The notes below the pieces were generated by a model. It was given only the letters and a program-made list of their open reading frames with translations. It made no database searches and was not told the origin of the DNA. A stretch of 64,000 nucleotides of DNA. Source: Bacilli bacterium. Its GTDB lineage: Bacteria; Bacillota_I; Bacilli_A; RF39; UBA660. Both the position numbers and the translations under genes were made by a program. Positions 1-64,000 of the stretch are shown piece by piece. The stretch covers positions 14,444 through 78,443 of the forward strand of contig JAFXXX010000008.1 of assembly GCA_017542065.1 (NCBI GenBank), written 5' to 3'. Within the stretch, counting starts at the first letter, position 1; every line of letters begins with the position of its first letter.

Positions 1-3000
1 ATTAACAGCAGATAAGTTTGGATTACTTACTATATCATCTGCAGAATCATCTAATAAAGTAATCTTAGCATGTCCATTACCAAAGTTTCCAGACATGTAT
101 CCAGATGATGTATAGTCTGGCATTTCTTCAGACCCATTCTTCATAATAGCATTTGTTAAACTATCAGATACATATGAAGAACCACCAGTTCCACTAGAAC
201 CACCATAGTATCCTCCACCACTACCTGTATCACCATAACCTAAACGTGCTGAAGCAGATTGGTTACCACCGTTATTACCTTTAGCACCAGCTCCACCGGC
301 AACTATAATTCTTTGTTCATATGAAGCATCACTACGTTTATTTATTGTTATTCCATTATCATAAGTCCATATATTATCTTCACTTGATAGAGAAATATCT
401 GTAGCTCCTCCTCCAGTACCAGAAGTATACCAGTCATTAATAACACCACCATTATTAATTCCTCCACCATTATATGAACCAATATAAGAATGTGTAGATG
501 CTTTTCTACCAGATGATCCCATTTCACCAACGTGAATATATAATTTATCACCTTCATTAAGAGATATTATTCCAGAAGCATATGCTCCTTTACCACCATA
601 CACAGCACAAGTATCTGTAGCACAGCTACTATATGATCCTGCTGCAGAACCAGATGCACCCCAAGTTTCTAATTTATATAAACCTGTTTTTGGTGCGGTA
701 AATTCTTCTTGATGTCCAACATAAGAATAATTAAATGTTCTTTCAACATTCTTATTGTTTTCTCCAACAGTTAATACTCCACTATTATTTACTGCAGTTC
801 CATAACTTGGATCCACTATAGTATTTCCAATAATAGTTAAGTAACTACCAGAATTATTTACAAATGCAGTTGATGATTGATTTTTAATATTATTAAACTT
901 TGTATTATTAATAATCATCGAAGAACTATTACTTACAACAGTTGTAGCACTTGTAGCTGTTGAATTAACTATAGAATCATTCATTTCTAACTTAGATCTA
1001 TATTGAACACCAGCCCACCAACCATCAGTTCCATTATAGTTACTAATTACTGTACCAGATCCATTAATAGTAGAACCATTAACAACTGTATCTCCTCTAT
1101 TATCCATAGAACTAAATGTTGAATCATTTATTGTAAGATAACTATAACTATTATATACATGAGTAAGTGTAGAATTATCTACAGTTGTTATTCCAGAAGA
1201 TGATACACTTAATGTTCCATTTAAATTTAAATTACTTAAATATATCTTATTAGGATCTTTATTTGGTGCAACATAGAATGCATCATTACCAGTAGATTTA
1301 AAATTCGAATTAGTTACTATTACGTCATCTACTGACATTTCATAGAAACCAATTCCAGCTCCAGTTGCATTAATATTTGCAAATTTAACTGGTGCTATTG
1401 CCATGTTATAAACTGCAATTGCTCCTGTTGGAACAGTATTAATATTAATATTACTAATTAATGGAGTTTTACTTCTATTAACTAAACCATAAGCACTACC
1501 ATTAACATTTAATTTTCCACCATTACCAACTATTTCACCATTTGTTTCATTATAAATACCAACAGTATTAGTATTGTTAGAGTTTATTTCAAAATCTCTA
1601 TTTAAAATTAATGTACCTCTATTTTCGATACCATTCTTACCATTAACATTAAGATTAATTGCACCACTATTTAATGCTAATGTAGCATACTCATTATTTA
1701 AAATAGCACTAGCAATAGTTGTAGTTATACCACCATGATATGTATCGTCTACTGTATTATTAAATGAAATGTTTGTATCAGGAGTTAGTGTATTAATATT
1801 TACTGAATCATCAAAATTAATACCTTGAAGATAGTCAGCAAATTCAGGGTTTGTTTTAACACTATAAGTCTTTGATAATTGTTCTCTTAATCCATGTAAT
1901 TGTTCTGTTGGAGCAAGATATGTTAACTTAGCATAACCATTATTAGATTTAGAACAATTTTCAGTAGGAGTACTATTTGTACATGTTGTAGTTTCAGTTT
2001 TGGTATCTTCTTCAGTAGAAGTAGCACAGTTGTAACAAACCATTTTTTTGTTTAAAAGTAGTTCATTACCAATATAACCAGAACCTCCACCACCAGATGA
2101 TTCGGAACCACCGCCTCCACCGTAGAAGCCACCGCCTCCACCGCCTCCTTCAGAGCAGGCGTTTTCAGGAGAACTTCCTCCTAAACCAAATTTAGCAGTA
2201 GTCCATGAAAGCCACAATTCTGAACGTTCGGAAATATCCTCCCAACCATCTCCACCAAGTCCACCAGATGTTTGTGTACCTCCTGTAGCAGCTTGTTCAT
2301 CCCCATGGTTATTCCTATTTGTATGGGTTCCTTTATTACCAATATAGCCACCAGCTGATCCTCCTCGACCAGTTTGCCAACCGTCAATATTGAAACCGCC
2401 TCCACCACCACCGGCAACAATTAAAATGTTTTCTTTATCATTTTCTTCATCTAAATCTTTTAATTCACCAGAAATAGTAGCTATCGATGTGGCACCTCCA
2501 CCAGAAGCACCCCATCTATTAGAATATGATGTACAATCAGCACCGTGTGACGAACCACCACCATTATAACCACCAGGTAAAACAGAATTCATACTTGTAC
2601 TTCCCTGACCACCAACATTAACATAAATATTAGTGTTTTCAGTCAATTCAGTTTCACCAACTGAATATCCACCATAACCACCTATATTAGAAGGAGCAGA
2701 ACCACCTTGTGCGCCCCATACCTCTAGTTTATATAAACCTGTTATTGGTACATTAAATACTTGTTCTTTTTCTTCGCTATCTGAAACATAATCAAATGTA
2801 TATTCACTAGTAGTAAATCCAAAATCTGATAAATAATCTTCAATATGATCTAATTTATATTCATCACTAACCGAGCATCCATCACATAACCCAGCATATT
2901 CTTCATATTCAGCCTTATCATCCAAATATGCAGTTCTTGCTTCAGCATATAGTCTTGATTGTTCAGTTATATAGTTGACATTAGATTCATGTCTTTCTTC

Positions 3001-6000
3001 AAATTCACTATCTGTGATAGTTAATTTACCTTTATTTTGAATAATATAATCATTCTTTTCAGTAGTTAAAGTAAATCCATTTAAATCAAGAACAACTTCT
3101 TTTTCTTCAGGTACTATTATAGAAGTACTTAAAGTAATATTTTTAAGAATCTCAACTGTATCTACTTTTTCATTAAATACTGGTTTATCAAAATACATAT
3201 TGTTTATTTTAGTATATGAATCAGGATTGAATGAATAAGCATCATTTATATTATCAAATAGTCTTACTTCTTTTATAGTAAATGTATCAGAATATCCATC
3301 ATCAAATTTACTTTTTGCATATCTAAAATGAATATAATTTTCTTCATTACTATTTAATGTAATAATTGAAACTTGATTATCTTTAGAACCCGAAGTTTGA
3401 AATCTAACACCCTCTGAATTAGATGGTGTATTTGGCGAATTAGTTACATGGATATAACCATAATCTGAACCTTCACTACTTATAGAAGTTCTAACATATA
3501 AATATTTCTTTTCTGTAATTCCAGTTAAATCAATTTTAAAATATGTATGAGCAACTCCATAGCTTACACCTTGGTTATTACTAACATAATATGAACCATC
3601 TACAGAGCTTATTTTAAAATCTTCTCCATTTATATATATCTGTAAGTTTTCAGTATTATCTAATTCTTCAGGAGTTAATTCTTTATTAAAAATTTTAAAA
3701 TTATATATTGCTCCAGTAAAATTATTACCACTTGATCTTGTAGCTATATAACTATTTGTATTTGCTCCATTAGCAAAATTAGAATATTGTGTAGTTTCTA
3801 ATGCAATTCCGTCATAATATAATTTATATACATCATCTTTATATGTTAATAGTAAACTATGAATATTCCCATCATCTATAGTTTCAGGCATTACAAATGT
3901 ACTATAATGACCACTATTTGAAATAATAATACTAGATGACCATAATGCTATACATGTTTTTTCAGCAGATGAACCCATATATAAGAATGAATTACCTTTA
4001 TTTGGAGTAGTAAACTCAACATATATAGATTCTTCGTAATTATCTAAATTTAAATTAGCATTTGACATATAAGCATAATTAGAACCATTAAATGTTAATG
4101 CATTATTAGTAGCATTTGGAATTAATTTATTTGTACCAATAGATATATCAGTTGATGCAGAGTTCTTAATTTTAACAAGATCATAATCATATTTAATGAA
4201 CGTATATGTATCGTTATCATTCTTTAAGAATTCAGTTGTTTCTACTTCATCTACTGAATTTTTCTTTACAAAAGTCATACTGTTAATAACAAATTTTAAA
4301 CCTGCACTATACCAGTTATATTCGCCAAAGTGTAAATATGTTAACTTACCTTTTTCAAGAGTTACCGAATAATTTCCACTAGTAGACCAAATAGTTTCCA
4401 TAATTTTAGGAGCAGAATCATATCCAATATACTTAGAATTATCTGAAGTATACATCCAGAATCTAGCAGCACTACTAGTTGATGTAATACTTAGATTTAC
4501 AATTAATTCTAAATCTTCATCAACATTAGTTAAATCAAATGCAGCATATGAATGGGCAATAGTGTTACCACTTATTCCAGTATCAGAATTTATATAAGTT
4601 CCATCTTCTTGTTTAACAAAAGGATAATAATCAACATCATTATAAAGAACTATTTCTCTATTTTCATTACCTTCTCCAAGTATTCTAAAGTTTGAAACTT
4701 TGAAACCTTCGTATCTATTAACATCTCCTCCACCCTTAACAAAGCCAAAGTAAACATAATTTACTTTACCTTTTTCAAGTTTATAGAACATTGAAAATCT
4801 TCTATCATTTCCAGTAAGTCTTAATATTTGATTTCCAGTAGTAGATAAAGAATCACTAACAGATATATAACCATATGAACTTGAACTATAAGTATCAGCT
4901 AAACAATCAAATACTATAAATTGATCTTTATCATAATCAGTTAAATCTATTTTTAAATAAGATAATGCTGTTGTATTAGCAGTAGATTGATTACCACTAT
5001 AAATTTCATCATTTACAGCATCATATATAAATCCATAGTCTCCTGCTTGTTTTATTTTTGATAATAGTTTCGCTTCTTCAGTAGTAAATGAACCAGATCT
5101 AGTTGAATCAAAAGCATTAAGTCCACCATTGATTTTTAATTTTGCATAATAAGTACTTCTTATTCTTGCTTCTGGATCAGTAACTATATCAAGTGTACCA
5201 ATATTCTTATCATTTTCTCCTGTAAATACTACGTTATATGAATATTGTGTAATAACATCTTCACCATGATCTATCATCGCAGTTTCTTCAGATATAAGTT
5301 TTCCATCATAGAAATGGAATTCATTATTTTGTTCTATAGCATTTATTTTTCCTTCAATAATAGGTCTATCTAGTTCTGGATAAATAAATGTTTCACTTGG
5401 TTCAGATGAACCATCTCCTAAAACAAATATATTATTATTTATAATTGCTTTATCTATATTACCTTTAACAAATCCAATTGATTCATGTTCATCACCATTC
5501 ATTCTGGGATTTCTATCTACTATTTGTAGTTTTCCATTGTTAATAAATGTAGCATTTTCATTACTTGTTATCCCTCTTCCATCAAGATCTATTGTTATAT
5601 CTTGATTAGAAGCTATTACTACACTTTCATTTACAACAGGTAATATTGGATTAGTTTGAATAGTACACTGAATTTCAGCACAGTAATTAACTGCAGCTTG
5701 AATACTATCAAACATTAAGAATTCTTTACCATCTTCTAAAACAAATTCTTTAGTATCTGGATCTACTGTATACCATAAGATTCCATTTTTACCAACTACT
5801 CTAGCAACATATGGATGAGTAGTTACTTCTACTTCTTTTTCTGATACATTACCAACATAGTCTTCTGCAACTATCTTAACAATATATTCAGTATTATCTT
5901 GAACACCATAGAATGTATGATCATAATTTTCAGCATGATCTTTTATTCCATCAAATGTATCTGATACATAAGTTAATGTATCATCATAAACTAATGCATC

Positions 6001-9000
6001 TTTTTCTTTAACGTATAAAGTAAATTTCTTAACACCAGAACCAGCATCTTGTGCAGTACCACTAACTGTCATATTAAATGACATAGATCCAGTACCTGGA
6101 TTATTAATTGTTGGTGCAATACTATCAACGTTGATTATATCTTCAGTAGCATTTGGACTATATATATTATTCTTTTTAGCAAATGCTGTAATAATAGTAT
6201 TTTCATATACTTTAAATGGACCAGTATATTCTACTGCATCACCATCACCAATTTTATAATATAAAGTGTATTCTGGATCGTCTTTACCAGATGTAATAGT
6301 AACTGTATCACCACATTCATCATTACTTGAATTAGAACATACCCAAGTTCTATTAGTTGTTTCATCTAATGTTGGTGTATATGTAATAACTGGTTCAATG
6401 ACCATTTCATATACAGCATATAAATCTTTATTTGTAGTTATATGAGTATCAAAATCAAATGGATTAGTTCCATCCTCAGTCCAATATAAGAATATACCAT
6501 GAGCTTTAGTTGGATTTTCACTAGGAGCTGTAGTTGTTGTATTCCAATCTACTTCATCAGTTGAATAAACTGTATCTTCATTATGATATACAACATTAAA
6601 CTTATTAATTTGATAATAAGCCTTTAAATTTTTATCCCCAGTAGAACCTGTTGGAATACTAGTTATTATATTATTACCTTCTTTATAATGTAAGAAAGTA
6701 TAACCTTCTTTTTCTGGTACATTAAATGTAATTTCATCACTTTCAATTGTATATCTATCAATGTTTGTAACACCTTGTGGTAAATTACCGCCATCATAAT
6801 CATAAGTAATATTATAAACAATTGGAGTATAGTTTGCTAAGAAACTTCTATGACCTATACTACCAGTTGGAATAGTTACTGTAGTATTTTCATTACCAAT
6901 TAAATCTGTTCCAGACCATCCTTTAAATGTATATCCATTCTTACTTGGATTATTTAATGTAATATCATCGCTTTCAATTGTATATTTATCTGGATTAGAT
7001 TTACCAGTTTCATAATTACCATCATTTAATGTATATGATAATGAATATTCAATTGCTCTAAAGTTTGCTGTATATTCTCTATTTCCAGTTGAACCAGTTG
7101 GAATTACTACTGATGTAGATTTATCAGTAATATCTGTTCCAGACCATCCAATAAATTCATAACCTGTTCTAGTTGGATTATTTAATGTGATAGAAGCTGA
7201 CTCTATGTCATATCCTGTTGGATTTCTTAAAGCAGTTTCTTCTTCAGTCGTTAATCCATGATAAACAATCTCATAAGGAATAACCTCATAATTAGCAGTA
7301 TATGCTCTATCTCCTGCTGAACCTTTAGGTATAGTAACAGTTGTAGTATTACCTGTTAAACCAGTTCCTGTCCATCCAAGGAATGTATATCCGTTCTTAC
7401 TTGGATTATTTAATGTAAATGTCTCTGTTTGTCTTGTATAAGTACTTGGATTAGTTTTTCCTTCCGCATATACACCATCATTTAGATTATAAGTGATAGC
7501 ATAATCATCAGCATTTTCTCTCCATACAGCAGTATAAGTTCTATTACCTATACTTCCTTTTGGAATAGTTACTGTTAATGAAACATTTCCATTTCCATCA
7601 TCCCATCCAAGGAAATCTTGATAGTTATTACCTTGATCATCTAATCTAGTACTTGGATTATTTAAAGTAAATGTATCAGTTTCAACATTATATTCAGTTC
7701 TATTATTTAATAATGTCTTTTCTGTATCAGTAATATTTTCATATGTAATACTATAGTTTATTATTTCATAGATAGCTGTTAAAGTTCCATCATCATTATC
7801 AAATAAATAAGTTAAATTTTGATAAGTTCCTCCACCTACATGGTCATATCTTATAAAGTTATATCCTCTTTTAACTGATTCACTAAGAACTTTTAAAGTT
7901 CCATAATCTTCAGTAAATGTAACTAATGAAGCATTATCTTCATAAGTTCCACCATTAGGATCAACTGATAATGTTGATCTATTAATTTGATAATGAGCAG
8001 TATATGTTCTCTTACCAGTTGAACCTTCAGGAATTGTAACTGTTTCAGTTACGTCTGATAAACCAGTTCCTGTCCAACCAACAAATGTGAATCCTTCTTT
8101 AGTTGGATTATTAAGTGTAAATGAATCTCTAACTGTATATGTTATTGGATTAGCTACTGCTACACTTCCACCATCTAATTCATATTCAATTTCATAATTG
8201 TTAATAGTATAAGAAGTATATAATTCTGTATCTCCAGTTATTGGATCATCATCATAACAACTATCATATAAAGAGAAACATTTAAATGTATATCCATTAT
8301 ACTCAGGATGATCAATTAATTCTACTGATTCACCCTCTGGAACTTCCACTATAGCAAGTACAGTTTCTTGATCATTATTTGGATTCTTATCAATAAATGT
8401 TACATTATATTTTTTGTTTTCAATTTTTCCATATAATGCTAAGTCTTTAGTAACTTTGTTGTTAAAGTTATATTTATTAGTATAATTCTTATCTGTATAC
8501 CAACCAGCAAAGTTTTCTATATGTGGATCAATGTTTTCTATTTTTTCAGAATTAATAACATATAATTCTTTATAAACACTATTGTTTAAATAATAAACAA
8601 CATATTTATAATCATCACCGTGTGCAATAGCAGTATTAATATAAGTTTTAGCTTCATCTGTTTTAACAATATCAAGAACTAGTGTTACACTAGTTTTTTC
8701 AAATGCATTAATTTCTGTGCCTTCTAATGGAGTATAGAATAAATTATTATCTTCTTTAGTCCATCCTGGGTTTTTGCTTTCATCAAAACTCATGCCTTCA
8801 GGAATAACATCTTGAATTGTAGATATAGTACCTTTTACTTCTCCATCATTTTTTAAATAAATATTATAGTAAATAGAACCTTCAATTGTTTTAGCATTTT
8901 TAACACTTTTTAACACTTTAGTTTCATCATTATAATTAAATGTTTCCTTTTTACCATTAACTACTAGATCTAATTTACTAATAGTTTTAGTTATATTTAA

Positions 9001-9759
9001 AGTAAATGGTTCTACTTCTTTAATAACTAGATTTAAAACTCTTCTATTTTGATCAGTAGTTTCTTCAGTATATCTAACTAATTTGTATTTAGTTTCTGCT
9101 ACTCTTACTTCATAAGTATCAATATCACCTAAACTAAATACATATTTACCATCTTCTTTAGAATAAGTTTTCTTTACTTCTTCACCATTCTTTAATAAAC
9201 TAAGCTCTACTCCAGCATATATAGTGCCTTCTTCATCTAATATAGTACCTTCTACTGATTTACCAGTTATAGTAACTGGATCTACATTTATTTTAGACTT
9301 GGATTCATCTTCACTATTAATAGTAAATTTTGGATTAAATGTAATTCCATATGGTGCATTCTCTACAATAACAGTTATAACAACTTTATTTTTTGTAGTA
9401 GTAACTGTTATTGTTTTACCATCAGCACTAACTACTGAATCTTTAATTTCTTTAAACCTAGCATACTTATTTTCATTATTGGAAAGTGTACCTGTGATAA
9501 TAGCAGTATCACTAGAATCTTTATTAACTTTAATTTGATATTTTATCTCATCATAGTTATTAGATGTAATCTCATCTTGAACTCCATCTATAACTGATGC
9601 ACTTAATGTATTAGTCTTAGTTAAAATTTTAGAAATTTTAATTGTCTTATTACTTTCATTTATCATAGAAGCTAAACACATTAAAAAGACCAATAATAAT
9701 ACTATTATTGTTGTTATTGCATATTTTTTTAATTTTAATTTTCTTAAAGATTCTTTCAT
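1..9759 (-). CDS. Giant secreted/surface multidomain protein, 3'-truncated by the window edge (>=3253 aa). Absent from the supplied ORF track.
   Basis: Hand translation of the minus strand. ATG at 9759-9757 is preceded by GGATGGTG. The frame then stays open to base 1 (9759 = 3 x 3253). Spot checks of plus-strand triplets phased 1 mod 3 at ~350, 1200, 2040, 3000, 5000, 6000, 7500 and 9000 show no tta/cta/tca. The translation is coherent throughout (MKESLRKLKLKKYAITTIIVLLLVFLMCLASM...GNGHAKITLLDDSADDIVSNPNLSAVN). Confidence 0.9.
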   Translation of the reverse strand, partial: MKESLRKLKLKKYAITTIIVLLLVFLMCLASMINESNKTIKISKILTKTNTLSASVIDGVQDEITSNNYDEIKYQIKVNKDSSDTAIITGTLSNNENKYARFKEIKDSVVSADGKTITVTTTKNKVVITVIVENAPYGITFNPKFTINSEDESKSKINVDPVTITGKSVEGTILDEEGTIYAGVELSLLKNGEEVKKTYSKEDGKYVFSLGDIDTYEVRVAETKYKLVRYTEETTDQNRRVLNLVIKEVEPFTLNITKTISKLDLVVNGKKETFNYNDETKVLKSVKNAKTIEGSIYYNIYLKNDGEVKGTISTIQDVIPEGMSFDESKNPGWTKEDNNLFYTPLEGTEINAFEKTSVTLVLDIVKTDEAKTYINTAIAHGDDYKYVVYYLNNSVYKELYVINSEKIENIDPHIENFAGWYTDKNYTNKYNFNNKVTKDLALYGKIENKKYNVTFIDKNPNNDQETVLAIVEVPEGESVELIDHPEYNGYTFKCFSLYDSCYDDDPITGDTELYTSYTINNYEIEYELDGGSVAVANPITYTVRDSFTLNNPTKEGFTFVGWTGTGLSDVTETVTIPEGSTGKRTYTAHYQINRSTLSVDPNGGTYEDNASLVTFTEDYGTLKVLSESVKRGYNFIRYDHVGGGTYQNLTYLFDNDDGTLTAIYEIINYSITYENITDTEKTLLNNRTEYNVETDTFTLNNPSTRLDDQGNNYQDFLGWDDGNGNVSLTVTIPKGSIGNRTYTAVWRENADDYAITYNLNDGVYAEGKTNPSTYTRQTETFTLNNPSKNGYTFLGWTGTGLTGNTTTVTIPKGSAGDRAYTANYEVIPYEIVYHGLTTEEETALRNPTGYDIESASITLNNPTRTGYEFIGWSGTDITDKSTSVVIPTGSTGNREYTANFRAIEYSLSYTLNDGNYETGKSNPDKYTIESDDITLNNPSKNGYTFKGWSGTDLIGNENTTVTIPTGSIGHRSFLANYTPIVYNITYDYDGGNLPQGVTNIDRYTIESDEITFNVPEKEGYTFLHYKEGNNIITSIPTGSTGDKNLKAYYQINKFNVVYHNEDTVYSTDEVDWNTTTTAPSENPTKAHGIFLYWTEDGTNPFDFDTHITTNKDLYAVYEMVIEPVITYTPTLDETTNRTWVCSNSSNDECGDTVTITSGKDDPEYTLYYKIGDGDAVEYTGPFKVYENTIITAFAKKNNIYSPNATEDIINVDSIAPTINNPGTGSMSFNMTVSGTAQDAGSGVKKFTLYVKEKDALVYDDTLTYVSDTFDGIKDHAENYDHTFYGVQDNTEYIVKIVAEDYVGNVSEKEVEVTTHPYVARVVGKNGILWYTVDPDTKEFVLEDGKEFLMFDSIQAAVNYCAEIQCTIQTNPILPVVNESVVIASNQDITIDLDGRGITSNENATFINNGKLQIVDRNPRMNGDEHESIGFVKGNIDKAIINNNIFVLGDGSSEPSETFIYPELDRPIIEGKINAIEQNNEFHFYDGKLISEETAMIDHGEDVITQYSYNVVFTGENDKNIGTLDIVTDPEARIRSTYYAKLKINGGLNAFDSTRSGSFTTEEAKLLSKIKQAGDYGFIYDAVNDEIYSGNQSTANTTALSYLKIDLTDYDKDQFIVFDCLADTYSSSSYGYISVSDSLSTTGNQILRLTGNDRRFSMFYKLEKGKVNYVYFGFVKGGGDVNRYEGFKVSNFRILGEGNENREIVLYNDVDYYPFVKQEDGTYINSDTGISGNTIAHSYAAFDLTNVDEDLELIVNLSITSTSSAARFWMYTSDNSKYIGYDSAPKIMETIWSTSGNYSVTLEKGKLTYLHFGEYNWYSAGLKFVINSMTFVKKNSVDEVETTEFLKNDNDTYTFIKYDYDLVKIKNSASTDISIGTNKLIPNATNNALTFNGSNYAYMSNANLNLDNYEESIYVEFTTPNKGNSFLYMGSSAEKTCIALWSSSIIISNSGHYSTFVMPETIDDGNIHSLLLTYKDDVYKLYYDGIALETTQYSNFANGANTNSYIATRSSGNNFTGAIYNFKIFNKELTPEELDNTENLQIYINGEDFKISSVDGSYYVSNNQGVSYGVAHTYFKIDLTGITEKKYLYVRTSISSEGSDYGYIHVTNSPNTPSNSEGVRFQTSGSKDNQVSIITLNSNEENYIHFRYAKSKFDDGYSDTFTIKEVRLFDNINDAYSFNPDSYTKINNMYFDKPVFNEKVDTVEILKNITLSTSIIVPEEKEVVLDLNGFTLTTEKNDYIIQNKGKLTITDSEFEERHESNVNYITEQSRLYAEARTAYLDDKAEYEEYAGLCDGCSVSDEYKLDHIEDYLSDFGFTTSEYTFDYVSDSEEKEQVFNVPITGLYKLEVWGAQGGSAPSNIGGYGGYSVGETELTENTNIYVNVGGQGSTSMNSVLPGGYNGGGSSHGADCTSYSNRWGASGGGATSIATISGELKDLDEENDKENILIVAGGGGGGFNIDGWQTGRGGSAGGYIGNKGTHTNRNNHGDEQAATGGTQTSGGLGGDGWEDISERSELWLSWTTAKFGLGGSSPENACSEGGGGGGGFYGGGGGSESSGGGGSGYIGNELLLNKKMVCYNCATSTEEDTKTETTTCTNSTPTENCSKSNNGYAKLTYLAPTEQLHGLREQLSKTYSVKTNPEFADYLQGINFDDSVNINTLTPDTNISFNNTVDDTYHGGITTTIASAILNNEYATLALNSGAINLNVNGKNGIENRGTLILNRDFEINSNNTNTVGIYNETNGEIVGNGGKLNVNGSAYGLVNRSKTPLISNININTVPTGAIAVYNMAIAPVKFANINATGAGIGFYEMSVDDVIVTNSNFKSTGNDAFYVAPNKDPNKIYLSNLNLNGTLSVSSSGITTVDNSTLTHVYNSYSYLTINDSTFSSMDNRGDTVVNGSTINGSGTVISNYNGTDGWWAGVQYRSKLEMNDSIVNSTATSATTVVSNSSSMIINNTKFNNIKNQSSTAFVNNSGSYLTIIGNTIVDPSYGTAVNNSGVLTVGENNKNVERTFNYSYVGHQEEFTAPKTGLYKLETWGASGSAAGSYSSCATDTCAVYGGKGAYASGIISLNEGDKLYIHVGEMGSSGRKASTHSYIGSYNGGGINNGGVINDWYTSGTGGGATDISLSSEDNIWTYDNGITINKRSDASYEQRIIVAGGAGAKGNNGGNQSASARLGYGDTGSGGGYYGGSSGTGGSSYVSDSLTNAIMKNGSEEMPDYTSSGYMSGNFGNGHAKITLLDDSADDIVSNPNLSAVN
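55..730 (-). other. Glycine-rich domain copy 2 (ALK/LTK-type Gly_rich family)
   Basis: FTAPKTGLYKLETWGASGSAAGS...YGGKGAYASGIISLNEGDKLYIHVGEMGS...SYNGGGINNGG...SGTGGGATDISL...RIIVAGGAGAKGNNGGN...GSGGGYYGGSSGTGGSSYVS...GNGHAKITLL. Confidence 0.75.
730..1900 (-). other. Right-handed beta-helix-like repeat region between the two glycine-rich domains
   Basis: Many short repeats rich in N/G/T/I (INLNVNGKNGIENRGTLILN, NGGKLNVNGSAYGLVN, LNLNGTLSVSSSGITTVDNSTLT, IINNTKFNNIKNQSS). The style matches the 898-aa protein at 13226..15922. Confidence 0.5.
1915..2770 (-). other. Glycine-rich domain copy 1 (ALK/LTK-type Gly_rich family)
   Basis: FNVPITGLYKLEVWGAQGGSAPSNIGGYGGYSVGETELTENTNIYVNVGGQGS...GGYNGGGSS...WGASGGGATSI...ILIVAGGGGGGF...GGGGGGGFYGGGGGSESSGGGGSGYIGN...NNGYAKLTYL. 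Confidence 0.75.
3260..5060 (-). repeat. Three paralogous ~120-aa modules of unknown family (about 4690-5060, 4265-4660 and 3260-3650), interrupted by a LamG domain
   Basis: Shared pattern: ...(A/V)(L/H)(S/T)Y.(K/A)(I/F)DLT......(L/F).(V/I).......S..YGYI.V......(~40 aa)...G(K).NY(V/L/I)(Y/H)FG(F/E/Y).K......(F)..(V/I)....(I/L/F). Examples: ALSYLKIDLTDYDKDQFIVF, AHSYAAFDLTNVDEDLELIV, AHTYFKIDLTGITEKKYLYV. Confidence 0.6.
3660..4140 (-). other. LamG / concanavalin-A-like lectin domain in the giant ORF
   Basis: LTFNGSNYAYMSNANLNLDNYEESIYVEFTT...GNIHSLLLTYKDDVYKLYYDGIALETTQYSNFANGANTNSYIATRSSGNNFTGAIYNFKIFNKELTPEEL. The F.G.IY.(F/V)(K/R)I(Y/F)N.(A/E)L(T/S).EE signature is typical of LamG-like jellyrolls. 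Confidence 0.6.
5815..6130 (-). other. Ig/Fn3-like domain in the giant ORF
   Basis: IAPTINNPGTGSMSFNMTVSGTAQDAGSGVKKFTLYVKEKDA...YIVKIVAEDYVGNVSEKEVEVTT. The alternating beta-strand pattern is typical of Ig-like surface domains. Confidence 0.4.
6400..8560 (-). repeat. About 9-10 tandem Listeria-Bacteroides (Flg_new-type) repeats of ~70 aa each, inside the giant ORF
   Basis: Recurring pattern Y.I.Y.L(N/D)GG ... (Y/F)T(I/R)E(S/T)..(I/F)TLNNP(S/T)K.GYTF.GW(T/S)GT(G/D)L ... TVTIP.GS.G.R.YTA.Y with a period of ~210-230 nt. Confidence 0.8.
8655..9290 (-). other. Cna-B / carboxypeptidase-regulatory-like domain plus a beta-sandwich module, paralogous to 34715..35465
   Basis: GKSVEGTILDEEGTIYAGVELSLLKNGEEVKKTYSKEDGKYVFSLGDIDTYEVRV is followed by ITKTISKLDLVVNGKKETFNYNDETKVLKSVKNAKTIEGSIYYNIYLKNDGEVKGTISTIQDVIPEGMSFDESKNPGW. 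It has the same order and motifs as the 1483-aa protein (ITKVDLSYNG...SKVLLSVRNSLKA...YEDIPYGLVFDSSDPYNAGW). Confidence 0.5.
9655..9759 (-). other. N-terminal signal peptide / membrane anchor of the giant protein
   Basis: Basic N-terminus (KESLRKLKLKK) followed by the hydrophobic stretch YAITTIIVLLLVFLMCLASM. Confidence 0.7.
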
Positions 9760-9788
9760 ACTATACACCATCCATTATACTTATAAGT

Positions 9789-9817
9789 ATTATATCATTT
9801 TTAGTATTTTTAAACAA
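9789..9817 (-). promoter_or_regulatory. Sigma-A type promoter of the giant gene
   Basis: Minus strand: TTGTTT (9817-9812), 17 nt spacer, TATAAT (9794-9789) with a TGa extended -10. It lies about 30 nt upstream of ATG 9759. Confidence 0.6.
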
Positions 9818-9818
9818 T

Positions 9819-9848
9819 AAAAAAAGGCATAAATTAAGCCCTTTTTTT
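9819..9848 (-). terminator. Weak rho-independent terminator after the Ppx-like gene
   Basis: Minus strand AAAAAGGGC-ttaatttat-GCCTTTTTTT. The stem is short and bulged, with a T-run. Confidence 0.4.
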
Positions 9849-9910
9849 AAGATTTTTCTGCTAAAATTCTATCCAAATCATAAACTCCATCTAGAGTCTT
9901 ACTTTATCCA

Positions 9911-10804
9911 TTATATCTCTTTCATTAGCTTTTCTTTTATTCCATCTTCCATATTAATTTTAGTAGGAATAATATATTTTGCATCTATCTTATTAGATAT
10001 CATATCAGTTATTACTTTCATAGCTCTTGATCCATCAAACCAACTAGGATTATCACTATTATTTCTAATTCTATCAAGGGATGTAACTAATGCATCTCTA
10101 TCATATATATCACTCATATCTTTAGTAATCATATATTTTTGATTATCGTTTTTATATAAAGTGTTTTCAAGCATTCCATACTCAGCATTAGTATACCAAT
10201 AAATATGATCTCCTCCACCAAGTATTAATAAATCTGCTTTAATAGTTAAATCATTTATTAAATTATCCACATAGTTATATACTTCATCAAAAGTACATGT
10301 AGGAATATCATCTTTTAAACTAGGAAATTCACTAGTAACATCTACTACTCCAAAATTATAATACTTTCTATCTATTACTTCATTATTGTTTACAAATATA
10401 AGTTCAATAGAACCTCCACCACCAATAAACACACAAATATTACCATCAAAATCTACATTAGAATAACATCCTAAAGCAGTATAATTTGCTTCATCTTCTT
10501 GAGTAACTACTTCTATTTCTAAACTATATTTTTCTTTAATAACAGTGTTTATTTCATCTAATTCTTCTTTAGAAATATTTCTAAATATACTACATCCATA
10601 AATATGAACATTATCTGTATATTTAAATGCCTTCCCAATAATTTCATATAATTTTTCTAAATCACTAGATATTATTCTGCCATTTTCTTTGTAATTTGCT
10701 TTAAGTTTTATGGTAGTAGTATTCTCATAAATAACGTTACCATCTTCATATACGTGAGTTTTTGTATTATTACTACCTATTTCTATAATTGCGAATTTCT
10801 TCAT
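9911..10804 (-). CDS. Ppx/GppA-family (ASKHA fold) phosphatase-like protein, 297 aa
   Basis: N-terminal IIEIGSNNTK resembles the Ppx/GppA phosphate-1 motif. FIGGGGSIEL is a second glycine loop. Confidence 0.6.
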   Translation of the reverse strand: MKKFAIIEIGSNNTKTHVYEDGNVIYENTTTIKLKANYKENGRIISSDLEKLYEIIGKAFKYTDNVHIYGCSIFRNISKEELDEINTVIKEKYSLEIEVVTQEDEANYTALGCYSNVDFDGNICVFIGGGGSIELIFVNNNEVIDRKYYNFGVVDVTSEFPSLKDDIPTCTFDEVYNYVDNLINDLTIKADLLILGGGDHIYWYTNAEYGMLENTLYKNDNQKYMITKDMSDIYDRDALVTSLDRIRNNSDNPSWFDGSRAMKVITDMISNKIDAKYIIPTKINMEDGIKEKLMKEI

Positions 10805-10805
10805 A

Positions 10806-11483
10806 TTATTTCCTCTTTAGACTTCTTAGATAATCTTTATGTTCATCTGTAACCCTGTAACTTTCCACAGCTTTTTGAATTGTTTTATTATGAACCCAAA
10901 TATCTAGCTTATTATTCTCAATATATTTAATTGCACTGTCATATTGCTTAGCTAAAGCTGTGGCAAAATACCACGCAATCATCATATTAACATAGTATTC
11001 ATCTGATTTAATCTTAGATACTAATTCTAAATATTCTTCTTTAAAATTATCATCTAGATAACTTCTCATAAGCATACCTATACCAAATCTAATAGTATAA
11101 GTTTCTTTTGATTTAATCCACTTCTTTATTTCACCAATTAACTTATCAGTATTCTTTAAGAATGATTTAGGAGTACTTTGATCACAAGTAGCCCAGTTAT
11201 CAACATATGGTAAAAATTTATTAACATAGTCTAAACATTTATCATAATCTTTTATTTCGCCTAGTATAAATGCATGTAATTGATTTTCATCAAAATACTT
11301 ATGTGGTAAATCATTTAGGAACCCTTCATAATTATTACTCTTATATAATTCCTTAGCCTTTTTTCTTAGCTCTGGAGATCTAACACCAATAATAGTATCA
11401 GGATCAATATTAGTAATAGTTTTAACTTGTATCTCTCTATATTTTTTATCCTGTAATTTAAATAATTCTTTTTCTATATTCAT
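10806..11483 (-). CDS. DNA alkylation repair protein (AlkD-like HEAT-repeat family)
   Basis: IIGVRSPELRKKAKELYKS and DNWATCDQ motifs are typical of the DNA_alkylation family. Size is 225 aa. Confidence 0.7.
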   Translation of the reverse strand: MNIEKELFKLQDKKYREIQVKTITNIDPDTIIGVRSPELRKKAKELYKSNNYEGFLNDLPHKYFDENQLHAFILGEIKDYDKCLDYVNKFLPYVDNWATCDQSTPKSFLKNTDKLIGEIKKWIKSKETYTIRFGIGMLMRSYLDDNFKEEYLELVSKIKSDEYYVNMMIAWYFATALAKQYDSAIKYIENNKLDIWVHNKTIQKAVESYRVTDEHKDYLRSLKRK

Positions 11484-11493
11484 AATTATCTCA

Positions 11494-12555
11494 CTAACTA
11501 TTTTTCTTAATTATTATTTCATCTACTTTATCAATTCTATCATTATATTCATTTATTTCATCTACTGATAATTCAATAAAATCATCATCACTAACATGAT
11601 ATTGCTTTTTTAATTCAATAATTTTTAAAGCACTATTTGTTATCTCATCACTATATTTTTTATACATATTATAAAAAGTATTAATAACTTTTTCTTCTTT
11701 CTTAGTTGGATAATTAAACATAATAATATCATTACCTGCTTCTAAAGCAAGTTTTGCAGTTTTAATCCATCCATATCTATATCTAACAGATCTCATTTTT
11801 AAATCATCTGTTACTGTTATACCATTATAATTTTCTTTGATTTCATCTTGTACTTTTCTAGATAAACTAACAGGTAATTTATCTTTATCTTTAACTTTTA
11901 TATGACTTAAAAGTACACCAGGTACTCCTTCACTCATAAGAGTATTAAATGGTTTTAGATCTTCTTCCTCTATAGACTTTATTGATGGAAGTAATATATG
12001 AGTATCTACTCTTACTTTTCTTAAACCAGGATAATGTTTAATAATAGGAACCACATTATTTTCTTTATGAGATTCTATTATTATTCTTGTATTTTTTATA
12101 ACTTCTTTACTAGTTCTACCAAAACATCTATTGCCAATAGATTTAGATATATTTTCATCATAAATATCTAATACAGGTTCTAAATTCATATTAATACCAG
12201 ATCTACTTAATATTTCTGCAGTTATATCTCCTACTTCTTTTATTACATCAGTAGAACATATAGAAGATGCTAAAGCATTTTTAATTCTATGAAACTCAGA
12301 TGGTAATCTATTAACAATACCATTTTCTTGGTCAACACAAATAAATAGAGGTATTTTATTGACTCTATTTAATTCTTTTAATTTCTTAATAAGAGATATC
12401 ATTTCATAATAACTATCATAGTTATTTCTATATAAAATGAATCCTCCTACTTTATACTTTTGAATTAATTCTTTAACATGGTCTTCATTAACTGGTCCTT
12501 CAAAACCTACTAATAGTTTTTGACCAATTAATTCTCTCTTAGTATACTTTTCCAT
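11494..12555 (-). CDS. Glycoside hydrolase family 3 N-terminal-domain protein (NagZ-like beta-N-acetylhexosaminidase)
   Basis: LIGQKLLVGFEG, KVGGFILYRNNY and IIKHYPG (KH(F/Y)PG motif). Confidence 0.75.
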   Translation of the reverse strand: MEKYTKRELIGQKLLVGFEGPVNEDHVKELIQKYKVGGFILYRNNYDSYYEMISLIKKLKELNRVNKIPLFICVDQENGIVNRLPSEFHRIKNALASSICSTDVIKEVGDITAEILSRSGINMNLEPVLDIYDENISKSIGNRCFGRTSKEVIKNTRIIIESHKENNVVPIIKHYPGLRKVRVDTHILLPSIKSIEEEDLKPFNTLMSEGVPGVLLSHIKVKDKDKLPVSLSRKVQDEIKENYNGITVTDDLKMRSVRYRYGWIKTAKLALEAGNDIIMFNYPTKKEEKVINTFYNMYKKYSDEITNSALKIIELKKQYHVSDDDFIELSVDEINEYNDRIDKVDEIIIKKNS

Positions 12556-12595
12556 TTACATCATCCCAATCACTTATATTTTATCAAATAATATT

Positions 12596-13183
12596 TTAGT
12601 TAACAATTCCTAATAAAATAGTTAATATCCCAAGTACTATATGTGTTAAAACTACACCACATAGATTATGATCTTTCTTATAAAATAAGTATAATATAAT
12701 TCCTAGAATAAATGTTAATATGCATGTTAAATAATCTCTATAAATTATATGAACAAGTGAATAACATAAACTAGATATTATTATCCATAAATAATTATAT
12801 TTACTATTTAAATCAAAATATCCAAAGACTCCTCTATATAAGAATTCTTGAATAGGACAAGATATGAATATATAAAACAAATAAAATAATAAAGTTTCTG
12901 TAGGATTATATTTACCTATATGTAATAGTTTCAATACTATAATTATTATTATACTTATACCTATTAGTATTAAATTTCTTTTAATAGATTTAACTAAGTT
13001 CTCTTTAGTTATTCCAAGTTCTTTATTTTTAACTCCAAATAATTTCATTAATAAGAATATTAATAAACCTATACCTGTTAATATATAAAACTTAATATCA
13101 TATAGATATTTATTAAAGAATATTATAACAGGAGTCACTATATAAATTAATAAAATAATCCCTAATAAAACTTTATTTTTCAT
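12596..13183 (-). CDS. CPBP-family intramembrane metalloprotease
   Basis: Polytopic protein with QEFLYRGV (EExxxR-type motif) and a downstream SLVH histidine motif. Confidence 0.75.
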   Translation of the reverse strand: MKNKVLLGIILLIYIVTPVIIFFNKYLYDIKFYILTGIGLLIFLLMKLFGVKNKELGITKENLVKSIKRNLILIGISIIIIIVLKLLHIGKYNPTETLLFYLFYIFISCPIQEFLYRGVFGYFDLNSKYNYLWIIISSLCYSLVHIIYRDYLTCILTFILGIILYLFYKKDHNLCGVVLTHIVLGILTILLGIVN

Positions 13184-13201
13184 ATACTTACCTCTATATA
13201 A

Positions 13202-13210
13202 ATTATAACA
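13202..13210 (-). promoter_or_regulatory. Extended -10 promoter (TGTTATAAT) for the CPBP gene
   Basis: Minus strand ...CTTTTTTTATGTTATAAT..., directly after the terminator T-tract. Confidence 0.5.
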
Positions 13211-13238
13211 TAAAAAAAGATGTCATTAGACATCTTTT
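13211..13238 (-). terminator. Rho-independent terminator overlapping the stop of the 898-aa gene
   Basis: Minus strand AGATGTC-TAAT-GACATCT followed by TTTTTTT. Confidence 0.7.
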
Positions 13239-15922
13239 CTATTTAAACTAATTACTCTTGTACATAGTAATCCTATAATAGCTACTTCTAATAATAGTAT
13301 ATAAGATAATACATTATCACCTGTCTTAGGAATAACAGGATCCTCTATTTTTTCATAAGATACTGATATAGTTACATCACTGTCAGGCATTACAAAACTA
13401 TTATTTTTAACTTCAATTTGATTACCATTTTCATCTAATACCTTAATAATAGTATTATATCCATCTTTATTAGTAACATTTAAATCTACTACAGATTTAT
13501 AAGGATATTTATCAGCATTAGTAGCTATATTTTCAGAACTATCTGAATCAATTATTACATTATGAATCTTAGTTACTTCATATCTATTATCAGGTAAAGT
13601 AACTACACCATATCCATCTTTTACATATACAATTGGATCATAAGTATATATTCCACCAGAAACAGCTTGAATAATTGTTTGTGGATCTTCTGCATCAATT
13701 ACCTCTGTACCAGTAGATATAAAATTACCATTTAATATTATTACCGAAACTTTATTAATATCATCTTCAGAATTATTCATAGGATTAGCTTCCACTACTG
13801 GAACTAATGCTTGTAAATTACCACCACTAATAACTACTTCTATTGGAAGTTTAGTATTATGTTGTGAAACAGCCAAAGCAGCTCCCACTGATGTAGTACC
13901 ACTAGCATTTGCACCAACATTATATACATTACTTGTACCAGTAATATTTCCTCCATTTATATATAATTTACTTGCTCTTATTTCAATACCTGTAGGTCCT
14001 GAAATATTACCACCATTAATAGTAGTTACACTATTTCTTTGTGGTAAATACATAGCTACTCCATTAGTAGCAATTAAATCTCCACCATTAATAGTAATAT
14101 TAGCGTTTCCACTATGTTCATTACCATTACCAGCTACAGCCATATCATAACCAATAATAGTTCCACCATTAACTGTTAAATCAGTATTTTCAAACATAGC
14201 AATACCTGCTGTATGTTCATTTAAACCTTCTATTCTTCCACCATTAATAACAGCAGAACAATTACCATAAAGATTAACTGTTTGATCATGTGTAGCATCC
14301 GATTTAACAAGACCACCATCCATTGTAAATGTAGAGTTTTCATATACTTGAATTGCTCTTCCATTTGTCGAATAAACAGTTCCATCTTTTATAATTAAAG
14401 TCTTTTCGTTATAGATAACGAATCCTTTATCACCAGTAGCAGTTCCTTGTACAGTACCACCATCTATTTCAGTAGTTTCATAGTTATATATTGCACCATG
14501 TAAACCTAATCCCTCAATAGTTCCACCTTTATGAATTAAATGTCCATTTGTAGATTCATTTTCTTTACCTACTATAACAGAAAAATTAGCATTTGATGTT
14601 ATCTTACCTGTTTGTGGATTAGATGAATCCACTATTGTAACTTTTTCAGTAATATTAATATTATTTTTCTTTAAAGTAATAGTATGTCCATTTAGATCTA
14701 ATACAGCTTCTTTATTCATTACAAGTGGTGAATAAATAATAACATCTCTTTCAAGTTTTATATTACCACCTATAGCACAAGCGTCAGCTAGAGACATTAA
14801 TCCAGGAATACCATCTACAGATGCAGCTGTATTAGGATCAACATATGTCCAATGAGCATAATAAGTTACTGTTTCTATAGGTAATGTACTTTCATTTATT
14901 TGAGTTCCATCATATTCTTCAGTAAACCATCCATCAAATTCATAATCATTTCTTTCAGGTACTGGTAATTCTCCAACAGGATTACCTATATACATTTTCT
15001 TATATGTTGTAGATATAGTTCCTCCTGTAGGATCAAATGTTATAGTAATTCTATTAGTAGGATCTATATAACCATATAATGTATTGTATGTTTTTCCACT
15101 ATCAGTATCAGTATAAGTACCATCTTTCTTTACACTATCATCTTCCATTTCGTTAAGTAAAGTTTGGCTTCCATCATTTACATAAGTTGGAGTTAAACCA
15201 GTTTTTGTAACTTTACCAGTAATATTACTTGATACACTACCAATAATACCATCATAGAAATTATATGAAGTAGCAGCTATAATACCGTAATTTTTGCCTA
15301 AAATTTTTGGTGTATTTGTATTAAAATCATAATCTTTAGTACCAATATTTATTAAACCATTTTCATTATAAATAGCATAAGAATCCTTAGCTATAATAGT
15401 ACCACTAGTAATATTAATAGTACCATTATTTAAGTTATGTAAAGTTGCTCTTTCATTAGTACTTGATTCTAATTTAGCAGTACCACCAATATTTAGAGTT
15501 CCACCATCATTATATATTGATTGTCTTTTACCAGTAGCTATATAATTACCGTCATTAATAGTTAATTTACCAGATGAATTATTATTAATCATACCTGATT
15601 TTTTATCAGAAGTAACAGTACCATTAGTTATTACTAATGTACCATTATTAACAATAACAGTAGCATTTGCACTTGTATTTCTTAGTGTATGATTACCTAA
15701 ATCTAAAATAATATTTTTACCTTCAGGTATTGTAATATTATCACCTAAATCTTTTAATAAAGTAATAGTAGTTTGAGTATTACCTGCAGCAGCAAGAGCT
15801 AAATCAAATGTTTCATAGCCATTATCCCCTATGGCATAGTTATCACTTGCACTAGGCGCAGCTTTAACACCAGTAATACAAAACAAAAATAATAAAATGA
15901 ATAATACTATTTTCTTTTTCAT
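13226..15922 (-). CDS. Cell-wall-sorted surface protein: signal peptide, two beta-helix units, one Listeria-Bacteroides repeat and a C-terminal sorting signal (898 aa)
   Basis: MKKKIVLFILLFLFCITGVKA signal peptide. ITIPEGKNIILDLGNHTL and VMNKEAVLDLNGHTITL are beta-helix entry motifs. ITITFDPTGGT...NDYEFDGWFTE...YYAHWT is the Flg_new repeat. The C-terminus VIPKTGDNVLSYILLLEVAIIGLLC-TRVISLNRKDV is an LPXTG-like motif plus a TM segment plus a basic tail. Confidence 0.85.
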   Translation of the reverse strand: MKKKIVLFILLFLFCITGVKAAPSASDNYAIGDNGYETFDLALAAAGNTQTTITLLKDLGDNITIPEGKNIILDLGNHTLRNTSANATVIVNNGTLVITNGTVTSDKKSGMINNNSSGKLTINDGNYIATGKRQSIYNDGGTLNIGGTAKLESSTNERATLHNLNNGTINITSGTIIAKDSYAIYNENGLINIGTKDYDFNTNTPKILGKNYGIIAATSYNFYDGIIGSVSSNITGKVTKTGLTPTYVNDGSQTLLNEMEDDSVKKDGTYTDTDSGKTYNTLYGYIDPTNRITITFDPTGGTISTTYKKMYIGNPVGELPVPERNDYEFDGWFTEEYDGTQINESTLPIETVTYYAHWTYVDPNTAASVDGIPGLMSLADACAIGGNIKLERDVIIYSPLVMNKEAVLDLNGHTITLKKNNINITEKVTIVDSSNPQTGKITSNANFSVIVGKENESTNGHLIHKGGTIEGLGLHGAIYNYETTEIDGGTVQGTATGDKGFVIYNEKTLIIKDGTVYSTNGRAIQVYENSTFTMDGGLVKSDATHDQTVNLYGNCSAVINGGRIEGLNEHTAGIAMFENTDLTVNGGTIIGYDMAVAGNGNEHSGNANITINGGDLIATNGVAMYLPQRNSVTTINGGNISGPTGIEIRASKLYINGGNITGTSNVYNVGANASGTTSVGAALAVSQHNTKLPIEVVISGGNLQALVPVVEANPMNNSEDDINKVSVIILNGNFISTGTEVIDAEDPQTIIQAVSGGIYTYDPIVYVKDGYGVVTLPDNRYEVTKIHNVIIDSDSSENIATNADKYPYKSVVDLNVTNKDGYNTIIKVLDENGNQIEVKNNSFVMPDSDVTISVSYEKIEDPVIPKTGDNVLSYILLLEVAIIGLLCTRVISLNRKDV

Positions 15923-15992
15923 AATACTCTTTCTACCTTTCTACATACTTAACTTCATATTATCACAAAATAAAGATGTATTCAATAAAAAT

Positions 15993-16020
15993 AAAAAATG
16001 ATAGACACTTCTATCACTTT
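15993..16020 (-). terminator. Rho-independent terminator after the alpha/beta hydrolase gene
   Basis: Minus strand TGATAGA-AGTG-TCTATCA followed by TTTTTT. It overlaps the stop region. Confidence 0.6.
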
Positions 16021-16706
16021 TTTATATTCTTATCCAGATATTTTTCAACTTCATTATTAAACTCTTCAGGATTCTTATTCGCTATATGATGTGGTCCTTC
16101 AATAATCTTAAATTCTGAATTAGGTAAACTATCAGCTATTAACCTTGAATGTTTTTCTTTAATCATATCCTTTGTACCAACAATAACAAGTGTCGGAACT
16201 TTAATAGATGATAAATCTCTATAATCAATATTTGGTTCATTAACCATTAATCCTAACATTTCTGCTTTTAATTTTGCTTCTTCAGATTTTTTTGAAGAAA
16301 GTTTAGCAATTCTATATCCTATTTCAATAGGAATTTGAACTGATTTTTTTACGCCTTTAGTAGTTAAATCTGCCCCGTTTAGTATTAATACATCAATCAT
16401 ATCAGAATATTTTAATGCAAATTTTATTGCTATATTAGCACCATCAGAAAAACCAAGTAATATCATTTTTTTGATTTTTAAATCATCTAAAAGATCTTTT
16501 AAGTCTTCAACAAACTGATCCATAGTAAATGGCGCAGTCCCCCTAGGAGATTTACCATGGCCTCTAGTATCTACAGTTATTACTCTATATTTACTTGAAA
16601 AATAATCAACTTGATGTTTAAAATAAGACCCATCATCCCCATTACCATGTAATAAAACTAATGGGATTCCTTTTCCTTTTTCTTCATAATATAGTTTTAT
16701 ATCCAT
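16014..16706 (-). CDS. Alpha/beta-fold hydrolase
   Basis: LVLLHGNGDD (oxyanion region) and the GFSDGA nucleophile elbow (GxSxG). Size is 230 aa. Confidence 0.75.
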   Translation of the reverse strand: MDIKLYYEEKGKGIPLVLLHGNGDDGSYFKHQVDYFSSKYRVITVDTRGHGKSPRGTAPFTMDQFVEDLKDLLDDLKIKKMILLGFSDGANIAIKFALKYSDMIDVLILNGADLTTKGVKKSVQIPIEIGYRIAKLSSKKSEEAKLKAEMLGLMVNEPNIDYRDLSSIKVPTLVIVGTKDMIKEKHSRLIADSLPNSEFKIIEGPHHIANKNPEEFNNEVEKYLDKNIKK

Positions 16707-16714
16707 ATTATTCT

Positions 16715-16800
16715 TTCCTTTCTAAAACCATAACACTTTCAACATGCCTAGTATGCAGTCAACGAACATATCGTTTAACCATGTATTTGGTCAACGAACA
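16715..16800 (-). pseudogene. Relic of the 3' end of a RumA-type methyltransferase gene, with an internal 15-nt direct repeat
   Basis: The minus strand reads ...HTRHVESVMVLERKE*, versus the end of the intact gene at 17370: ...ETSHVETVMVLEKKN*. At the DNA level, ttctaaaaccat is identical in both and 15 of the following 21 nt match. gtcaacgaacatatc occurs twice (16758-16772 and 16781-16795). Confidence 0.45.
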
Positions 16801-16810
16801 TATCATTTTT

Positions 16811-17323
16811 TTATTTTAATAATTTTTTATATACTTTTACCGCTTCAGTTATTTCTCTATCAAAAAAAACTGATCTAGGATTGGATTTATCACATAAATG
16901 TTTACTTATCTTTTCTATATCTACTAATTCAAGTGAAAAATTATCTTTTTTTTCTTTCTCAGTCATTTGTTTATTGCCATTATCTATTCCCCTAAATGTG
17001 CCATAGTAAAAATAAGTCTTGCTCAATCTATTTAAGACTGTGTTTTCTCGTGTTGGATAATTAGGTTGAAAGTATTCTAGTAAAAACAACTCATTTAATT
17101 CATTCTCACTATATATAATTCCTGTTTCCTCATGTAATTCTCTTATTAATCCTTGTAAATTTGTTTCGCCTTTATCAGTTTTTCCTCCGGGAAGCATAAC
17201 TGCTCCTCCATAATTACATATTAACAATTGTTTTTTTAAAACTAATAACGCTCTTACCTTTATGTTTATTTTATCTATTTGATTCTCTTTTAAATTTTCT
17301 TCATTAATAATTATTCTTTCCAT
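16811..17323 (-). CDS. NUDIX hydrolase
   Basis: Nudix box GGKTDKGETNLQGLIRELHEETGI. The start was moved from the track's GTG (17332) to ATG 17323, which lies 8 nt after GGGAG. Confidence 0.85.
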   Translation of the reverse strand: MERIIINEENLKENQIDKINIKVRALLVLKKQLLICNYGGAVMLPGGKTDKGETNLQGLIRELHEETGIIYSENELNELFLLEYFQPNYPTRENTVLNRLSKTYFYYGTFRGIDNGNKQMTEKEKKDNFSLELVDIEKISKHLCDKSNPRSVFFDREITEAVKVYKKLLK

Positions 17324-17369
17324 ATTACACACTCCCTGATTTATTTAAATATAGCATATAATTATATAA

Positions 17370-18575
17370 TTAATTCTTCTTTTCTAAAACCATGACCGTT
17401 TCCACATGCGAAGTCTCTGGAAACATATCAAATAAATCTATACTCTTTAGACTATATTGTTCTTTTAATACATTATAGTCTCTTGCTAAAGTAACTGGAT
17501 TGCAGGATATGTAAATAATCTTTTTAGGATTTATTTTCATAATAGATGTTAATGATTTGTTATCAGAACCACTTCTAGGAGGATCCATAATCACAGTATC
17601 TACCTTTAACTCTTTTAATAAATCTATTTTATCTTCTACTTTTCCTTCAATAAACTCTACATTAGTTATTTCATTTAGTTTTAAATTTTCATTAGCATCC
17701 TCTATAGATGAATGACTAACTTCTATACCATATACTTTATTAAAATATTTAGACATAAGTATAGATATAGTTCCAGTTCCAGAATATAAATCTAATGCAG
17801 TTTCTTCATTATCAAGCTTACTTATTACATATTTATATAGTTCCTTAAATGTAACGGTATTTACTTGGAAAAATGATTCTGGTGAAACATAGAATTTATA
17901 ATCTTCAATTGTTTCTATTAAACTCTTGTTACCGGATATTAATTCTCCATTAATATAAATAGACTCGTTATGGAATAAAGTTAATAATTCATCTTTATAT
18001 ATAGGGTTTAAATTATCAAATGAAATCATTATTTCATTTGAAATAGATCTAATCATTATTTCAGTAATATTATGATCCTTATTTTGAATAAAACCTCTTA
18101 AAATAGTTATTACTTCATTTATTTTATTATCTAGTAATAAACAATTATCAATATCTACTATATTATGAGTTTTTTCCTCATAGTAACCTAGTTCATTATT
18201 ACTTACTTTTAAAGTAACTTTATTTCTATAATTTAATTCATTAAATGAATATATTTCGGGATTAATATCTAGTTCACATATTTTCTTAAATATACCCTTT
18301 ACTTTATCTTGTTTGAATTCTAAATTCTTATTATTTACTTGGTGCATTAATTCACATCCACCACATTTATCATAATAAGGGCATTTAGGTATTACTCTAT
18401 TTTCTGATGAAGTTACTACATTTAATAACTTACCTATAAAATAATTTCCTTTATCTTCGATTATTTCTATGTTAACTAATTCATTAGGTAAAGCACCCTT
18501 AATAAAACATAGTTTACCATCAATAGATGCTATACCTTCTCCTTCATTATTTAATCTTAATATTTTTACTTCCAT
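17370..18575 (-). CDS. 23S rRNA (uracil-5-)-methyltransferase, RumA/RlmCD family
   Basis: N-terminal TRAM-like domain, 4-Cys cluster CPYYDKCGGCELMH, SAM-binding LDLYSGTGT, then DPPRSG and ISCNP motifs. Confidence 0.85.
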   Translation of the reverse strand: MEVKILRLNNEGEGIASIDGKLCFIKGALPNELVNIEIIEDKGNYFIGKLLNVVTSSENRVIPKCPYYDKCGGCELMHQVNNKNLEFKQDKVKGIFKKICELDINPEIYSFNELNYRNKVTLKVSNNELGYYEEKTHNIVDIDNCLLLDNKINEVITILRGFIQNKDHNITEIMIRSISNEIMISFDNLNPIYKDELLTLFHNESIYINGELISGNKSLIETIEDYKFYVSPESFFQVNTVTFKELYKYVISKLDNEETALDLYSGTGTISILMSKYFNKVYGIEVSHSSIEDANENLKLNEITNVEFIEGKVEDKIDLLKELKVDTVIMDPPRSGSDNKSLTSIMKINPKKIIYISCNPVTLARDYNVLKEQYSLKSIDLFDMFPETSHVETVMVLEKKN

Positions 18576-18582
18576 AAATCAC

Positions 18583-19329
18583 CTATAAAAGATATAAGAA
18601 TATACCAAAGAAATGACATGCAGTTCCTAGTAAGCAAAATACATGAAATACTGAATGCATATATTTCTTTTTAGAACCTACTCCATAAAGAATAGATCCT
18701 AGTGTATATATAATACCTCCTGCTAGTAAGAAGATAACACCATTCATTCCCATACTTTGTTTTAATTTAGATAAGCCAAATAATATTGACCATCCATTTA
18801 TTAAATGACATATTACTTCGACTACTTGGAATCTATCTACTCCGATAGATGTAAATACTATTCCTAGTATAGTTACTCCTGTAACTATACCAAATAATGT
18901 CCATCCAAGAGCACCTCCTACACCAAGTAATGCAGCAGGTATATAAGTACCACATACAAGTAAATATACATTGCAATGATCTAATACTCTAAGTACTTTT
19001 TTACCTTCTAAAGAAGGAGATAAAGCATGATAAATACATGATAATGTATAAAGCATTATCATAGTAGCTCCAAATAAAGATACACATACTTCTGCTAAAG
19101 CAGTTTTAGCTCTTACAGTCATTAATACTAGATAAGCAACAGCAAGTAAAGCTCCTACTCCATGAGAAATAGAATTAAATAATTCTTCTCCTAAAGAATA
19201 TTTAGGTAATTTAATATTTAATTTTTTCTTTTCTTTTTCAGTTTTATATTTATCAACTAAATCTATTATTTCTTTAGCTTCTTTATCTTTAATATTATAT
19301 TTCTTTTCTAATAGTCTTTCTAATGTCAT
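18583..19329 (-). CDS. Hemolysin-III / PAQR-family membrane protein
   Basis: Seven hydrophobic segments. NSISHGVGALLA and a C-terminal HSVFHVF (HxxxH) are typical of the family. Confidence 0.8.
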   Translation of the reverse strand: MTLERLLEKKYNIKDKEAKEIIDLVDKYKTEKEKKKLNIKLPKYSLGEELFNSISHGVGALLAVAYLVLMTVRAKTALAEVCVSLFGATMIMLYTLSCIYHALSPSLEGKKVLRVLDHCNVYLLVCGTYIPAALLGVGGALGWTLFGIVTGVTILGIVFTSIGVDRFQVVEVICHLINGWSILFGLSKLKQSMGMNGVIFLLAGGIIYTLGSILYGVGSKKKYMHSVFHVFCLLGTACHFFGIFLYLL

Positions 19330-19331
19330 AA

Positions 19332-20153
19332 TTATCCTCCGTAATTCCTATTATAATTAAATATATATTGAAGAATAACTCCAGAGTATTCTCCATATCT
19401 ATCATAGATAAAATTATTAATTTTATCTATTCCTTCAATATTATATTTTTCTTTCATATATTTTTTAACCCATGTATCCACAGGAAAAACATCTCTTTTT
19501 TTATAACTAAATAAAAGTATACAAGAAGCAACTTTTATACCTATTCCTTTATAACTAGTTAAATAATCTAATGCTTCTTTTGTAGTCATATTATCAATTG
19601 AATCTACATCTAATTTGCTATGTATTAAATCATATATATACTGATCTCTAAAACCACATTTAACTTCTCTTAAATCTTTAGTAGAAGCATTCATTAAAGA
19701 TTCTCTTGATGGAAATAAGTAATACTCTTTACCTTCAAATAATACTTTTTCTCCATATCTTTTAGATATATGATCTAATGCACTTTTAATATTTGGAACA
19801 CTATTATTAGTAGATAACATATAACTAATAATTGCTTCAAACTTAGGCTCATTAATTATCTTTAAACCTTTAGAATAGTCAACTACTTCTTTTAAATCAT
19901 TATCTTTTTTTAATATTTCTTTATTAATAGATTCATAATCTTCATTTAAATCAAAGTATTCTTTTATTACTTCTTCTAAGTTATTATCATTTGATGATTT
20001 AACTATTAACTCATCATTTACTTTTTTAACATTAATAACTCTATCAGGTAATATTACTGTGTATGAATTATCTTCTTCTATTTCATATCTAAATATTTGA
20101 CCACATGTAATAGTACTATCTAAATCAAAATAATTATTTAGTTTAATAGTCAT
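19332..20153 (-). CDS. ogg: 8-oxoguanine DNA glycosylase / HhH-GPD family (Ogg-like)
   Basis: TITCGQIFRY N-terminal motif, HhH element YKGIGIKVASCILLF, then FPVDTWV (catalytic Asp). The start was moved from TTG 20165 to ATG 20153 (GGTGA, 5 nt, ATG). Confidence 0.75.
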   Translation of the reverse strand: MTIKLNNYFDLDSTITCGQIFRYEIEEDNSYTVILPDRVINVKKVNDELIVKSSNDNNLEEVIKEYFDLNEDYESINKEILKKDNDLKEVVDYSKGLKIINEPKFEAIISYMLSTNNSVPNIKSALDHISKRYGEKVLFEGKEYYLFPSRESLMNASTKDLREVKCGFRDQYIYDLIHSKLDVDSIDNMTTKEALDYLTSYKGIGIKVASCILLFSYKKRDVFPVDTWVKKYMKEKYNIEGIDKINNFIYDRYGEYSGVILQYIFNYNRNYGG

Positions 20154-20169
20154 TTCAATCACCAATAAT

Positions 20170-20178
20170 ATTTTACCA
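20170..20178 (-). promoter_or_regulatory. Extended -10 promoter (TGGTAAAAT) for the ogg operon
   Basis: Minus strand TTTTTTTGTGGTAAAAT, immediately after the REC-gene terminator. Confidence 0.45.
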
Positions 20179-20180
20179 CA

Positions 20181-20205
20181 AAAAAAGAATAATTAATTAT
20201 TCTTT
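20181..20205 (-). terminator. Rho-independent terminator after the REC gene
   Basis: Minus strand AAGAATAA-TTAA-TTATTCTT followed by TTTTTT. It overlaps the stop codon. Confidence 0.6.
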
Positions 20206-20603
20206 CTTAATTCAATAGCTTTAGTAACTACATCCTCTATTTGTTTTACAGAGAATGGTTTAAGTAATATAGCAGCTACATTATAAGTTCTAACTTTACC
20301 TATTATTTCTGGAGCTTCTTCACCAGTAATAATACATACAGGAACTTTTTCTAATATACCTTTACCTTGGAAATAATCTAATACTCCAAATCCATCTACA
20401 TTTGGCATATTTAAATCTAGTAAAATAGCTACTATTGTTCCTTCAGGCATAATATCTACCATATCCATAGCTTGTTTACCATCAGAAGCCATCATTACTT
20501 TATATTTATCTTTATAAACATGTTCTATTAAGTTTCTAGTTATATTAGAGTCATCTACTACTAATATAGTTTTTTCACTAATAATTGGATTAAATGTTTC
20601 CAT
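20193..20603 (-). CDS. Stand-alone response-regulator receiver (CheY-like) protein
   Basis: ILVVDDSNITRNL (DD pair), LLDLNMPNVDG (phospho-acceptor Asp), ITGEE (Thr) and LLKPF (Lys). There is no output domain. Size is 136 aa. Confidence 0.85.
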   Translation of the reverse strand: METFNPIISEKTILVVDDSNITRNLIEHVYKDKYKVMMASDGKQAMDMVDIMPEGTIVAILLDLNMPNVDGFGVLDYFQGKGILEKVPVCIITGEEAPEIIGKVRTYNVAAILLKPFSVKQIEDVVTKAIELRKNN

Positions 20604-20605
20604 AA

Positions 20606-20962
20606 TTACCTCCCTAAATATTTCTTTCCTATTTCTTCAAATTTATTAATTTCTGCTATAAAAGCACCAAAATTATTTATTATGAAATCTTTATTACTTT
20701 CTTTACCAGCCATTTCATTAGCTAAAGCAATATCTATTAATGATACAAAGCCTAAGTATTTAGCATCACTCTTAATTGAATGTGATAATATACCATAGTT
20801 TTCAAAATCATCATTATTTCTATATTCTAATAATTTATTCTTATTTGCATCAATGTTATTTAAGAATTCTCCTAAAGTTTCGTTGTAGAATTCCATATCT
20901 CCTAGAAGTTCTATACCTCTATTAACATCTACACCATTATTTGTTAGTATACTTGTATCCAT
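20606..20962 (-). CDS. Stand-alone histidine phosphotransfer (HPt) domain protein
   Basis: The HPt signature around the phosphorylatable His is ILSHSIKSDAKYLGF (HxxKG-type). The helical 118-aa protein lies 2 nt upstream of the REC gene. Confidence 0.7.
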   Translation of the reverse strand: MDTSILTNNGVDVNRGIELLGDMEFYNETLGEFLNNIDANKNKLLEYRNNDDFENYGILSHSIKSDAKYLGFVSLIDIALANEMAGKESNKDFIINNFGAFIAEINKFEEIGKKYLGR

Positions 20963-20985
20963 ATAACCCTCCGTCTACTATATTA

Positions 20986-20994
20986 ATTATAACA
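20986..20994 (-). promoter_or_regulatory. Extended -10 promoter (TGTTATAAT) for HPt-REC
   Basis: Minus strand ...TTATTATGTTATAATTAATATAGTAGACGGAGGGTTATATG. Confidence 0.5.
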
Positions 20995-21008
20995 TAATAA
21001 GAAAACAA

Positions 21009-21040
21009 TAAAAAAAATAAATGTATAGTTTACATTTATT
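21009..21040 (-). terminator. Rho-independent terminator after the 258-aa membrane protein gene
   Basis: Minus strand AATAAATGTA-loop-TACATTTATT followed by TTTTTTT. Confidence 0.55.
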
Positions 21041-21812
21041 TATTTTTATAGAATAAGTATCCGTTATCTACTTTATCAAATTCCATATCTCTTTTACGTC
21101 TTATAGTTTTTACTTTATTATAAGCTTTTCTAGATTCTTCTGCTGTTTCATCTAATCTAAACTTATCTCCTATTTTATTATAAAATTTAGTAGCAGTAAA
21201 AAGATTTGATAAAGATATACCTGCAAATGAGGCTATCATTAATTCTCCACAAGCCGCATTCTTCTTATCTATATAAGCTTGTTCATCTTGTCTAAGTTTT
21301 CTTTTAAACTCTTTATCAGATTCTTTATATACAATTGTTTCAATGCCACCTACATTTACTGGTTCCATGCTATATGTACCAATAGTAACTGGTCTACCTA
21401 ATACTTCTTCTATAGGTTTTATATTATCAGAAACAACTTTATATGAATCATAATTTATATTATCACCTGTATATAAATCATATGTAACTGCATACATTCC
21501 ATCATGTTTAGTACATCCTTTATATACTTTTAAATAACTATCTCCTTTTTCTACTGGATCAATATAATTTATAGTTTCATTACCATTAGAATCAACAGTT
21601 ATTTCTTCTAAATATTTATCAGTTACTTCTTTAAACTTAGCTTCATAAATATTCTTTATTATTAAAGGTCCACCTAAAAAATATGGTGATAATGATAATA
21701 ATAAAGATAATGTAGACACTTTTACAGCTGCTATAATATTCTTTCTATGACAATAATTAAATTCTTTTTCAGCCATAGCTAGTTCTTTATTTATTCTAGT
21801 TAAATTACTCAT
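21036..21812 (-). CDS. Hypothetical two-TM membrane protein (258 aa)
   Basis: ORF with a strong SD (GGGGGAGAATT-ATG at 21812). The track start at 21833 falls 4 nt after the -10 box and is rejected. Two hydrophobic segments flank a ~140-aa loop. No recognisable family. Confidence 0.55.
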   Translation of the reverse strand: MSNLTRINKELAMAEKEFNYCHRKNIIAAVKVSTLSLLLSLSPYFLGGPLIIKNIYEAKFKEVTDKYLEEITVDSNGNETINYIDPVEKGDSYLKVYKGCTKHDGMYAVTYDLYTGDNINYDSYKVVSDNIKPIEEVLGRPVTIGTYSMEPVNVGGIETIVYKESDKEFKRKLRQDEQAYIDKKNAACGELMIASFAGISLSNLFTATKFYNKIGDKFRLDETAEESRKAYNKVKTIRRKRDMEFDKVDNGYLFYKNK

Positions 21813-21836
21813 AATTCTCCCCCAAATATGCAAGAT

Positions 21837-21865
21837 ATATTACTATAAAACCCCTGAAAAGTCAA
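21837..21865 (-). promoter_or_regulatory. Sigma-A promoter for the 258-aa gene
   Basis: Minus strand TTGACT (21865-21860), 17 nt, TAATAT (21842-21837). Confidence 0.55.
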
Positions 21866-21886
21866 AAACTAGAGATACCTCTAGTT
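21864..21886 (-). terminator. Terminator after tRNA-Arg
   Basis: Minus strand AACTAGAG-GTAT-CTCTAGTT followed by TTTTG. Confidence 0.55.
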
Positions 21887-21895
21887 ATTATTAAA

Positions 21896-21972
21896 TGGCG
21901 TCCCCGACTAGAATCGAACTAGCGACCTATTGCTTAGGAGGCAATTGCTCTATCCTACTGAGCTACGAGGAC
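21896..21972 (-). tRNA. tRNA-Arg (anticodon CCT), CCA encoded
   Basis: The hand-folded cloverleaf is GTCCTCG-TA-GCTC-AGTAGGATA-GAGC-A-ATTGC-CTCCTAA-GCAAT-AGGTC-GCTAG-TTCGATT-CTAGT-CGGGGAC-G-CCA. Confidence 0.95.
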
Positions 21973-21990
21973 ATAAAAAAACTATACTAA

Positions 21991-23358
21991 TTATAGCATA
22001 GTTTTATTCTTTTTTTCATCTTCTTTTCTAAATAGTCTTAAAACATTTGAACCATTTTGTTTTGGTGGCTCTACTTGATTGTTTTCTTTAATAACTGAAC
22101 CAAATGTTTTCTTAACAGGAGGTTTTAATCCCATTAAATTTTTAACATTAGATACATATTTTCTTGATGCTTCTAGTTGAAGTAAATATTCATCTAAGAA
22201 TAAACATTCTTTTCCACCTTCTAGAGGTTCTGCTGTTTCATTCTTTTTAATAGTTTCAGGATGATATAACTTTTGAAGATTAGAACCTTCTGGTTCCCAT
22301 ACTTCTTGTTTTTTCTTTTGTGATCTATATTGATAAATAGCTCTTTCAAATGGATAAACTATTAGTTCTTCAATTGAATCACATAATTTATTCTTATAGA
22401 AGTTAACTAAATAATCATAATTACGTTCTAAATGAGCAAAATTGATTGCTTCTTGATATTTAGCTCTCTCAGTTGTTTTTATATATACTGGAGGTAAACC
22501 TGCTCTCATTAATAAATAATTAACAAGTCCTCTAATAGCTCTACCATTTCCATCTGGGAATGGATGTATTCTAACAAGCTCTGTACTATATTTCATTAAT
22601 TTTTCTAAAAATTCATTAATAGCTGTAGTTCTTTTTTCTTTTCCAGTAGCATCTGGAATAGTTAATATAAGAGTTTTATCCTCAACTGGAAGATTACGAA
22701 TAGTATCTGCATTTATACATAATTCATCGAATACTCTGTCTGATTGTCTCATCATTCTTGAAATATACATTGGGTCTTCTAATTCAACACCTATATCATT
22801 TAAATATGCTGTTTCTCTTCTATAAGTTCTTGCATACTCTCCACCTGCAAAACTAGAAAATAATTTTTCATGTAAATCTGTTAATAAAATACTACCAGTA
22901 GAAGACTTCTCTTCATCAGAAATAATATATAGATACATTGCTTCAAGACCTAGCATTTCATTCTTACCATGAATTGTTAAATCATTAATACCTTCTAATC
23001 GGCTTTCATTTCTAACATAACTATCTAAAAAGTTTTCTTCTAGGAAGATAAACATATTATCAAAATAATCTAATACAAAGAATTTTTTTAATAAGTTTAT
23101 TGTATAGTCATTAATTACATCTGGAACATTTACTGTTTCATATATTTTAGTACCAGGTGTATGCAATTCCTTTAATAACCATTTTTTTAAATCTAAATAT
23201 GGATGACAATCTTTTAATAAACCATTAACATCTATACCCTTTTTATATTCTTCTATATAAAAAGTAATATATTTTTTTAATTCTGCTAATCTATATTTAC
23301 GATATATTTTAACGTCATCATCAAAAACATATTTTTTTTCATCTTCAAAATATTCCAT
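21991..23358 (-). CDS. Fic-family protein (AMPylase-type), 455 aa
   Basis: Canonical Fic motif HPFPDGNGRAIR at 22531-22566. An upstream ESRLEG (22990-23007) resembles the class II inhibitory-helix motif (S/T)xxxE(G/N), with the Glu conserved. Confidence 0.9.
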   Translation of the reverse strand: MEYFEDEKKYVFDDDVKIYRKYRLAELKKYITFYIEEYKKGIDVNGLLKDCHPYLDLKKWLLKELHTPGTKIYETVNVPDVINDYTINLLKKFFVLDYFDNMFIFLEENFLDSYVRNESRLEGINDLTIHGKNEMLGLEAMYLYIISDEEKSSTGSILLTDLHEKLFSSFAGGEYARTYRRETAYLNDIGVELEDPMYISRMMRQSDRVFDELCINADTIRNLPVEDKTLILTIPDATGKEKRTTAINEFLEKLMKYSTELVRIHPFPDGNGRAIRGLVNYLLMRAGLPPVYIKTTERAKYQEAINFAHLERNYDYLVNFYKNKLCDSIEELIVYPFERAIYQYRSQKKKQEVWEPEGSNLQKLYHPETIKKNETAEPLEGGKECLFLDEYLLQLEASRKYVSNVKNLMGLKPPVKKTFGSVIKENNQVEPPKQNGSNVLRLFRKEDEKKNKTML

Positions 23359-23387
23359 ATATATCCCCTCTTTTTAAATGTTTTTAT

Positions 23388-23416
23388 ATTATAGTAAATA
23401 AGATAATATATGTCAA
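23388..23416 (-). promoter_or_regulatory. Perfect consensus sigma-A promoter of the Fic gene
   Basis: Minus strand TTGACA (23416-23411), 17 nt, TATAAT (23393-23388). Confidence 0.7.
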
Positions 23417-23418
23417 AT

Positions 23419-23448
23419 AAAAAGGCTATACTTTAAAGTATAGCTTTT
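23419..23448 (-). terminator. Rho-independent terminator after the 777-aa gene
   Basis: Minus strand GCTATACT-TTAA-AGTATAGC flanked by A/T runs. Confidence 0.7.
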
Positions 23449-25781
23449 TATTGAAATTCGCAAATAAACCCTTCTTTTTGAATTGCATTAAATATATCTT
23501 CTCTAGAAGTTGACTCTGTATTAAAACTATTTTTAATAGCAGTATAATAATCATCCTTTACTCTACCTAAAATAATATATTTATTACCCTCATCATAAGT
23601 TCTTAAAGTAATCTTACCAAACTCTTCTTTATATTTTTGTTTAAGTAAGAATACTGCTCCTGTTGTAACACCCTTAGCTATCTTAAATATAGCATTATCT
23701 TCCATTTCAACAGTACCTTTAACATAAAAATCATTTACTTCTTCCTTATTATCAAAAGATACTAATACTTGATATGTAGATTTTATATATTCTTCACTTT
23801 CTACTTTAGAACATACTATCTTAGATGTTACTATTGCTTTTTTATTTGGTTTAGGTTCTTTTAGACCTAATGATTTAGCTGTTACTGTTGGAGTTTTTTC
23901 ACCATTTTCTTTTATTTCAAAAGTATATAAAATTGATTTTGAAATACCTCCATTAACAACTGAGAAAGCAACATCATTATAATATCTAAAGTCATCTATA
24001 TTTAATACAAATTCTTTATCTAAATTATGTGTATACACTAATTCATAATCATCTTTTGAATCTTTTCTTACAAATAATAATAGATATAAATCTTTATCTG
24101 TATCTAAAGACTTATTAAAGCTTAATTGAGCTTTTTCAGGATAATTATAAGTTTTTATCATATAATAATCAAATCCTGAAGTAGATACATATTTACTTTG
24201 TATTCCAAAACTACCAGGAAGATTATATTGATTCTTAGGATTTATTTTTTCGTGGGTATCATAATCTTTTGGAATTAACGCTTTATTTGAATAATCCTCT
24301 GTTAAAATTTTTTCTGCTGTTTTCATAACAGCCTTTGAATATTTTCCTCCAGAATTATTATAAATATACCCTAGTGCATCTTCATGCTTCATAGAATCAA
24401 ACATAACTTTTGATCCATTAGGAACAACTTCTTCATATGAATTGGCAAATACATATGCAATATATCCACCTGTACCACCAGCATTTTTTGCCATAAATGA
24501 AACTCCTCTATCACTATTCATATAATCTAAAAATACTCCGGAATGTCCATTAAGTGCAGTAAAATCACTTGGTTTATAAGCATGAAGTGCTGCCTCAGAA
24601 GCTGTTGTTTCAGTAGTAAATGCTCCTGATATGCATTCTTTATATTCACCATTTCCACATATATATCTTTGATAATGATGGAATAATTCATGAGCTCCAA
24701 CCATATATTGATCATCTGTTCCAATTAAAGAACTTGATAATACAAAATATGGAAATGCATATGTTGTATAACTAATGTTTTCTTCTGGAGAAGCAAATAA
24801 AGATGATCCTGAACCATAGAAAAATCTTATAAGAATATTTTCTATACTTCCAACATAAAATCCTGAATGATTTGTTTTTTCTGCTTCAGTATCTATTAAA
24901 TATACTGGCATAGCAGTATCTATATATTTCTTATCTATGTTATTTTCTTCTAATAGTTTTACTACACTATTATATGAATATGGTTTTGTTAAAGCACCGT
25001 TAGGTACATTATATTGAATATCATAATCAAAGTTTAAATTAAAATCTTTTTTATAAGTATCAACAACACCTTCTAAATAGTTAGCAACTTTTTTAGCTTG
25101 AGATTTTTTAGTAGGATATCTACCTTCTGTTGAATAATATACAAGGAAATGTTTATCTTTAGATAAAATTACTCCATCTAATTTTTTAACATTACCATCA
25201 GGTTTCTTAGACATATAAGATAGACCTACTTTAGATATATTTGCTTCATTATCTCTTTCATATGTTGTTTCATCACTAGTAGACCATGTATAATCACTTA
25301 AATTTATCTTTTTATAAATATATAGCATAGTATCATATGATAATTCATTACCATATTTTTCTAATACTCTAGATAAAGTTTCAAAATCTACTGACTCTAT
25401 ATCATTTGAATTATATAAAACTCTGTCTGGTTCATATAATGCATATGCAATTTGTAATACATATTGATCTTTTGAAATTTTACCATTATTAAAATCTTCA
25501 TTTAATAATTCTTCAAAAGATTTACTATCAACACTAGTTTTTATAGTAGTTTCATCTTCAAATGGATCTTCAAAATAAACTAATTTCTTATATAAGAAGA
25601 TACCTCCTACTACTAAACCTGCTATTAATAAAGCAACTATTAAAGCAATTAGGCAACCTTTTCCCTTTTTCTTTTTTTGAACTGGTTCAGTTTTTTCTTC
25701 TAAACTATTTCCACATGAAATACAATAAGCTGAACTAGTTTTATTTTCTGCACCACAATTACTGCAATATTTTTTATCCAT
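23448..25781 (-). CDS. Membrane-anchored protein: N-terminal zinc ribbon, one TM, and a large extracytoplasmic region with an HExxH motif (putative metallopeptidase)
   Basis: CSNCGAENKTSSAYCISCG zinc ribbon, CLIALIVALLIAGLVVGGIFLY TM segment, and MVGAHELFHHYQRY (HExxH). Confidence 0.6.
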   Translation of the reverse strand: MDKKYCSNCGAENKTSSAYCISCGNSLEEKTEPVQKKKKGKGCLIALIVALLIAGLVVGGIFLYKKLVYFEDPFEDETTIKTSVDSKSFEELLNEDFNNGKISKDQYVLQIAYALYEPDRVLYNSNDIESVDFETLSRVLEKYGNELSYDTMLYIYKKINLSDYTWSTSDETTYERDNEANISKVGLSYMSKKPDGNVKKLDGVILSKDKHFLVYYSTEGRYPTKKSQAKKVANYLEGVVDTYKKDFNLNFDYDIQYNVPNGALTKPYSYNSVVKLLEENNIDKKYIDTAMPVYLIDTEAEKTNHSGFYVGSIENILIRFFYGSGSSLFASPEENISYTTYAFPYFVLSSSLIGTDDQYMVGAHELFHHYQRYICGNGEYKECISGAFTTETTASEAALHAYKPSDFTALNGHSGVFLDYMNSDRGVSFMAKNAGGTGGYIAYVFANSYEEVVPNGSKVMFDSMKHEDALGYIYNNSGGKYSKAVMKTAEKILTEDYSNKALIPKDYDTHEKINPKNQYNLPGSFGIQSKYVSTSGFDYYMIKTYNYPEKAQLSFNKSLDTDKDLYLLLFVRKDSKDDYELVYTHNLDKEFVLNIDDFRYYNDVAFSVVNGGISKSILYTFEIKENGEKTPTVTAKSLGLKEPKPNKKAIVTSKIVCSKVESEEYIKSTYQVLVSFDNKEEVNDFYVKGTVEMEDNAIFKIAKGVTTGAVFLLKQKYKEEFGKITLRTYDEGNKYIILGRVKDDYYTAIKNSFNTESTSREDIFNAIQKEGFICEFQ

Positions 25782-25789
25782 AAAGACTC

Positions 25790-26494
25790 CTACAACTTTA
25801 TAATACTGTATACTACTATACCTACTAGTACTAGTAATAAGACAGCTATTACATAATCTATTATTCTTAAACTACTATCTAATTCTATACCTTCTTTAAC
25901 ATTATCATCTTTGTTAATTTCATCCATAGATTTAGTTAGTTTATTTTCATCTACATTTCTTTTAATAATATCTCTATCATCCATTTTAAGTGTAGTTATA
26001 AAATAATTTAATAAGAATTCAAAATATCCATTCTCTTTTGGAGTAAATTCATCAGTATAAATAATATTCTTAAATTCATATAAACTTACATATTTTACTT
26101 CTTCTACTTCTTCTTTTTGAAGAGTAAATTCAGTAGTATTTTTTATTCTTGCTATATATGTATAAGTTAAAGCATTTCTATTAATAGATGTATGAATTAA
26201 TTTCATATTATTAGCATCTAAAGAAACACCTATTTCTTCCTTTGTCTCTCTAATAGCAGCATCTAATTCATTTTCTCCTCTATCTACATGACCAGATGCA
26301 GATAATTCCCATTTTAATGGGCAATAATTAACATTACTGGATCTTCTTTGAATTAGTATTTCATTATTCTCATTTAAAAGAATAATTCTAACTACTTTAT
26401 AATAGAAACCAGGATCATCACCCTTACATACTGAAGCAGGTCTTGTTCCTAAGAATTCTCCATCTTTTGTAAATACATCATACATTTCTTCCAT
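25790..26494 (-). CDS. NUDIX hydrolase with a C-terminal transmembrane tail
   Basis: Nudix box GHVDRGENELDAAIRETKEEIGV and C-terminal IIDYVIAVLLLVLVGIVVYSII. The start was moved from GTG 26503 to ATG 26494 (AGGTGA, 5 nt, ATG). The deoD stop lies between the SD and the ATG. Confidence 0.8.
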   Translation of the reverse strand: MEEMYDVFTKDGEFLGTRPASVCKGDDPGFYYKVVRIILLNENNEILIQRRSSNVNYCPLKWELSASGHVDRGENELDAAIRETKEEIGVSLDANNMKLIHTSINRNALTYTYIARIKNTTEFTLQKEEVEEVKYVSLYEFKNIIYTDEFTPKENGYFEFLLNYFITTLKMDDRDIIKRNVDENKLTKSMDEINKDDNVKEGIELDSSLRIIDYVIAVLLLVLVGIVVYSIIKL

Positions 26495-26495
26495 G

Positions 26496-27212
26496 TTATT
26501 CACCTACTTTTATAATAGTATTTAAAGCAAGTATAGTCATCTTATCTAAACCAGTTTCTCTTTCTTCTGGAGAATAGAATACATCTTCTTTTATTAAACT
26601 ATCTACTACTGTTAATAAACATGATGCTTTAGCATTAAATTTACTAGCATTATAAAAGATAACATATGATTCCATTTCTGCTACACCACAGTCAAACTTT
26701 TCTCTAGCAAATGCTGCATTTAAAGATTCACCATAAAAGTTATCAGATGTAAGTATTCTAGTCTTTTTTAAATTCATACCTTCTTCTTTAGCTTCTTCTT
26801 CTATTAAGTTATTTAATTCATCACTTGATTTTCTAATCTTAGTAGCATCTTTATTCTCTTCATAAGCATAATTAGATATAGAAAAACTATCAGTTCCAAG
26901 AACAACATCTCCAACTTCTATATCTTCTTTCATTGTTCCACAAGAACCAATTCTAATCATATATTTAACTTTATATTCATTAAATAATTCATAAGTATAA
27001 ATACCAGCAGAAGGAATACCCATACCATGTGATAAAACAGATATTCTTTCACCTTTATAGTAACCAGTAAAGCCTAGCATATTTCTTGTGTTACAAACTT
27101 CTTTATAATCATCCAAGAAAGTTTCTGCTATATGTTTTGCTCTTAATGGATCACCACATATTAATACTCTACTAGCAATATCTTCTTTATTAGCATTTAT
27201 ATGTAAAGACAT
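26496..27212 (-). CDS. deoD: Purine nucleoside phosphorylase, DeoD type
   Basis: MSLHINANKEDIASRVLICGDPLRAKHIAETFL, GMGIPSAGIYTYEL and VAEMES motifs. Size is 238 aa. Confidence 0.9.
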   Translation of the reverse strand: MSLHINANKEDIASRVLICGDPLRAKHIAETFLDDYKEVCNTRNMLGFTGYYKGERISVLSHGMGIPSAGIYTYELFNEYKVKYMIRIGSCGTMKEDIEVGDVVLGTDSFSISNYAYEENKDATKIRKSSDELNNLIEEEAKEEGMNLKKTRILTSDNFYGESLNAAFAREKFDCGVAEMESYVIFYNASKFNAKASCLLTVVDSLIKEDVFYSPEERETGLDKMTILALNTIIKVGE

Positions 27213-27223
27213 AATTACCTCCT

Positions 27224-27250
27224 AAAAAAAGCTAGTTAACTCTAGCTTTT
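27224..27250 (-). terminator. Terminator-like hairpin overlapping the sortase stop, just before the deoD SD
   Basis: Minus strand AAAGCTAG-AGTTAA-CTAGCTTT followed by TTTTT, then AGGAGG. Confidence 0.5.
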
Positions 27251-27828
27251 ACTACTATTCTTGCCTTTCCCCCGTCTTCACAAGTAACTAAAGTTACATG
27301 ATAACTATCAAATGTATTTAAATAACTAGTATCCTCTGGATTAACATTTCTAAGTACTTCATATACAGTATAATCTAATTGAACTCCAGAAGTATCAGTT
27401 ATTTTAATAATATCCCCTGATCTTAAATTTCTTATATTATAGAAAAATATTGTACTTCCTCTAAAGTTATGACCTGATAAAACAAATCCACCTTCATTAT
27501 TTATTTCAGTACCATATGTTTTAACTATACCTACATTCATTGCTTTAGAAGTTTGTTCTTTAATAATAACAGAACTAAAATGTATTTTAGGTATTTCTAT
27601 TTTACCTACTATAGTTAAACCTGAATAACTAATACTAGAAGAAGTTTGAGTTTTTTCTTCAGGTTTCTTTTGTTCTATTTTTACTTCATCTTCAAAAACA
27701 TCTAAAGCATTCTTTTCTACAGAAGCTAGTTTTCTTTCTTTAAAAGAATCAAATATCATAAGAAAAGAAACAAAATATAGAGCAAATATTAAAGCAAATA
27801 TTACTATATTCATTACTTTCTTAAACAT
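27232..27828 (-). CDS. Sortase (transpeptidase), N-terminal TM anchor
   Basis: VLSGHN (catalytic His), TLVTCE (TLxTC Cys) and a downstream Arg (ARIVVKA). Confidence 0.8.
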   Translation of the reverse strand: MFKKVMNIVIFALIFALYFVSFLMIFDSFKERKLASVEKNALDVFEDEVKIEQKKPEEKTQTSSSISYSGLTIVGKIEIPKIHFSSVIIKEQTSKAMNVGIVKTYGTEINNEGGFVLSGHNFRGSTIFFYNIRNLRSGDIIKITDTSGVQLDYTVYEVLRNVNPEDTSYLNTFDSYHVTLVTCEDGGKARIVVKARVN

Positions 27829-27839
27829 AATAATACCTC

Positions 27840-28283
27840 TTAATAACCTAGTTCTTTAAATGCTTTCTTAACATCACTCTTATATGTTGATTGTTCAGTA
27901 GATCCTGATATTATTACATTATCTATTTGAACAATTTTTACATAACCGTTTTTAGAATTAGTTACAACTATATAATCTTTTTCTTTTTTATAACTATATC
28001 CTTTTTCATCTTTATAATTATTTTCCATATATTTTTCTGCAGCAGCTTTATCTTCAAATTCGATAAATAAGAATAAAGATCCTTCTTTAGAAGCAGATAT
28101 ATATCTTTCATATATACCTTCATAAGATAAAGATTTATCAGTTACTGAATAACTTAAATCATCACTCATTTTAGCTGAGAATCTCTTATAAGTTATAGCA
28201 CTATAATCTTTCTTACATGCGCATAATAATAAAATAGATAAAACAATTAAAAATGTACATAAAATTCTTTTCATTCTTTTCAT
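27840..28283 (-). CDS. Putative lipoprotein (147 aa)
   Basis: MKRMKRILCTFLIVLSILLLCAC carries a lipobox-like L-C-A-C. The start is set at ATG 28283 (AGGAG, 8 nt, ATG) rather than the track start 28319. Confidence 0.6.
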   Translation of the reverse strand: MKRMKRILCTFLIVLSILLLCACKKDYSAITYKRFSAKMSDDLSYSVTDKSLSYEGIYERYISASKEGSLFLFIEFEDKAAAEKYMENNYKDEKGYSYKKEKDYIVVTNSKNGYVKIVQIDNVIISGSTEQSTYKSDVKKAFKELGY

Positions 28284-28335
28284 AATACATACTCCTCTAT
28301 TATATTTATATAATAACATATTTTTTAAATAATAT

Positions 28336-29469
28336 CTACTTAATTATACCAATTAATGTACCTGATGAAAGGAATGTTAATGTAGCTCCTCCACCAGTAG
28401 ATTTAAATGCATTATCAACACCATATTTATTAAACATATATGTAGTTTCACCGCCACCTGCATATATCTTACTATCTAAGTTCTTAAGTATTTCACATAG
28501 TGATTTAGAACCATATTCATATTCAGGATCTTCGAATAAACCAACAGGTCCATTTATAAATATAGTTTTAGATTTTTCTAAATAAGATTTAAATGTTTCA
28601 ATTGTTTCAGGTCCAATATCTAAGCATTCATCATTATCATCTATTTCATTAATTAATCTATATTTTTTACCATCATTTCTAACATATGCATCTTTGATTA
28701 ATACTATTTTTTCAGGATACTTTTCAAGAAGTGATTTACAGTATTCAAAACTATCTTCTTCTACAAAAGCTTTACCTGTTTTATATCCTTTAGATGCTAA
28801 GAATGTATAAACCATTAAGCCAGATATTAACATATAATCACATTTAGTAATTAGACTGTCTATTAGTTCTATTTTATCTGATACTTTTTTACCACCCATA
28901 CAAACAGTATATGGTTTTTCATAACCATCAAGTAAGTTAGATAAATTATCTACTTCATTACATACTAAAAATCCATTACATGAAGGAAGTATTTTAGATA
29001 TACCTGTAAGTGAAGCACACTCTCTATGAGATACTCCAAATCCTTCATTAATAAAGATGTCTCCAAAAGATGCAAAATATTTAGATAACTCTGGATCTTC
29101 ATTACTTTCTTTTTTATTATCTAAATCAAAATATCTAACATTTTCAAATAGTATTAAATCATTATCATTTACTACTTTATTAACATCTTCATCATAAGTA
29201 ACAAATGTTACTTTTTTATTAAGTAACTCTGATAATCTATCACATACTATTTTTAAACTATTATTTTGTTTATCTTCTTCAGTTTTAATTCTACCTAAGT
29301 GAGATAAAATAATTACTTTACTAGCCTTTTCAATAGCATAATTTATAGTCTTTAAAGCATTAACTATTCTTGTATCATCTTTAATAATTCCATTCTCTAT
29401 AGGAACATTAAAATCACATCTAATGATTACTCTTTTACCCTCAATATTCATGTCTTCTAATCTTTTCAT
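28336..29469 (-). CDS. pgk: Phosphoglycerate kinase
   Basis: GKRVIIRCDFNVP, ILSHLGR, and C-terminal GGGETT and STGGGA motifs. Confidence 0.9.
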   Translation of the reverse strand: MKRLEDMNIEGKRVIIRCDFNVPIENGIIKDDTRIVNALKTINYAIEKASKVIILSHLGRIKTEEDKQNNSLKIVCDRLSELLNKKVTFVTYDEDVNKVVNDNDLILFENVRYFDLDNKKESNEDPELSKYFASFGDIFINEGFGVSHRECASLTGISKILPSCNGFLVCNEVDNLSNLLDGYEKPYTVCMGGKKVSDKIELIDSLITKCDYMLISGLMVYTFLASKGYKTGKAFVEEDSFEYCKSLLEKYPEKIVLIKDAYVRNDGKKYRLINEIDDNDECLDIGPETIETFKSYLEKSKTIFINGPVGLFEDPEYEYGSKSLCEILKNLDSKIYAGGGETTYMFNKYGVDNAFKSTGGGATLTFLSSGTLIGIIK

Positions 29470-29487
29470 TTATTATCACCTATATTA

Positions 29488-29496
29488 ATTATAACA
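29488..29496 (-). promoter_or_regulatory. Extended -10 promoter (TGTTATAAT) for pgk
   Basis: Minus strand CCTTTTTTTATGTTATAAT, directly after the terminator. Confidence 0.5.
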
Positions 29497-29497
29497 T

Positions 29498-29521
29498 AAA
29501 AAAAGGAAGCATTTGCTTCCT
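29498..29521 (-). terminator. Rho-independent terminator after the 433-aa gene, separating gap from pgk
   Basis: Minus strand AGGAAGC-AAAT-GCTTCCT followed by TTTTTTT. It overlaps the TAG stop. Confidence 0.75.
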
Positions 29522-30821
29522 ATTTTACAACTATGTAAACAGCTTTTTGAATATTATTACTTGATGTAATAATTATTCTTGTTTCACCTCTTGAAACACC
29601 TCTAACAATACCATTACCATCAACAGTTGCTATACCTGTATTAATAGATTTATAAGTTAATGATTTGTTAGTAGCATTACTTGGTAATACTGATGCATTA
29701 AGTGATCCAGTTCCTCCAACATAAAGTGTTAATGAATCAACAGAACTAATACTTGTTACATTAACAGTTATATTGATTTCTGGTCTAGTTGTTCCACCAC
29801 CAGATGAAGTTCCAGATGAAGGAGTTCCTCCACCTCCATTTCCTCCACCACTAGGATTTGGATTTGGTTGTGGTTGTGGAGTTGGTTGCGGTGTACAATC
29901 AACTATACTATATGTTCTAGATGCTGTAGTTACATTATCAGATGAATCTTTAATAGAATAATTAACTGTATATGTACCAACTTTATTAATATTACCTGTA
30001 TCAGATACAGTAACATTATTAGTTATATTACCATCTTTATCATCGTAAGCTGTAAATCCATATACTCCACTAGAACTTAAATCAGGTTTTTGACCTAAAC
30101 AAAGTTTTTGGAATGAATTTGGTTTAGTAAATGTTATTACTGGAGGATTAACATCTTTGTTTTCAACTACTCCCTCTATAACAACTACTTTTCTTTCTTT
30201 AGTAGCAGTATTACCTGCTTTATCAGCTACTGAATAAACTAATTTATATTCACCAAGTTTAGTAGTATCAACAGTTCCTTCTACTTTAATATTCTTAGTA
30301 ATATTCTTATCAACATTATCTGTAGCAGTAGCTCCAGGATCTACAAATTCAGAATCTTTTGCAACAGTCATTGGATCTGCTCCTAGTAATTTAATTTCAG
30401 GAGCCTTAGTATCATTTTCTGATTGTGCAATAGTTTTATTTTCTATACCTGTTTCAGTAGAACCATAACCTTCAGTTACATATAATTTCTTACATTTAAT
30501 ATATGTTTTATATGACACATTATTATTAATATTCTTAGCAATAACATATCCATCACAGTCATCCATATTAGAATTATATACGTATTTATTCTTTAAGGCA
30601 CTAATTGGAATTTTTCTATATTCATTTTCTTCTTTTAATTCAATATCTTCATTAGAAATATAGTTAGGAGCAGCATTATTAATTTGACTCTCTAATATAG
30701 TATATTTCTTAATCATAGATTTTCTATGAATTATAATACTAGCTACAATTATTAAAATAATCCCTACTACTACGGCTATTGCAATAATTCTAGTTTTCGT
30801 CCAGAATTTCTCTTCTTCCAT
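29520..30821 (-). CDS. N-terminally anchored surface protein: Cys-pair module, 2 x DUF5011-type Ig domains, Pro/Gly linker and a Big_2 domain
   Basis: TM segment IIAIAVVVGIILIIVASIII. CDGYV...YIKC module. PEIKLLGADPMTV...DPGATATDNVDKNIT...GEYKLVYSVADKAGN (DUF5011-like, present twice). TPQPTPQPQPNPNPSGGGNGGGG linker. LTLYVGGTGSLNASVLPSNATNKSLTYKSINTGIATVDGNGIVRGVSRGET (Big_2). Confidence 0.75.
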   Translation of the reverse strand: MEEEKFWTKTRIIAIAVVVGIILIIVASIIIHRKSMIKKYTILESQINNAAPNYISNEDIELKEENEYRKIPISALKNKYVYNSNMDDCDGYVIAKNINNNVSYKTYIKCKKLYVTEGYGSTETGIENKTIAQSENDTKAPEIKLLGADPMTVAKDSEFVDPGATATDNVDKNITKNIKVEGTVDTTKLGEYKLVYSVADKAGNTATKERKVVVIEGVVENKDVNPPVITFTKPNSFQKLCLGQKPDLSSSGVYGFTAYDDKDGNITNNVTVSDTGNINKVGTYTVNYSIKDSSDNVTTASRTYSIVDCTPQPTPQPQPNPNPSGGGNGGGGTPSSGTSSGGGTTRPEINITVNVTSISSVDSLTLYVGGTGSLNASVLPSNATNKSLTYKSINTGIATVDGNGIVRGVSRGETRIIITSSNNIQKAVYIVVK

Positions 30822-30829
30822 ATTACCTC

Positions 30830-31303
30830 CTATTGACTAATATAATTAACTGATTTATATTTATTACCACATTTAATATATGCCTTTCTAGTAATATTAT
30901 ATTCCCCAGTATTATAATCTTTTTGACTAATAGACTCTACATAACCATCACATTTATCTACTAGTTTACTATCTGTATTAACAAAGTTTCCATTTATTAA
31001 TTCTTTAGCAGTTACTACATCAGTAGCACCATCTTTTATTTCTATATCTTTAACGTTATAGTATACTTCGGCAGAATTAACTAATATTTTTTCATATTCT
31101 TTATATGGAACATCCTTTGTTGCTATTTTCACTTTTATAACTACAAATACTACTAGAACAGCTGTTACTACAAGTCCTACTAATATAAGATGTAATCTAG
31201 TTATCTTCTTTTCTCTAAACTTCTTTTGTTTAGGTTCAGAAGAAACAGTTCCTCCATCTTTAGAACCTTTAATTAGTAACATTATTCTATCTTTGTAATT
31301 CAT
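30830..31303 (-). CDS. N-terminally anchored small protein with the same Cys-pair module (157 aa)
   Basis: TM segment LILVGLVVTAVLVVFVVI, then ...DIEIKDG...AKELINGNFV...DKCDGYVESI...RKAYIKCGNKY. The start ATG overlaps the gap stop (ATGA). Confidence 0.6.
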   Translation of the reverse strand: MNYKDRIMLLIKGSKDGGTVSSEPKQKKFREKKITRLHLILVGLVVTAVLVVFVVIKVKIATKDVPYKEYEKILVNSAEVYYNVKDIEIKDGATDVVTAKELINGNFVNTDSKLVDKCDGYVESISQKDYNTGEYNITRKAYIKCGNKYKSVNYISQ

Positions 31304-32301
31304 AGTCTTTCCCCTATGTATTCAAGAACCCTTATTAATTGTGAAGTATAACTCATTTCATTGTCATACCATGCACATACTTTAACTAATCTTTCATCTC
31401 CACTTTCAATTATTTCTGTAAGTGTAGCATCAAATATTGATCCTGCATTTGAACCAATAATATCAGTTGAAACTATTTCATCATCAACGTATGCAAATGA
31501 TGGATTAGATTTTTTCTTCATAGCTTCATTTATTTCTTCCTTAGTAGGATTCTTTTCTAAAACTAATGTAAGTTCTGCTATAGAACCAGATACTGTTGGA
31601 ACTCTAAATGCACTACCATTTAATTTTCCATCTAGTTCAGGTATAACAATACCAATTGCTTTAGCAGCTCCAGTAGAAGTTGGAACTATATTAGAAGCAG
31701 CAGCTCTAGATCTTCTTAGATCACCTTTCTTATTTGGTAAATCTAATAAACTTTGGTCATTTGTATAAGCATGAACTGTATTCATATAACCAACTTTAAT
31801 TCCATAATTATCATTTAATACTTTAAGTACTGGTGCAATAGCATTAGTAGTACAAGAAGCTGCTGAATAAATATTATCATCACTCTTATAACAATCTTCA
31901 TTAACACCATATACAATTGTAGTTATATCTTTATCTGAAGGAGCAGAAATTAATACTTTTTTAGCTCCTGCTATTATATGTTTATTAGCTTTTTCTCTAG
32001 TTTTAAAGATACCAGTACATTCAAGAACTATATCTACATTTAATTCTTTCCAAGGTAAATTTTCTGGATCAGGTTCTTTACAAATCTTTATTTTATTACC
32101 ATTAACAGTAATACTTTCTTCATCATAACTAACTTCTCCATCAAATACTCCTTGAGCTGTATCATATTTAAGTAAATATGCAAGTGATCTTGGATCAGTT
32201 AAATCATTAATTGCAACTATTTCAATTTTATCGGTTGCCATAATTCTCCTAAAAGCTAGTCTTCCTATTCTTCCAAACCCATTTATTGCTACTCTAATCA
32301 T
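31300..32301 (-). CDS. gap: Glyceraldehyde-3-phosphate dehydrogenase, type I
   Basis: VAINGFGRIGRLAFRR, ASCTTNAIAP (catalytic Cys) and WYDNEMSY. Confidence 0.95.
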   Translation of the reverse strand: MIRVAINGFGRIGRLAFRRIMATDKIEIVAINDLTDPRSLAYLLKYDTAQGVFDGEVSYDEESITVNGNKIKICKEPDPENLPWKELNVDIVLECTGIFKTREKANKHIIAGAKKVLISAPSDKDITTIVYGVNEDCYKSDDNIYSAASCTTNAIAPVLKVLNDNYGIKVGYMNTVHAYTNDQSLLDLPNKKGDLRRSRAAASNIVPTSTGAAKAIGIVIPELDGKLNGSAFRVPTVSGSIAELTLVLEKNPTKEEINEAMKKKSNPSFAYVDDEIVSTDIIGSNAGSIFDATLTEIIESGDERLVKVCAWYDNEMSYTSQLIRVLEYIGERL

Positions 32302-32312
32302 TTTCTCTCCTC

Positions 32313-33944
32313 CTATTTAAAAATACTATTTCCAATAAATTCTCTTATAATTGAATCCCTAGGGATATTTTCACTAGATATTGGTAAAACAATCTTAAGT
32401 AAATTAAGTAGTCTAACAACATCTTTATAGTTTTCATCACTTTCATCTACTGCATATAATAATGGTTCAGCATATGTTTTTAATATACTTAATTCATATA
32501 CTAAAGTTGTATTAAATACAGCATCTGCTTCTTCCCCAAATGGGAATACATTCTTTTCTTCTCCTTCTCTAACAGATGGCCAGTTCATTAATGTTTCAGA
32601 AGCATTATAACCTCTTGTTTCATTATCTCTAACCATTCTTCTAAGAAGTCTTACATCAGTCATTTTAATTCTATTATGATTATCTAATGTAAGTATTGGA
32701 AGTGGTGATACATATACTTTATATTTATATCTACTACTAATATTCTTAGTAAGTTCATCATTTAATGCATGAAGTCCTTCTATTATAAGAATATCATTTT
32801 CTCCTAATTCCATAGGATCAGTTACATATTCAGGTTCTCCTGTAATAAAGTTATATGTAGGACACTTAACCTTTTCACCATCTAATAATTTCTCTAGATG
32901 TTTATTAAATAATTTAGTATCAACAGCCCCTAAACATTCAAAATCATATGATCCATCTTCTCTTCTTGGAGTTTCTTTTCTAGCTACAAAATAATCATCT
33001 ATAGACATAGTCTTTGGATTTAATCCAAATGTTCTTAAGAATAAACCAAGTTTCTTAGATATTGTAGTCTTACCTGATGAAGAAGGTCCTGATATTAAAA
33101 CAATTTTAGATTTTCTACTATTAATATCTTTTGCTATCTCATATAAATCATTATTTTGATGTAATTCAGATAACATAATAACATCATTAATCTTACTATC
33201 AATAATAGACTTATTTAAATCACTAACAGTATTAATTCCTATATTAGAACAAAAATCATAATACTTTTCAAACTCATCAAACATTTTCTTTCTATGTTTA
33301 TAAGTTAGTTTAGGATTATAAATATTTCTAAATAATAATACAAAACTATTATTATCTAAGAAATGTAATTTAAAATCGTTTAGATATCCTGTGGATATAG
33401 GTAAATTATAGAAATAATAATCATATACATTATCTAATTTATATAAATTAATATTTGTATTTGTATTATATTTTAATAACTCAACCTTATCTAAAATACC
33501 TCTATCAGTATAATACTTAATGGCTTCTTTTCTATTAATTAATAACTTATCAATAGGAATATCTACATCAATAATCCTATTCATTTCTCTAGTTACTAAT
33601 TCTAAGTCTTTTTCTGTAATATCATTACATTTAATATAAACACCTTTATCTAATGCATGTATTACCTTTATATCTTTGTTAAACTTATCATTAAATATTT
33701 TAACTAATATAAAGACTAAACCTAGTTCATATACTTTATTACCTGTACTAGAATTTCTATCATAGAATTTAACTTCACATGATGTCATAACAGGTGTAGA
33801 TAATTCTGATAGAATACCATTTATTTCACCTATTATTATTTTATCTTTAAAGTTCTTTTGGAACTTTTTAGATATCTCTAGTAATGTTGTTCCTTTACTA
33901 AAAGCATATTTTTCACCATCATATTTTACTTGAATGCTTAGCAT
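32313..33944 (-). CDS. TGS-like N-terminal domain fused to a uridine-kinase/PRK-family P-loop kinase
   Basis: Walker A ISGPSSSGKTTISKKL in the C-terminal half. The N-terminal ~250 aa resemble the ThrRS N-terminal/TGS region. Size is 543 aa. The gene is co-transcribed with gap (11-nt gap containing GGAGGAG). Confidence 0.65.
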   Translation of the reverse strand: MLSIQVKYDGEKYAFSKGTTLLEISKKFQKNFKDKIIIGEINGILSELSTPVMTSCEVKFYDRNSSTGNKVYELGLVFILVKIFNDKFNKDIKVIHALDKGVYIKCNDITEKDLELVTREMNRIIDVDIPIDKLLINRKEAIKYYTDRGILDKVELLKYNTNTNINLYKLDNVYDYYFYNLPISTGYLNDFKLHFLDNNSFVLLFRNIYNPKLTYKHRKKMFDEFEKYYDFCSNIGINTVSDLNKSIIDSKINDVIMLSELHQNNDLYEIAKDINSRKSKIVLISGPSSSGKTTISKKLGLFLRTFGLNPKTMSIDDYFVARKETPRREDGSYDFECLGAVDTKLFNKHLEKLLDGEKVKCPTYNFITGEPEYVTDPMELGENDILIIEGLHALNDELTKNISSRYKYKVYVSPLPILTLDNHNRIKMTDVRLLRRMVRDNETRGYNASETLMNWPSVREGEEKNVFPFGEEADAVFNTTLVYELSILKTYAEPLLYAVDESDENYKDVVRLLNLLKIVLPISSENIPRDSIIREFIGNSIFK

Positions 33945-33963
33945 ACTATCACTACCTTTTTAC

Positions 33964-33993
33964 CCTATAATCATTTTATCATATTATTGTCAA
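33964..33993 (-). promoter_or_regulatory. Promoter of the kinase-gap operon
   Basis: Minus strand TTGACA (33993-33988), 18 nt, TATAGG. It directly follows the terminator. Confidence 0.45.
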
Positions 33994-33996
33994 AAT

Positions 33997-34021
33997 AAAA
34001 AGGTGTTATAAACACCTTTTT
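33997..34021 (-). terminator. Rho-independent terminator after the 1483-aa gene
   Basis: Minus strand AAAAGGTGTT-TAT-AACACCTTTT followed by a T-rich tail. Confidence 0.7.
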
Positions 34022-34022
34022 A

Positions 34023-37000
34023 TTAATTAAGTATATATTTGCTATTAACTGTAATTACATATCTAAATGCTTTATTTACAGGACTAATACTAGTTACTCC
34101 TACTGAAGAAGCATTAGTATCTACATATCTAATATAATTAGAGAAATCATTAGTTACTTGACCATAGTTATTATACTCTGTTGGTATATTAACAGCAGTT
34201 TGTAAATAATAATCTTTATTACCTAATAACCAAGATACATCAGATAAGTTCATAGCAAGTATTCCATTAAATTCTTCTTCTGTTAGAAGTCTAACTTTAG
34301 AAGTAACATATTGATTTGAAGTACATGGTTCATGATCTTTTAAAGCACCACCATGAGAACCATTAACAAGTCCAGACGCATCATCACAAACTATATTATC
34401 TTCAAATATTGATTTAGCACTTTCTATTTGAGAATTTGTATTAATATTTAATGTACTAAATTTATATACACTAGTATTATTAAATCCTCCATTATTAGTA
34501 GCTGAATCAGCATCTAATAATAATGTTAATGTTTGATTATCACCATTAGGAGTAGCATTAATTACATGCCAGTTAAGATTTGCATACTCTACTTCTTCTC
34601 CAATAACATAAATATTTTCACTATTATAAGAAGCATCTTTAGCTATTGGTGTTGGATTTTCTTCTTTAATATCTAAAGTAACAGTATTAAGGAAGGATCC
34701 TGCTTCTTCTCTACTTGGCATATTTAAAGCTATTTGAGCAAATATAGCTTCTCCAGGTCTAATTAATCTATTTTGGAATGATGTATTTTGTAATCTATCA
34801 TCAACCATTACCCATCCAGCATTATATGGATCACTCGAATCAAATACTAATCCATATGGAATATCTTCATATATATTTTCAACATATCCAGCAACTTGTG
34901 AATTATTAATTATTTCAAATCCATAATATACTTTTAATGTTGCTTTTAAACTATTTCTAACACTAAGTAATACTTTAGATTCATTATTATAAGTCTTAGT
35001 ATCAGTAATACCATTATAACTTAAATCAACTTTAGTAATATATTTCTTAACAATCATACCAAATGGTTTTCTGTTAATTAAACCAAGGTCTAAATTCTTA
35101 GCTTCAGCATTAGTAATTAAATCAATTCCATCATGTGAATATGGATCATGTTTATTAGTTATTTCTGCTATTCCATCAGATATCTTATATGCATCTGAAT
35201 CTTTATCAGTATCTTCTATAGCATATCTTAAAGATAAATCATATGAATCACTATCATAGTTAAATCTTAGTTTATAGAATCCCTTATCTAAGTTTTCAAA
35301 TGTATAAGTTCCATTATCTAATGTAGTCTTTTCACCAACTAAATCTAACTCTGCATTATCTACTATTCTATATAATGTTACAGGTACATTAGCAAGTGCA
35401 ATATCATTACCATTTTGTACACCATCTTCATCTACATCTATAAATACTTTACCAGATATCTTTCTATTAATTACTTCATATTTAATAGTATTAGATTTAA
35501 TAGGCATATATGTTGTAGAACCACCTACTACTTTAATAGCATACTTATCAGAATAGTTATTACCATTAGTTCTAATAGTTACTTTAATAGGACTCATTCC
35601 ACTATGAGCATTTACATTAATATTTGTAATTTTTAATGCAGTTACTTCTTTATAAACACCTTCATTAAATAAATCCATACATTCAGTATATTCATTACTT
35701 GTATCATTTACTTCTTCATTTACTGTTTGTGAATTATCAGTTGTACAATATACTTTTGCAGTTCCTAAATTATCTCCATCTAAATGAACTGAATATTTAC
35801 CACTAAATGAAGAACCTTTATCATCACCAGTAAATGGTAATACATTTAATATAGTATAGTCATTAATATCTGAATTAGTATTATTATATGCGTTAATTGT
35901 ATAACTAAAATCAGAATCTTTTTCTATACTTGTTGGAGTATCATTAGATACTGATATAACCATATTGTTAATACCACTACCATATAATGTTAAAGCACTC
36001 CAGTCAGAAGCAGCAACTTCATCATTAATATTAATTACACTAGCAAGTGAACTAACAACTATTTCATTAGCATTACCAGATAAATCAGATGACAATATAG
36101 CATCAAAATAAATATCTGAAACAGCTTCATTTGGTTTAGTACATGGAACAATAAACTTTAATGTAGTTCCATTAGCTGTAGGAATAACTTCTACAGGATT
36201 AACATTATATTCATTTGGAAGATATGTTAATGTTTTTGGAATATCTACATAAACAGTTAATTCTTTAATAAACCATGTATCATCCGCACCAACATTTAAT
36301 GCCATATCACTTAAGTTAGTAGCTATCTTAAAGTGAATAGTTTCATTATCCACAGCATTAAAGTTAGTCTTCATCTTACCATCTTTATTCTTGTTAGTAA
36401 CCATTACTGTTTGTTTTAATTCTGTATTAACTATTTTTAAACTATCACCATTATTATTTGGATTAGTAATAATATCACTAGGATTATCATTGTTAATAAC
36501 TCTTGGTGAATAATATGTAATAGCATTATCATAATCAGATGACATAGCTAATGCATTTACTTGATATGTTTTAGTAATATCATTTACATTTCTAATTCTA
36601 AGTTTTGTTTTAATAACAACTTTTACATCACTAGGAAGTTTAATACCATCTTTAGTTTGAACAATCATCTTAGAAAGTACTACTTCTTCATCATTAACTG
36701 ATGCATCACTTAGTTTAGTATATACAGTAGGACTAGTTTCTTCTATACAAGGTCCTCCATATAAATTCATAATTTGATTAGTATTATAATTTGTTAAATT
36801 ATTACTAATAGTAGTACATCCATTTTGAATAGTACTTCTATCTTCTTCTTTAATTCTTGTATCTAATGTAGATGCTGTATAATTAGCATTCTTGAAATCT
36901 CCATCAATAAACTTAACTTCAAAATCATCAGCAGTTACATTATCACATTCTGTTTTTCCACAATATAACTTAATTTCTATATCGTTATCACCATAAGGCA

Positions 37001-38474
37001 TAAATCTATATGCATATGGATCGATTTTAATTACTTCTTTTAATCCTTGATTAGAATTAGATGAAGAATAATTAAATGTTGTAACATATAATATTTCAGA
37101 TCCTTTAGATTTAGGACCACCAGTTATTTTTGTAGTTCCATCTAACTCATATAAATCAGATTCTAAATTATAATCTTGATTAACATATGCAGTATTAACT
37201 GTAGATGCATTAGTTCCATTAATAGTAGTTACACCACTAACTAAATCTACATTAGAACCATTAATACTTAAGTTAACAGTTATATCACTATTACCATCAG
37301 ATGATGATCTTGGTGAGAATAATGTAATTGCATAAGTTCCTATATAAGATTTATTAGCAGCACTTCCATCAGCATTACTTCCAGGATATCCATAAGTTGA
37401 ACCATAATTACTAATAGTTAATACAAATGAATTATTTGTAATATTACTAGCAACTATACTTCCTGGTTTTTTAGTACTTGATGATGAAGAACCACCACTA
37501 TATGGTAAACTAGCCTTCACAGGATTAATAACACCAGTTTTAGAATCACTATATAATCTAACAAATTCAGATTTAACAATTAAGTCTTCTGAACCAGTTT
37601 GATTAAATGAACCATTTAATACTATTGGTCCAGATGGCATTGATTTACCTTTTTTATTTGTTTCAGAATAGAATCCTAAAACAAAATTCATATATCTACC
37701 ATCTTTAGAATCTAGAGTTCCTTTTTGAGAATCACCAGATACTAATACAATTCCTAAATCAGCAGATTCAATACTTGATACTACAGTAGGCATATAGTTA
37801 TAAAAATTAGCTGCTGTAGAATAATTATTTGATTGAAGTGCATCAAATCTATAATTATGTTTAGTTCCTATATTACCTAAAGTAACAATATAATCTGAAT
37901 CAGTATTAGTTGATTCTTCTATTTCAAATTTTGGATCAATAATTGTTCCATTAGGAGCTCCAAGTACATAAAGTGTAACTGAAGCAGTAGTTTTACTACC
38001 ATTTATTTCATTAACATTTTTTATTTCATAAGTATATGATGTAGAACCAGAATTACCTTTTTCTTCAAAAGCAACATATTTAGCTACTTCTTCTGGAAGA
38101 GTAACTGTAATATTAATTATTTTATTTGAATAAGCAGTTAATCCAGTTGTATTAGTTAATTCCTCTTTATTCTTAATTCCTAAATCAAAATTATAAGTAA
38201 TCTTATCAAAAGATCTAACTATAGCATTATCAGCATTTGAATCATTACCTACTACATATCCACTAGTAACATGATAATTAGCAGTATCACTATAATTTAA
38301 TCCATCATTAGAAAAGCTTTCTGTACCAGTTTTAATACCTGTTATTTCAGCATAACTAATACCAATCTTATTATCATCACTATTAGCTTTTATCGTATAA
38401 ACAAAGAATATTACACTAGCTAATAACAATACAAAAGCAAATACAAATAATAAATATTTTTTAATTGATTTCAT
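34023..38474 (-). CDS. Large secreted surface protein (1483 aa) with an SdrD-B/Cna-B-like domain and beta-sandwich modules. No C-terminal sorting signal.
   Basis: Signal peptide MKSIKKYLLFVFAFVLLLASVIFFVYT. ISGKVFIDVDEDGVQNGNDIALANVPVTLY...DNGTYTFENLDKGFYKLRF is the SD-repeat B-type fold. The C-terminal domain carries LNWHVINA...TLTLLLD...VRLLTEEEF. Confidence 0.8.
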   Translation of the reverse strand: MKSIKKYLLFVFAFVLLLASVIFFVYTIKANSDDNKIGISYAEITGIKTGTESFSNDGLNYSDTANYHVTSGYVVGNDSNADNAIVRSFDKITYNFDLGIKNKEELTNTTGLTAYSNKIINITVTLPEEVAKYVAFEEKGNSGSTSYTYEIKNVNEINGSKTTASVTLYVLGAPNGTIIDPKFEIEESTNTDSDYIVTLGNIGTKHNYRFDALQSNNYSTAANFYNYMPTVVSSIESADLGIVLVSGDSQKGTLDSKDGRYMNFVLGFYSETNKKGKSMPSGPIVLNGSFNQTGSEDLIVKSEFVRLYSDSKTGVINPVKASLPYSGGSSSSSTKKPGSIVASNITNNSFVLTISNYGSTYGYPGSNADGSAANKSYIGTYAITLFSPRSSSDGNSDITVNLSINGSNVDLVSGVTTINGTNASTVNTAYVNQDYNLESDLYELDGTTKITGGPKSKGSEILYVTTFNYSSSNSNQGLKEVIKIDPYAYRFMPYGDNDIEIKLYCGKTECDNVTADDFEVKFIDGDFKNANYTASTLDTRIKEEDRSTIQNGCTTISNNLTNYNTNQIMNLYGGPCIEETSPTVYTKLSDASVNDEEVVLSKMIVQTKDGIKLPSDVKVVIKTKLRIRNVNDITKTYQVNALAMSSDYDNAITYYSPRVINNDNPSDIITNPNNNGDSLKIVNTELKQTVMVTNKNKDGKMKTNFNAVDNETIHFKIATNLSDMALNVGADDTWFIKELTVYVDIPKTLTYLPNEYNVNPVEVIPTANGTTLKFIVPCTKPNEAVSDIYFDAILSSDLSGNANEIVVSSLASVININDEVAASDWSALTLYGSGINNMVISVSNDTPTSIEKDSDFSYTINAYNNTNSDINDYTILNVLPFTGDDKGSSFSGKYSVHLDGDNLGTAKVYCTTDNSQTVNEEVNDTSNEYTECMDLFNEGVYKEVTALKITNINVNAHSGMSPIKVTIRTNGNNYSDKYAIKVVGGSTTYMPIKSNTIKYEVINRKISGKVFIDVDEDGVQNGNDIALANVPVTLYRIVDNAELDLVGEKTTLDNGTYTFENLDKGFYKLRFNYDSDSYDLSLRYAIEDTDKDSDAYKISDGIAEITNKHDPYSHDGIDLITNAEAKNLDLGLINRKPFGMIVKKYITKVDLSYNGITDTKTYNNESKVLLSVRNSLKATLKVYYGFEIINNSQVAGYVENIYEDIPYGLVFDSSDPYNAGWVMVDDRLQNTSFQNRLIRPGEAIFAQIALNMPSREEAGSFLNTVTLDIKEENPTPIAKDASYNSENIYVIGEEVEYANLNWHVINATPNGDNQTLTLLLDADSATNNGGFNNTSVYKFSTLNINTNSQIESAKSIFEDNIVCDDASGLVNGSHGGALKDHEPCTSNQYVTSKVRLLTEEEFNGILAMNLSDVSWLLGNKDYYLQTAVNIPTEYNNYGQVTNDFSNYIRYVDTNASSVGVTSISPVNKAFRYVITVNSKYILN

Positions 38475-38505
38475 ACACTCACCTATTTTCTAATATACTA
38501 TTTAA

Positions 38506-38514
38506 ATTATATCA
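38506..38514 (-). promoter_or_regulatory. Extended -10 promoter (TGATATAAT) for the 1483-aa gene
   Basis: Minus strand TTCTTTTTTGATATAAT, directly after the terminator. Confidence 0.5.
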
Positions 38515-38551
38515 AAAAAGAATACCTAATTCAATAGATTTAGGTATTCTT
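38514..38551 (-). terminator. Strong rho-independent terminator after the RNB-family gene
   Basis: 12-bp stem AAGAATACCTAA-10 nt-TTAGGTATTCTT followed by TTTT. It overlaps the stop codon. Confidence 0.75.
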
Positions 38552-40543
38552 ATAGTTTAAAATTTTAGCATTAAATTTTTCAATTTCTTTAGGAGATCTA
38601 TTTATTTGAATTATTACTTCAGATCCTTCCTGAACAGATGAATCACTGCAGTATGCTCTAAACATTTCTCCATCAGGAAGATTTACAGATACTCTATTTC
38701 CTTTTCTATTTGTTACTACTCCATGAGTATAATCATTTATTTCTCTTTCAGATTCTTTTGAATTAGATAAACTATGCTCTAGTTTTTCTATTTTTTCATT
38801 AGTAGCATTAAATTCACTACAATATCTTTCTAACTTTTCCTCTAATCGTTCCATTGCTTCAGGAGTAGGATCAAATTCTGTATTATACATATCAGATAAA
38901 GATAAATTTACTAGATTAGGAAATGATCTAACTGGAGAATTAATATGTGTATATCTTTGAACTCCATATTTAAAGTGTCCCTTATTCTTAGCAGAATATA
39001 TACTACATTCTTTTGAAAGAATATCTGCAATAGCATATTTATATATATCAGTATGTGGTAATCTATAATAATTTAAAACTGTATCTATTATATTTCTTTT
39101 TACATAGTTAAAGTTATTTGCAAACTGTGTTTTTTTCTTACTAAGTTCAAATACCCTTTTTTCAATTTCACTTTTTGTAGGATATCTAAATGTTTTATAA
39201 ATAAATGGTAATGTTGGAAAATAATTAGCTACTTGTTCATTAGCAAATTCAATTATGTCTTTTAATACAGTATGCATACTATCTGATGAAGAATCGCTAC
39301 CTTCTATATAAGATGATTTTTTAATAAACTTATGAACTTGTTTTAATAAAATAAAGTCTCTAATAAATTCTTGGTTATAATATTCTTTACTAGAATCATA
39401 TCCCGCTTCATATACTCTATCTGCATCTCTAGTACAAATATTATCTCTAACATTTATAGCACTATTAAAGAAATCACATGCAATAAAATTTCCTTCAGGA
39501 TCAAATTCAAGACTAATTGTCTTAGAAAGTCTATCTTGACCCTTAAGAAATGAACATATTCCATGAGACAACTTCTCTGGAAGCATATTTCTAGCATATC
39601 TATAATTGTTCATAAATATTTTTTCTGCTCTTTTTCTTGCTTCCTCCCACATAGCCATACCAGGTTTTACATAATGAGGAACATCAACTATATGAACATA
39701 AACCATATAATTACCATCTGGTGTTATATCGATAGATAAAGCATCATCATATGTATTCATTCTTTTTGCACAGTCTAATGTAAATGCTTTTAGATTTCTT
39801 AAATCTACTCTTCCTTCTATATCACTTTCATAAACTCTATCAGGCATTAATTCTGCTTCTTCTAAAACTTCTTTTGGAAAATTAATATCATATCCATTAG
39901 CAGCTAATACTATTTTACCCATAATATTCTCTTCAGAACATCTACCTATTACTTCATATAAATCACAAGAATACATATCATTTTCTTTATCGTATTCCAA
40001 GTTTGCACTAATAATTAATCCACCTGATATTTTTGTTTTTTCATCTAGTCTAAGATTATAATCTACTTCCACAGGTGAACTTAAAGGAATTAATTTAATA
40101 TCATCGCATATTCCAATACAACTAAATATAGTAGGATTATTCTTCTTATTAATTATTCCAACAATTGTTTTACTCTTGTTAGAATAAAGAACAGTATCTC
40201 CAACATAAGAACCATTTAAATGTTTACCTTTAATAGATTCTTTTTTATCTTTAAATTGAATAGCAAATTGATTAATACCCTTAAGTATTACCTCACCAAC
40301 ATCAAACTCATTTGTTTTAAGTTTAATAATTCTTTTCTTCTTATCAAAAGAAATACATCCATCAATTACAAGTCTAGTAATAGCTTTCTTAATAGACTTC
40401 TTTTCTTTAGTAGAATCTGCTTTTAAATGTAAAAATAGAGCGCTTTCATGGGCGACTCTATCCTTACATTGTATTAAATACTTAACAATTTCTATTTTTC
40501 TATAATCATTTATGCTACTTAAATCACGTATTTCGTTAACCAT
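38540..40543 (-). CDS. RNB-domain exoribonuclease (divergent RNase R/RNase II family), 667 aa
   Basis: Motif I region FTLDCAKRMNTYDDALSI, then VYVHIVDVPHYV, and motif IV-like HINSPVRSFPNLVN. A winged-helix-like region lies at the N-terminus and an S1-like region at the C-terminus. Confidence 0.7.
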   Translation of the reverse strand: MVNEIRDLSSINDYRKIEIVKYLIQCKDRVAHESALFLHLKADSTKEKKSIKKAITRLVIDGCISFDKKKRIIKLKTNEFDVGEVILKGINQFAIQFKDKKESIKGKHLNGSYVGDTVLYSNKSKTIVGIINKKNNPTIFSCIGICDDIKLIPLSSPVEVDYNLRLDEKTKISGGLIISANLEYDKENDMYSCDLYEVIGRCSEENIMGKIVLAANGYDINFPKEVLEEAELMPDRVYESDIEGRVDLRNLKAFTLDCAKRMNTYDDALSIDITPDGNYMVYVHIVDVPHYVKPGMAMWEEARKRAEKIFMNNYRYARNMLPEKLSHGICSFLKGQDRLSKTISLEFDPEGNFIACDFFNSAINVRDNICTRDADRVYEAGYDSSKEYYNQEFIRDFILLKQVHKFIKKSSYIEGSDSSSDSMHTVLKDIIEFANEQVANYFPTLPFIYKTFRYPTKSEIEKRVFELSKKKTQFANNFNYVKRNIIDTVLNYYRLPHTDIYKYAIADILSKECSIYSAKNKGHFKYGVQRYTHINSPVRSFPNLVNLSLSDMYNTEFDPTPEAMERLEEKLERYCSEFNATNEKIEKLEHSLSNSKESEREINDYTHGVVTNRKGNRVSVNLPDGEMFRAYCSDSSVQEGSEVIIQINRSPKEIEKFNAKILNYKNT

Positions 40544-40584
40544 AACCCTGACCTCATATCATCTAATTTCATTATAGAATAGTC

Positions 40585-40614
40585 AAAAAAAAATTACAAT
40601 ATAAATTGTAATTT
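40585..40614 (-). terminator. Rho-independent terminator after rplT
   Basis: Minus strand AAATTACAAT-TTAT-ATTGTAATTT followed by TTTTTT. Confidence 0.7.
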
Positions 40615-41165
40615 TATTTTAAAGCTTCTAATAATTCAGCTTTTTTCATTGAAGTATAACCTTCAATTTTCTTAGCTTTAGCTAAATCTTTAAGTTCAGC
40701 TACAGTTAGTTTAGATAAATCTACTTTTTCTTCTTTTTTAGTTTCTTTCTTAGTTGTTTCTTTCTTTTCTTCTTTCTTTGGTGCTTCTTTTGTAGTTTTA
40801 GTTACTTTTCCGTTTAATGCATCTTTAGCTTCTTTAACTAATGCAGCAAATGCTTTAGTATCAGAAACAGCTAATTCAGCAAGCATTTTTCTATTAATAG
40901 AAATACCTGCTTTATTAAGACCATCTATGAATTTAGAATAACTAATTTCGTTATTTCTACATTCAGCATTAATACGAGTAATCCATAATTTACGGAAATC
41001 TCTTTTCTTTTGTCTTCTATCTCTATAAGCATAAACTCCAGAATGCATTAATTGTTCTTTAGCAGTTTTATATAATCTGTGTTTAGAACCAAAATAACCT
41101 TTAGCATTCTTAAGAATCTTTTTATGTCTAGCTTTAGTAATTTTTGCTGTCTTAACTCTTGCCAT
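40614..41165 (-). CDS. rplT: 50S ribosomal protein L20 with a 65-aa C-terminal extension (K/E-rich linker plus a Rho_N/SAP-like helix-extended-helix motif)
   Basis: The L20 core is [38 protein letters not shown]...RKMLAELAV (about 118 aa). It continues in frame as [58 protein letters not shown]. Confidence 0.9.
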
Positions 41166-41175
41166 GGTTTACCTC

Positions 41176-41382
41176 CTACTTTATTGCGTCAATTATTCTC
41201 TTTAATCTCTTTGAATCAGATTGTGATAATTGACCTGCCTCTCTTAAGTGTCTCATTCTCTTAGTTGAATATCCTGTTGTATTGTGGTTAGCTCCAGCTC
41301 TTTTGAAAGTTACAGAACCACTGTTTCTAACTTTGAATTTTTTAGCTGATGCCTTATGTGTTTTAATTTTATTCTTAGCCAT
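41176..41382 (-). CDS. rpmI: 50S ribosomal protein L35
   Basis: MAKNKIKTHKASAKKFKVRNSGSVTFKRAGANH. Size is 68 aa, positioned between infC and rplT. Confidence 0.9.
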   Translation of the reverse strand: MAKNKIKTHKASAKKFKVRNSGSVTFKRAGANHNTTGYSTKRMRHLREAGQLSQSDSKRLKRIIDAIK

Positions 41383-41399
41383 ATTTATTACCTTCCTTC

Positions 41400-41921
41400 T
41401 TATTTATTTGGTGAAATCATTACGTACATAGATCTAAATTCCATAGTAGGTTCATTAGTCTTAGTACCATAATCTTTCACAGCTTCAATAAATCTTTCAA
41501 GTACGTCTTTACCAAGTTCTGGGTGAGCCATTTCTCTACCTTTAAATCTAACAACTGCTTTAATCTTATGTCCTTTTTCTAAGAACTTAACAGTTTGATT
41601 AACTCTTGTATTGAAATCATGAATATCAATCTTAACTGATAATCTAATTTCTTTTGTTTCAGCTGATGTACTCTTTTGTTTCTTTAAAGCTTCTTTTTGT
41701 TTTTTATTTCTTTCATATTTAAACTTATTGTAATCCATAAGTTTACATACTGGTTTATCACTATTTCCATTCATTTGAACTAGATCAAATCCAGCAGCAT
41801 TAGCTAGTGTAAGAGCATCTTGTAAACTTTTAACTCCAAGTTGTTCCCCACCAGGTCCGATAACCATAACTTCTTTTGCAGTTATCTTATCATTGATTAA
41901 TAAATCATCATTCTTTGCTAT
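41400..41921 (-). CDS. infC: Translation initiation factor IF-3, with a proposed non-AUG (ATA) start
   Basis: (I)AKNDDLLINDKITAKEVMVIGPGGEQLGV... is typical IF-3. GGAGGTG (41935-41929) lies 7 nt upstream of ATA 41921. That start gives 173 aa. The track ATG 41954 lies inside the leader terminator hairpin. Confidence 0.8.
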   Translation of the reverse strand: MAKNDDLLINDKITAKEVMVIGPGGEQLGVKSLQDALTLANAAGFDLVQMNGNSDKPVCKLMDYNKFKYERNKKQKEALKKQKSTSAETKEIRLSVKIDIHDFNTRVNQTVKFLEKGHKIKAVVRFKGREMAHPELGKDVLERFIEAVKDYGTKTNEPTMEFRSMYVMISPNK

Positions 41922-41938
41922 GACAAAGCACCTCCAAT

Positions 41939-41965
41939 AAAAAAGTAGATACATCTGTATCTACC
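41939..41965 (-). terminator. Leader attenuator hairpin upstream of infC (L20-leader-like)
   Basis: Minus strand GTAGATAC-AGAT-GTATCTAC followed by TTTTTTATT, immediately before the infC SD. Confidence 0.6.
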
Positions 41966-42066
41966 TAAAAAGCGCTTAATTAATATATTAATGGCCTTTT
42001 ACCTATCGCTACAATGCAATCAGGTGAGATACAAATCTTCTTTCCTTTTTTCAAAACTACGTGAAT

Positions 42067-42095
42067 ATTATATATTAATTATATATATTTGTAAA
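42067..42095 (-). promoter_or_regulatory. Sigma-A promoter of the infC-rpmI-rplT operon
   Basis: Minus strand TTTACA (42095-42090), 17 nt, TATAAT (42072-42067). It gives a leader of roughly 140 nt. Confidence 0.6.
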
Positions 42096-42103
42096 GACTT
42101 TTT

Positions 42104-42811
42104 TTACTTTTTTCTTACATACGATAAAAGTCTAAATATTTCTAAAACTGATGAAAGTAAACCAGCAATATAAGTGAAACCTGCTGCATATAGCATTTTT
42201 CTAACACCAGGAGTTTCATCTTCACTGATTAAACCTAATCTAAGCAATTCTTTTCTACCTCTTCTAGATGCATCAAATTCTACTGGAATAGTAACTAATT
42301 GGAAGAATATAGCAAAGAACATAAGTGCTACTCCAATATATACTAAACCTGTAATAGATGCAAAGAATCCAATAGTTAAAGATATATAACCTATTGTATT
42401 TCCAATACTAGCTACTTTAGCAAGACCATTTCTTATTTTTATTGGTCCATACCCTTCTTTATATTGAATAGCATGTCCACATTCATGAGCAGCCACTGCA
42501 ATAGCAGCTATAGTCTTTTCTCCATAAACTGTATTAGATAATCTAATTTCTTTAGTACTATTATTATAGTAGTCAGTAAGAGATCCACCTACTTGTCCTA
42601 CTTTAATATCACTTAACCCATTACTAGATAGAATTTGCATCGCTACATCATATCCGGTAACACCTTTATCATTCTCTATAGCAGAGTACTTTCTATTAAC
42701 TAATCTTAGAATAATACTTGCAAGAGCAGTAATAGCTAATGCTATATAAAAGCATAGCATTCCAGTACTATTGTAAACTAACCCTGAATAATAAGAACTT
42801 TCTACTCCCAT
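42104..42811 (-). CDS. Membrane zinc metallopeptidase, YugP / Zn_peptidase_2 family
   Basis: AVAAHECGHAIQ (HExxH) with hydrophobic segments at the N- and C-termini. Overlaps the cysS stop by 10 nt. Confidence 0.8.
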   Translation of the reverse strand: MGVESSYYSGLVYNSTGMLCFYIALAITALASIILRLVNRKYSAIENDKGVTGYDVAMQILSSNGLSDIKVGQVGGSLTDYYNNSTKEIRLSNTVYGEKTIAAIAVAAHECGHAIQYKEGYGPIKIRNGLAKVASIGNTIGYISLTIGFFASITGLVYIGVALMFFAIFFQLVTIPVEFDASRRGRKELLRLGLISEDETPGVRKMLYAAGFTYIAGLLSSVLEIFRLLSYVRKK

Positions 42812-44193
42812 ATTATTATAGTCCCTTCTCTAGTATCTTTAATTGTTACTCCAAGAGATTCTATTTCTCCTCTAATTCTATCTGCATTTTCATAATCTTT
42901 ATTAGCTTTATAATTATTTCTTTCTTCAATAAGTTTATTAACTTTTTCTTCTAATTCTTTATCTACTTCTACCTTTTTAATTAAATCTAAAGATAATACT
43001 TTATCAAAAGATTCAACTAATTTTAATTTAGTAGAATTAGATATTTCAGTATCTTTTAATACATCATATAAAACTGTTAATGCATTAGCAGTATTTAAAT
43101 CATTGCTAATAGCTTCTTTAAACTTATCATTATATTTATTAAAATCATCTTCACTATAGTTATTATCATCAACTATATTACTAATTCTAGTTTTTAATTT
43201 ATTATAAGTATCTTCATTTTGATCTAATGCATCATATGTAAATACTAATTGTTTTCTATAATGAGAATTTAAACACATAAATCTATAACTAAGTGGATTA
43301 TATCCTTTACTCTTTAATAAATCTAAAGTTAAGAATTCACCATTAGATTTACTCATCTTACCAGATTCATCATTTAAGTGTTCACCATGTACCCAATAGT
43401 TACACCATTTATGTCCTAAATAGCTTTCTGATTGAGCAATCTCATTAGTATGATGTGGAAATATATTATCTACTCCACCACAGTGAATATCTAGATATTC
43501 TCCTAAATTTTGAATACTTATACCAGAACATTCAATATGCCATCCTGGATATCCATATCCCCATGGAGATTCCCATTTTAATTCTTGGTCTTCAAATTTA
43601 GATTTAGTAAACCATAAAACAAAGTCTGCTTGGTTTCTCTTAGAAGAATCTTCTTCTACACCCTCTCTAACTCCTACTACCATTTCATCTTCTTTATGAT
43701 TAGTTAATTTATAATAATCATCTAATTTAGATGTATCAAAATATACATTCCCACCAGATATATATGCATAACCATCATCTAATAATTTTTGAATCATTTT
43801 AAAATAGAATTCAATATTATCAGTAGCTTTAGATACTATTTCAGGCCATTTTATATTTAAACTATTTGTATCATTTTTAAAACATTTTGTATAATAATCC
43901 GCTATTTCTAAAACAGTTTTATGTTCTCTTTTAGCACCCTTAAGCATCTTATCTTCACCAGAATCAGAATCAGATGTTAAATGACCAACGTCAGTTATAT
44001 TCATACATCTTTTAACATTGTATCCAACATAGTTTAATGTTTTTTCAAATATATCTTCAAATATATAAGTTCTAAGATTTCCAATATGTGCATAATGATA
44101 TACTGTAGGTCCACATGTATACATAGTTACATTATTACCATTATATGGAATAAAATCTTCGACTTTTCTAGTTAATGTATTATATATTTTCAT
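42802..44193 (-). CDS. cysS: Cysteine--tRNA ligase
   Basis: MKIYNTLTRKVEDF, CGPTVYHYAHIGNLR (HIGH) and KMSKS. The start is set at ATG 44193 (GAAGGTGA, 5 nt, ATG) instead of the track start 44223. Confidence 0.95.
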   Translation of the reverse strand: MKIYNTLTRKVEDFIPYNGNNVTMYTCGPTVYHYAHIGNLRTYIFEDIFEKTLNYVGYNVKRCMNITDVGHLTSDSDSGEDKMLKGAKREHKTVLEIADYYTKCFKNDTNSLNIKWPEIVSKATDNIEFYFKMIQKLLDDGYAYISGGNVYFDTSKLDDYYKLTNHKEDEMVVGVREGVEEDSSKRNQADFVLWFTKSKFEDQELKWESPWGYGYPGWHIECSGISIQNLGEYLDIHCGGVDNIFPHHTNEIAQSESYLGHKWCNYWVHGEHLNDESGKMSKSNGEFLTLDLLKSKGYNPLSYRFMCLNSHYRKQLVFTYDALDQNEDTYNKLKTRISNIVDDNNYSEDDFNKYNDKFKEAISNDLNTANALTVLYDVLKDTEISNSTKLKLVESFDKVLSLDLIKKVEVDKELEEKVNKLIEERNNYKANKDYENADRIRGEIESLGVTIKDTREGTIIIWE

Positions 44194-44231
44194 TTGAATC
44201 ACCTTCTTTAATAATTTTATCATATATAAAC

Positions 44232-44258
44232 AAAAAAAAGAACATATAAATGTTCTTT
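44232..44258 (-). terminator. Rho-independent terminator after the transporter gene
   Basis: Minus strand AAAGAACAT-TTAT-ATGTTCTTT followed by TTTTT. Confidence 0.7.
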
Positions 44259-44267
44259 TAAAATCTA

Positions 44268-45761
44268 TTATTTCTTAGATTTTTTAGTTTCTTTCTTTTC
44301 TTCTTCTTTAACTTCTTTTTTTGCTTCTTTGATTAATCTTTTATTATGATCTAATAATGCAAGAATTACTAAACCAATAATTAAAATTGAAACAATAATT
44401 GCAAATAATCCAAATCCTTTAGTAGCAATTGATAAAATTACAAGAGCAACTAATAATGCGATTATGAAGAATTTCCAAATATACTTCATCCAATCTTTGT
44501 AAGATACATCTGTAAATCTTAAAGCGAAGAATACAAGTATACTTGTTGGTGAAACTAATAAAACTAAACTATAAATAGCTTGGAATATAATAGCTAAAGA
44601 AGCTTCATATCCAGTAGCTGAAGTAGTATAACTAACTCCTGATAATGCAAATTGTGATGCATATGAATAGTCAGGATAGAATATACCTGTTACACCAGAT
44701 ATAACTGATGAAGTAAATAGATTAATCTTTTCACTAAATGCAGTTACAAATGTATAGTAAACTCCAGAAGTATATAGGTTAATAAATACTATACCAGCTA
44801 GTAATAGAATTACTATATATGGAACAGCTTTTCTAAATCCAATTCCAAATGCATTAATAACTTCATTAAATTTAACTCTATAAATAATAGCAATTACTAT
44901 TGTAACAACAACTAATAATAAAGCTAAGTTGTGAAGATCAAATGCACCAAATTCAACTATTTCACTTCCAACGATTGCGTTGAAAATAGAAACTTTAGCA
45001 ACTTCTGCTCCTTTAAGCATTTCTAAGAACTTACTAAATCCATCGAATCCAAAATATTCACCCCAAGGAACAAATCCAAGAACAACTAATACTAGAAGAA
45101 CGCCCATTATAATTTTTAATGGTAATGTTTTTGAAACGTTTTCTTTACTAAGATCAACCTTTTCTGGTTTCTTATTAAATACTAAAATAAATGCAAGTAA
45201 TGCAAGTAATAAAACTAGTGTTAACACTATTTTATATAGTAAATTATCAGTAACAGTTAAACTTAGTATTTGGTTATTATAATATGTATGTAATGATCCT
45301 GCAAAACCAATAATAGTAGCACCAACAGTAGAAGCAACAGCTGCTCCTTTACCATAACCTAACTTTCTGATTACAGAAATAAAGAATGGTAGTATAAATA
45401 GTGCAACATATAATTGACCAGTAATAGCTGATAATAATCCAAGAATAAATACTACAAGTGCTACAAATAAAGTTTTTCTCTTAGAAAACTTCTTAGCAAC
45501 TGAAGCAACTAATCCGTCATATTTTTCAGTCTTATCTAATATTGCATAGAAAAATCCAATAGATAAAATATATACTATAGTTGTAACAAATACACTTAAT
45601 GATGTTAAACCATTAAAGAAAGTATCAGTTAATGCAACTGGCATAATTGTATCTTTTGAAACTTGTCCATAACTAATAATAGTACCTGGAACAAAATAAC
45701 TAATAATAACTGTAAATAATATTACAATTCCTAAAATTTTAAATAAATTATATTTTTTCAT
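44268..45761 (-). CDS. Polytopic membrane transporter, family uncertain (YfcC/DcuC-like by topology only)
   Basis: About 12 hydrophobic segments, a K/E-rich C-terminal tail and a strong SD (GGAGGAGATAATT-ATG). Confidence 0.5.
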   Translation of the reverse strand: MKKYNLFKILGIVILFTVIISYFVPGTIISYGQVSKDTIMPVALTDTFFNGLTSLSVFVTTIVYILSIGFFYAILDKTEKYDGLVASVAKKFSKRKTLFVALVVFILGLLSAITGQLYVALFILPFFISVIRKLGYGKGAAVASTVGATIIGFAGSLHTYYNNQILSLTVTDNLLYKIVLTLVLLLALLAFILVFNKKPEKVDLSKENVSKTLPLKIIMGVLLVLVVLGFVPWGEYFGFDGFSKFLEMLKGAEVAKVSIFNAIVGSEIVEFGAFDLHNLALLLVVVTIVIAIIYRVKFNEVINAFGIGFRKAVPYIVILLLAGIVFINLYTSGVYYTFVTAFSEKINLFTSSVISGVTGIFYPDYSYASQFALSGVSYTTSATGYEASLAIIFQAIYSLVLLVSPTSILVFFALRFTDVSYKDWMKYIWKFFIIALLVALVILSIATKGFGLFAIIVSILIIGLVILALLDHNKRLIKEAKKEVKEEEKKETKKSKK

Positions 45762-45832
45762 AATTATCTCCTCCTATTTTATGAACTCTAGTATTACTTT
45801 CTTAGTTATTCACCTTTATCCTCCTATTAGAA

Positions 45833-45841
45833 ATTATAACA
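45833..45841 (-). promoter_or_regulatory. Extended -10 promoter (TGTTATAAT) for the transporter gene
   Basis: Minus strand TTTTTTAATAGTGTTATAAT after the terminator. It leaves a ~75-nt 5' UTR. Confidence 0.5.
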
Positions 45842-45852
45842 CTATTAAAAAA

Positions 45853-45883
45853 TAAAAAAAAGTAATTTTTAAAAATTACTTTC
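45853..45883 (-). terminator. Rho-independent terminator after the PrcB-like gene
   Basis: Palindrome AAAGTAATTTTT/AAAAATTACTTT followed by TTTTT on the minus strand. Confidence 0.6.
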
Positions 45884-45891
45884 TTATATTA

Positions 45892-46314
45892 TTACTTACA
45901 TATATAGTTTTCTGTATTTCTTATAACTTTATAATTTGGTTTCTTATTAAATTTAACAACTAAATATGGATAAGTAAATGCATCTGTAACTGTACAAGTT
46001 TCACCTGGATGTCTTTCTTTAACAGTTATAGTTACATCTAATCCATCTACTTTTATATCTTGTAATTCTATATAATATCCACCTGTACTATATTTACCCA
46101 TTTTAATAAATAGATAATAGTTGCCTTTATACTCTACTAGTTCTTCTCCAGATTTTTCTTTATTACATGTAACTTTATTACTAACCATTTCCATTTTTAT
46201 TGTATATTTAATATCTTCAACTTCTTTATTATTATTAATAATAAAATAAATGCCTACTCCTATACCTGCTAATAATAAAACCATAACAAAACCTATAATA
46301 ATCTTTTTCTTCAT
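45892..46314 (-). CDS. N-terminally anchored small protein, PrcB-C-terminal-domain-like
   Basis: TM segment IIIGFVMVLLLAGIGVGIYFII, then GKYSTGGYYIELQDIKVDGLDVTITVKERHPGETCTVTDAFTYPYLVVKF. The start was moved from GTG 46323 (inside the SD) to ATG 46314. Confidence 0.55.
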   Translation of the reverse strand: MKKKIIIGFVMVLLLAGIGVGIYFIINNNKEVEDIKYTIKMEMVSNKVTCNKEKSGEELVEYKGNYYLFIKMGKYSTGGYYIELQDIKVDGLDVTITVKERHPGETCTVTDAFTYPYLVVKFNKKPNYKVIRNTENYICK

Positions 46315-46334
46315 GAATTTCACCTACCATAAAA

Positions 46335-46343
46335 ATTATAACA
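46335..46343 (-). promoter_or_regulatory. Extended -10 promoter (TGTTATAAT) for the PrcB-like gene
   Basis: Minus strand ACTTTTTTTATGTTATAAT after the lysS terminator. Confidence 0.5.
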
Positions 46344-46344
46344 T

Positions 46345-46373
46345 AAAAAAAGTAATTCAATGAATTACTTTTT
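46345..46373 (-). terminator. Rho-independent terminator after lysS
   Basis: Minus strand AAAAGTAATTC-ATT-GAATTACTTTT followed by TTT. Confidence 0.65.
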
Positions 46374-47832
46374 ATTTATTATTTGGTCTCATCATTGGGA
46401 ATAATACTACATCTCTAACACTAGCAGCATTATATAGTAGCATCATTAATCTATCTATTCCAACACCAAGTCCACTTATTGGAGGCATACCTTGTTCCAT
46501 AGCTAATAAATAATCTTCATCAAGGTCCATAGTTTCATCATCACCTTGAGCTTTAGCTTTTAATTGGTCTTCAAAGTTTGCTCTTTGAACTTCTGGATTA
46601 ACTAACTCTGAATATGCATTACAAATTTCTGCACCTGCAATTATAACTTGGAATACATCAACGACTTTATCATCTTCATCATTTCTTCTAGCAAGTGGTT
46701 TTAATACAGCTGGATAATTCCACATAATAGTTGGTTCAAATATATTTGCTCTAACTAATCTCTTATAACAAAAATCTATTAATTGAGCTAATGAATTACA
46801 TTCTTCTAAATCAGCTTTAGTAAATTTACCAGATTCAATAATCTTAGTTCTAAGTTCTTCTGGATCTTCTATATTAATAAAGTCAAATCCAAGTTCTTTA
46901 GTTAAAGCTTCAACATAGTTAACTCTATTCCATTCTTTACCTAAATCTATAGTTCTGTCTCCTACTGTAACTTCAGTAGTTCCTTTTAAGAACATAGCAG
47001 TACTTCTCATGAAGTCTTGGAAGAATTTAATATTATCTTCAAAATTCCAATAACAAGCATACCATTCAATTTGAGTAAATTCTTGTAAATGTTGAGGATC
47101 CATTCCTTCATTTCTAAAACATTTAGCAACTTCATATACTCTTTCAAATCCTGCAGCATTACATTCCTTTAAATAACACTCTGGTGCTATTCTTAAATTA
47201 CAATCAATATCCAATGCATTATGATGTGTAAAAAATGGTTTAGCAGAAGCTCCAGAAACAGCAGTTTGAACTATTGGAGTTTCAACTTCTAAGAATCCAT
47301 TTTCTGCCATGAATTTTCTAAGGAAATAATAGAACTTACTTCTACCTAAGAATAATTCTCTAGAATCTTCATTCATAATTAAATCTACATATCTTTCACG
47401 ATACTTAGTTTCAGTATCTTGAAGTCCATGGAATTTTTCAGGAAGAGGTCTAAGTGCTTTACCTAAGAATGTGAAATCATGTACTTCTAATGATTTTTCA
47501 CCAGTTTGAGTAGTAATTATTTCACCCTTAGCTCCTATAAAATCTCCTGAATCAAATATCTTTTTGAATTCTTCGTATTTTTCTTCTCCTAATACATCTT
47601 GTCTAATTTGTAATTGAATATTAGCTTCTATATTTTTTATTTTAACGAAAGATAATTTACCCATCTTTCTCATGAAACCTATTCTACCTGCTATAGAAAC
47701 ATCTTTAGTTCCATCAGCTAGTTCTCTAGCTTCTTTAATTGTATGAGTAGTTTCATATTTATCTGGATAAGGTCTTTCTACTAATTTTAATTTTTCTCTT
47801 CTAACAATCTCTTGTTCAGATAATTCTCTCAT
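46372..47832 (-). CDS. lysS: Lysine--tRNA ligase, class II
   Basis: OB-fold N-terminal domain, FRNEGMD motif 2 region and a C-terminal GLGVGIDRL motif 3 region. Size is 486 aa. Confidence 0.95.
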   Translation of the reverse strand: MRELSEQEIVRREKLKLVERPYPDKYETTHTIKEARELADGTKDVSIAGRIGFMRKMGKLSFVKIKNIEANIQLQIRQDVLGEEKYEEFKKIFDSGDFIGAKGEIITTQTGEKSLEVHDFTFLGKALRPLPEKFHGLQDTETKYRERYVDLIMNEDSRELFLGRSKFYYFLRKFMAENGFLEVETPIVQTAVSGASAKPFFTHHNALDIDCNLRIAPECYLKECNAAGFERVYEVAKCFRNEGMDPQHLQEFTQIEWYACYWNFEDNIKFFQDFMRSTAMFLKGTTEVTVGDRTIDLGKEWNRVNYVEALTKELGFDFINIEDPEELRTKIIESGKFTKADLEECNSLAQLIDFCYKRLVRANIFEPTIMWNYPAVLKPLARRNDEDDKVVDVFQVIIAGAEICNAYSELVNPEVQRANFEDQLKAKAQGDDETMDLDEDYLLAMEQGMPPISGLGVGIDRLMMLLYNAASVRDVVLFPMMRPNNK

Positions 47833-47856
47833 TTTTCCACCTCTTTAATAAGTAAA

Positions 47857-48831
47857 TTATATCATACTTTCCTTATAATTTATTATTATTTTTTTAAGTT
47901 CTTCACTTGATTTACTTTGAAATATAGCATTTTTTACAGGTGCAGAACCTTTCATACCTTTTAAATACCATGCAGCATGTGTTCTCATTTGTAAAATAGC
48001 TTGACCTTCAGGTTTTATTTCAAGTAAATAATCTAAATGTTTAAGACATAAATCTAGTTTTTCAGTATCAGAAATGCTTTCTAATTTTTCTCCTGTTTTA
48101 TAGTAATAATTTAGTTCTTTAAATATAAATGGATTACCTAAGGCTCCTCTACCTATCATAACAGCATCACATCCAGTTTCTTCTTGCATTCTAATTGCAT
48201 CATCAACTGTCTTTATATCACCATTACCAATAACAGGAATATTTACTGCTTCTTTAACTTGTTTAATTATTGACCAATCAGCAAGTCCCTCATATCCTTG
48301 AGATCTAGTTCTTGGATGAACAGTTATTGCAGATGCTCCTGCTTCTTCTATTATCTTAGCAACTTCTACTGCATTAATAGAATTCTTATCCCATCCACTT
48401 CTAATCTTAACTGTAATAGGACAAGGAACAGCTTCAACAACAGCGCTTACTATTTCTTTAATCTTTTCAGGATTCTTAAGTAAAGCAGAACCAGCTTGAG
48501 CTCTAACAGCTACCTTTGGAACAGGACAACCCATATTTATATCTATAATATCTGGTTTCATTATTTCATATACTTTTTTAGCAGCTATAACAAAACTTTC
48601 TTTATCAGATCCAAATATTTGTTGTGCAATAGGTCTTTCTTCTTCACTCATTTTAAGCATAGAGAAAGTTTTCTTATCTTCATACATAATAGCTTTATCA
48701 GAAACCATTTCTGCAAATACTATACCTGCACCTAGTTCCCTACACATTCGTCTAAACGCACTATCACATATACCTGCCATTGGAGCTAAACAAATATTAT
48801 TTTCAATTGTTACATTTCCAATCTTAAACAT
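47857..48831 (-). CDS. dusB: tRNA-dihydrouridine synthase
   Basis: [22 protein letters not shown] and DINMGCPV. The start was moved from GTG 48840 (inside the SD GGTGA) to ATG 48831. dusB-lysS synteny matches other Firmicutes. Confidence 0.9.
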
Positions 48832-48853
48832 TTCTTTCACCGGTAATATAATA

Positions 48854-49348
48854 CTATTTTTCTATGCAAATTACAACTAATCTTTTTTGAGTATCATCTG
48901 TACATGTAATTAGTGTTAATCTATTCTCATCATTAAATATAGAACTATCAGATACATCCACTATTCTTTTTTCATTAACTATATATCTAAAATCATGTCT
49001 AAAGTCACTAATAATTATTTCATCTCCTACCCTTATTGAATATAGTTTATGAAAAACATATCTATTATTATGACCAGATAATATTATATTTTTACCCTCT
49101 CCTATACTAGAAGATAACTTGTGCATAGACACATAATTTTCATCTATTGCTCTATCACCTTTTTTAATTAGATTCTTATAATTGTATTTAGGTATATAAA
49201 TATAACCTTCATATATAGATGTTATATTACTATCTTTAGAAAGTATAACTTCATCTACTTTCATATCTAATTTATATTTATTATAAGTTGGAATAAATAG
49301 TATAAATAATGATAAAACTAATAAAACTTTAATTATTCTTTTTAACAT
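48854..49348 (-). CDS. Small sortase (164 aa) adjacent to the adhesin gene
   Basis: N-terminal TM segment, ILSGHNN (His), LTLITCTDD (TLxTC) and KRLVV (Arg). The start overlaps the adhesin 3' end by 20 nt. Confidence 0.75.
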
Positions 49349-51008
49349 ATATTAGTCCTATTACATCAAGTATAAGTATTATATATGGCCATACTTCTTT
49401 TGAAGTACTAGTCTTTGGCATAATAGTTTTATCATTATTTATAGTAAGAGATCCTATACAAAAAGTATCATTAACTTCAAACTTAACGAGTTCTGAATTC
49501 AACTTATATCCGTTTTCCACAGATGTTTCCTTAATATAATATGTTCCATAATTAAGATTTAATTTAGCAGTTCCATCTATAGTATTACCTTTATATATTA
49601 CATTCATATTATTATCATATACTTCATATGTAGTATTAATTTTATTATCTAATTCATCTGCACTAATAAATGTTACTTCACATAGTATTTTTTTATTAAC
49701 TAAATCTATCTTTTTATATACTATACTTTCCTTATTATTAATATAATCTAATGAAACATTATAAACTTTATTATCTAATTCATATCCGTATAATGTAGAT
49801 ACCTCCTTTAGAGTATATCTTCCTAAAGGTAATTCTTTTGAGTAATCATATTCATTCTTAGAGGTAATTATTTCATCAACTACATTATTATTTTCATCAT
49901 ATATTTCAAATTTAATACCCTCTAAATAATCACCATCTTCATTTGTTTTTCTAATCTCTACTCTACCTTTAGTTTTCTCATTATAGAAGTCTATTTCCTT
50001 GTTACCGGAATCAGATTCAATAGTAAACTTTAACTCGTTATTGTTTATGAAATATCCTGTACTAGCATTTATTTCTTTAATAGAATAATCTCCAGCAGGT
50101 AAAGTTAAATTAATTATTCCATCAATAAACTCATATTCTTTATCATTAATTAATACTTTATTACCTGAGTCCAATATTAACTCATTAGTATCTTTATCTC
50201 TTTTATTAATCTTTACTCTAACTCTTTCTACTTTAATAATAAACTTTCCACTTGGTATATCAGGCATTTTAAATGTTGCTAGATCCTGAGTCGGACTATC
50301 TTCTCTATCATAAACTATAGTTTTATCATAACTATTTTTTATTGGAGTTAAGTATACTTCATAAGTTCCTAGTTTATCTGGATAAAACTCTAAAGTATTA
50401 TCTACTCTTTTAAAACTCATTTCAGATGAAACATCATATAAATCTAGAACTCCATTATAGTCTGTTAAAACGTATTCTTTTCCTGTGTAAAAAGTATTAG
50501 TAGTATTATCCATTGAAGGCATTCTTCCAGATAAGGAAACCATTTTAAGTATTTCATTCTTTTCATAAGATATATCTATTTCTGGAGTAGATGTATCACT
50601 TCCTATATGCCATTTAATATCTTCATCTTTTGATAATCTCCATATTAATTCCTGAGTAGCCATATAATATCTAATAGTATTATGATTCTTAAAACCATAA
50701 CCATAATAAGCATATAATTCCATCTTTCTTTTAGCTTCCTCTGAATATCCTGAAATATTCCAATTATCATATGAATTATATCTATCAAAATTAATACTAG
50801 TTTCAGGTTGAATACAATATGCTAATTTACCATTAGCATAATTAAACTTTAATTGTCCATAGGAAAACACTTTACCATTTCTATAATGAAATGACCATAT
50901 GTTATCTACATAGTTTTTATTAATACTAGTATCTAATGAAGCTGCTTTAACTCCTTTAAAAAACATAAATATTAAAAGTATAATTATTATCTTTATTAGT
51001 CTTTTCAT
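49329..51008 (-). CDS. Surface adhesin: signal peptide, N-terminal possible thioester-type domain, 3 SpaA/Cna-B-like domains and a C-terminal sorting-like signal
   Basis: Signal peptide MKRLIKIIIILLIFMFFKGVKA. LAYCIQPE (Cys codon 50814-50816) and MATQELIW (Gln codon 50652-50654). GRVEIRKTNEDGDYLEGIKFEIYD...LPLGRYTLKEVSTLYGYEL is SpaA-like. The C-terminus is [31 protein letters not shown]. The start is set at ATG 51008 (GAGGTGG, 4 nt, ATG), replacing the track's GTG 51020. Confidence 0.75.
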   Translation of the reverse strand: MKRLIKIIIILLIFMFFKGVKAASLDTSINKNYVDNIWSFHYRNGKVFSYGQLKFNYANGKLAYCIQPETSINFDRYNSYDNWNISGYSEEAKRKMELYAYYGYGFKNHNTIRYYMATQELIWRLSKDEDIKWHIGSDTSTPEIDISYEKNEILKMVSLSGRMPSMDNTTNTFYTGKEYVLTDYNGVLDLYDVSSEMSFKRVDNTLEFYPDKLGTYEVYLTPIKNSYDKTIVYDREDSPTQDLATFKMPDIPSGKFIIKVERVRVKINKRDKDTNELILDSGNKVLINDKEYEFIDGIINLTLPAGDYSIKEINASTGYFINNNELKFTIESDSGNKEIDFYNEKTKGRVEIRKTNEDGDYLEGIKFEIYDENNNVVDEIITSKNEYDYSKELPLGRYTLKEVSTLYGYELDNKVYNVSLDYINNKESIVYKKIDLVNKKILCEVTFISADELDNKINTTYEVYDNNMNVIYKGNTIDGTAKLNLNYGTYYIKETSVENGYKLNSELVKFEVNDTFCIGSLTINNDKTIMPKTSTSKEVWPYIILILDVIGLIYVKKNN

Positions 51009-51054
51009 TTTCCACCTCACATATTATATTGACTAATAAATTAATAATTCCACT

Positions 51055-51078
51055 AAAAAAAGAAATATTTCTATTTCC
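51055..51078 (-). terminator. Weak terminator after the 274-aa gene
   Basis: Minus strand GAAATA-GAAA-TATTTC followed by TTTTTTT. Confidence 0.35.
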
Positions 51079-51079
51079 T

Positions 51080-51904
51080 TTATTGTTTATTCCTTGCAGC
51101 TTCTATTCTTTCAAAGACTTTTTTCATAGTTTTTGATACTTTTACATGATTATCTCTATTCATATTAGAAACATATCCAATACTTCCAAGTATTTTATAT
51201 AATTCCATATTTCCATCAGTACCTCTTTGACCATAAATAGTAAAAATATTATCTAATAAATTATGATCAAATGATGCTTTACATAATTTAAACATTGGAT
51301 CTTCTTTTCTGTATATAGTTCTTGAAAATTCATTAATAAATCTATAGAAAATACTATACTCACTATAACCATCAAAAAATGTTGCATTCTCTGGTCTAGC
51401 ATATTCAGTTACATTAGGAATATTTTCTCTCTTATAATATTTTCTATAAATCATAGCTCTAGCAGTATATTCACTAATAACCTGACCCATTAAATTTAAT
51501 CCTTTTATAGGACTATCTACACTTTCATCAAGTACAAAACACCATTCATAATCCTTTGTAAATCTTTCTATTTTTGTATCTTTGTATACTTTTAATTCTC
51601 TTTCTATTTCATTAGCAACTTTTGCAAGTTCACGAAATATAACTAGATCTAAATTAAAATTAACAAGCATATTTGAACAGCACCAATCAGTATTAACAGT
51701 TATTGTTGGAGTTCCTTTATCATATGTAGTTGCAGCATCTCCACCAAAATGATTATCTATTATAAAATCTACATCTGTTAATCTTGCCTCAATTTGTGGA
51801 ACAACATTTTTATCAAATAAACCTAATTCACTACCAAGTGTTATAAACTCTTTTTTCTTTTCTTTAAATTGTGCTTCAGTTATATCTACTGCCATATTAT
51901 TCAT
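51080..51904 (-). CDS. Hypothetical cytoplasmic protein (274 aa), no recognisable family
   Basis: Long ORF in the dominant orientation with typical codon usage. It has no TM segment, no HExxH and no P-loop. Confidence 0.5.
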   Translation of the reverse strand: MNNMAVDITEAQFKEKKKEFITLGSELGLFDKNVVPQIEARLTDVDFIIDNHFGGDAATTYDKGTPTITVNTDWCCSNMLVNFNLDLVIFRELAKVANEIERELKVYKDTKIERFTKDYEWCFVLDESVDSPIKGLNLMGQVISEYTARAMIYRKYYKRENIPNVTEYARPENATFFDGYSEYSIFYRFINEFSRTIYRKEDPMFKLCKASFDHNLLDNIFTIYGQRGTDGNMELYKILGSIGYVSNMNRDNHVKVSKTMKKVFERIEAARNKQ

Positions 51905-51958
51905 CTCACTTTGTTAAGTATTTATTAATATATATTATACACATATATATGTCAATTA

Positions 51959-52537
51959 TTATTCTTCAATAAATCCATCTTCAGGAATAGAAAGAGGATC
52001 TTTAGTCTTCTTTACATATCTATCTTCTTCTGAGAATATACATCCGCAATACTTTTGCATATATATTCCATACTCTTTAGCTTTTCTTTTACCAATATAG
52101 AAACCTCTTCTAAAATCTCTATATAAAAATTCTATACCATATTCTTTAGAAAGTTTTTCGCAGTACATCTTAATAAAATCATGTTTTTGATAGATACTAT
52201 ATAATAAGGTTGTACTAACAGCATCATATCCATTCTCTTTTGCATATTCAAATACTCTTCTTAAACGTACTGGATAGCAATAATTAACACATCTTGCCGA
52301 AATATTATCGCTTACTTGTTTACAAAACTCGTCAAGGCCATAGTTATCTTCTACTATTAAATTAAAATTCATAATATTAGATAACTCTTTTAAAGCATTT
52401 AATCTTGCTTCATATTCTTTATATGGATGTATATTTGGGTTAAACCAATATATATCTGGTTCTATACCTTCTTCTCTTAATGAATCAATACAATATATAG
52501 AACAAGGTCCGCAACATGCATGCATTAATAATTTCAT
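51959..52537 (-). CDS. queH: Epoxyqueuosine reductase QueH (DUF208 family)
   Basis: LLMHACCGPCSIY and a C-terminal YCGCIFSE Cys motif. The start was moved from TTG 52552 to ATG 52537 (AAGGTGA, 3 nt, ATG). Confidence 0.85.
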   Translation of the reverse strand: MKLLMHACCGPCSIYCIDSLREEGIEPDIYWFNPNIHPYKEYEARLNALKELSNIMNFNLIVEDNYGLDEFCKQVSDNISARCVNYCYPVRLRRVFEYAKENGYDAVSTTLLYSIYQKHDFIKMYCEKLSKEYGIEFLYRDFRRGFYIGKRKAKEYGIYMQKYCGCIFSEEDRYVKKTKDPLSIPEDGFIEE

Positions 52538-52696
52538 AAAATCACCTTGCAAATATTATAACATATTTACATCTTAATAATTCTTAATAATTTCTTTATT
52601 TCAAATTAATATTTGTTTTATATAATGAAATTGTAGTAAGGAGGATGATAGATTATTTTAAGATAGAAAAACAAAAAAATTATAACTGAAAATTAA

Positions 52697-52717
52697 TTAG
52701 AGTTTTCCCTACTCTAA
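52697..52717. repeat. 7-7-7 inverted repeat TTAGAGT-tttccct-ACTCTAA in the queH / response-regulator intergenic region
   Basis: Perfect 7-bp arms read directly from the sequence. Function unknown. Confidence 0.6.
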
Positions 52718-52762
52718 TATACTAATAAATTAATAAATACTAAACCCCTATTAAACTTTTAG

Positions 52763-52789
52763 AAAAACCAAGAAATTGGTTTTTTCTTT
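52763..52789 (+). terminator. Terminator-like hairpin just upstream of the response-regulator promoter
   Basis: AAAAACCAA-GAAA-TTGGTTTTT followed by TCTTT. A T-run also follows it on the opposite strand. Confidence 0.5.
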
Positions 52790-52794
52790 ATATG

Positions 52795-52803
52795 TGATAT
52801 AAT
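52795..52803 (+). promoter_or_regulatory. Extended -10 promoter (TGATATAAT) for the RR-HK operon
   Basis: tatgTGaTATAATtattAAGGAGtgtaattATG. A possible -35 TTGGTT lies 16 nt upstream, inside the hairpin arm. Confidence 0.55.
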
Positions 52804-52820
52804 TATTAAGGAGTGTAATT

Positions 52821-53504
52821 ATGGAAAAGATATTAATAGTTGATGACAATATAGATATTGCTGAACTAGAAAGTTATATATTAAAAGAAGAAGGATTTGA
52901 GACAGTTATTACTCATTCTGGTGAAGAAGCATTAGAAGAAATAAATAAAAATAAATATGATCTTATACTTATGGATATAATGATGGATGGAATATCTGGA
53001 ATAGAATTATGTGCTAAGGTTAGAGATAAAGTTAACTGCTCTATTATATTTGTAACTGCTAAAGCTAATTTAGTAGATAAAATGGTTGGTTTTGAAATAG
53101 GAGCAGATGATTATATAACTAAACCTTTTGAAAGTGCAGAATTAGTTTCAAGAGTAAAAGCTCATTTAAGAAAAGATAAAAGAAATCAAAATATCTCTAA
53201 AGGAAATATTATTACAATCGGAGATATTAAAATTAATAAAGAAAATTATGAAGTATATAAGAATGATAAAAGAATTAAATTGTCTACTAAAGAATTTGAA
53301 ATACTTGTTTATCTTATGGAAAATGCTGGTATAGTTTTATCTAAAGAACAAATATATGAAAATGTATGGAAAAGTTCTTTTGGTGATATTGGATCAGTAG
53401 CAGTTCATATTAAGAATCTTAGAGATAAAATCGATAAGGAGGAAAAGTATATTATAACTGTTTGGGGATTCGGTTATAAGTTTACTAAAGATGTAAATGA
53501 GTAA
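52821..53504 (+). CDS. OmpR-family response regulator
   Basis: ILIVDDN, ILMDIMMDGISG, KPF, and a C-terminal winged helix (LSTKEFEILVYLMEN...TVWGFGYKF). Confidence 0.9.
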   Translation: MEKILIVDDNIDIAELESYILKEEGFETVITHSGEEALEEINKNKYDLILMDIMMDGISGIELCAKVRDKVNCSIIFVTAKANLVDKMVGFEIGADDYITKPFESAELVSRVKAHLRKDKRNQNISKGNIITIGDIKINKENYEVYKNDKRIKLSTKEFEILVYLMENAGIVLSKEQIYENVWKSSFGDIGSVAVHIKNLRDKIDKEEKYIITVWGFGYKFTKDVNE

Positions 53505-54804
53505 TATTAATACTAAAAAAAGTTTTTTAATTTTCTTTATTATAGTTTTAATTACAAACTTTTTATTTCTTGGAATATGGTTTAAGTTTGGTGTACAGTC
53601 CTCTATTAAAGAAGGATATAGTTCTTTAGAAAAAGAAATAAAAGAAGATATTTTATCTAATATAGAAAAGTCTATAATTGGTGATAAAGTAGATGTTATG
53701 GATCTATTTGGAAATATAGCAAAGAAGTATAACCTATTATTAATAGTTAAAGATACAAATAATAATATAATATTTAATAATACTAAGGATACTAGTGATG
53801 TTGAATATTTAATGCCATTTATAGTAACTATTAATGATGAGCAATATTTACTTAGTGTTGGTAAAATAAATGAATTTAATGTTGTATCTATAACTAAGAA
53901 GTTTATGATATTTGAAATAATATTTACATTAGTAATATTAATGCTTGCATTAATTGTATCTAACGAAATATTACTTAAACCTATTGAAGACACTATTAAT
54001 GATATAAAGAATTATAAGTTTGGTATTAAACCAAAGAAAAGAAAAGTTCTAACAGAAATTGGATATATTCAAAATGAGTTCGTAGATTTAACAGAGAACC
54101 TAGAAAAAGAACATGAAGAACAAAATAGAATTATATCTGCTATATCACATGATATTAAAACTCCTTTAACATCAATACTTGGATATAGTGAAATATTATC
54201 TAATAAGAAGTTAACAGTTAATGAAAGAAAACAATTAGAAGAAAAAATATTTATTAAGGCCCAAGATATGAAAGCAATAGTATCCGACTTTGATGATTAT
54301 TTATTATCTAATAAAGATAGAACATATAACTTTACTGAAATAAATATTAGAGATTATTTAAATAGATTAAAATTAGAATATAAAGATGATTTAAAAGATA
54401 AAAAAATAAGATTTGAAATATTTGATAGATCTAGAGTAAGAACTATGAAAATAGATATTGGTAAAATGAACAGAGTTTTTGCTAACCTAGTTTCTAATAG
54501 TATTAGACATATGGATAAGAATGGTAAAATAACTATTACTTGTAAAAGTGATAAAGAATATATTTACTTTGAATTTAAAGATAATGGTTCTGGTGTATCA
54601 GATGAAAACATAAGTAAAATATTTGATCCATTATTTACTACTAATAAAGCAAGAAAGATAAATGGTCTTGGTTTATCTATATGTAAAGAGATAGTTGAAA
54701 TGCACGGTGGAAAAATATATGCAGTGTCAAAAGATATAGAAAAGAAACCTGGGGAAAAAGACGGATTAACCATTAATTTTTCAATAAAACAAAATATAAA
54801 TTAA
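53497..54804 (+). CDS. Sensor histidine kinase (2 TM, HisKA and HATPase_c)
   Basis: H-box ISHDIKTPLTSILGY, N-box LVSNSIRH, G1 DNGSGV and G2 GLGLSICKEIV. It overlaps the RR gene by 8 nt. Confidence 0.9.
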   Translation: MSNINTKKSFLIFFIIVLITNFLFLGIWFKFGVQSSIKEGYSSLEKEIKEDILSNIEKSIIGDKVDVMDLFGNIAKKYNLLLIVKDTNNNIIFNNTKDTSDVEYLMPFIVTINDEQYLLSVGKINEFNVVSITKKFMIFEIIFTLVILMLALIVSNEILLKPIEDTINDIKNYKFGIKPKKRKVLTEIGYIQNEFVDLTENLEKEHEEQNRIISAISHDIKTPLTSILGYSEILSNKKLTVNERKQLEEKIFIKAQDMKAIVSDFDDYLLSNKDRTYNFTEINIRDYLNRLKLEYKDDLKDKKIRFEIFDRSRVRTMKIDIGKMNRVFANLVSNSIRHMDKNGKITITCKSDKEYIYFEFKDNGSGVSDENISKIFDPLFTTNKARKINGLGLSICKEIVEMHGGKIYAVSKDIEKKPGEKDGLTINFSIKQNIN

Positions 54805-54857
54805 CTATTGACATTAAAAGTAAAAACAAGTATACTTAAGTAGTAACTTGTTTTGAT

Positions 54858-54931
54858 GCAGGTGTAGTTTAATGGTAGAACTTCAGCCCTCCAAGCTGAC
54901 TACGGGAGTTCGATTCTCCTCACCTGCTCCA
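54858..54931 (+). tRNA. tRNA-Gly (anticodon TCC), CCA encoded
   Basis: The hand-folded cloverleaf is GCAGGTG-TA-GTTT-AATGGTA-GAAC-T-TCAGC-CCTCCAA-GCTGA-CTAC-GGGAG-TTCGATT-CTCCT-CACCTGC-T-CCA. Confidence 0.95.
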
Positions 54932-54941
54932 TTAAAAAATT

Positions 54942-54967
54942 AAACTAGTCTATCGACTAGTTTTTTT
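54942..54967. terminator. Bidirectional terminator between tRNA-Gly (+) and the XRE-family gene (-)
   Basis: AAACTAGTC-TATC-GACTAGTTT with TTTTTTT downstream and an A-run upstream. Confidence 0.75.
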
Positions 54968-54989
54968 GTTGTTAAAAAGAGAAGACATA

Positions 54990-56465
54990 TTAGTCTTCTT
55001 TTTGTATTTTTAGTTCTTCTATTTGAAGTCTTAATTCATCATTTTCATCTTGTAATCTATTAATTTCATTTTCATATTCATTTATAATATTATTACGTTC
55101 TTCAATTTCTTTTTCTCTTTTTATTTCATTATTCTTAAGTAATTCTATATTAGCTTTATTAGCATATATTTTCATATATTCAATATTACTAGACATATCT
55201 GTTATTTTTTTATCACCTAATTTTTTAACGAATGCTCTAGCCATTTGCATTGGATTTTTACATTCAACATCTTGAGTAATAGCATTATCATCGTCGTTAT
55301 ATTCATAAATATCACAATATTTATTAATAGTATATTCTACTTTAACAGTATCAATATTAGATTCAATATATTCTACATCATAATAATGTGATTCAATAAC
55401 AGTATCAGCTGTTATATTATGTTCAAAAGTTTGAGTTTTTAATAAACTTTCATCCATTCCAGACACATCAAAACTTAATGAACCAAGGAATGTTAATCCA
55501 GCACCAATACCAAATACAACTACAGATAAGATAAATCCATAAATCATCATCTTCTTATTACTCTTTCTATTAAAGATAAAGTTAATAAGAGCAAGTAAAA
55601 TTATTAATCCAATTAGAGATAGGGATGTAATTGCAAGTAATAATCCTACAAAGAATAAACCTGTCTTTACAGTTAAGAATGATAATACTAAACCTACTAA
55701 TAGACATACTATTCCACAAATAACAAATAAAGCAAACCAAGATAAGAAGAATTTAATCATTATAATAAATACTTTATATAATCCTCTTAAAAATCTATAA
55801 TCACTATGTTTTGGATCTCTAATAATAATTTTATTATCTTTATTATCAAGTTTAATTTTATTATCATCAGTAGAACAGTTATCATCTTTATCATTTTCAC
55901 TGTCTTTTACTTCTTCATAATAATTTAAATATCTTGCTTTAAATACATGACCCATTATTACAAGAGAAGATATTAAACATGCAATTATTAGAATACCTTC
56001 TATTAACTGATTAATAAACATTTCTGCCTTAAATGGTAGAAATGAAGTTAGATTAGATATAAGCATAACTAAAGCTCCAATTACAGCAGCAGATATTGCA
56101 AATAGAATTAATGCTATTAATAATTGTTCAAATATACATTTAACTTTACTTTTAAAAGTCATTCTACTAAACATATTAATAGTATTAGTAATATTCTTTA
56201 AGAAACTATAAATAGAATTATTAAGTTTCTTTTTACTTTCTTCCTCTCCTTTTACTTCTTTAATATCATTATGTAATAAATCATCAATGTTAACATTAAA
56301 CTTATTACATAGTGCTATTATCTTATCCATTTCTGGATAAGCTTGTCCTGATTCCCATTTAGAAATAGCTTGTCTAGATACTCCTAATTGATCAGCAAGT
56401 TCTTCTTGTGATAGATTTTGTTCTTTTCTTATCTTCTTTAAATTTTCTGAAAATTGATTATTCAT
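54990..56465 (-). CDS. XRE-family HTH domain fused to a polytopic membrane region, an extracytoplasmic domain and a C-terminal coiled coil
   Basis: LKKIRKEQNLSQEELADQLGVSRQAISKWESGQAYP (Cro/C1 HTH), about 6 hydrophobic segments, and the C-terminal heptad-like NEYENEINRLQDENDELRLQIEELK. The start is set at ATG 56465 (GGAGAAAAAT-ATG). The track start 56555 lies in the 5' UTR. Confidence 0.8.
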   Translation of the reverse strand: MNNQFSENLKKIRKEQNLSQEELADQLGVSRQAISKWESGQAYPEMDKIIALCNKFNVNIDDLLHNDIKEVKGEEESKKKLNNSIYSFLKNITNTINMFSRMTFKSKVKCIFEQLLIALILFAISAAVIGALVMLISNLTSFLPFKAEMFINQLIEGILIIACLISSLVIMGHVFKARYLNYYEEVKDSENDKDDNCSTDDNKIKLDNKDNKIIIRDPKHSDYRFLRGLYKVFIIMIKFFLSWFALFVICGIVCLLVGLVLSFLTVKTGLFFVGLLLAITSLSLIGLIILLALINFIFNRKSNKKMMIYGFILSVVVFGIGAGLTFLGSLSFDVSGMDESLLKTQTFEHNITADTVIESHYYDVEYIESNIDTVKVEYTINKYCDIYEYNDDDNAITQDVECKNPMQMARAFVKKLGDKKITDMSSNIEYMKIYANKANIELLKNNEIKREKEIEERNNIINEYENEINRLQDENDELRLQIEELKIQKED

Positions 56466-56562
56466 ATTTTTCTCCTTTTCACTTACAATTTTATCTAATT
56501 CTACCGGTAGCGAACTACCAACTTTAGGTTGTTTTTTGTAAAATATTGGTTGCATTTTACTT

Positions 56563-56571
56563 ATTTTACCA
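56563..56571 (-). promoter_or_regulatory. Extended -10 promoter (TGGTAAAAT) for the XRE-family gene
   Basis: Minus strand AAATATGGTAAAAT. It leaves a ~90-nt 5' UTR containing a GGTAG-TTCG-CTACC hairpin. Confidence 0.4.
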
Positions 56572-56602
56572 TATTTTTAATGCTACTTTGTTATTTTTGC
56601 AT

Positions 56603-56628
56603 AAAAAAAGAATAGTTACCTATTCTTT
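56603..56628 (-). terminator. Rho-independent terminator after trxB
   Basis: Minus strand AAGAATAG-GTAA-CTATTCTT followed by TTTTT. It overlaps the stop codon. Confidence 0.7.
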
Positions 56629-57491
56629 TCTATATACTTAATTGCTTCTGTTGCAGCTATAGCCCCATCAGAGGCTGCAGTAACTAATTGTCTTAAATCT
56701 TTCTTACAACAATCACCTGCTGCAAATATACCATCTAAGTTTGTATGAGTATTATCGGCAATAATGTATCCTTTATCATCTACTTCTATGATTGAATCAA
56801 ATTCCTCATTAGATGAATCAAATCCAATTGAGATAAATAAACCATCTATTTTAATATTCTTAGTATCGCTAGAATTAGTTATATCTATACTCTCTATAGT
56901 ATCACTAGAATTAATCTTATCAACACTATAATTAGTTATTACTTCTATATTATCTTTTTCTACTTTATCTTCTAGATCTTTTCTAGAAATTAAATATACT
57001 TTAGAAGCTAAATTAGATAAATACTCTGCATCTTCAATAGCAGACTTTCCGCCACCTACTACAGCGACTACTTTATCTTTATAGAAATTACCATCACAAG
57101 ATGCACAGTAAGATATACCCTTACCTACTAATTCTTTTTCACCAGGTATATTTAGACTTCTTCTTTCTAATCCTGTAGCAATAATAATTGCTCTACATTC
57201 ATATTCATGTTTATCAGTTATTACTTTTTTATTAATACCATTTTGAATGCTAACAGCATCTTCAAATACTAGTTCTGCTCCTAGTGATGTTGCCTGTACA
57301 TATAAATTAGTAGCTAGATCTACTCCAGAAATATCTAAGAATCCAGGATAATTTTTTACATGTGGAGCGCTAATTATTCTTCCACCATAATTTTGTTTTT
57401 CTAATATTAAAACTTTTTTATTTGCTCTTGATGCATATATAGCAGATGTTAATCCTGCAATACCAGCACCTATAATTATAATATCGTACAT
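56616..57491 (-). CDS. trxB: Thioredoxin-disulfide reductase
   Basis: IIIIGAGIAGLTSAIYASRA (FAD), CASCDG redox CxxC, VVGGGKSAIEDA (NADPH) and GDC. Confidence 0.9.
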   Translation of the reverse strand: MYDIIIIGAGIAGLTSAIYASRANKKVLILEKQNYGGRIISAPHVKNYPGFLDISGVDLATNLYVQATSLGAELVFEDAVSIQNGINKKVITDKHEYECRAIIIATGLERRSLNIPGEKELVGKGISYCASCDGNFYKDKVVAVVGGGKSAIEDAEYLSNLASKVYLISRKDLEDKVEKDNIEVITNYSVDKINSSDTIESIDITNSSDTKNIKIDGLFISIGFDSSNEEFDSIIEVDDKGYIIADNTHTNLDGIFAAGDCCKKDLRQLVTAASDGAIAATEAIKYIEKNR

Positions 57492-57493
57492 AA

Positions 57494-57796
57494 TTAATCC
57501 TCAAATAAACTTTCTATTTCATTTATAGGAACTAATCCTACGCTTCTTTTTACTTCTTTACCATTTTCAAAAAGAATTAAACAAGGAATAGAATTAATAC
57601 CATATTCAATAGCTAAATCTCTATCATCATCTACATCAATAGCTACTATTTTTTTACCATCTTTAGCAACTTGATCTAATACAGGTTTAAGCATTTTACA
57701 TGGACCACACCAAGTAGCATTAAAGTCTACTAATACTTTTCCTTCACCATTTAATACTTCTTTTTCAAATATTTCTTTGTTACCTTCTATTACCAT
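57494..57796 (-). CDS. trxA: Thioredoxin
   Basis: WCGPCK active site. The start was moved from GTG 57805 (inside the SD GAGGTGA) to ATG 57796. Confidence 0.9.
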   Translation of the reverse strand: MVIEGNKEIFEKEVLNGEGKVLVDFNATWCGPCKMLKPVLDQVAKDGKKIVAIDVDDDRDLAIEYGINSIPCLILFENGKEVKRSVGLVPINEIESLFED

Positions 57797-57813
57797 AATA
57801 CTCACCTCTACCT

Positions 57814-58623
57814 TTATTTTAACATACTTATTATTTTTACTACTACAAATAATATAATATTTACAATTACTACAGTAGCTCCTGTTGGAGTACTAAATAT
57901 AAATGATACTATTAATCCTAGTATAAATGTTAATACTGAAATAATAACACTAGATATTACTACACTCTTAAATTTCTTAAATATTTGCATTGATATAAGA
58001 GCAGGAAATATTATTAAACTAGATATTAATAATGATCCCATTAATCTCATACCTACGACTACTACTAATGAACATAGTATTGCAAATACTGCATTATATA
58101 CATTAGTTTTAATACCTATTGATTTAGAGAATGTCTCATCAAATGTAATAGCAAATATCTTGTTATAAAATACTAGATATAAGAATAATACTATTACTGT
58201 AAGAATAATACTGACTATTACATCTACTATGTCTACTCCAAGAATAGATCCAAATAAATAGTTATTAATATCTATATTTACTCCCTTAGTAATAGATATT
58301 AAGAAAGTACCTATAGCAAGTGATGATGCACTAACAAGTGCTATCATAGAGTCTCCATGTATTTTATTACTACTATTAAGTCTAAGTATTAAGAATGATA
58401 CTACTATTACAATAGGAATAGAAAAATATAATGGAGCAACATGTAATATAGTAGCTAATGCAAATGTCATAAATGCCACATGTGATAGTCCATCACCTAT
58501 CATAGAGTTCTTTCTAAGAACAGTAGATACTCCAATTAAAGATGCACATAAAGAAATAAGTACACCTACAATTAAAGCTTTAATCATAAATGAATATGAA
58601 AACATTTCTATTATATTACTCAT
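57814..58623 (-). CDS. Metal (Zn/Mn-type) ABC transporter permease, ABC-3 family
   Basis: Eight or nine hydrophobic segments. The gene overlaps the ATPase gene by 8 nt. The operon begins with a Fur-family regulator gene. Confidence 0.8.
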   Translation of the reverse strand: MSNIIEMFSYSFMIKALIVGVLISLCASLIGVSTVLRKNSMIGDGLSHVAFMTFALATILHVAPLYFSIPIVIVVSFLILRLNSSNKIHGDSMIALVSASSLAIGTFLISITKGVNIDINNYLFGSILGVDIVDVIVSIILTVIVLFLYLVFYNKIFAITFDETFSKSIGIKTNVYNAVFAILCSLVVVVGMRLMGSLLISSLIIFPALISMQIFKKFKSVVISSVIISVLTFILGLIVSFIFSTPTGATVVIVNIILFVVVKIISMLK

Positions 58624-59287
58624 GGTGAACCCTCCTTACAAAGTCTTCTGTAGACTCTGAAATAACTGTTCCATCAGTAACAGATATTATTTTATTACCT
58701 ATTAAATTACCATGATCCAAATCATGAGTAATCATAATAATAGTTATATTATGCATTTTATTTAATTCTTGAATTATTTCATATAAATCTTTTTTAGATT
58801 CTCTATCTAAGTTATTAGATGGTTCATCTAATATAAGTAATTTTTCAGTTGAACAAAGTGATCTTGCTAATAATACTTTTTGTCTTTGTCCACCAGATAA
58901 CTCTCCAAAAGATTTATCTTTTAAATTACTAATACCTAGTAGCTTTAAATTATCTAATGCTAACTTTTTTTCTTTCTTGGTATAGAATAAAGTTTTATTA
59001 AGAGTTCCTGATAAAACTATTTCAAATACTGATGCTGGAAAGTTAGAATCAACTTTTGTTTCTTGAGGCATATAACCAATGAATTCTTGTTTTAATCCAT
59101 TAAAGTTAATAGAACCTGAAACAGGTTTAACTAATCCTAATAATGCTTTAATAAGTGTTGTTTTACCTGCTCCATTAGAACCTACTACAACAGCAAATTC
59201 ACCGTCTTCAATATTAAAGTTTACTTTATCTAAAACTATATGCCCTTCATAACCAATTTTTAAATCTTTAACTTCTATTAAACTCAT
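58616..59287 (-). CDS. Metal ABC transporter ATP-binding protein
   Basis: Walker A GSNGAGKTT, signature LSGGQRQ and Walker B LLILDEP. Confidence 0.85.
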   Translation of the reverse strand: MSLIEVKDLKIGYEGHIVLDKVNFNIEDGEFAVVVGSNGAGKTTLIKALLGLVKPVSGSINFNGLKQEFIGYMPQETKVDSNFPASVFEIVLSGTLNKTLFYTKKEKKLALDNLKLLGISNLKDKSFGELSGGQRQKVLLARSLCSTEKLLILDEPSNNLDRESKKDLYEIIQELNKMHNITIIMITHDLDHGNLIGNKIISVTDGTVISESTEDFVRRVHHE

Positions 59288-59670
59288 TATTTTACCCCTT
59301 TACTGCAAGTTTTACATTCACCATTAATGATGATATGTTCCTTACTAGTTACAAAGCCATGATCCTCTAAAATGTGTTTAGATAGCTTATCAGCATAATC
59401 ACAATCAACATGATAAAGCATTCCACATTTATTACATTTTAAATAAAAGTGATTACCACATTCACATTTACCAGTATAATGATATGTTGCTTCATTATCA
59501 TTACCTATTTTAGTAATACAACCATCTTTCTCTAGTTTATTAACTAGTCTATAAATAGTAGTTAATCCTACATCTGGTAACATATTATGAACTTCTTTAA
59601 TAGTAAAGTCTTTTTCTAGTTTAGAAATCTTTTCTAATATAATATCTTTTTGTTTAGTATTATATGTCAT
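59287..59670 (-). CDS. Fur-family metalloregulator (Zur/PerR-like), 127 aa
   Basis: N-terminal winged helix (TTIYRLVNKLEKDGCI). Structural Zn-site Cys pairs are CECG...CNKCG and CKTC. A TAATG overlap links it to the ATPase gene. Confidence 0.8.
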   Translation of the reverse strand: MTYNTKQKDIILEKISKLEKDFTIKEVHNMLPDVGLTTIYRLVNKLEKDGCITKIGNDNEATYHYTGKCECGNHFYLKCNKCGMLYHVDCDYADKLSKHILEDHGFVTSKEHIIINGECKTCSKGVK

Positions 59671-59684
59671 AATCTCACCCCAAT

Positions 59685-59701
59685 TTGAAAATCATTTTCA
59701 A
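59685..59701. promoter_or_regulatory. Perfect 8-1-8 palindrome TTGAAAAT-c-ATTTTCAA, a candidate Fur-family operator
   Basis: It lies between the -10 box and the SD of the regulator gene. It has the same 7-1-7 architecture as Fur/PerR boxes, with GAAAAT half-sites. Confidence 0.55.
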
Positions 59702-59705
59702 TTAT

Positions 59706-59733
59706 ATTATAACACTATAATATTTAAAAGCAA
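59706..59733 (-). promoter_or_regulatory. Promoter of the Fur-family/ABC/trx operon
   Basis: Minus strand TTGCTT (59733-59728), 16 nt, TATAAT (59711-59706) with a TGt extended -10. Confidence 0.55.
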
Positions 59734-59760
59734 TAAAAAAAGAATCTAACGATTCTTTTT
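59734..59760 (-). terminator. Rho-independent terminator after the 190-aa gene
   Basis: Minus strand AAGAATC-GTTA-GATTCTT followed by TTTTTTT. Confidence 0.7.
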
Positions 59761-60331
59761 AATTAGCTTTTTTAGGTACAAAAACTTTTGCTCTTTTTTC
59801 TTTTGTATCTTCATCTATTACTTTAGCAAGTGATAAACGCATTTTATTAAATATTTTATAATCACTTCCACTTTGTAAAAGTGTTACAGGAATATGTACT
59901 GATGAACCACATTCTTGAATAAAACCATCTTTAGGTAATTGTGTTCTAAAACTTAAATTAATTTTATCATCAAATTTAGTAACAACTAAATAATTACTAA
60001 CTTCTGTATTACCAACTTGATCTTTTTCATGTGCTTGAGAATAAATATATACTTGTTTATCAATATGACTACCATATCTTTCTCTATCTGCACTTAAATC
60101 TTCATACAATTGATTAAATACGCCAAATAACTTTTCATCATTACTTGGAACATCTAATTCCATTTTAAATTCTTTGTTGTAATCAATATTACTTTCATCA
60201 CTATTGTCCATACTTAGATGTAAATTGTGATCACAACCTAGGACTACAGTTAATCTTAGATTACCTTCCTCAACAATACATTTAACATCGTCTTCTACTC
60301 CATGATGTGATTTTTCATTAATTAATTTCAT
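59759..60331 (-). CDS. Hypothetical cytoplasmic protein (190 aa), no recognisable family
   Basis: Strong SD (CAGGGAGGTTTTTT-ATG). An acidic soluble protein. Confidence 0.6.
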   Translation of the reverse strand: MKLINEKSHHGVEDDVKCIVEEGNLRLTVVLGCDHNLHLSMDNSDESNIDYNKEFKMELDVPSNDEKLFGVFNQLYEDLSADRERYGSHIDKQVYIYSQAHEKDQVGNTEVSNYLVVTKFDDKINLSFRTQLPKDGFIQECGSSVHIPVTLLQSGSDYKIFNKMRLSLAKVIDEDTKEKRAKVFVPKKAN

Positions 60332-60354
60332 AAAAAACCTCCCTGATTTTTATA

Positions 60355-60363
60355 ATTATATCA
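60355..60363 (-). promoter_or_regulatory. Extended -10 element (TGATATAAT) upstream of the 190-aa gene
   Basis: Minus strand CTTATGATATAAT. No terminator lies between it and the ABC permease stop. Confidence 0.4.
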
Positions 60364-60368
60364 TAAGT

Positions 60369-61994
60369 CTATGCTTCTAGACTATTAAATTTTTTAGTAC
60401 CCCATTTATTTAATACTAAATATAGAATTGAATCTATTATTATAAATTTTAATGACATAGCAAGTAATACTATTTTTGTATTAATATCAAATATCATACA
60501 TACTACTATTAAAGCTATATCAAAGAACATAATACCCATACCTATCATAACTGATACAAGTGAACTAGTACTTTGTTTAACTACTTCAGCACTACTTTCT
60601 GCATCTAATTTAGGATATTTTAAATTAATTAATATGCCTATAAAATGAGATATTAATGGCATTACTATAGCAAGTACTAGTAATAAAATAAGCTCAATAA
60701 TACTAAATCTAAATCTTATGAATAATGCTACTAAACCAATTATAAATACTGGTGTAGTTATAACCATACAAGCATATATCTTAGACATAAGTATTGTTTT
60801 TATTTTAACTGGAAGAGATTTTAATATATTAATATTTCTTCCCTCTAAACTAATAACAGAATTAGTTATAGATGTCATTAAAGCAGTAAATGTCATCATC
60901 ATTAATATTACTAAAGAAATATTATTCATTAAGATATTACTATCTAATGCTTCTCCAGTATTAGTATGAATAAACATTTTTGAAAACATATCTATTTTAA
61001 ATATCATTAGGACTACTATTAAGATAAATAATACTAATCCAAAACCAGAATTAATTATAAATACTGGTGTATTAAAGAATGTATTTAATTCTTTTCTAAT
61101 TAATGAAGATCTAACTGATCTTTCTTTAATAACAGTATTCTTATTCTTACTTCTTTTTATAGTAGAACTCTTTACTCTAGAATTAATCTTAAAGTAAACT
61201 TTACTAATTAAGAATATTGTTACTAGTAATACTAATACATTTATGCCTATAAATGTTAATAAATCTAATGCATTAAAATTACTTACAAGTTTTCCAAATA
61301 TACCTGCAGGATAATAATACTTAACTATTAAATCATTTAATTTAGATGCATTAGTAATTAAGTATTCTAAGAACTTAGTTCCATTCATAGATAAATAGAA
61401 GACACCTACTAATATAATAAATGAAAATACTATTTGAACTAGATTTTTATGTTTAAATCTGCTAGATATTGATGATGTTATTACACCAATAATACATGAT
61501 ATTGCTATTGGTACTACTGGTAATAATAAAAGCATTACAATACTAATGATTAAGTATAAAATAATTGAACCTTTATTAAATGGTATATAAGCAATTATTA
61601 TTGGTAATAAGAATAATGAATTATATAATAATTCAAATACATAGAATTTAAATATTCTAACGAATATAACTGTACTCTTTTTAATAGGTAAAGATAAAAG
61701 TAAGTCATCATCTTTACAATTAAATAATAGAGAACTAGTTTTATACATTCCTTCTATTAAAGTTAAAAGTGTTATTGCAGCAGCAAATACTGATAATAAT
61801 ACATAAGCATTATTTGTTTTATCTAACTCAGAAAATAACCCGAATGCCATAAATCCAAAATAACCCATTAAATAAACTGCTAAAATAATTGGAAGAACTA
61901 TACTAGATTTTCCTTTTTTCTTTTTAGAGTTTATTCTAAATATATTCATATCAGATGACATACAAGCTTTTAAAAGTGAAATTAGTTTTTTCAT
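60369..61994 (-). CDS. Polytopic ABC exporter permease (putative ABC_export-type), 541 aa
   Basis: About 12 hydrophobic segments. The start overlaps the ATPase stop by 1 nt. Confidence 0.65.
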   Translation of the reverse strand: MKKLISLLKACMSSDMNIFRINSKKKKGKSSIVLPIILAVYLMGYFGFMAFGLFSELDKTNNAYVLLSVFAAAITLLTLIEGMYKTSSLLFNCKDDDLLLSLPIKKSTVIFVRIFKFYVFELLYNSLFLLPIIIAYIPFNKGSIILYLIISIVMLLLLPVVPIAISCIIGVITSSISSRFKHKNLVQIVFSFIILVGVFYLSMNGTKFLEYLITNASKLNDLIVKYYYPAGIFGKLVSNFNALDLLTFIGINVLVLLVTIFLISKVYFKINSRVKSSTIKRSKNKNTVIKERSVRSSLIRKELNTFFNTPVFIINSGFGLVLFILIVVLMIFKIDMFSKMFIHTNTGEALDSNILMNNISLVILMMMTFTALMTSITNSVISLEGRNINILKSLPVKIKTILMSKIYACMVITTPVFIIGLVALFIRFRFSIIELILLLVLAIVMPLISHFIGILINLKYPKLDAESSAEVVKQSTSSLVSVMIGMGIMFFDIALIVVCMIFDINTKIVLLAMSLKFIIIDSILYLVLNKWGTKKFNSLEA

Positions 61995-62701
61995 TATTTT
62001 TCCTCTAATTCCATAAATACTTTTTCAAGAGATTTATCTCCTTTAATCTCTTTCATACTACCACTCTTAACTAATTTACCTGCCTTTATAATAGCTACTC
62101 TAGAACATAGTTTTTCTGCTACATCTAATATATGTGTAGAATAGAAAACTATTTTACCTTCTTTAACCATTTCATTTAATATTTCTTTTATATCAAATAC
62201 TGCTTTTGGATCTAATCCTACAAATGGTTCATCCATTATAAGTATCTTTGGATCATGAGCTAAAGCAGATATTAAAACTGCCTTTTGTTTCATACCATGT
62301 GAATAACTATCTATTGGATCATTTAACTTATCTTCCATTTCAAATATCTTAGAATACTTTTTAATATTAGCTTCTCTAACTTCTAATGGAGTTTCATACA
62401 TATCACATATAAAGTTAATATAATCTATTGCCTTCATATGTTCATAAGTTTCAGGATTATCTGGAACATAAGCCATTAATCTTTTACATTCCACAGGATT
62501 CTTTTTAATAGACATACCATCTATTAAGATGTCTCCTTCATCAAAATCATGTATGCCTACAATTGATTTAATTAAAGTAGTTTTACCTGCACCATTATGA
62601 CCAATGAATGCAAATATATCTCCATCATTAACAGTAAATGAAACATTATCTACTGCTACCTTTTTACCATATTTTTTAGTAACATTTTTAATTTCTATCA
62701 T
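61994..62701 (-). CDS. ABC transporter ATP-binding protein (ABC-2 type)
   Basis: Walker A GHNGAGKTT, a signature region YSHGMKQK and Walker B ILIMDEP. The start was moved from TTG 62713 to ATG 62701 (GGAGG, 5 nt, ATG). Confidence 0.9.
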   Translation of the reverse strand: MIEIKNVTKKYGKKVAVDNVSFTVNDGDIFAFIGHNGAGKTTLIKSIVGIHDFDEGDILIDGMSIKKNPVECKRLMAYVPDNPETYEHMKAIDYINFICDMYETPLEVREANIKKYSKIFEMEDKLNDPIDSYSHGMKQKAVLISALAHDPKILIMDEPFVGLDPKAVFDIKEILNEMVKEGKIVFYSTHILDVAEKLCSRVAIIKAGKLVKSGSMKEIKGDKSLEKVFMELEEK

Positions 62702-62722
62702 AATAACCTCCAAGAAAAAAGA

Positions 62723-62908
62723 CTACTCCCTAGTCTTTTTTATTTTTTTAATATTTACTATAAATAATAATATATTAGCTAATGCTGTACAACCTAATGC
62801 AAAGGCTAAAGATAATTTCCAAATATCAAAGAAACTTAATACAAGGAAAGTAACTCCTGCAACAAAACATATAGATGCAATAATTATTAGGATTAAATCT
62901 TTCTTCAT
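62723..62908 (-). CDS. Small two-TM membrane protein (61 aa), first gene of the ABC operon
   Basis: Strong SD (AAGGAGAATATATT-ATG), two hydrophobic helices and a basic tail. Confidence 0.55.
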   Translation of the reverse strand: MKKDLILIIIASICFVAGVTFLVLSFFDIWKLSLAFALGCTALANILLFIVNIKKIKKTRE

Positions 62909-62929
62909 AATATATTCTCCTTAAAATAC

Positions 62930-62938
62930 ATTATAACA
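62930..62938 (-). promoter_or_regulatory. Extended -10 promoter (TGTTATAAT) for the small-TM/ABC operon
   Basis: Minus strand GTCTTTTTTGTTATAAT after the terminator. Confidence 0.5.
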
Positions 62939-62962
62939 AAAAAGACTAGATTTTTCTAGTCT
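62938..62962 (-). terminator. Rho-independent terminator after the GT2 gene
   Basis: Minus strand AGACTAGA-AAAA-TCTAGTCT followed by TTTTT. It overlaps the TAG stop. Confidence 0.7.
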
Positions 62963-63708
62963 CTTGGCTTAAAAACTGTATTGCCTATTACTATTAATGC
63001 AAGTCCTAATAATACTAGAAATATAGATATTACTACAAAGAATAAATTCATTCCTAGTAAAGCTATAATTAAGAATATAAACAGAGCTATTACTATGTAA
63101 TGAATACCTACTAAAGTAAATATAATTCTAAATGTTTTTCTAACACCTACTTTTGATAAAGAACCCTCTCTAGAATTATTATATACATATATTTGTTTAT
63201 CTATAAAAGAACTAGTTTTAGGTTTAATCATATCATTAAACTTTTTATCTTCAGCATAATTTATTACTTCTTCAAATCTAGTATTTCCGATTAATTCTCT
63301 TTTATATACTTTACTCCATACTGTTGGGTTCCACATAGGAGGTCTATCAGTTACTACTACATCATGTTTATTACTAACCCAGCTTAAATAAATAATATCT
63401 TTATCTTCATCTATTTTCTTTTTTATTTCAGATATATAATCTGCAGTAACTATATCGTCAGCATCTATAAATGCAATATATTTTCCCTTAGCATTCTCAA
63501 TACCAACGTTTCTTGGTTTACCTGCTCCACCACTATTAGTTTCTAAATGTATTACTCTTGCTTTTAAATTATCTAATTCTTTTTCATTACATCCATCATC
63601 TACTATGATTACTTCTACTTCATCATCTAATTGTGGTTCTAATACTGTAAATAATCTTTTAATATGATCTAATACATTATAATATGGAATAATAATTGTT
63701 AATTTCAT
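62956..63708 (-). CDS. Family 2 glycosyltransferase with C-terminal TM segments
   Basis: IIIPYYNV, VIIVDDGC and FIDADD (DxD). The C-terminal hydrophobic stretch is IIFTLVGIHYIVIALFIFLIIALLGMNLFFVVISIFLVLLGLALIVI. Confidence 0.85.
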   Translation of the reverse strand: MKLTIIIPYYNVLDHIKRLFTVLEPQLDDEVEVIIVDDGCNEKELDNLKARVIHLETNSGGAGKPRNVGIENAKGKYIAFIDADDIVTADYISEIKKKIDEDKDIIYLSWVSNKHDVVVTDRPPMWNPTVWSKVYKRELIGNTRFEEVINYAEDKKFNDMIKPKTSSFIDKQIYVYNNSREGSLSKVGVRKTFRIIFTLVGIHYIVIALFIFLIIALLGMNLFFVVISIFLVLLGLALIVIGNTVFKPRD

Positions 63709-63726
63709 ATATTGTCACCTATCATG

Positions 63727-63735
63727 ATTATATCA
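63727..63735 (-). promoter_or_regulatory. Extended -10 promoter (TGATATAAT) for the GT2 gene
   Basis: Minus strand CTTTTTTTGTGATATAAT after the terminator. Confidence 0.5.
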
Positions 63736-63736
63736 C

Positions 63737-63760
63737 AAAAAAAGACTAGTAAACTAGTCT
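63737..63760 (-). terminator. Rho-independent terminator after the CYTH-like gene
   Basis: Minus strand AGACTAG-TTTA-CTAGTCT followed by TTTTTTT. It shares the AGACTAG/CTAGTCT core with the terminator at 62938. Confidence 0.65.
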
Positions 63761-64000
63761 AATTCTTCTAATAATTCGGGATACCTTTTTAATTCTATGT
63801 CATTCATATTTATTCTAAGTTCTTTTAATAAATCAAATAACATATCTGACTCTTTATCTAAATCATAATCATATTTCTTTATTTCTATTTCTATAAAATA
63901 ACCTAAGTTCTCTACATCATCAAATGAGAACTCATATTTATCTTTATACATATATATAGTTCTATGTTTATTAACATGAACTGATTCTTTTAAATCTATA
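63754..64000 (-). CDS. CYTH-domain protein (CyaB-like class IV adenylyl cyclase / triphosphatase), 5'-truncated by the window edge
   Basis: The frame stays open upstream of the track Met to base 63999 (IDLKESVHVNKHRTIY-MYKDKYEFSFDDVENLGYFIEIEI...). D.V..LG.F.EIE is the CYTH C-terminal signature. Confidence 0.6.
   Translation of the reverse strand, partial: IDLKESVHVNKHRTIYMYKDKYEFSFDDVENLGYFIEIEIKKYDYDLDKESDMLFDLLKELRINMNDIELKRYPELLEELD

Follow-up and report, generated by a model that had tools for sequence, protein, structure and literature searches.

Introduction

Gram-positive bacteria carry fibrillar and giant cell-wall adhesins, among them Ebh of Staphylococcus aureus, SasG/Aap, and the MSCRAMMs of the Cna/Sdr family. 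From what is generally known of these adhesins, they share with the giant protein described here a (predicted) N-terminal export signal, a stalk made of a chain of beta-sandwiches (CarboxypepD_reg/Cna-B-like, SdrD_B-like, and Ig/FN3 domains in the giant protein), lectin-like modules, an acidic pI, and a C-terminus consisting of a motif, a transmembrane (TM) helix, and a basic tail. The homology is, however, limited to the generic stalk domains, the C-terminal motif is xIQTG or AHQTG and not LPXTG, and a size of about 5000 aa is conserved across the family. To our knowledge, the solenoid modules and the ALK-type glycine-rich domains (GRDs) of the giant protein are not found in any characterised Gram-positive adhesin. 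B-repeats as in InlB of Listeria monocytogenes and in the Flg_new/TIGR02543 proteins with Listeria-Bacteroides repeats are also present above threshold, but the giant protein differs from InlB in having neither the LRR internalin domain nor GW modules, and the repeats represent only 14% of the protein.

Proteins of 10,000-30,000 aa rich in Listeria-Bacteroides repeats were described in gut Clostridia, for which surface glycoprotein binding was proposed, and the giant proteins of the Omnitrophota type were characterised by their many TM regions together with a SecA DEAD helicase domain of divergent sequence (10.1101/2023.11.21.568195). Unlike the Omnitrophota-type giants, the protein reported here is about 5000 aa in length, contains only two hydrophobic segments (aa 13-33 and aa 5015-5031), and gave no match to a SecA/DEAD domain. 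The GRD of the metazoan ALK/LTK receptors, consisting of a TNF-like and a polyglycine-II region, is represented by PDB entries 7lir, 7nx1, and 7n00. Animal literature treats this domain as a hallmark of ALK-family receptors. In the ALK/LTK-ligand complex structures of 2021, ALKAL/Augmentor cytokines reportedly bind to the GRD, the part of the ALK ectodomain that binds ligand. These cytokines are the ligands of ALK/LTK (PMC10605310).

A giant gene at the left end of the window

The stretch of DNA analysed (hereafter the window) is 64,000 nt long and derives from a Bacilli bacterium. For its first 9759 nt, the ORF list contains only two off-frame ORFs on the minus strand (348-557 and 2181-2420) and two antisense ORFs on the plus strand (9224-9538 and 9708-10142), as had been noticed in the original prediction, which claimed that one long gene fills this region. 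Translation of the reverse complement of 1..9759 confirmed an uninterrupted frame on the minus strand, reading from ATG 9759 to base 1 through 3253 codons with no stop. In the other two frames of the same strand 249 and 609 stops were counted, and the probability of 3253 stop-free codons arising by chance is approximately 1e-136 as estimated from the base composition of that strand. The giant gene is absent from the ORF track because ORFs running off a window end are not listed, exactly the reason that had been suspected. By dropping end-truncated ORFs, the track hid the largest gene of the window, and the same will befall any giant gene that extends past the edge of a window.

Leftward extension on contig L001, which matched the window with 0 mismatches over 19.7 kb, gave the full-length gene at 10001-25123. 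It consists of 5040 codons (15,123 nt), of which 1787 lie beyond base 1 of the window, and ends with a stop codon preceded by a sorting-like signal. Codons 1-3253 are identical to the N-terminus of protein P0001. The product is an acidic protein of 5040 aa and 550 kDa (pI 4.5), and its N-terminal 65% is encoded within the window. Since the identical gene was found on eight metagenome contigs from separate samples, it is not chimeric; neither of the two findings that would have spoken against the prediction, a missed in-frame stop or a chimeric assembly, was encountered. The GC3 of the gene, 8.9%, is as in the neighbouring genes. In short, the gene is intact and of native composition, and its assembly is reproducible. 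A phage origin or acquisition by horizontal transfer was considered and rejected, as its GC3 equals that of its neighbours and the context is chromosomal. The chain of domains given in the original prediction was confirmed for the most part. All features of the giant gene given below are located on the minus strand.

Start site and upstream region

Two in-frame stops are located within 10 codons upstream of ATG 9759. An alternative ATG 5 codons upstream has no Shine-Dalgarno-like sequence, whereas ATG 9759 is preceded by GGTG at a distance of 6 nt, and the start at MKES... is agreed on by the gene callers and by the N-termini of all homologues.

The gene had been proposed to carry its own promoter, TTGTTT and TGaTATAAT (extended -10) separated by a 17-nt spacer. 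This motif is indeed present at 9789..9817 (TTGTTT at 9817-9812, TATAAT at 9794-9789, and TG at -15/-14), approximately 30 nt upstream of ATG 9759. Its -35 box, however, agrees with the consensus at only three of six positions, short of the -35 threshold set in the consensus scan of 9600-10100, and comparable matches occur at a near-background level (six found within 500 bp vs. 4.4 expected for DNA of 25% GC). Because the -35 box is weak and such matches are common in DNA of this composition, a promoter at this site is plausible but unproven. A 10-bp perfect hairpin with a 12-nt loop (TAAAAAAAGG / CCTTTTTTTA, inverted repeat I19) is located at 9818..9849, after the upstream ppx-like gene. The terminator scan of 9600-10100 called no terminator, the hairpin having few G-C pairs and a long loop; it is likely a weak terminator, in which case the giant gene would form its own transcription unit. 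An invertible promoter or phase variation was rejected, because the inverted repeats near the promoter are short, rich in AT, and attributable to chance. No homopolymer of 9 or more bases was detected within 1-10000, and the tandem repeats there were only two and trivial.

N-terminal domains and B-repeats

At its start the protein has a basic n-region, MKESLRKLKLKK, and then a hydrophobic segment of 21 residues (aa 1-33; 9661..9759), as judged from hydrophobicity and from conservation of this type of N-terminus across homologues. It is predicted to be a Sec signal peptide or signal anchor, in agreement with the N-terminal anchor proposed earlier, the hydrophobic part being aa 13-33. A possible signal-peptidase site, C-L-A|S, is found in the giant protein, and a clear AXA site is missing in most homologues. 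As most homologues are thus without an obvious cleavage site, the N-terminus possibly stays in the membrane, so that both ends of the protein may be tethered.

Next comes a conserved domain (aa 40-165; 9265..9642) with invariant columns in the alignment of homologues, including the YARFK motif. More than 90% of 119 homologues have this domain, for which searches of Pfam, NCBIfam, and PDB sequences gave no match. In a C-terminally anchored protein, it would form the distal tip. The predicted Cna-B-like domain and the beta-sandwich after it were both recovered, each just below the Pfam cut-off: a CarboxypepD_reg/Cna-B-like beta-sandwich at aa 168-237 (9049..9258; PF13620, E=1.5e-7, 32.1 bits vs. 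cut-off 32.3), which also shows a weak SdrD_B match, and a DUF11-like beta-sandwich at aa 282-383 (8611..8916; PF01345, E=8e-5, 23.3 bits vs. cut-off 24.6).

Approximately 10 Listeria-Bacteroides/InlB B-repeats, as many as had been predicted, occupy aa 396-1109 (6433..8574). They were identified by self-BLAST and by three families, all above cut-off: PF09479 (E=7.8e-33, 112.9 bits vs. 27), PF18998 (E=9.6e-16, 58 bits vs. 23.6), and TIGR02543 (E=7.6e-46, 154.2 bits vs. 20.95). Eight clear copies of 77 aa lie within aa 507-1109, with one or two divergent copies from about aa 396. Extra repeats outside aa 507-1109, suggested by a second-iteration repeat HMM, were disregarded since this HMM was contaminated by weak seeds. 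The first copy aligns with the InlB B-repeat structure 2y5p, and this was the only match in the PDB sequence search with profiles of the N-terminal, jelly-roll, solenoid, and C-terminal regions.

For the region that follows, a single Ig-like domain had been proposed. The fold type was supported but the number was not: the AlphaFold2 model of aa 1135-1572 (pLDDT 84.5) together with Foldseek points to two FN3/Ig-like domains (aa 1135-1320; 5800..6357), with matches to FN3 tandems and to the Deinococcus HPI S-layer protein at E of about 1e-6. A weak CHB_HEX_C_1 match also falls in aa 1135-1320.

Jelly-roll, LamG, and solenoid-like modules

Within the triplicated module of the original prediction, the triplication was supported by self-BLAST, in which aa 1588-1694 aligned with aa 2060-2168 (E=3e-5), but the module is no longer without assignment: it is modelled as a CBM/MAM-type jelly-roll fold. 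Copies 1 and 2 (aa 1565-1835; 4255..5067) form two sandwiches of 8-9 strands in the AlphaFold2 model (pLDDT 85.4), while copy 3 (aa 2050-2180; 3220..3612) was recognized by self-BLAST. Foldseek matches at E of 1e-7 to 1e-5 include SGBP-B of B. thetaiotaomicron (7kwb), the CBM22 tandem 4xup, GH101/EngBF modules, and the MAM domains of meprin and RPTPmu. Altogether 142 PDB matches were obtained at E<=1e-3, the low TM-scores of 0.25-0.41 being due to the joint search with two domains. The jelly-roll module gave no sequence match in the PDB. Between copies 2 and 3 lies the expected LamG/concanavalin-A-like lectin domain (aa 1906-2033; 3661..4044), which matches Laminin_G_3 (PF13385) at E=6.8e-9 with 36.5 bits against a cut-off of 27.6. 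It was found in only about 25% of homologues.

Three solenoid-like segments are encoded within the window. The first is a short module at aa 1321-1560 (5080..5799), which the AlphaFold2 model shows as some 20 short strands at a pLDDT exceeding 90. It gave no family match, and the listed Foldseek matches were all on the FN3 part; its cap motif, P.I.G....FYDG, recurs at aa 3660-3700, 4190-4215, and 4720-4745. The second, the start of a solenoid module plus a linker (aa 2185-2310; 2830..3207), resembles the start of the module at aa 3340-3427. The third consists of Asn/Thr-rich solenoid-like repeats between the two GRDs (aa 2640-3005; 745..1842) with a weak 24-residue periodicity, present in only about 18% of homologues. 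Beyond the window three more solenoid modules follow, as well as a probable prealbumin-like domain suggested by sub-threshold matches. No solenoid segment matched Pfam or NCBIfam at E<=1. The beta-helices of the original prediction are consistent with the secondary structure of one model and with the weak motif spacing of 22-27 residues, but no family or fold match was obtained for them.

Glycine-rich domains

The two glycine-rich domains that had been predicted were both identified by PF12810, far above the cut-off (205.3 bits in total for the window part vs. 24.5). GRD1 (aa 2340-2615; 1915..2742) is a complete domain of the ALK/LTK type, covering profile positions 7-243 of 243 (E=5e-41, 141.7 bits), and matches in sequence the GRD of C. 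elegans SCD-2 (7lir) at E=2e-6. GRD2 (aa 3024-3240; 40..690) is a divergent copy matched in two stretches (E=1.8e-25, 90.8 bits), the best of which covers profile positions 6-114; it is 36% identical to GRD1 over 187 aa.

As judged by sequence, the GRD is common to the metazoan ALK/LTK receptors and the giant protein, in which it occurs in two copies, the first of them complete. In both ALK and the giant protein, the GRD stands behind MAM-like jelly-roll domains (ALK architecture, PMC10605310). The receptors differ in having kinase, EGF, and LDLa modules, none of which is carried by the giant bacterial protein; no kinase or EGF family was detected in any of its segments, and it is not a member of the ALK/LTK receptor family. 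The ligand of the bacterial GRDs cannot be an ALKAL cytokine. Our literature search found no report on bacterial PF12810 proteins, the sole mention of PF12810 being in a comparative study of the genome of a nematode-parasitic fungus.

The closest relatives of GRD1 are proteins of 360-620 aa, in which a type IV prepilin N-terminus is fused to a GRD with 50-60% identity. Some of these prepilin (N_methyl)-GRD proteins also carry Flg_new repeats, and at least seven prepilin-GRD genes are arranged in tandem in a related genome; none was found in the 64-kb window. They resemble the giant protein in the GRD and in predicted surface display, but differ in their small size, the type IV pilin N-terminus, and the tandem arrays. 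Because such fusions are the closest relatives, the GRD appears to be a recurrent surface-displayed module in this Bacilli lineage. GRD1 is also matched by PHROG families 1589, 5811, and 7388 at E of about 1e-35, which represent GRD-containing phage proteins without assigned function. A tblastn search of GRD1 against 50,697 phage genomes gave no match, although the low-complexity filter may mask glycine runs.

C-terminal signal and probable anchoring

A sorting-like signal of the kind that was to be sought is indeed present downstream of the window, LPXTG-like but non-canonical. Across the family it consists of [LI][IL]x[IL]QTG (variants of the QTG box, [MTSAQ][IL]QTG), a TM helix, and a basic tail, in this order. 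In the giant protein, AHQTG is followed by the hydrophobic LYWIITIPIILVLFMLL and by KLSKKRETN. The geometry is xxQTG, a spacer of 5-6 residues, about 17 hydrophobic residues, and KK/RK at the extreme C-terminus; among the matches listed, 115 of 120 homologues have the layout of QTG, TM helix, and KK. No LPXTG pentapeptide is present 30-40 residues from the C-terminus, and neither TIGR01167 nor PF00746 matched the giant protein, no anchor HMM reaching the threshold. One homologue gave a weak match to PF00746 (Gram_pos_anchor, E=0.04), and just before the C-terminal signal one homologue matched SpaA and another SdrD_B, both weakly. The lineage is walled, LtaS and PASTA kinase genes being located beside homologues.

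The nearest precedent is CbpA of C. difficile, a surface adhesin with the same order of [VI]QTG box, hydrophobic segment, and basic tail (PMC4155245) but otherwise no sequence homology to the giant protein. This precedent is itself unproven, because SrtB failed to cleave the NVQTG peptide of CbpA in vitro (PMC4155245, PMC4371152). The window carries two PF04203 sortase genes (27232-27828 and 48854-49348) and also encodes canonical sortase substrates with IPKTG and MPKTS signals. A third sortase, class-B-like, is located four genes from the paralogue P0009, a second copy in the same genome. Within 10 kb of the giant gene and of three other family members no sortase gene was found.

The same fibril could be held without sortase linkage, the C-terminal TM helix serving as a permanent tail anchor, possibly together with an uncleaved N-terminal anchor, and the QTG box serving a different processing enzyme or helix packing. 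We regard this alternative as possible but doubtful. It would account for the missing Leu-Pro of LPXTG, for the anchor HMMs remaining below threshold, for the uncleaved NVQTG peptide, and for the sortase-free 10-kb flanks of four family loci. An Rce1-like CPBP intramembrane protease is encoded three genes upstream both here and in the closest relative, but this gene is not kept beside distant family members. The C-terminal layout, on the other hand, is exactly that of a cell-wall sorting signal, the invariance of Q-T-G in the 115 of 120 listed members suggests an enzyme recognition site, and the genome has three or more sortase genes, of which one lies close to the paralogue.

Putative function of the giant protein

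Taken together with its domain chain, the giant protein is probably a C-terminally anchored cell-surface fibril that binds glycans or host structures, with a likely role in adhesion. It would be exported by Sec and held at the surface by its C-terminus, either by sortase cross-linking to peptidoglycan at QT|G or by a tail anchor. The solenoid modules would make up a stalk next to the wall, with the distal part of the fibril formed by the conserved N-terminal 1800 aa. The fast-evolving jelly-roll, LamG, and GRD modules would serve in ligand binding, the most probable targets being glycans on feed particles, in host mucus, or on other microbes of the rumen or gut. Among the domains identified in the giant protein, none is an adhesive domain whose ligand is known. 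In support of a binding role, close homologues differ most in the lectin-like modules (26-53% identity vs. 65-88% for the N-terminal 1560 aa); these modules are variably present, whereas the protein ends are conserved.

The five or six solenoid-like modules adjoin CBM-like jelly rolls and LamG, and the habitat is the rumen or gut; the protein might then be a giant surface-bound polysaccharide-degrading enzyme, with catalytic pectate-lyase-like or glycosidase-like beta-helices that the CBM-like and LamG modules would target to glycans of mucin or of plant cell walls. This is unlikely, since no catalytic CAZyme, lyase, or peptidase family was detected in the 5040 aa even at E<=1, and the 1500-aa solenoid region gave no PDB sequence match. 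One family member weakly matches PF20585 (E=0.04), the 'pectate lyase-like adhesive domain', which is itself described as adhesive and not catalytic.

An S-layer-like or capsule-like fibrillar coat, protecting the cell against phages, grazers, or host factors, would fit the very large gene, the two paralogues in three MAGs, the Foldseek match to the Deinococcus S-layer protein, and a middle region as variable as expected for a surface exposed to phages or immunity. We consider such a coat improbable, because SLH, CWB2, and other S-layer anchoring domains were not found, binding proteins typically have such a chain of lectin-type modules, and a single C-terminal anchor fits a fibril better than a lattice. 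An artefact (chimeric assembly, decayed pseudogene, or chance open frame) is negligible as an explanation: only the general experience that very long metagenomic ORFs are sometimes mis-assembled speaks for it, against the chance level and the eight contigs given above, more than 100 full-length homologues with common N- and C-termini among the matches listed, and no DNA-level repeats able to cause collapse or chimeras. A toxin or contact-dependent inhibition system was rejected, as the C-terminus is not a toxin domain but an anchor.

As putative surface fibrils of 550 kDa with a fast-evolving lectin-like middle, encoded by genes of about 15 kb, these proteins are prime candidates for attachment to feed particles, mucus, or partner cells. 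Two points are of most interest: the occurrence in bacteria of an ALK-type domain, found fused to type IV pilins as well, and an IQTG signal that departs from the canonical one. The family brings two questions within experimental reach: the role of ALK-type GRDs outside animals and the use of xIQTG as a sortase signal. A further possibility, which we consider doubtful, is that the bacterial GRD is a widespread surface-binding module used in both giant wall-anchored fibrils and type IV pilin arrays, and that [LI][IL]x[IL]QTG is a new signal of a non-class-A sortase. If both are true, the family would offer a tractable bacterial model for GRD ligands, a possible evolutionary source of the metazoan GRD, and a new sortase specificity.

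Family and locus context

The giant protein is a member of an uncharacterised adhesin-like family of uncultured gut Bacilli. Its domain combination had been described as unlike that of any characterised protein; no characterised homologue was indeed found, but the family already exists in public databases, one member being named 'InlB B-repeat-containing protein' by NCBI. Homologues gave 246 matches at E<=1e-10, and among the best 120 of these more than 100 are near-full-length, with sizes of 4200-5650 aa among the matches listed. Among the top 150 representatives at 50% identity, about 60 have the full N-terminal module (residues 41-480). Homologues were found in MAGs from the gut of ruminants, rabbits, and humans, with two copies each in three MAGs. 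The genomes are labelled by NCBI as Bacilli, Firmicutes, Erysipelotrichaceae, or 'Clostridium sp. CAG:433'.

No conserved operon partner was found, the upstream neighbours being common to the closest relative only, and the giant-gene loci encode no dedicated secretion system, chaperone, or sortase. At four distant family loci the neighbours are unrelated housekeeping genes. A gene for an 84-aa TM/coiled-coil protein adjoins the giant gene in two close relatives only.

Integrity of the giant gene

Translation of the reverse complement of 1..9759 gave 3253 codons with zero stops from ATG 9759 to base 1 of the window, whereas the remaining two frames of the same strand carry 249 and 609 stops; a stop-free run of this length is expected with a chance of about 1e-136 at this composition. 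The uninterrupted minus-strand frame read by eye in the original prediction was thus confirmed, as was its description of the ORF list, which holds in this region the off-frame minus-strand ORFs 348-557 and 2181-2420 and the plus-strand ORFs 9224-9538 and 9708-10142. The giant ORF is absent because its stop lies outside the window and the list leaves out any ORF that runs past an end. The window translation was 100% identical to residues 1-3253 of a database protein of 5040 aa (P0001), encoded identically on eight contigs from different ENA samples, and one of these contigs was base-for-base identical to the window over 19.7 kb. The gene contains no DNA-level repeats and no long homopolymers, and its GC3 of 8.9% matches that of its neighbours (6-13%). 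The giant gene is real, and an artefact is hardly conceivable. The earlier overall reading was essentially right; what it lacked is the third of the protein, anchor included, that falls outside the window.

The start MK(E/D)xL was agreed by the gene callers and all homologues. In-frame stops are located at most 10 codons upstream of ATG 9759, and GGTG at 6 nt; an alternative ATG five codons further upstream is without a GGTG-like site. The promoter predicted for the gene is present as a motif read in the sequence of the minus strand, TTGTTT at 9817-9812, a 17-nt spacer and TGaTATAAT with the -10 at 9794-9789, but it is only a consensus match of a kind found near background rate in this DNA, and may be regarded as a candidate. 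A 10-bp hairpin (9818-9849) is located 3' of the upstream ppx-like gene. The 144-aa TTG-start ORF at 9708-10142 (+), antisense to the start of the giant gene, its candidate promoter and the ppx-like gene, is probably spurious, the DNA being AT-rich.

Domain organization

The complete product is a protein of 550 kDa and pI 4.5 with exactly two hydrophobic segments (aa 13-33 and 5015-5031). A basic and hydrophobic export signal or anchor (aa 1-33) is followed by a conserved domain with no family match (aa 40-165), a CarboxypepD_reg or Cna-B-like domain (aa 168-237), a DUF11-like domain (aa 282-383) and about ten InlB B-repeats, or Flg_new repeats (aa ~396-1109), eight of which are clear 77-aa copies. 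Two FN3/Ig-like domains (aa 1135-1320; AlphaFold2 pLDDT 84.5) matched FN3 tandems in Foldseek, and a short solenoid-like module (aa 1321-1560), as modelled by AlphaFold2, ends with the cap motif P.I.G...FYDG. The triplicated module that could not be named at first (aa 1577-1695, 1714-1832 and 2060-2168) does exist in three copies. Copies 1 and 2 were modelled by AlphaFold2 as two beta-jelly-rolls (pLDDT 85.4), for which the best PDB matches were, on the one hand, modules that bind glycans (B. thetaiotaomicron SGBP-B, the CBM22 tandem, GH101/EngBF modules) and, on the other, the MAM domains of meprin and RPTPmu. A Laminin_G_3 domain (aa 1906-2033) scored above the Pfam threshold. Next come a complete ALK/LTK-type glycine-rich domain, GRD1 (aa 2340-2615; PF12810, E=5e-41), N/T-rich solenoid-like repeats (aa 2640-3005) and a second, divergent glycine-rich domain, GRD2 (aa 3024-3240). 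GRD1 matched the GRD of C. elegans SCD-2 (7lir) with E=2e-6.

Beyond the window, three further solenoid modules (about aa 3340-3720, 3740-4230 and 4240-4780) are interrelated and have the cap motif P.I.G...FYDG in common; the domain of about 200 aa after them, whose homologues match SpaA, SdrD_B and TTR weakly, precedes the C-terminal signal. No family match and no PDB sequence match was obtained for the solenoid modules, and the Foldseek matches listed for the second AlphaFold2 model were all on its FN3 half. The beta-helix label finds support only in the strand pattern of the model and the motif spacing of 22-27 residues, and these modules are putative beta-helices.

C-terminal signal and mode of anchoring

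The C-terminus reads ...AELTLAHQTG-YTRH-LYWIITIPIILVLFMLL-KLSKKRETN. The ending L-I-[IL]-x-[IL]-Q-T-G, x-x-[KR]-x-x-Y, about 17 hydrophobic residues and KK/RK was found in 115 of the 120 family proteins listed, among which Q, T and G are essentially invariant. Gram-positive cell-wall sorting signals have this layout, but the family's pentapeptide differs from LPXTG. No anchor HMM scored above threshold for this signal, and one homologue matched PF00746 at E=0.04.

Two sortase genes are located within the window, at 27232-27828 and 48854-49348, the latter forming a pair with the gene of a thioester-domain/SpaA adhesin whose C-terminal signal is MPKTS, and the genome can carry out sortase anchoring. 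No sortase gene adjoins the giant gene or three other family members, and NVQTG of C. difficile CbpA, the closest published motif, was not cleaved by SrtB in vitro (PMC4155245, PMC4371152). Because of these two observations we do no more than infer sortase attachment of the giant protein, with a tail anchor as a live alternative; that the same fibril is tethered to the membrane only is possible for the anchoring step, though the less probable reading.

As to the individual loci, the minus-strand segment 48854-51020 is a compact pair of adhesin and dedicated sortase: the gene for a 563-aa protein, with a thioester domain (TED), three SpaA prealbumin-like domains and a C-terminus of MPKTS, TM helix and KKNN, overlaps the gene for a 164-aa sortase (TLITC) by 20 nt. 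The sortase of 27232-27828 (-; 198 aa, TLVTC, PF04203 E=1.7e-20) has unrelated neighbours and may be the housekeeping one. At 12596-15922 (-) lies the gene for an 898-aa Flg_new-repeat protein, which has both a signal peptide and the sorting signal IPKTG; after it comes that for a 195-aa Rce1-like CPBP intramembrane protease with a weak match to the Synerg-CTERM protease MrtS. The protease gene also lies close to the giant gene of the closest relative (L004), but not to those of distant ones. A paralogue of 5071 aa with a TIQTG end (P0009) is encoded at a separate locus of the same genome (L024:10001-28871), with a 235-aa class-B-like sortase (TLSTC; L024:28164-28871) four genes downstream and, upstream, a gene whose product exceeds 1558 aa and gives weak dockerin and choline-binding matches.

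Occurrence of the glycine-rich domain

The best relatives of GRD1, at 50-60% identity, are proteins of 360-620 aa and not other giants, and many of them join a type IV prepilin N-terminal methylation domain (PF07963) to PF12810. In a related genome (L025:1-10344), at least seven prepilin-GRD genes stand in tandem, one with an added Flg_new repeat. This array and, on L001 (the contig identical to the window over 19.7 kb), the giant gene have the same radical-SAM and LeuRS genes downstream of them. GRD1 (window 1915-2742, minus) also matched phrog_1589, phrog_5811 and phrog_7388, all of 'unknown function', with E about 1e-35, and ALK-type GRDs therefore occur in phage proteins too; tblastn of GRD1 against GenBank phage genomes gave no match, a search in which the glycine runs may have been lost to low-complexity masking. 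In ALK, the complex structures of 2021 reportedly place ligand binding in the GRD, a part of the ectodomain. The ALK region homologous to the GRD follows two MAM domains, and its architecture and ligands have been described (PMC10605310). In phage S16, host recognition by the gp38 adhesin likewise runs through polyglycine-II domains (cited in PMC13243192). No paper on bacterial PF12810 proteins was found in the literature. The recurrence of the GRD as a displayed module of both pilins and giant fibrils speaks for a putative role in binding.

Family and hosts

Database search with the giant protein gave 246 proteins at E<=1e-10, and more than 100 of the 120 matches listed are near-full-length homologues of 4200-5650 aa, one of which is named 'InlB B-repeat-containing protein [Bacilli bacterium]' by NCBI. 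A profile built on 440 N-terminal aa gave full-length matches at the N-terminus in about 60 of the best 150 representatives (50% identity). In GTDB species genomes, the MAGs carrying the family come from gut compartments of water buffalo, water deer, cattle, sheep and goat and from rabbits; the family is also present in human-gut 'Clostridium sp. CAG:433', and three MAGs carry two copies each. The family is confined to an uncultured lineage of gut Bacilli. More than 80% of members keep both the N-terminal 1800 aa and the final 350 aa; presence varies for LamG (25% of members), the inter-GRD solenoid (~18%) and GRD2. Divergence between close homologues is greatest in the jelly-roll and LamG modules, at 26-53% identity vs 65-88% for the N-terminal 1560 aa. 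Two close homologues, P0005 (2225 aa) and P0023 (2054 aa), stop early at about aa 2050-2225 with non-homologous tails; a frameshift, truncation of the allele or a contig error may account for them.

The family loci compared have no conserved gene neighbourhood. That the organism is walled is indicated by the sortases and by LtaS and a PASTA kinase encoded beside homologues. An 84-aa coiled-coil and TM protein is encoded directly downstream of the giant gene in this genome (L001:25173-25427) and, in the closest relative (81% identical), directly upstream of a giant gene (L004:9486-9791); the 84-aa gene adjoins the giant gene in both genomes despite rearrangement.

Proposed function

By its domains the giant protein truly belongs to the Flg_new/InlB-B-repeat and PF12810 families; in function it would resemble the wall-associated adhesins, giant or fibrillar, of Gram-positive bacteria. 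After export by Sec it would stay attached at its C-terminus, linked by a sortase at QT|G or held by a tail anchor. The stalk nearest the wall would consist of the solenoid modules, with the conserved 1800 aa of the N-terminus and the variable modules (lectin-like and GRD) exposed further out, where their binding targets would be glycans or surfaces of feed particles, mucus or other cells. We give little credence to a surface polysaccharide-degrading enzyme, as no catalytic family was detected anywhere in the protein, or, equally, to a protective coat.

The adhesin-like protein differs from LPXTG proteins in the motif itself, is not an ALK-family receptor, and is unlike the giant proteins of Omnitrophota with their many TM regions and SecA (10.1101/2023.11.21.568195). 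No characterised homologue was found. Distinctive are the conserved architecture of about 5000 aa, uniting solenoids, CBM/MAM-like rolls, LamG and two ALK-type GRDs, and the xIQTG signal. The gene is striking and its uncharacterised family well defined, but the predicted functional class is familiar; further work would best be directed at the bacterial GRD and the sorting motif.

Other features of the window

The second-largest gene in the window (34023-38474, -) encodes a 1483-aa secreted protein with one SdrD_B domain, no C-terminal anchor, and no family match outside that domain. A 777-aa protein (23448-25781, -) carries an N-terminal zinc-ribbon and then a TM segment, with no other family match. 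Nearly all genes in 1-64000 are on the minus strand, and GC content is 23-32%. GC skew is negative across the window (cumulative -7.9) except at 52-56 kb, the site of two plus-strand genes and tRNA-Gly; from the strand distribution and GC skew, the window therefore lies on one replichore with a strong gene-strand bias.

Follow-up and report, generated by a model that had tools for sequence, protein, structure and literature searches.

What are two glycine-rich domains (GRDs) of the kind carried by the animal receptor kinases ALK and LTK doing in a single, very large protein of an uncultured member of the Bacilli, and do they act as a pair? In the ALK_LTK_GRD fold, a TNF-like beta-sandwich carries loops that reach out to form a bundle of polyproline-II (PPII) helices rich in glycine. 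As for the cytokines ALKAL1 and ALKAL2, the ligands of ALK, we know of no bacterial counterpart. The protein is encoded at one end of the window, i.e., the whole stretch of 64,000 nucleotides that was analysed, which comes from a small genome of about 1 Mb with 26% GC.

The giant gene and its product

A single minus-strand open reading frame occupies window positions 1..9771 and is open at the window edge, according to the list of open reading frames. Reading the frame from the genome gives a complete gene at G000:C15 9080..24214 with 5044 aa, of which 5361 further bases and the stop codon lie beyond window position 1 (G000:C15 9080-14443). The public collection holds an identical protein, P0002, with 5040 aa. 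The features recognized are listed below, with positions in the window and residues in the 5044-aa product.

1..9771, minus strand: N-terminal 3257 codons of the 5044-aa giant, a probable surface protein (ORF list and genome frame)
9661..9771, minus strand: putative signal peptide or signal anchor, aa 1-37, basic KESLRKLKLKK and then a hydrophobic run (read from the translation)
9052..9258, minus strand: CarboxypepD_reg-like beta-sandwich, aa 172-240 (Pfam PF13620, E 1.7e-7, 31.9 bits)
6472..8574, minus strand: InlB B-repeat / Listeria-Bacteroides repeat array, approximately aa 400-1100, bounds approximate (Pfam and NCBIfam)
3661..4041, minus strand: Laminin_G_3 / concanavalin-A-like lectin-fold (LamG) domain, aa 1911-2037 (PF13385, E 1.5e-8, 35.4 bits)
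1915..2757, minus strand: GRD1, full-length glycine-rich domain of ALK/LTK type, aa 2339-2619 (PF12810, AF2 model, Foldseek)
1936..2049, minus strand: four-Cys insert in GRD1, C2579-x2-C2582-x14-C2597-x8-C2606 (Cys positions)
742..1854, minus strand: spacer rich in Asn, Ser, Thr and Gly, aa 2640-3010, with short NxGxLxI-type repeats (sequence pattern)
52..702, minus strand: GRD2, shortened glycine-rich domain of ALK/LTK type, aa 3024-3240 (PF12810, AF2 model, Foldseek)
1..51, minus strand: start of the conserved cap motif after GRD2, …SNPNLSAVN followed by YGITGNGRVIYYDG…, continuing off the window (recurring motif)

The repeat array is matched by PF09479 in six stretches (E 7.9e-33), by PF18998 in three, and by TIGR02543 of NCBIfam (E 7.5e-46). 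The LamG match exceeds the PF13385 cut-off of 27.6 bits, and the CarboxypepD_reg-like match lies narrowly below that of PF13620 (32.3 bits). LamG falls within the most variable part of the giant, where identity to orthologues is 27-40%. The cap motif, PxIxGx(T)YGI-x9-[FIY]YDG, recurs at aa 1487, 3268, 3686, 4199, and 4743, and one such beta-helix-like module has GRD2 inserted into its cap loop.

Glycine accounts for 24% of GRD1 and 21% of GRD2, compared with 9% protein-wide. As the first-pass annotation had noticed, the Gly codons give rise to GC-rich patches, with a GC content of 0.43-0.49 at 1951-2550 and 0.38-0.39 at 1-450 versus 0.22-0.34 elsewhere in the first 8 kb. The neighbouring genes surveyed are housekeeping genes that give no functional hint; they encode thioredoxin-like, Y-family polymerase, pseudouridine synthase, Ppx/GppA, DNA-alkylation repair, GH3, and CAAX protease proteins.

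Two glycine-rich domains of different subtypes

The proposal that one protein carries two ALK/LTK-type glycine-rich domains is borne out by the profile comparison and by structure prediction. The Pfam model PF12810 (ALK_LTK_GRD, formerly Gly_rich), with a gathering threshold of 24.5 bits, matches GRD1 with 143.6 bits (E 1.4e-41) over model positions 7-243 of 243, and GRD2 with 92.6 bits (E 4.9e-26) in two pieces (model positions 6-114 and about 165-243). The AF2 model of GRD1 (pLDDT 94.9, pTM 0.92) consists of beta-strands and ordered Gly segments, and that of GRD2 is of medium confidence (pLDDT 71.2, pTM 0.78). In Foldseek searches with each of the two models, the 21 best-ranked PDB structures belong without exception to ALK, LTK or scd-2 (E 2e-8 to 8e-6, probability 1.00). 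The same holds for every PDB match at E ≤ 1e-3, and the next matches are at least 1000-fold weaker; TM-scores against ALK/LTK are low, at 0.36-0.44. GRD1 and GRD2 are genuine PF12810 domains, with a fold predicted to be ALK/LTK-like.

The signature motifs described at the outset occur in both segments: GRD1 reads FNVPITGLYKLEVWGAQGG ... LIVAGGGGGG ... GGGGSGYIG ... NNGYAKLTYL, and GRD2 reads FTAPKTGLYKLETWGASGS ... IIVAGGAGAKG ... GTGGSSYVS ... GNGHAKITLL, where the elements given as (I/V)VAGGGG and GGGSGY are degenerate. The alignment also shows that GRD2 has neither the Cys insert nor the Gly block in the middle. Among relatives of GRD1 (alignment A1, 85 sequences), C250 and C253 are nearly invariant and the consensus YCYNC...TTC...NC is conserved, along with Tyr, Trp, Gln, Ser, Asn, and Lys positions outside the glycines. 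In columns where at least half of the sequences have Gly, the mean frequency of the majority residue is 82%, against 48% in the other columns, and insertions and deletions are concentrated between the Gly motifs.

The two copies are indeed divergent, given that BLASTP aligns them over 67 residues only, at 40% identity. A recent tandem duplication is rejected on account of this short alignable stretch and of the separate orthologues of each domain across about 25 giants; judged by their sequences, GRD1 and GRD2 are old and different subtypes. Orthologues share 65-84% identity over aa 100-1600 and 27-47% over aa 1700-3000, a range that covers LamG, GRD1, and the spacer, and 54-61% in GRD2. The pair had been pictured as a bivalent binding device, and the contrast between a hypervariable GRD1 and a conserved GRD2 nested in a cap loop argues against two equivalent binding heads. 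The view that two copies are something special is likewise abandoned, as relatives carry from 1 to 10 GRDs and matches in several stretches are common.

The segment that separates the two domains had been called a beta-helix spacer, and presumably it does form a right-handed beta-helix, as its short repeats suggest. It gave no Pfam match at E ≤ 1 and no match to PDB sequences with phmmer, and PF13229 (Beta_helix) is recorded in the related giants P0032 and P0081, which carry multiple GRDs.

Relationship to ALK, LTK, and phage tail fibres

ALK and LTK (PDB 7LRZ, 7LS0, 7N00, 7NWZ, 7NX1, 7LIR) share with the bacterial domains the Pfam family, the predicted fold, and the N-terminal strand motif xxVPxTGxYxhxxxGAxGG, at a sequence identity of 14-22% for ALK. 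Among PDB sequences, a profile built from GRD1 relatives finds ALK and scd-2 and nothing else (best E 7e-7). Upon alignment, about 10 of the 14 PPII segments published for human ALK (PMC13243192) each have one Gly motif of GRD1 as their counterpart, and the Gly runs align with the ALK PPII helices 740-747, 751-757, 776-782, 816-824, 841-848, 922-927, and 931-943. The surroundings differ: ALK/LTK have an EGF-like module, MAM/LDLa domains, and a kinase, whereas in the giant the GRDs lie in the middle of a 5044-aa chain that lacks these modules, with no Pfam match to EGF or kinase families along its entire length. The four-Cys insert of GRD1 and the loss of the middle Gly block from GRD2 also set them apart from the animal domains.

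The statement that ALK and LTK are the only structurally understood members of this group is outdated, because a tail fibre of similar architecture, gp24 of cyanophage Pam3 (PDB 7YPX/7YFW), has been solved. Its TNF-like plus glycine-rich domain is proposed to bind the receptor, and its authors superpose it on the ALK of C. elegans, 7LIR (PMC9608196, PMC12671077). The gp24 homologue of Klebsiella phage SCNJ1-Y, TFP_Y, binds LPS (PMC9608196, PMC12671077). Pam3 gp24 resembles the bacterial GRDs in its TNF-like sandwich and glycine-rich lattice, its conserved GGGGxGG stems, its variable distal tips, and its microbial context. It differs in that three chains assemble into a 3-fold homotrimer, with a helical shaft at the N-terminus, and in its need for a chaperone, whereas the giant has each domain in a single copy per chain; no helical shaft of the gp24 type precedes either GRD, and both domains are internal, unlike the heads of phage fibres, which sit at a free tip. 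For GRD1, gp24 is the best PDB match outside ALK, albeit a weak one (E 0.02, probability 0.41, TM 0.22), and overall the structures that come closest outside ALK are phage tail parts, from the Pam3 fibre and from the Bxb1 tail tip (E 8e-3 to 2e-2). For the gp24-type fibre, Foldseek gives no better than E 0.02-0.05.

A more distant comparison is offered by the adhesin tip gp38 of Salmonella phage S16 (PDB 6F45), a polyglycine-II sandwich, where hypervariable loops for receptor binding are described as resting on the stable base of a PPII bundle in the passage of bioRxiv 10.1101/2023.11.25.568672 that cites Dunne et al. 2018. The analogy is one of principle only, as gp38 has 10 PPII helices on a beta-solenoid and no TNF-like sandwich, and neither the Foldseek nor the sequence searches from the GRDs returned it.

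Probable attachment to the cell surface

The description of the giant as a surface protein agrees with its signal-like N-terminus and with its C-terminal tail, …TLAHQTG-YTRHLYWIITIPIILVLFMLL-KLSKKRETN, which resembles a sorting signal. The arrangement of an xQTG motif, a transmembrane (TM) helix, and a basic tail is common to the orthologues, as (I/L)QTG, and to six proteins of the same genome, and the window contains two sortase genes (Pfam PF04203). The sorting motif is without the canonical L-P of LPXTG. From the translated tail we infer that this sortase-type signal (…LAHQTG, hydrophobic helix, KKRETN) most likely anchors the giant to the cell surface. The genome encodes four giants longer than 4000 aa with an xQTG sorting tail, three of which carry GRDs; jointly they occupy about 6% of its approximately 1 Mb.

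Distribution among relatives

About 25 orthologous giants with the GRD1 and GRD2 pair are found in metagenome-assembled genomes (MAGs) of gut and rumen "Bacilli/Tenericutes". Those of uncultured Bacilli, named "InlB B-repeat-containing" or "glycine-rich domain-containing" proteins (e.g., P0004-P0033, P0009, P0026), are direct orthologues of the same length class, domain order, and IQTG C-terminal signal, with GRD1 approximately 2330 aa into the chain and GRD2 approximately 700 aa later; they differ from the giant in sequence only, with a GRD1 identity of 30-71%. The giant belongs to a conserved family of probable fibrillar surface proteins of about 5000 aa in small-genome, uncultured Bacilli of the gut and rumen.

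The domain itself is a lineage-specific expansion: a PF12810-type domain is found in 10 of 14 genomes from the same genus, the highest count per genome being 21 matches, and in none of 14 control genomes. A search with GRD1 of a library of 1.84 billion proteins matched 4841 cluster representatives, and among the best 150 of these, 130 have at least two matched stretches, some being pieces of one domain. Other architectures include fusions of a prepilin domain (PF07963) with a GRD and, in relatives, GRD arrays linked to dockerin, cadherin-like, and Big_2 domains. Phage virion proteins also carry the domain: three PHROG families start with a GRD, and 65 viral models match in Foldseek at E ≤ 1e-3. 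The annotation of the GRDs is correct but fairly ordinary, as the domain is already common in such bacteria and phages; standard pipelines had already made the call, the two-copy layout is widespread, and little of it is new.

Possible roles of the glycine-rich domains

A reading that we consider rather probable is that the GRD is a rigid polyglycine scaffold that displays variable loops for adhesion. The giant would be exported by means of its N-terminal signal sequence, with the beta-helix modules acting as a rigid stalk from which the GRDs would project as compact knobs. The invariant glycine lattice would provide a very stable scaffold, and the loops between the Gly motifs, variable in both sequence and length, would form the surface in contact with the ligand. 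Such loop display would fit the proposals made for the tail-fibre tips of Pam3 and S16 and what is observed when ALK binds ALKAL. GRD1, located in the hypervariable centre beside the lectin-fold LamG domain, would be the likely specificity determinant, and its target may be a surface glycan or protein of the host, the diet, or other microbes. GRD2, a trimmed and conserved subtype in a beta-helix cap loop, would more likely bind an invariant partner or be structural. We infer both the binding role and the class of ligand, and the variability of the loops could mean relaxed constraint instead of diversifying selection. The literature yielded no ligand, binding assay, or expression record for any cellular GRD protein, and a search for PF12810 returned only unrelated fungal genome work.

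Adhesion is not the only use to which such domains could be put. They may be architectural, as knobs that stiffen, space, or pack giant fibrils into a coat in which the InlB repeats and LamG do the binding; this is an unlikely account, even though the GRDs are internal and not terminal, GRD2 is nested in the cap motif and comparatively conserved, the number of copies ranges freely between 1 and 10 as for a spacer module, and scaffolds built of PPII bundles are known to be very stable (bioRxiv 10.1101/2023.11.25.568672). Against it stand the position of GRD1 in the most variable segment, the concentration of the variability in loops, and the stand-alone GRD proteins with a prepilin leader or dockerin, which resemble displayed heads and not spacers; moreover, all the GRD-type domains with a known role (ALK, LTK, Pam3 gp24, TFP_Y) bind something. 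A quite improbable variant of the binding role would have the GRDs recognise the envelope glycans of other bacteria, such as LPS, teichoic acids, or capsules. By means of its giant proteins the reduced-genome organism would attach to nearby microbes or compete with them, and a phage module for receptor binding would have been put to new use in cells. The nearest non-ALK structures are phage tail parts, viral models and PHROG families carry the domain, a gp24-type fibre binds LPS (PMC12671077), and a genome of about 1 Mb maintains several giant surface proteins, all of which would suit it. Those phage matches in the PDB are, however, weak, nothing shows an epibiotic lifestyle in this lineage, the same evidence fits attachment to host mucus or dietary fibre, and the relatives with dockerins speak for assemblies that degrade polysaccharides, not for contact between cells.

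Two further readings carry very little weight. An ALK-like signalling receptor, by which the signal of a ligand would cross the membrane, might be imagined from the receptor-kinase ectodomain fold and the single C-terminal TM helix, but that helix is followed by only about 8 residues (…KLSKKRETN) and by neither a kinase nor any further cytoplasmic domain, the tail is built like a sorting signal for sortase, and no EGF-like module follows the GRD; lacking a cytoplasmic domain, such a receptor is effectively ruled out. That the GRDs are low-complexity glycine linkers with a fortuitous likeness of motifs has a practically negligible chance. Their Gly content of 21-24%, much of it masked by BLAST-type tools, is what linkers would show, but profile scores 4-6 times the cut-off over the whole model length, the confident folded model of GRD1, structure matches exclusive to ALK/LTK, and the conservation of non-Gly residues lead us to reject this explanation.

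Within the scaffold-and-loop reading, a narrower proposal, which we regard as possible and still doubtful, is that the GRDs are an unrecognised class of glycan-binding modules, similar to CBMs or lectins, whose hypervariable loops on a polyglycine-II scaffold would, in this reduced-genome gut lineage, set the specificity with which the giant adhesins attach to host mucin, dietary fibre, or nearby microbes.

Significance

PF12810 occurs in thousands of bacterial, phage, and giant-virus proteins, and the experimentally understood examples of its type that we found are animal ALK/LTK, together with phage tail fibres of a similar TNF-like and glycine-rich architecture. Cellular proteins make up most of the 4841 representatives matched by GRD1, with no studied function found. 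If the binding role is true, it would be the first function for PF12810 in cellular prokaryotes, and if the glycan-binding proposal holds, one fold would link receptor binding by phages, adhesion by bacteria, and ligand capture by ALK. Protein design is another field in which the polyglycine-II scaffold is of interest. For the organisms themselves, the four giants with xQTG tails probably play a central part in how these gut Bacilli, uncultured and metabolically dependent, keep their niche.

Gene and Architecture of the Giant Protein

Both glycine-rich segments lie inside one minus-strand open reading frame, which covers positions 1-9771 of the window (contig C15, 14444-78443) and runs past its edge. 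In the assembly (23 contigs, 0.90 Mb, 26-30% GC, 81% complete), the frame reaches a stop at position 9080 of the same contig (C15), giving a protein of 5044 aa; the public collection holds an identical protein, P0002, of 5040 aa. The layout is given below, with the two domains termed GRD1 and GRD2.

Features of the giant protein from the N- to the C-terminus, all on the minus strand
N-terminus: signal-like sequence, basic then hydrophobic (read from the translation)
After the signal-like sequence: CarboxypepD_reg-like sandwich (Pfam, slightly below cut-off)
Between this sandwich and Laminin_G_3: about nine InlB B-repeat / Listeria-Bacteroides repeats (profile matches)
aa 1911-2037: Laminin_G_3 lectin-fold domain, LamG (Pfam match)
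aa 2339-2619, window 1915-2757: GRD1 (PF12810)
Between GRD1 and GRD2: spacer of 370 aa, rich in Asn, Ser, Thr and Gly
aa 3024-3240, window 52-702: GRD2 (PF12810)
Window 1-51: beginning of the cap motif after GRD2 (recurring motif)
1787 residues after GRD2: repetitive C-terminal stretch like the spacer, presumably beta-helical (sequence character)

Charged, helical-looking segments flank GRD1. The spacer returned nothing in Pfam or PDB sequence searches, and the 1787 residues C-terminal to GRD2 gave no Pfam match; the beta-helix assigned to the spacer by the first-pass annotation is presumed from the sequence pattern and from PF13229 matches in related proteins. Five repetitive stalk modules end in a cap motif, LxxG(E/D)-(10-14 aa)-PxIxGx(T)YGI-x9-[FIY]YDG, at aa 1487, 3268, 3686, 4199 and 4743. 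The second of these (aa 3268) carries the entire GRD2 in place of a short linker (LTVGENNKN, then GRD2, then SNPNLSAVNYGITGNGRVIYYDG), and GRD2 is therefore nested in a stalk loop instead of being strung along the chain as a separate unit.

The chain terminates in TLAHQTG-YTRHLYWIITIPIILVLFMLL-KLSKKRETN; in its orthologues (A/S)ELIxx(I/L)QTG precedes a hydrophobic helix roughly 20 aa long and then a basic tail. This layout is that of a cell-wall sorting signal whose pentapeptide is non-canonical, and anchoring would be plausible. Six large proteins of the genome share the ending of xQTG, helix and basic tail (C15 at L011:9083-9200, outside the window, and contigs C16, C22, C5 and C3). The xQTG ending is also common to most orthologous giants elsewhere, with the canonical Pro of LPXTG replaced by I or H, and may mark a distinct class of sortase substrates in the lineage. 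The window also has two sortase genes, whose products may process the xQTG, IPKTG and MPKTS tails of this genome:

Window 27232-27828, minus strand: sortase gene, 198 aa (PF04203, E 1.7e-20)
Window 48854-49348, minus strand: sortase gene, 164 aa (PF04203, E 6.4e-19)

Three giants with GRDs are present in the genome (C15, C16 and C22), along with a fourth giant of 4309 aa with the identical tail type; these four ORFs of 4309-5076 aa (C5, C15, C16 and C22) together take up about 58 kb of the 0.9-Mb assembly, close to 6% of its length. Elsewhere in the window, the gene for ribosomal protein L20 (40614-41165, minus strand) encodes a C-terminal extension matching Rho_N (PF07498, E 1e-7), an unusual fusion.

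Family and Fold of the Glycine-Rich Domains

The motifs quoted in the first-pass annotation occur in both translations: FNVPITGLYKLEVWGAQGG, LIVAGGGGGG, GGGGSGYIG and NNGYAKLTYL in GRD1, and FTAPKTGLYKLETWGASGS, IIVAGGAGAKG, GTGGSSYVS and GNGHAKITLL in GRD2. Glycine makes up 24% of GRD1 and 21% of GRD2, against 9% of the entire protein. The GC-rich patches had been attributed to glycine codons, correctly so: because the domains use mainly GGT and GGA, GC content rises to 0.43-0.49 at window 1951-2550 and to 0.38-0.39 at 1-450, compared with 0.22-0.34 in the remainder of the first 8 kb.

The family assignment likewise holds. PF12810 (ALK_LTK_GRD) matches the entire 5044-aa protein with E 2e-60; scanned alone, GRD1 reaches 143.6 bits (positions 7-243 of the 243-position model) and GRD2 92.6 bits in two pieces, with a curated cut-off of 24.5 bits. 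AlphaFold2 models were obtained for GRD1 from 85 homologues (pLDDT 94.9, pTM 0.92) and for GRD2 from 22 orthologous segments (pLDDT 71.2, pTM 0.78). When each was searched against the PDB with Foldseek, all 21 matches at E<=1e-3 were ectodomains of ALK, LTK or C. elegans scd-2 (E 2e-8 to 8e-6, probability 1.00), with modest TM-scores to ALK/LTK of 0.36-0.44. The next matches, at least 1000 times weaker, came from phage tails: the fibre of cyanophage Pam3 (7YPX/7YFW) and the tail tip of mycobacteriophage Bxb1 (9D93). A profile of GRD1 relatives, run against all PDB sequences, matched only ALK and scd-2 (best E 7e-7). It is thus almost certain that GRD1 and GRD2 belong to PF12810 and adopt the ALK/LTK fold.

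A stretch of ALK was aligned to a profile of bacterial GRDs. The glycine runs of GRD1 fall on the polyglycine-II (PPII) helices of human ALK at 740-747, 751-757, 776-782, 816-824, 841-848, 922-927 and 931-943 of the published list (PMC13243192), and GRD2 lacks the central block matching ALK residues around 869-920. The polyglycine-II lattice itself, one defining feature of the family, is a putative feature of these domains.

Unequal Evolution of the Two Copies

The copies had been described as divergent, and rightly: BLASTP aligns only their first 67 residues, at 40% identity. GRD1 has a four-Cys insert (C2579, C2582, C2597 and C2606), conserved in the consensus of the 85-sequence alignment; GRD2 is without this insert and without the central Gly block. 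Eleven full-length orthologues, each compared with the present protein, are 65-84% identical over aa 100-1600, 27-47% over aa 1700-3000 (LamG region, GRD1 and spacer; window 771-4671, minus strand) and 54-61% in GRD2. The central third of the protein is, therefore, a sharply bounded hypervariable core that contains GRD1. Among GRD1 orthologues the majority residue averages 82% in Gly-majority columns (Gly in at least half of the sequences) against 48% in other columns, and indels are concentrated between the glycine motifs; the GRD2 alignment likewise combines invariant Gly motifs with variable loops. The "bivalent device" proposed in the first-pass annotation sits awkwardly with this unequal evolution and with the different embedding of the two domains.

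Distribution and Relatives

A search with aa 2320-3257 retrieved 335 giant proteins; where a name is given, it is 'InlB B-repeat-containing protein [Bacilli bacterium]'. Clear orthologues among them number about 25: in these, GRD1 lies near residue 2330 and a domain of the GRD2 type follows some 700 residues further on. Other relatives carry 1-10 GRDs each, some back to back (seven in P0045, ten in P0046 and P0018). Of 1.84 billion cluster representatives, 4841 pass a threshold of E<=1e-3 and 2140 one of E<=1e-10, and 130 of the best 150 have at least two matched stretches, some of which are pieces of one domain. The two-copy layout is consequently not very unusual, and lies at the low end of the common range.

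GRD1 used as the sole query retrieved 1676 short proteins (E<=1e-8), among them entries named 'glycine-rich protein' or 'glycine rich domain-containing protein'. Several of these, 420-475 aa long, join a single GRD to a prepilin N-terminal cleavage/methylation domain, PF07963 (P0123, P0124, P0128, P0130, P0152, P0156, P0168, P0211 and P0238); in related Bacilli such a GRD would head a type IV pilin-like subunit. Multi-GRD proteins with cadherin-like (PF12733) and Big_2 domains (P0038, P0063, P0074, P0090, P0093, P0096 and others) include three with precomputed dockerin (PF00404) matches (P0038, P0063 and P0074) and three ending in dockerin-like repeats (P0090, P0093 and P0096), which suggests participation in cellulosome-like assemblies of gut and rumen bacteria.

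Regarding viruses, three PHROG families start with a PF12810-type domain, and 65 predicted viral structures (BFVD) fall within E<=1e-3, the highest TM being 0.63. In tables derived from UniProt, many GRD proteins of phages and giant viruses bear the automatic name 'receptor protein-tyrosine kinase'; these proteins lack a kinase domain, and the label is a misleading annotation artefact propagated from the ALK/LTK domain.

Among the relatives of the organism, 10 of 14 genomes in the genus carry PF12810, as do 7 of 12 genera in the family, but of 15 genomes representing the remaining families of the class only one has it; the maximum is 21 hits in one 1.3-Mb genome, and none of 14 control genomes has the domain. 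The closest copies in named records come from human-gut and rumen MAGs, including 'uncultured Tenericutes bacterium UMGS735', 'Bacilli bacterium' from Hadza and ruminant samples, 'Firmicutes bacterium CAG:582' and 'Coprobacillus sp. CAG:605'; names of this kind are typical of RF39-like reduced-genome Bacilli, the group to which they may belong.

Possible Role of the Domains

In ALK and LTK, the glycine-rich domain captures a protein ligand. [quoted passage not shown] The gp24 homologue of a Klebsiella phage, TFP_Y, blocks LPS-triggered DNA ejection, and its glycine-rich domain is the site of host-range mutations (PMC12671077). In S16 gp38, hypervariable receptor-binding loops are borne on a PPII bundle (bioRxiv 10.1101/2023.11.25.568672).

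From the PF12810/ALK fold, the hypervariability of GRD1, the display of the domain on pilins, dockerin proteins and phage virion proteins, this literature, and a host protein predicted from its signal-like N-terminus and tail to be exported, with a sorting-type C-terminus, we infer that the giant protein is, with reasonable probability, a fibrillar adhesin. Its GRDs would be rigid glycine-lattice knobs presenting variable loops as binding surfaces; GRD1 and the LamG domain would set ligand specificity, and GRD2 would serve as a conserved knob with an auxiliary or structural function.

That the GRDs are purely architectural seems unlikely, and a little less likely still is specific recognition of other bacteria, which falls within the binding hypothesis. 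The protein has no cytoplasmic domain, which makes a signalling receptor of the ALK kind highly improbable, and the null of the first-pass annotation, namely that the segments are low-complexity Gly linkers, is refuted and keeps practically no credence.

Apart from the adhesin proposal, what has been found is a known domain family, correctly identified in a further protein from a family of giant surface proteins that is recurrent and as yet unstudied. A question of some value is the ligand of cellular GRDs: glycan or protein, and of host, dietary or microbial origin.
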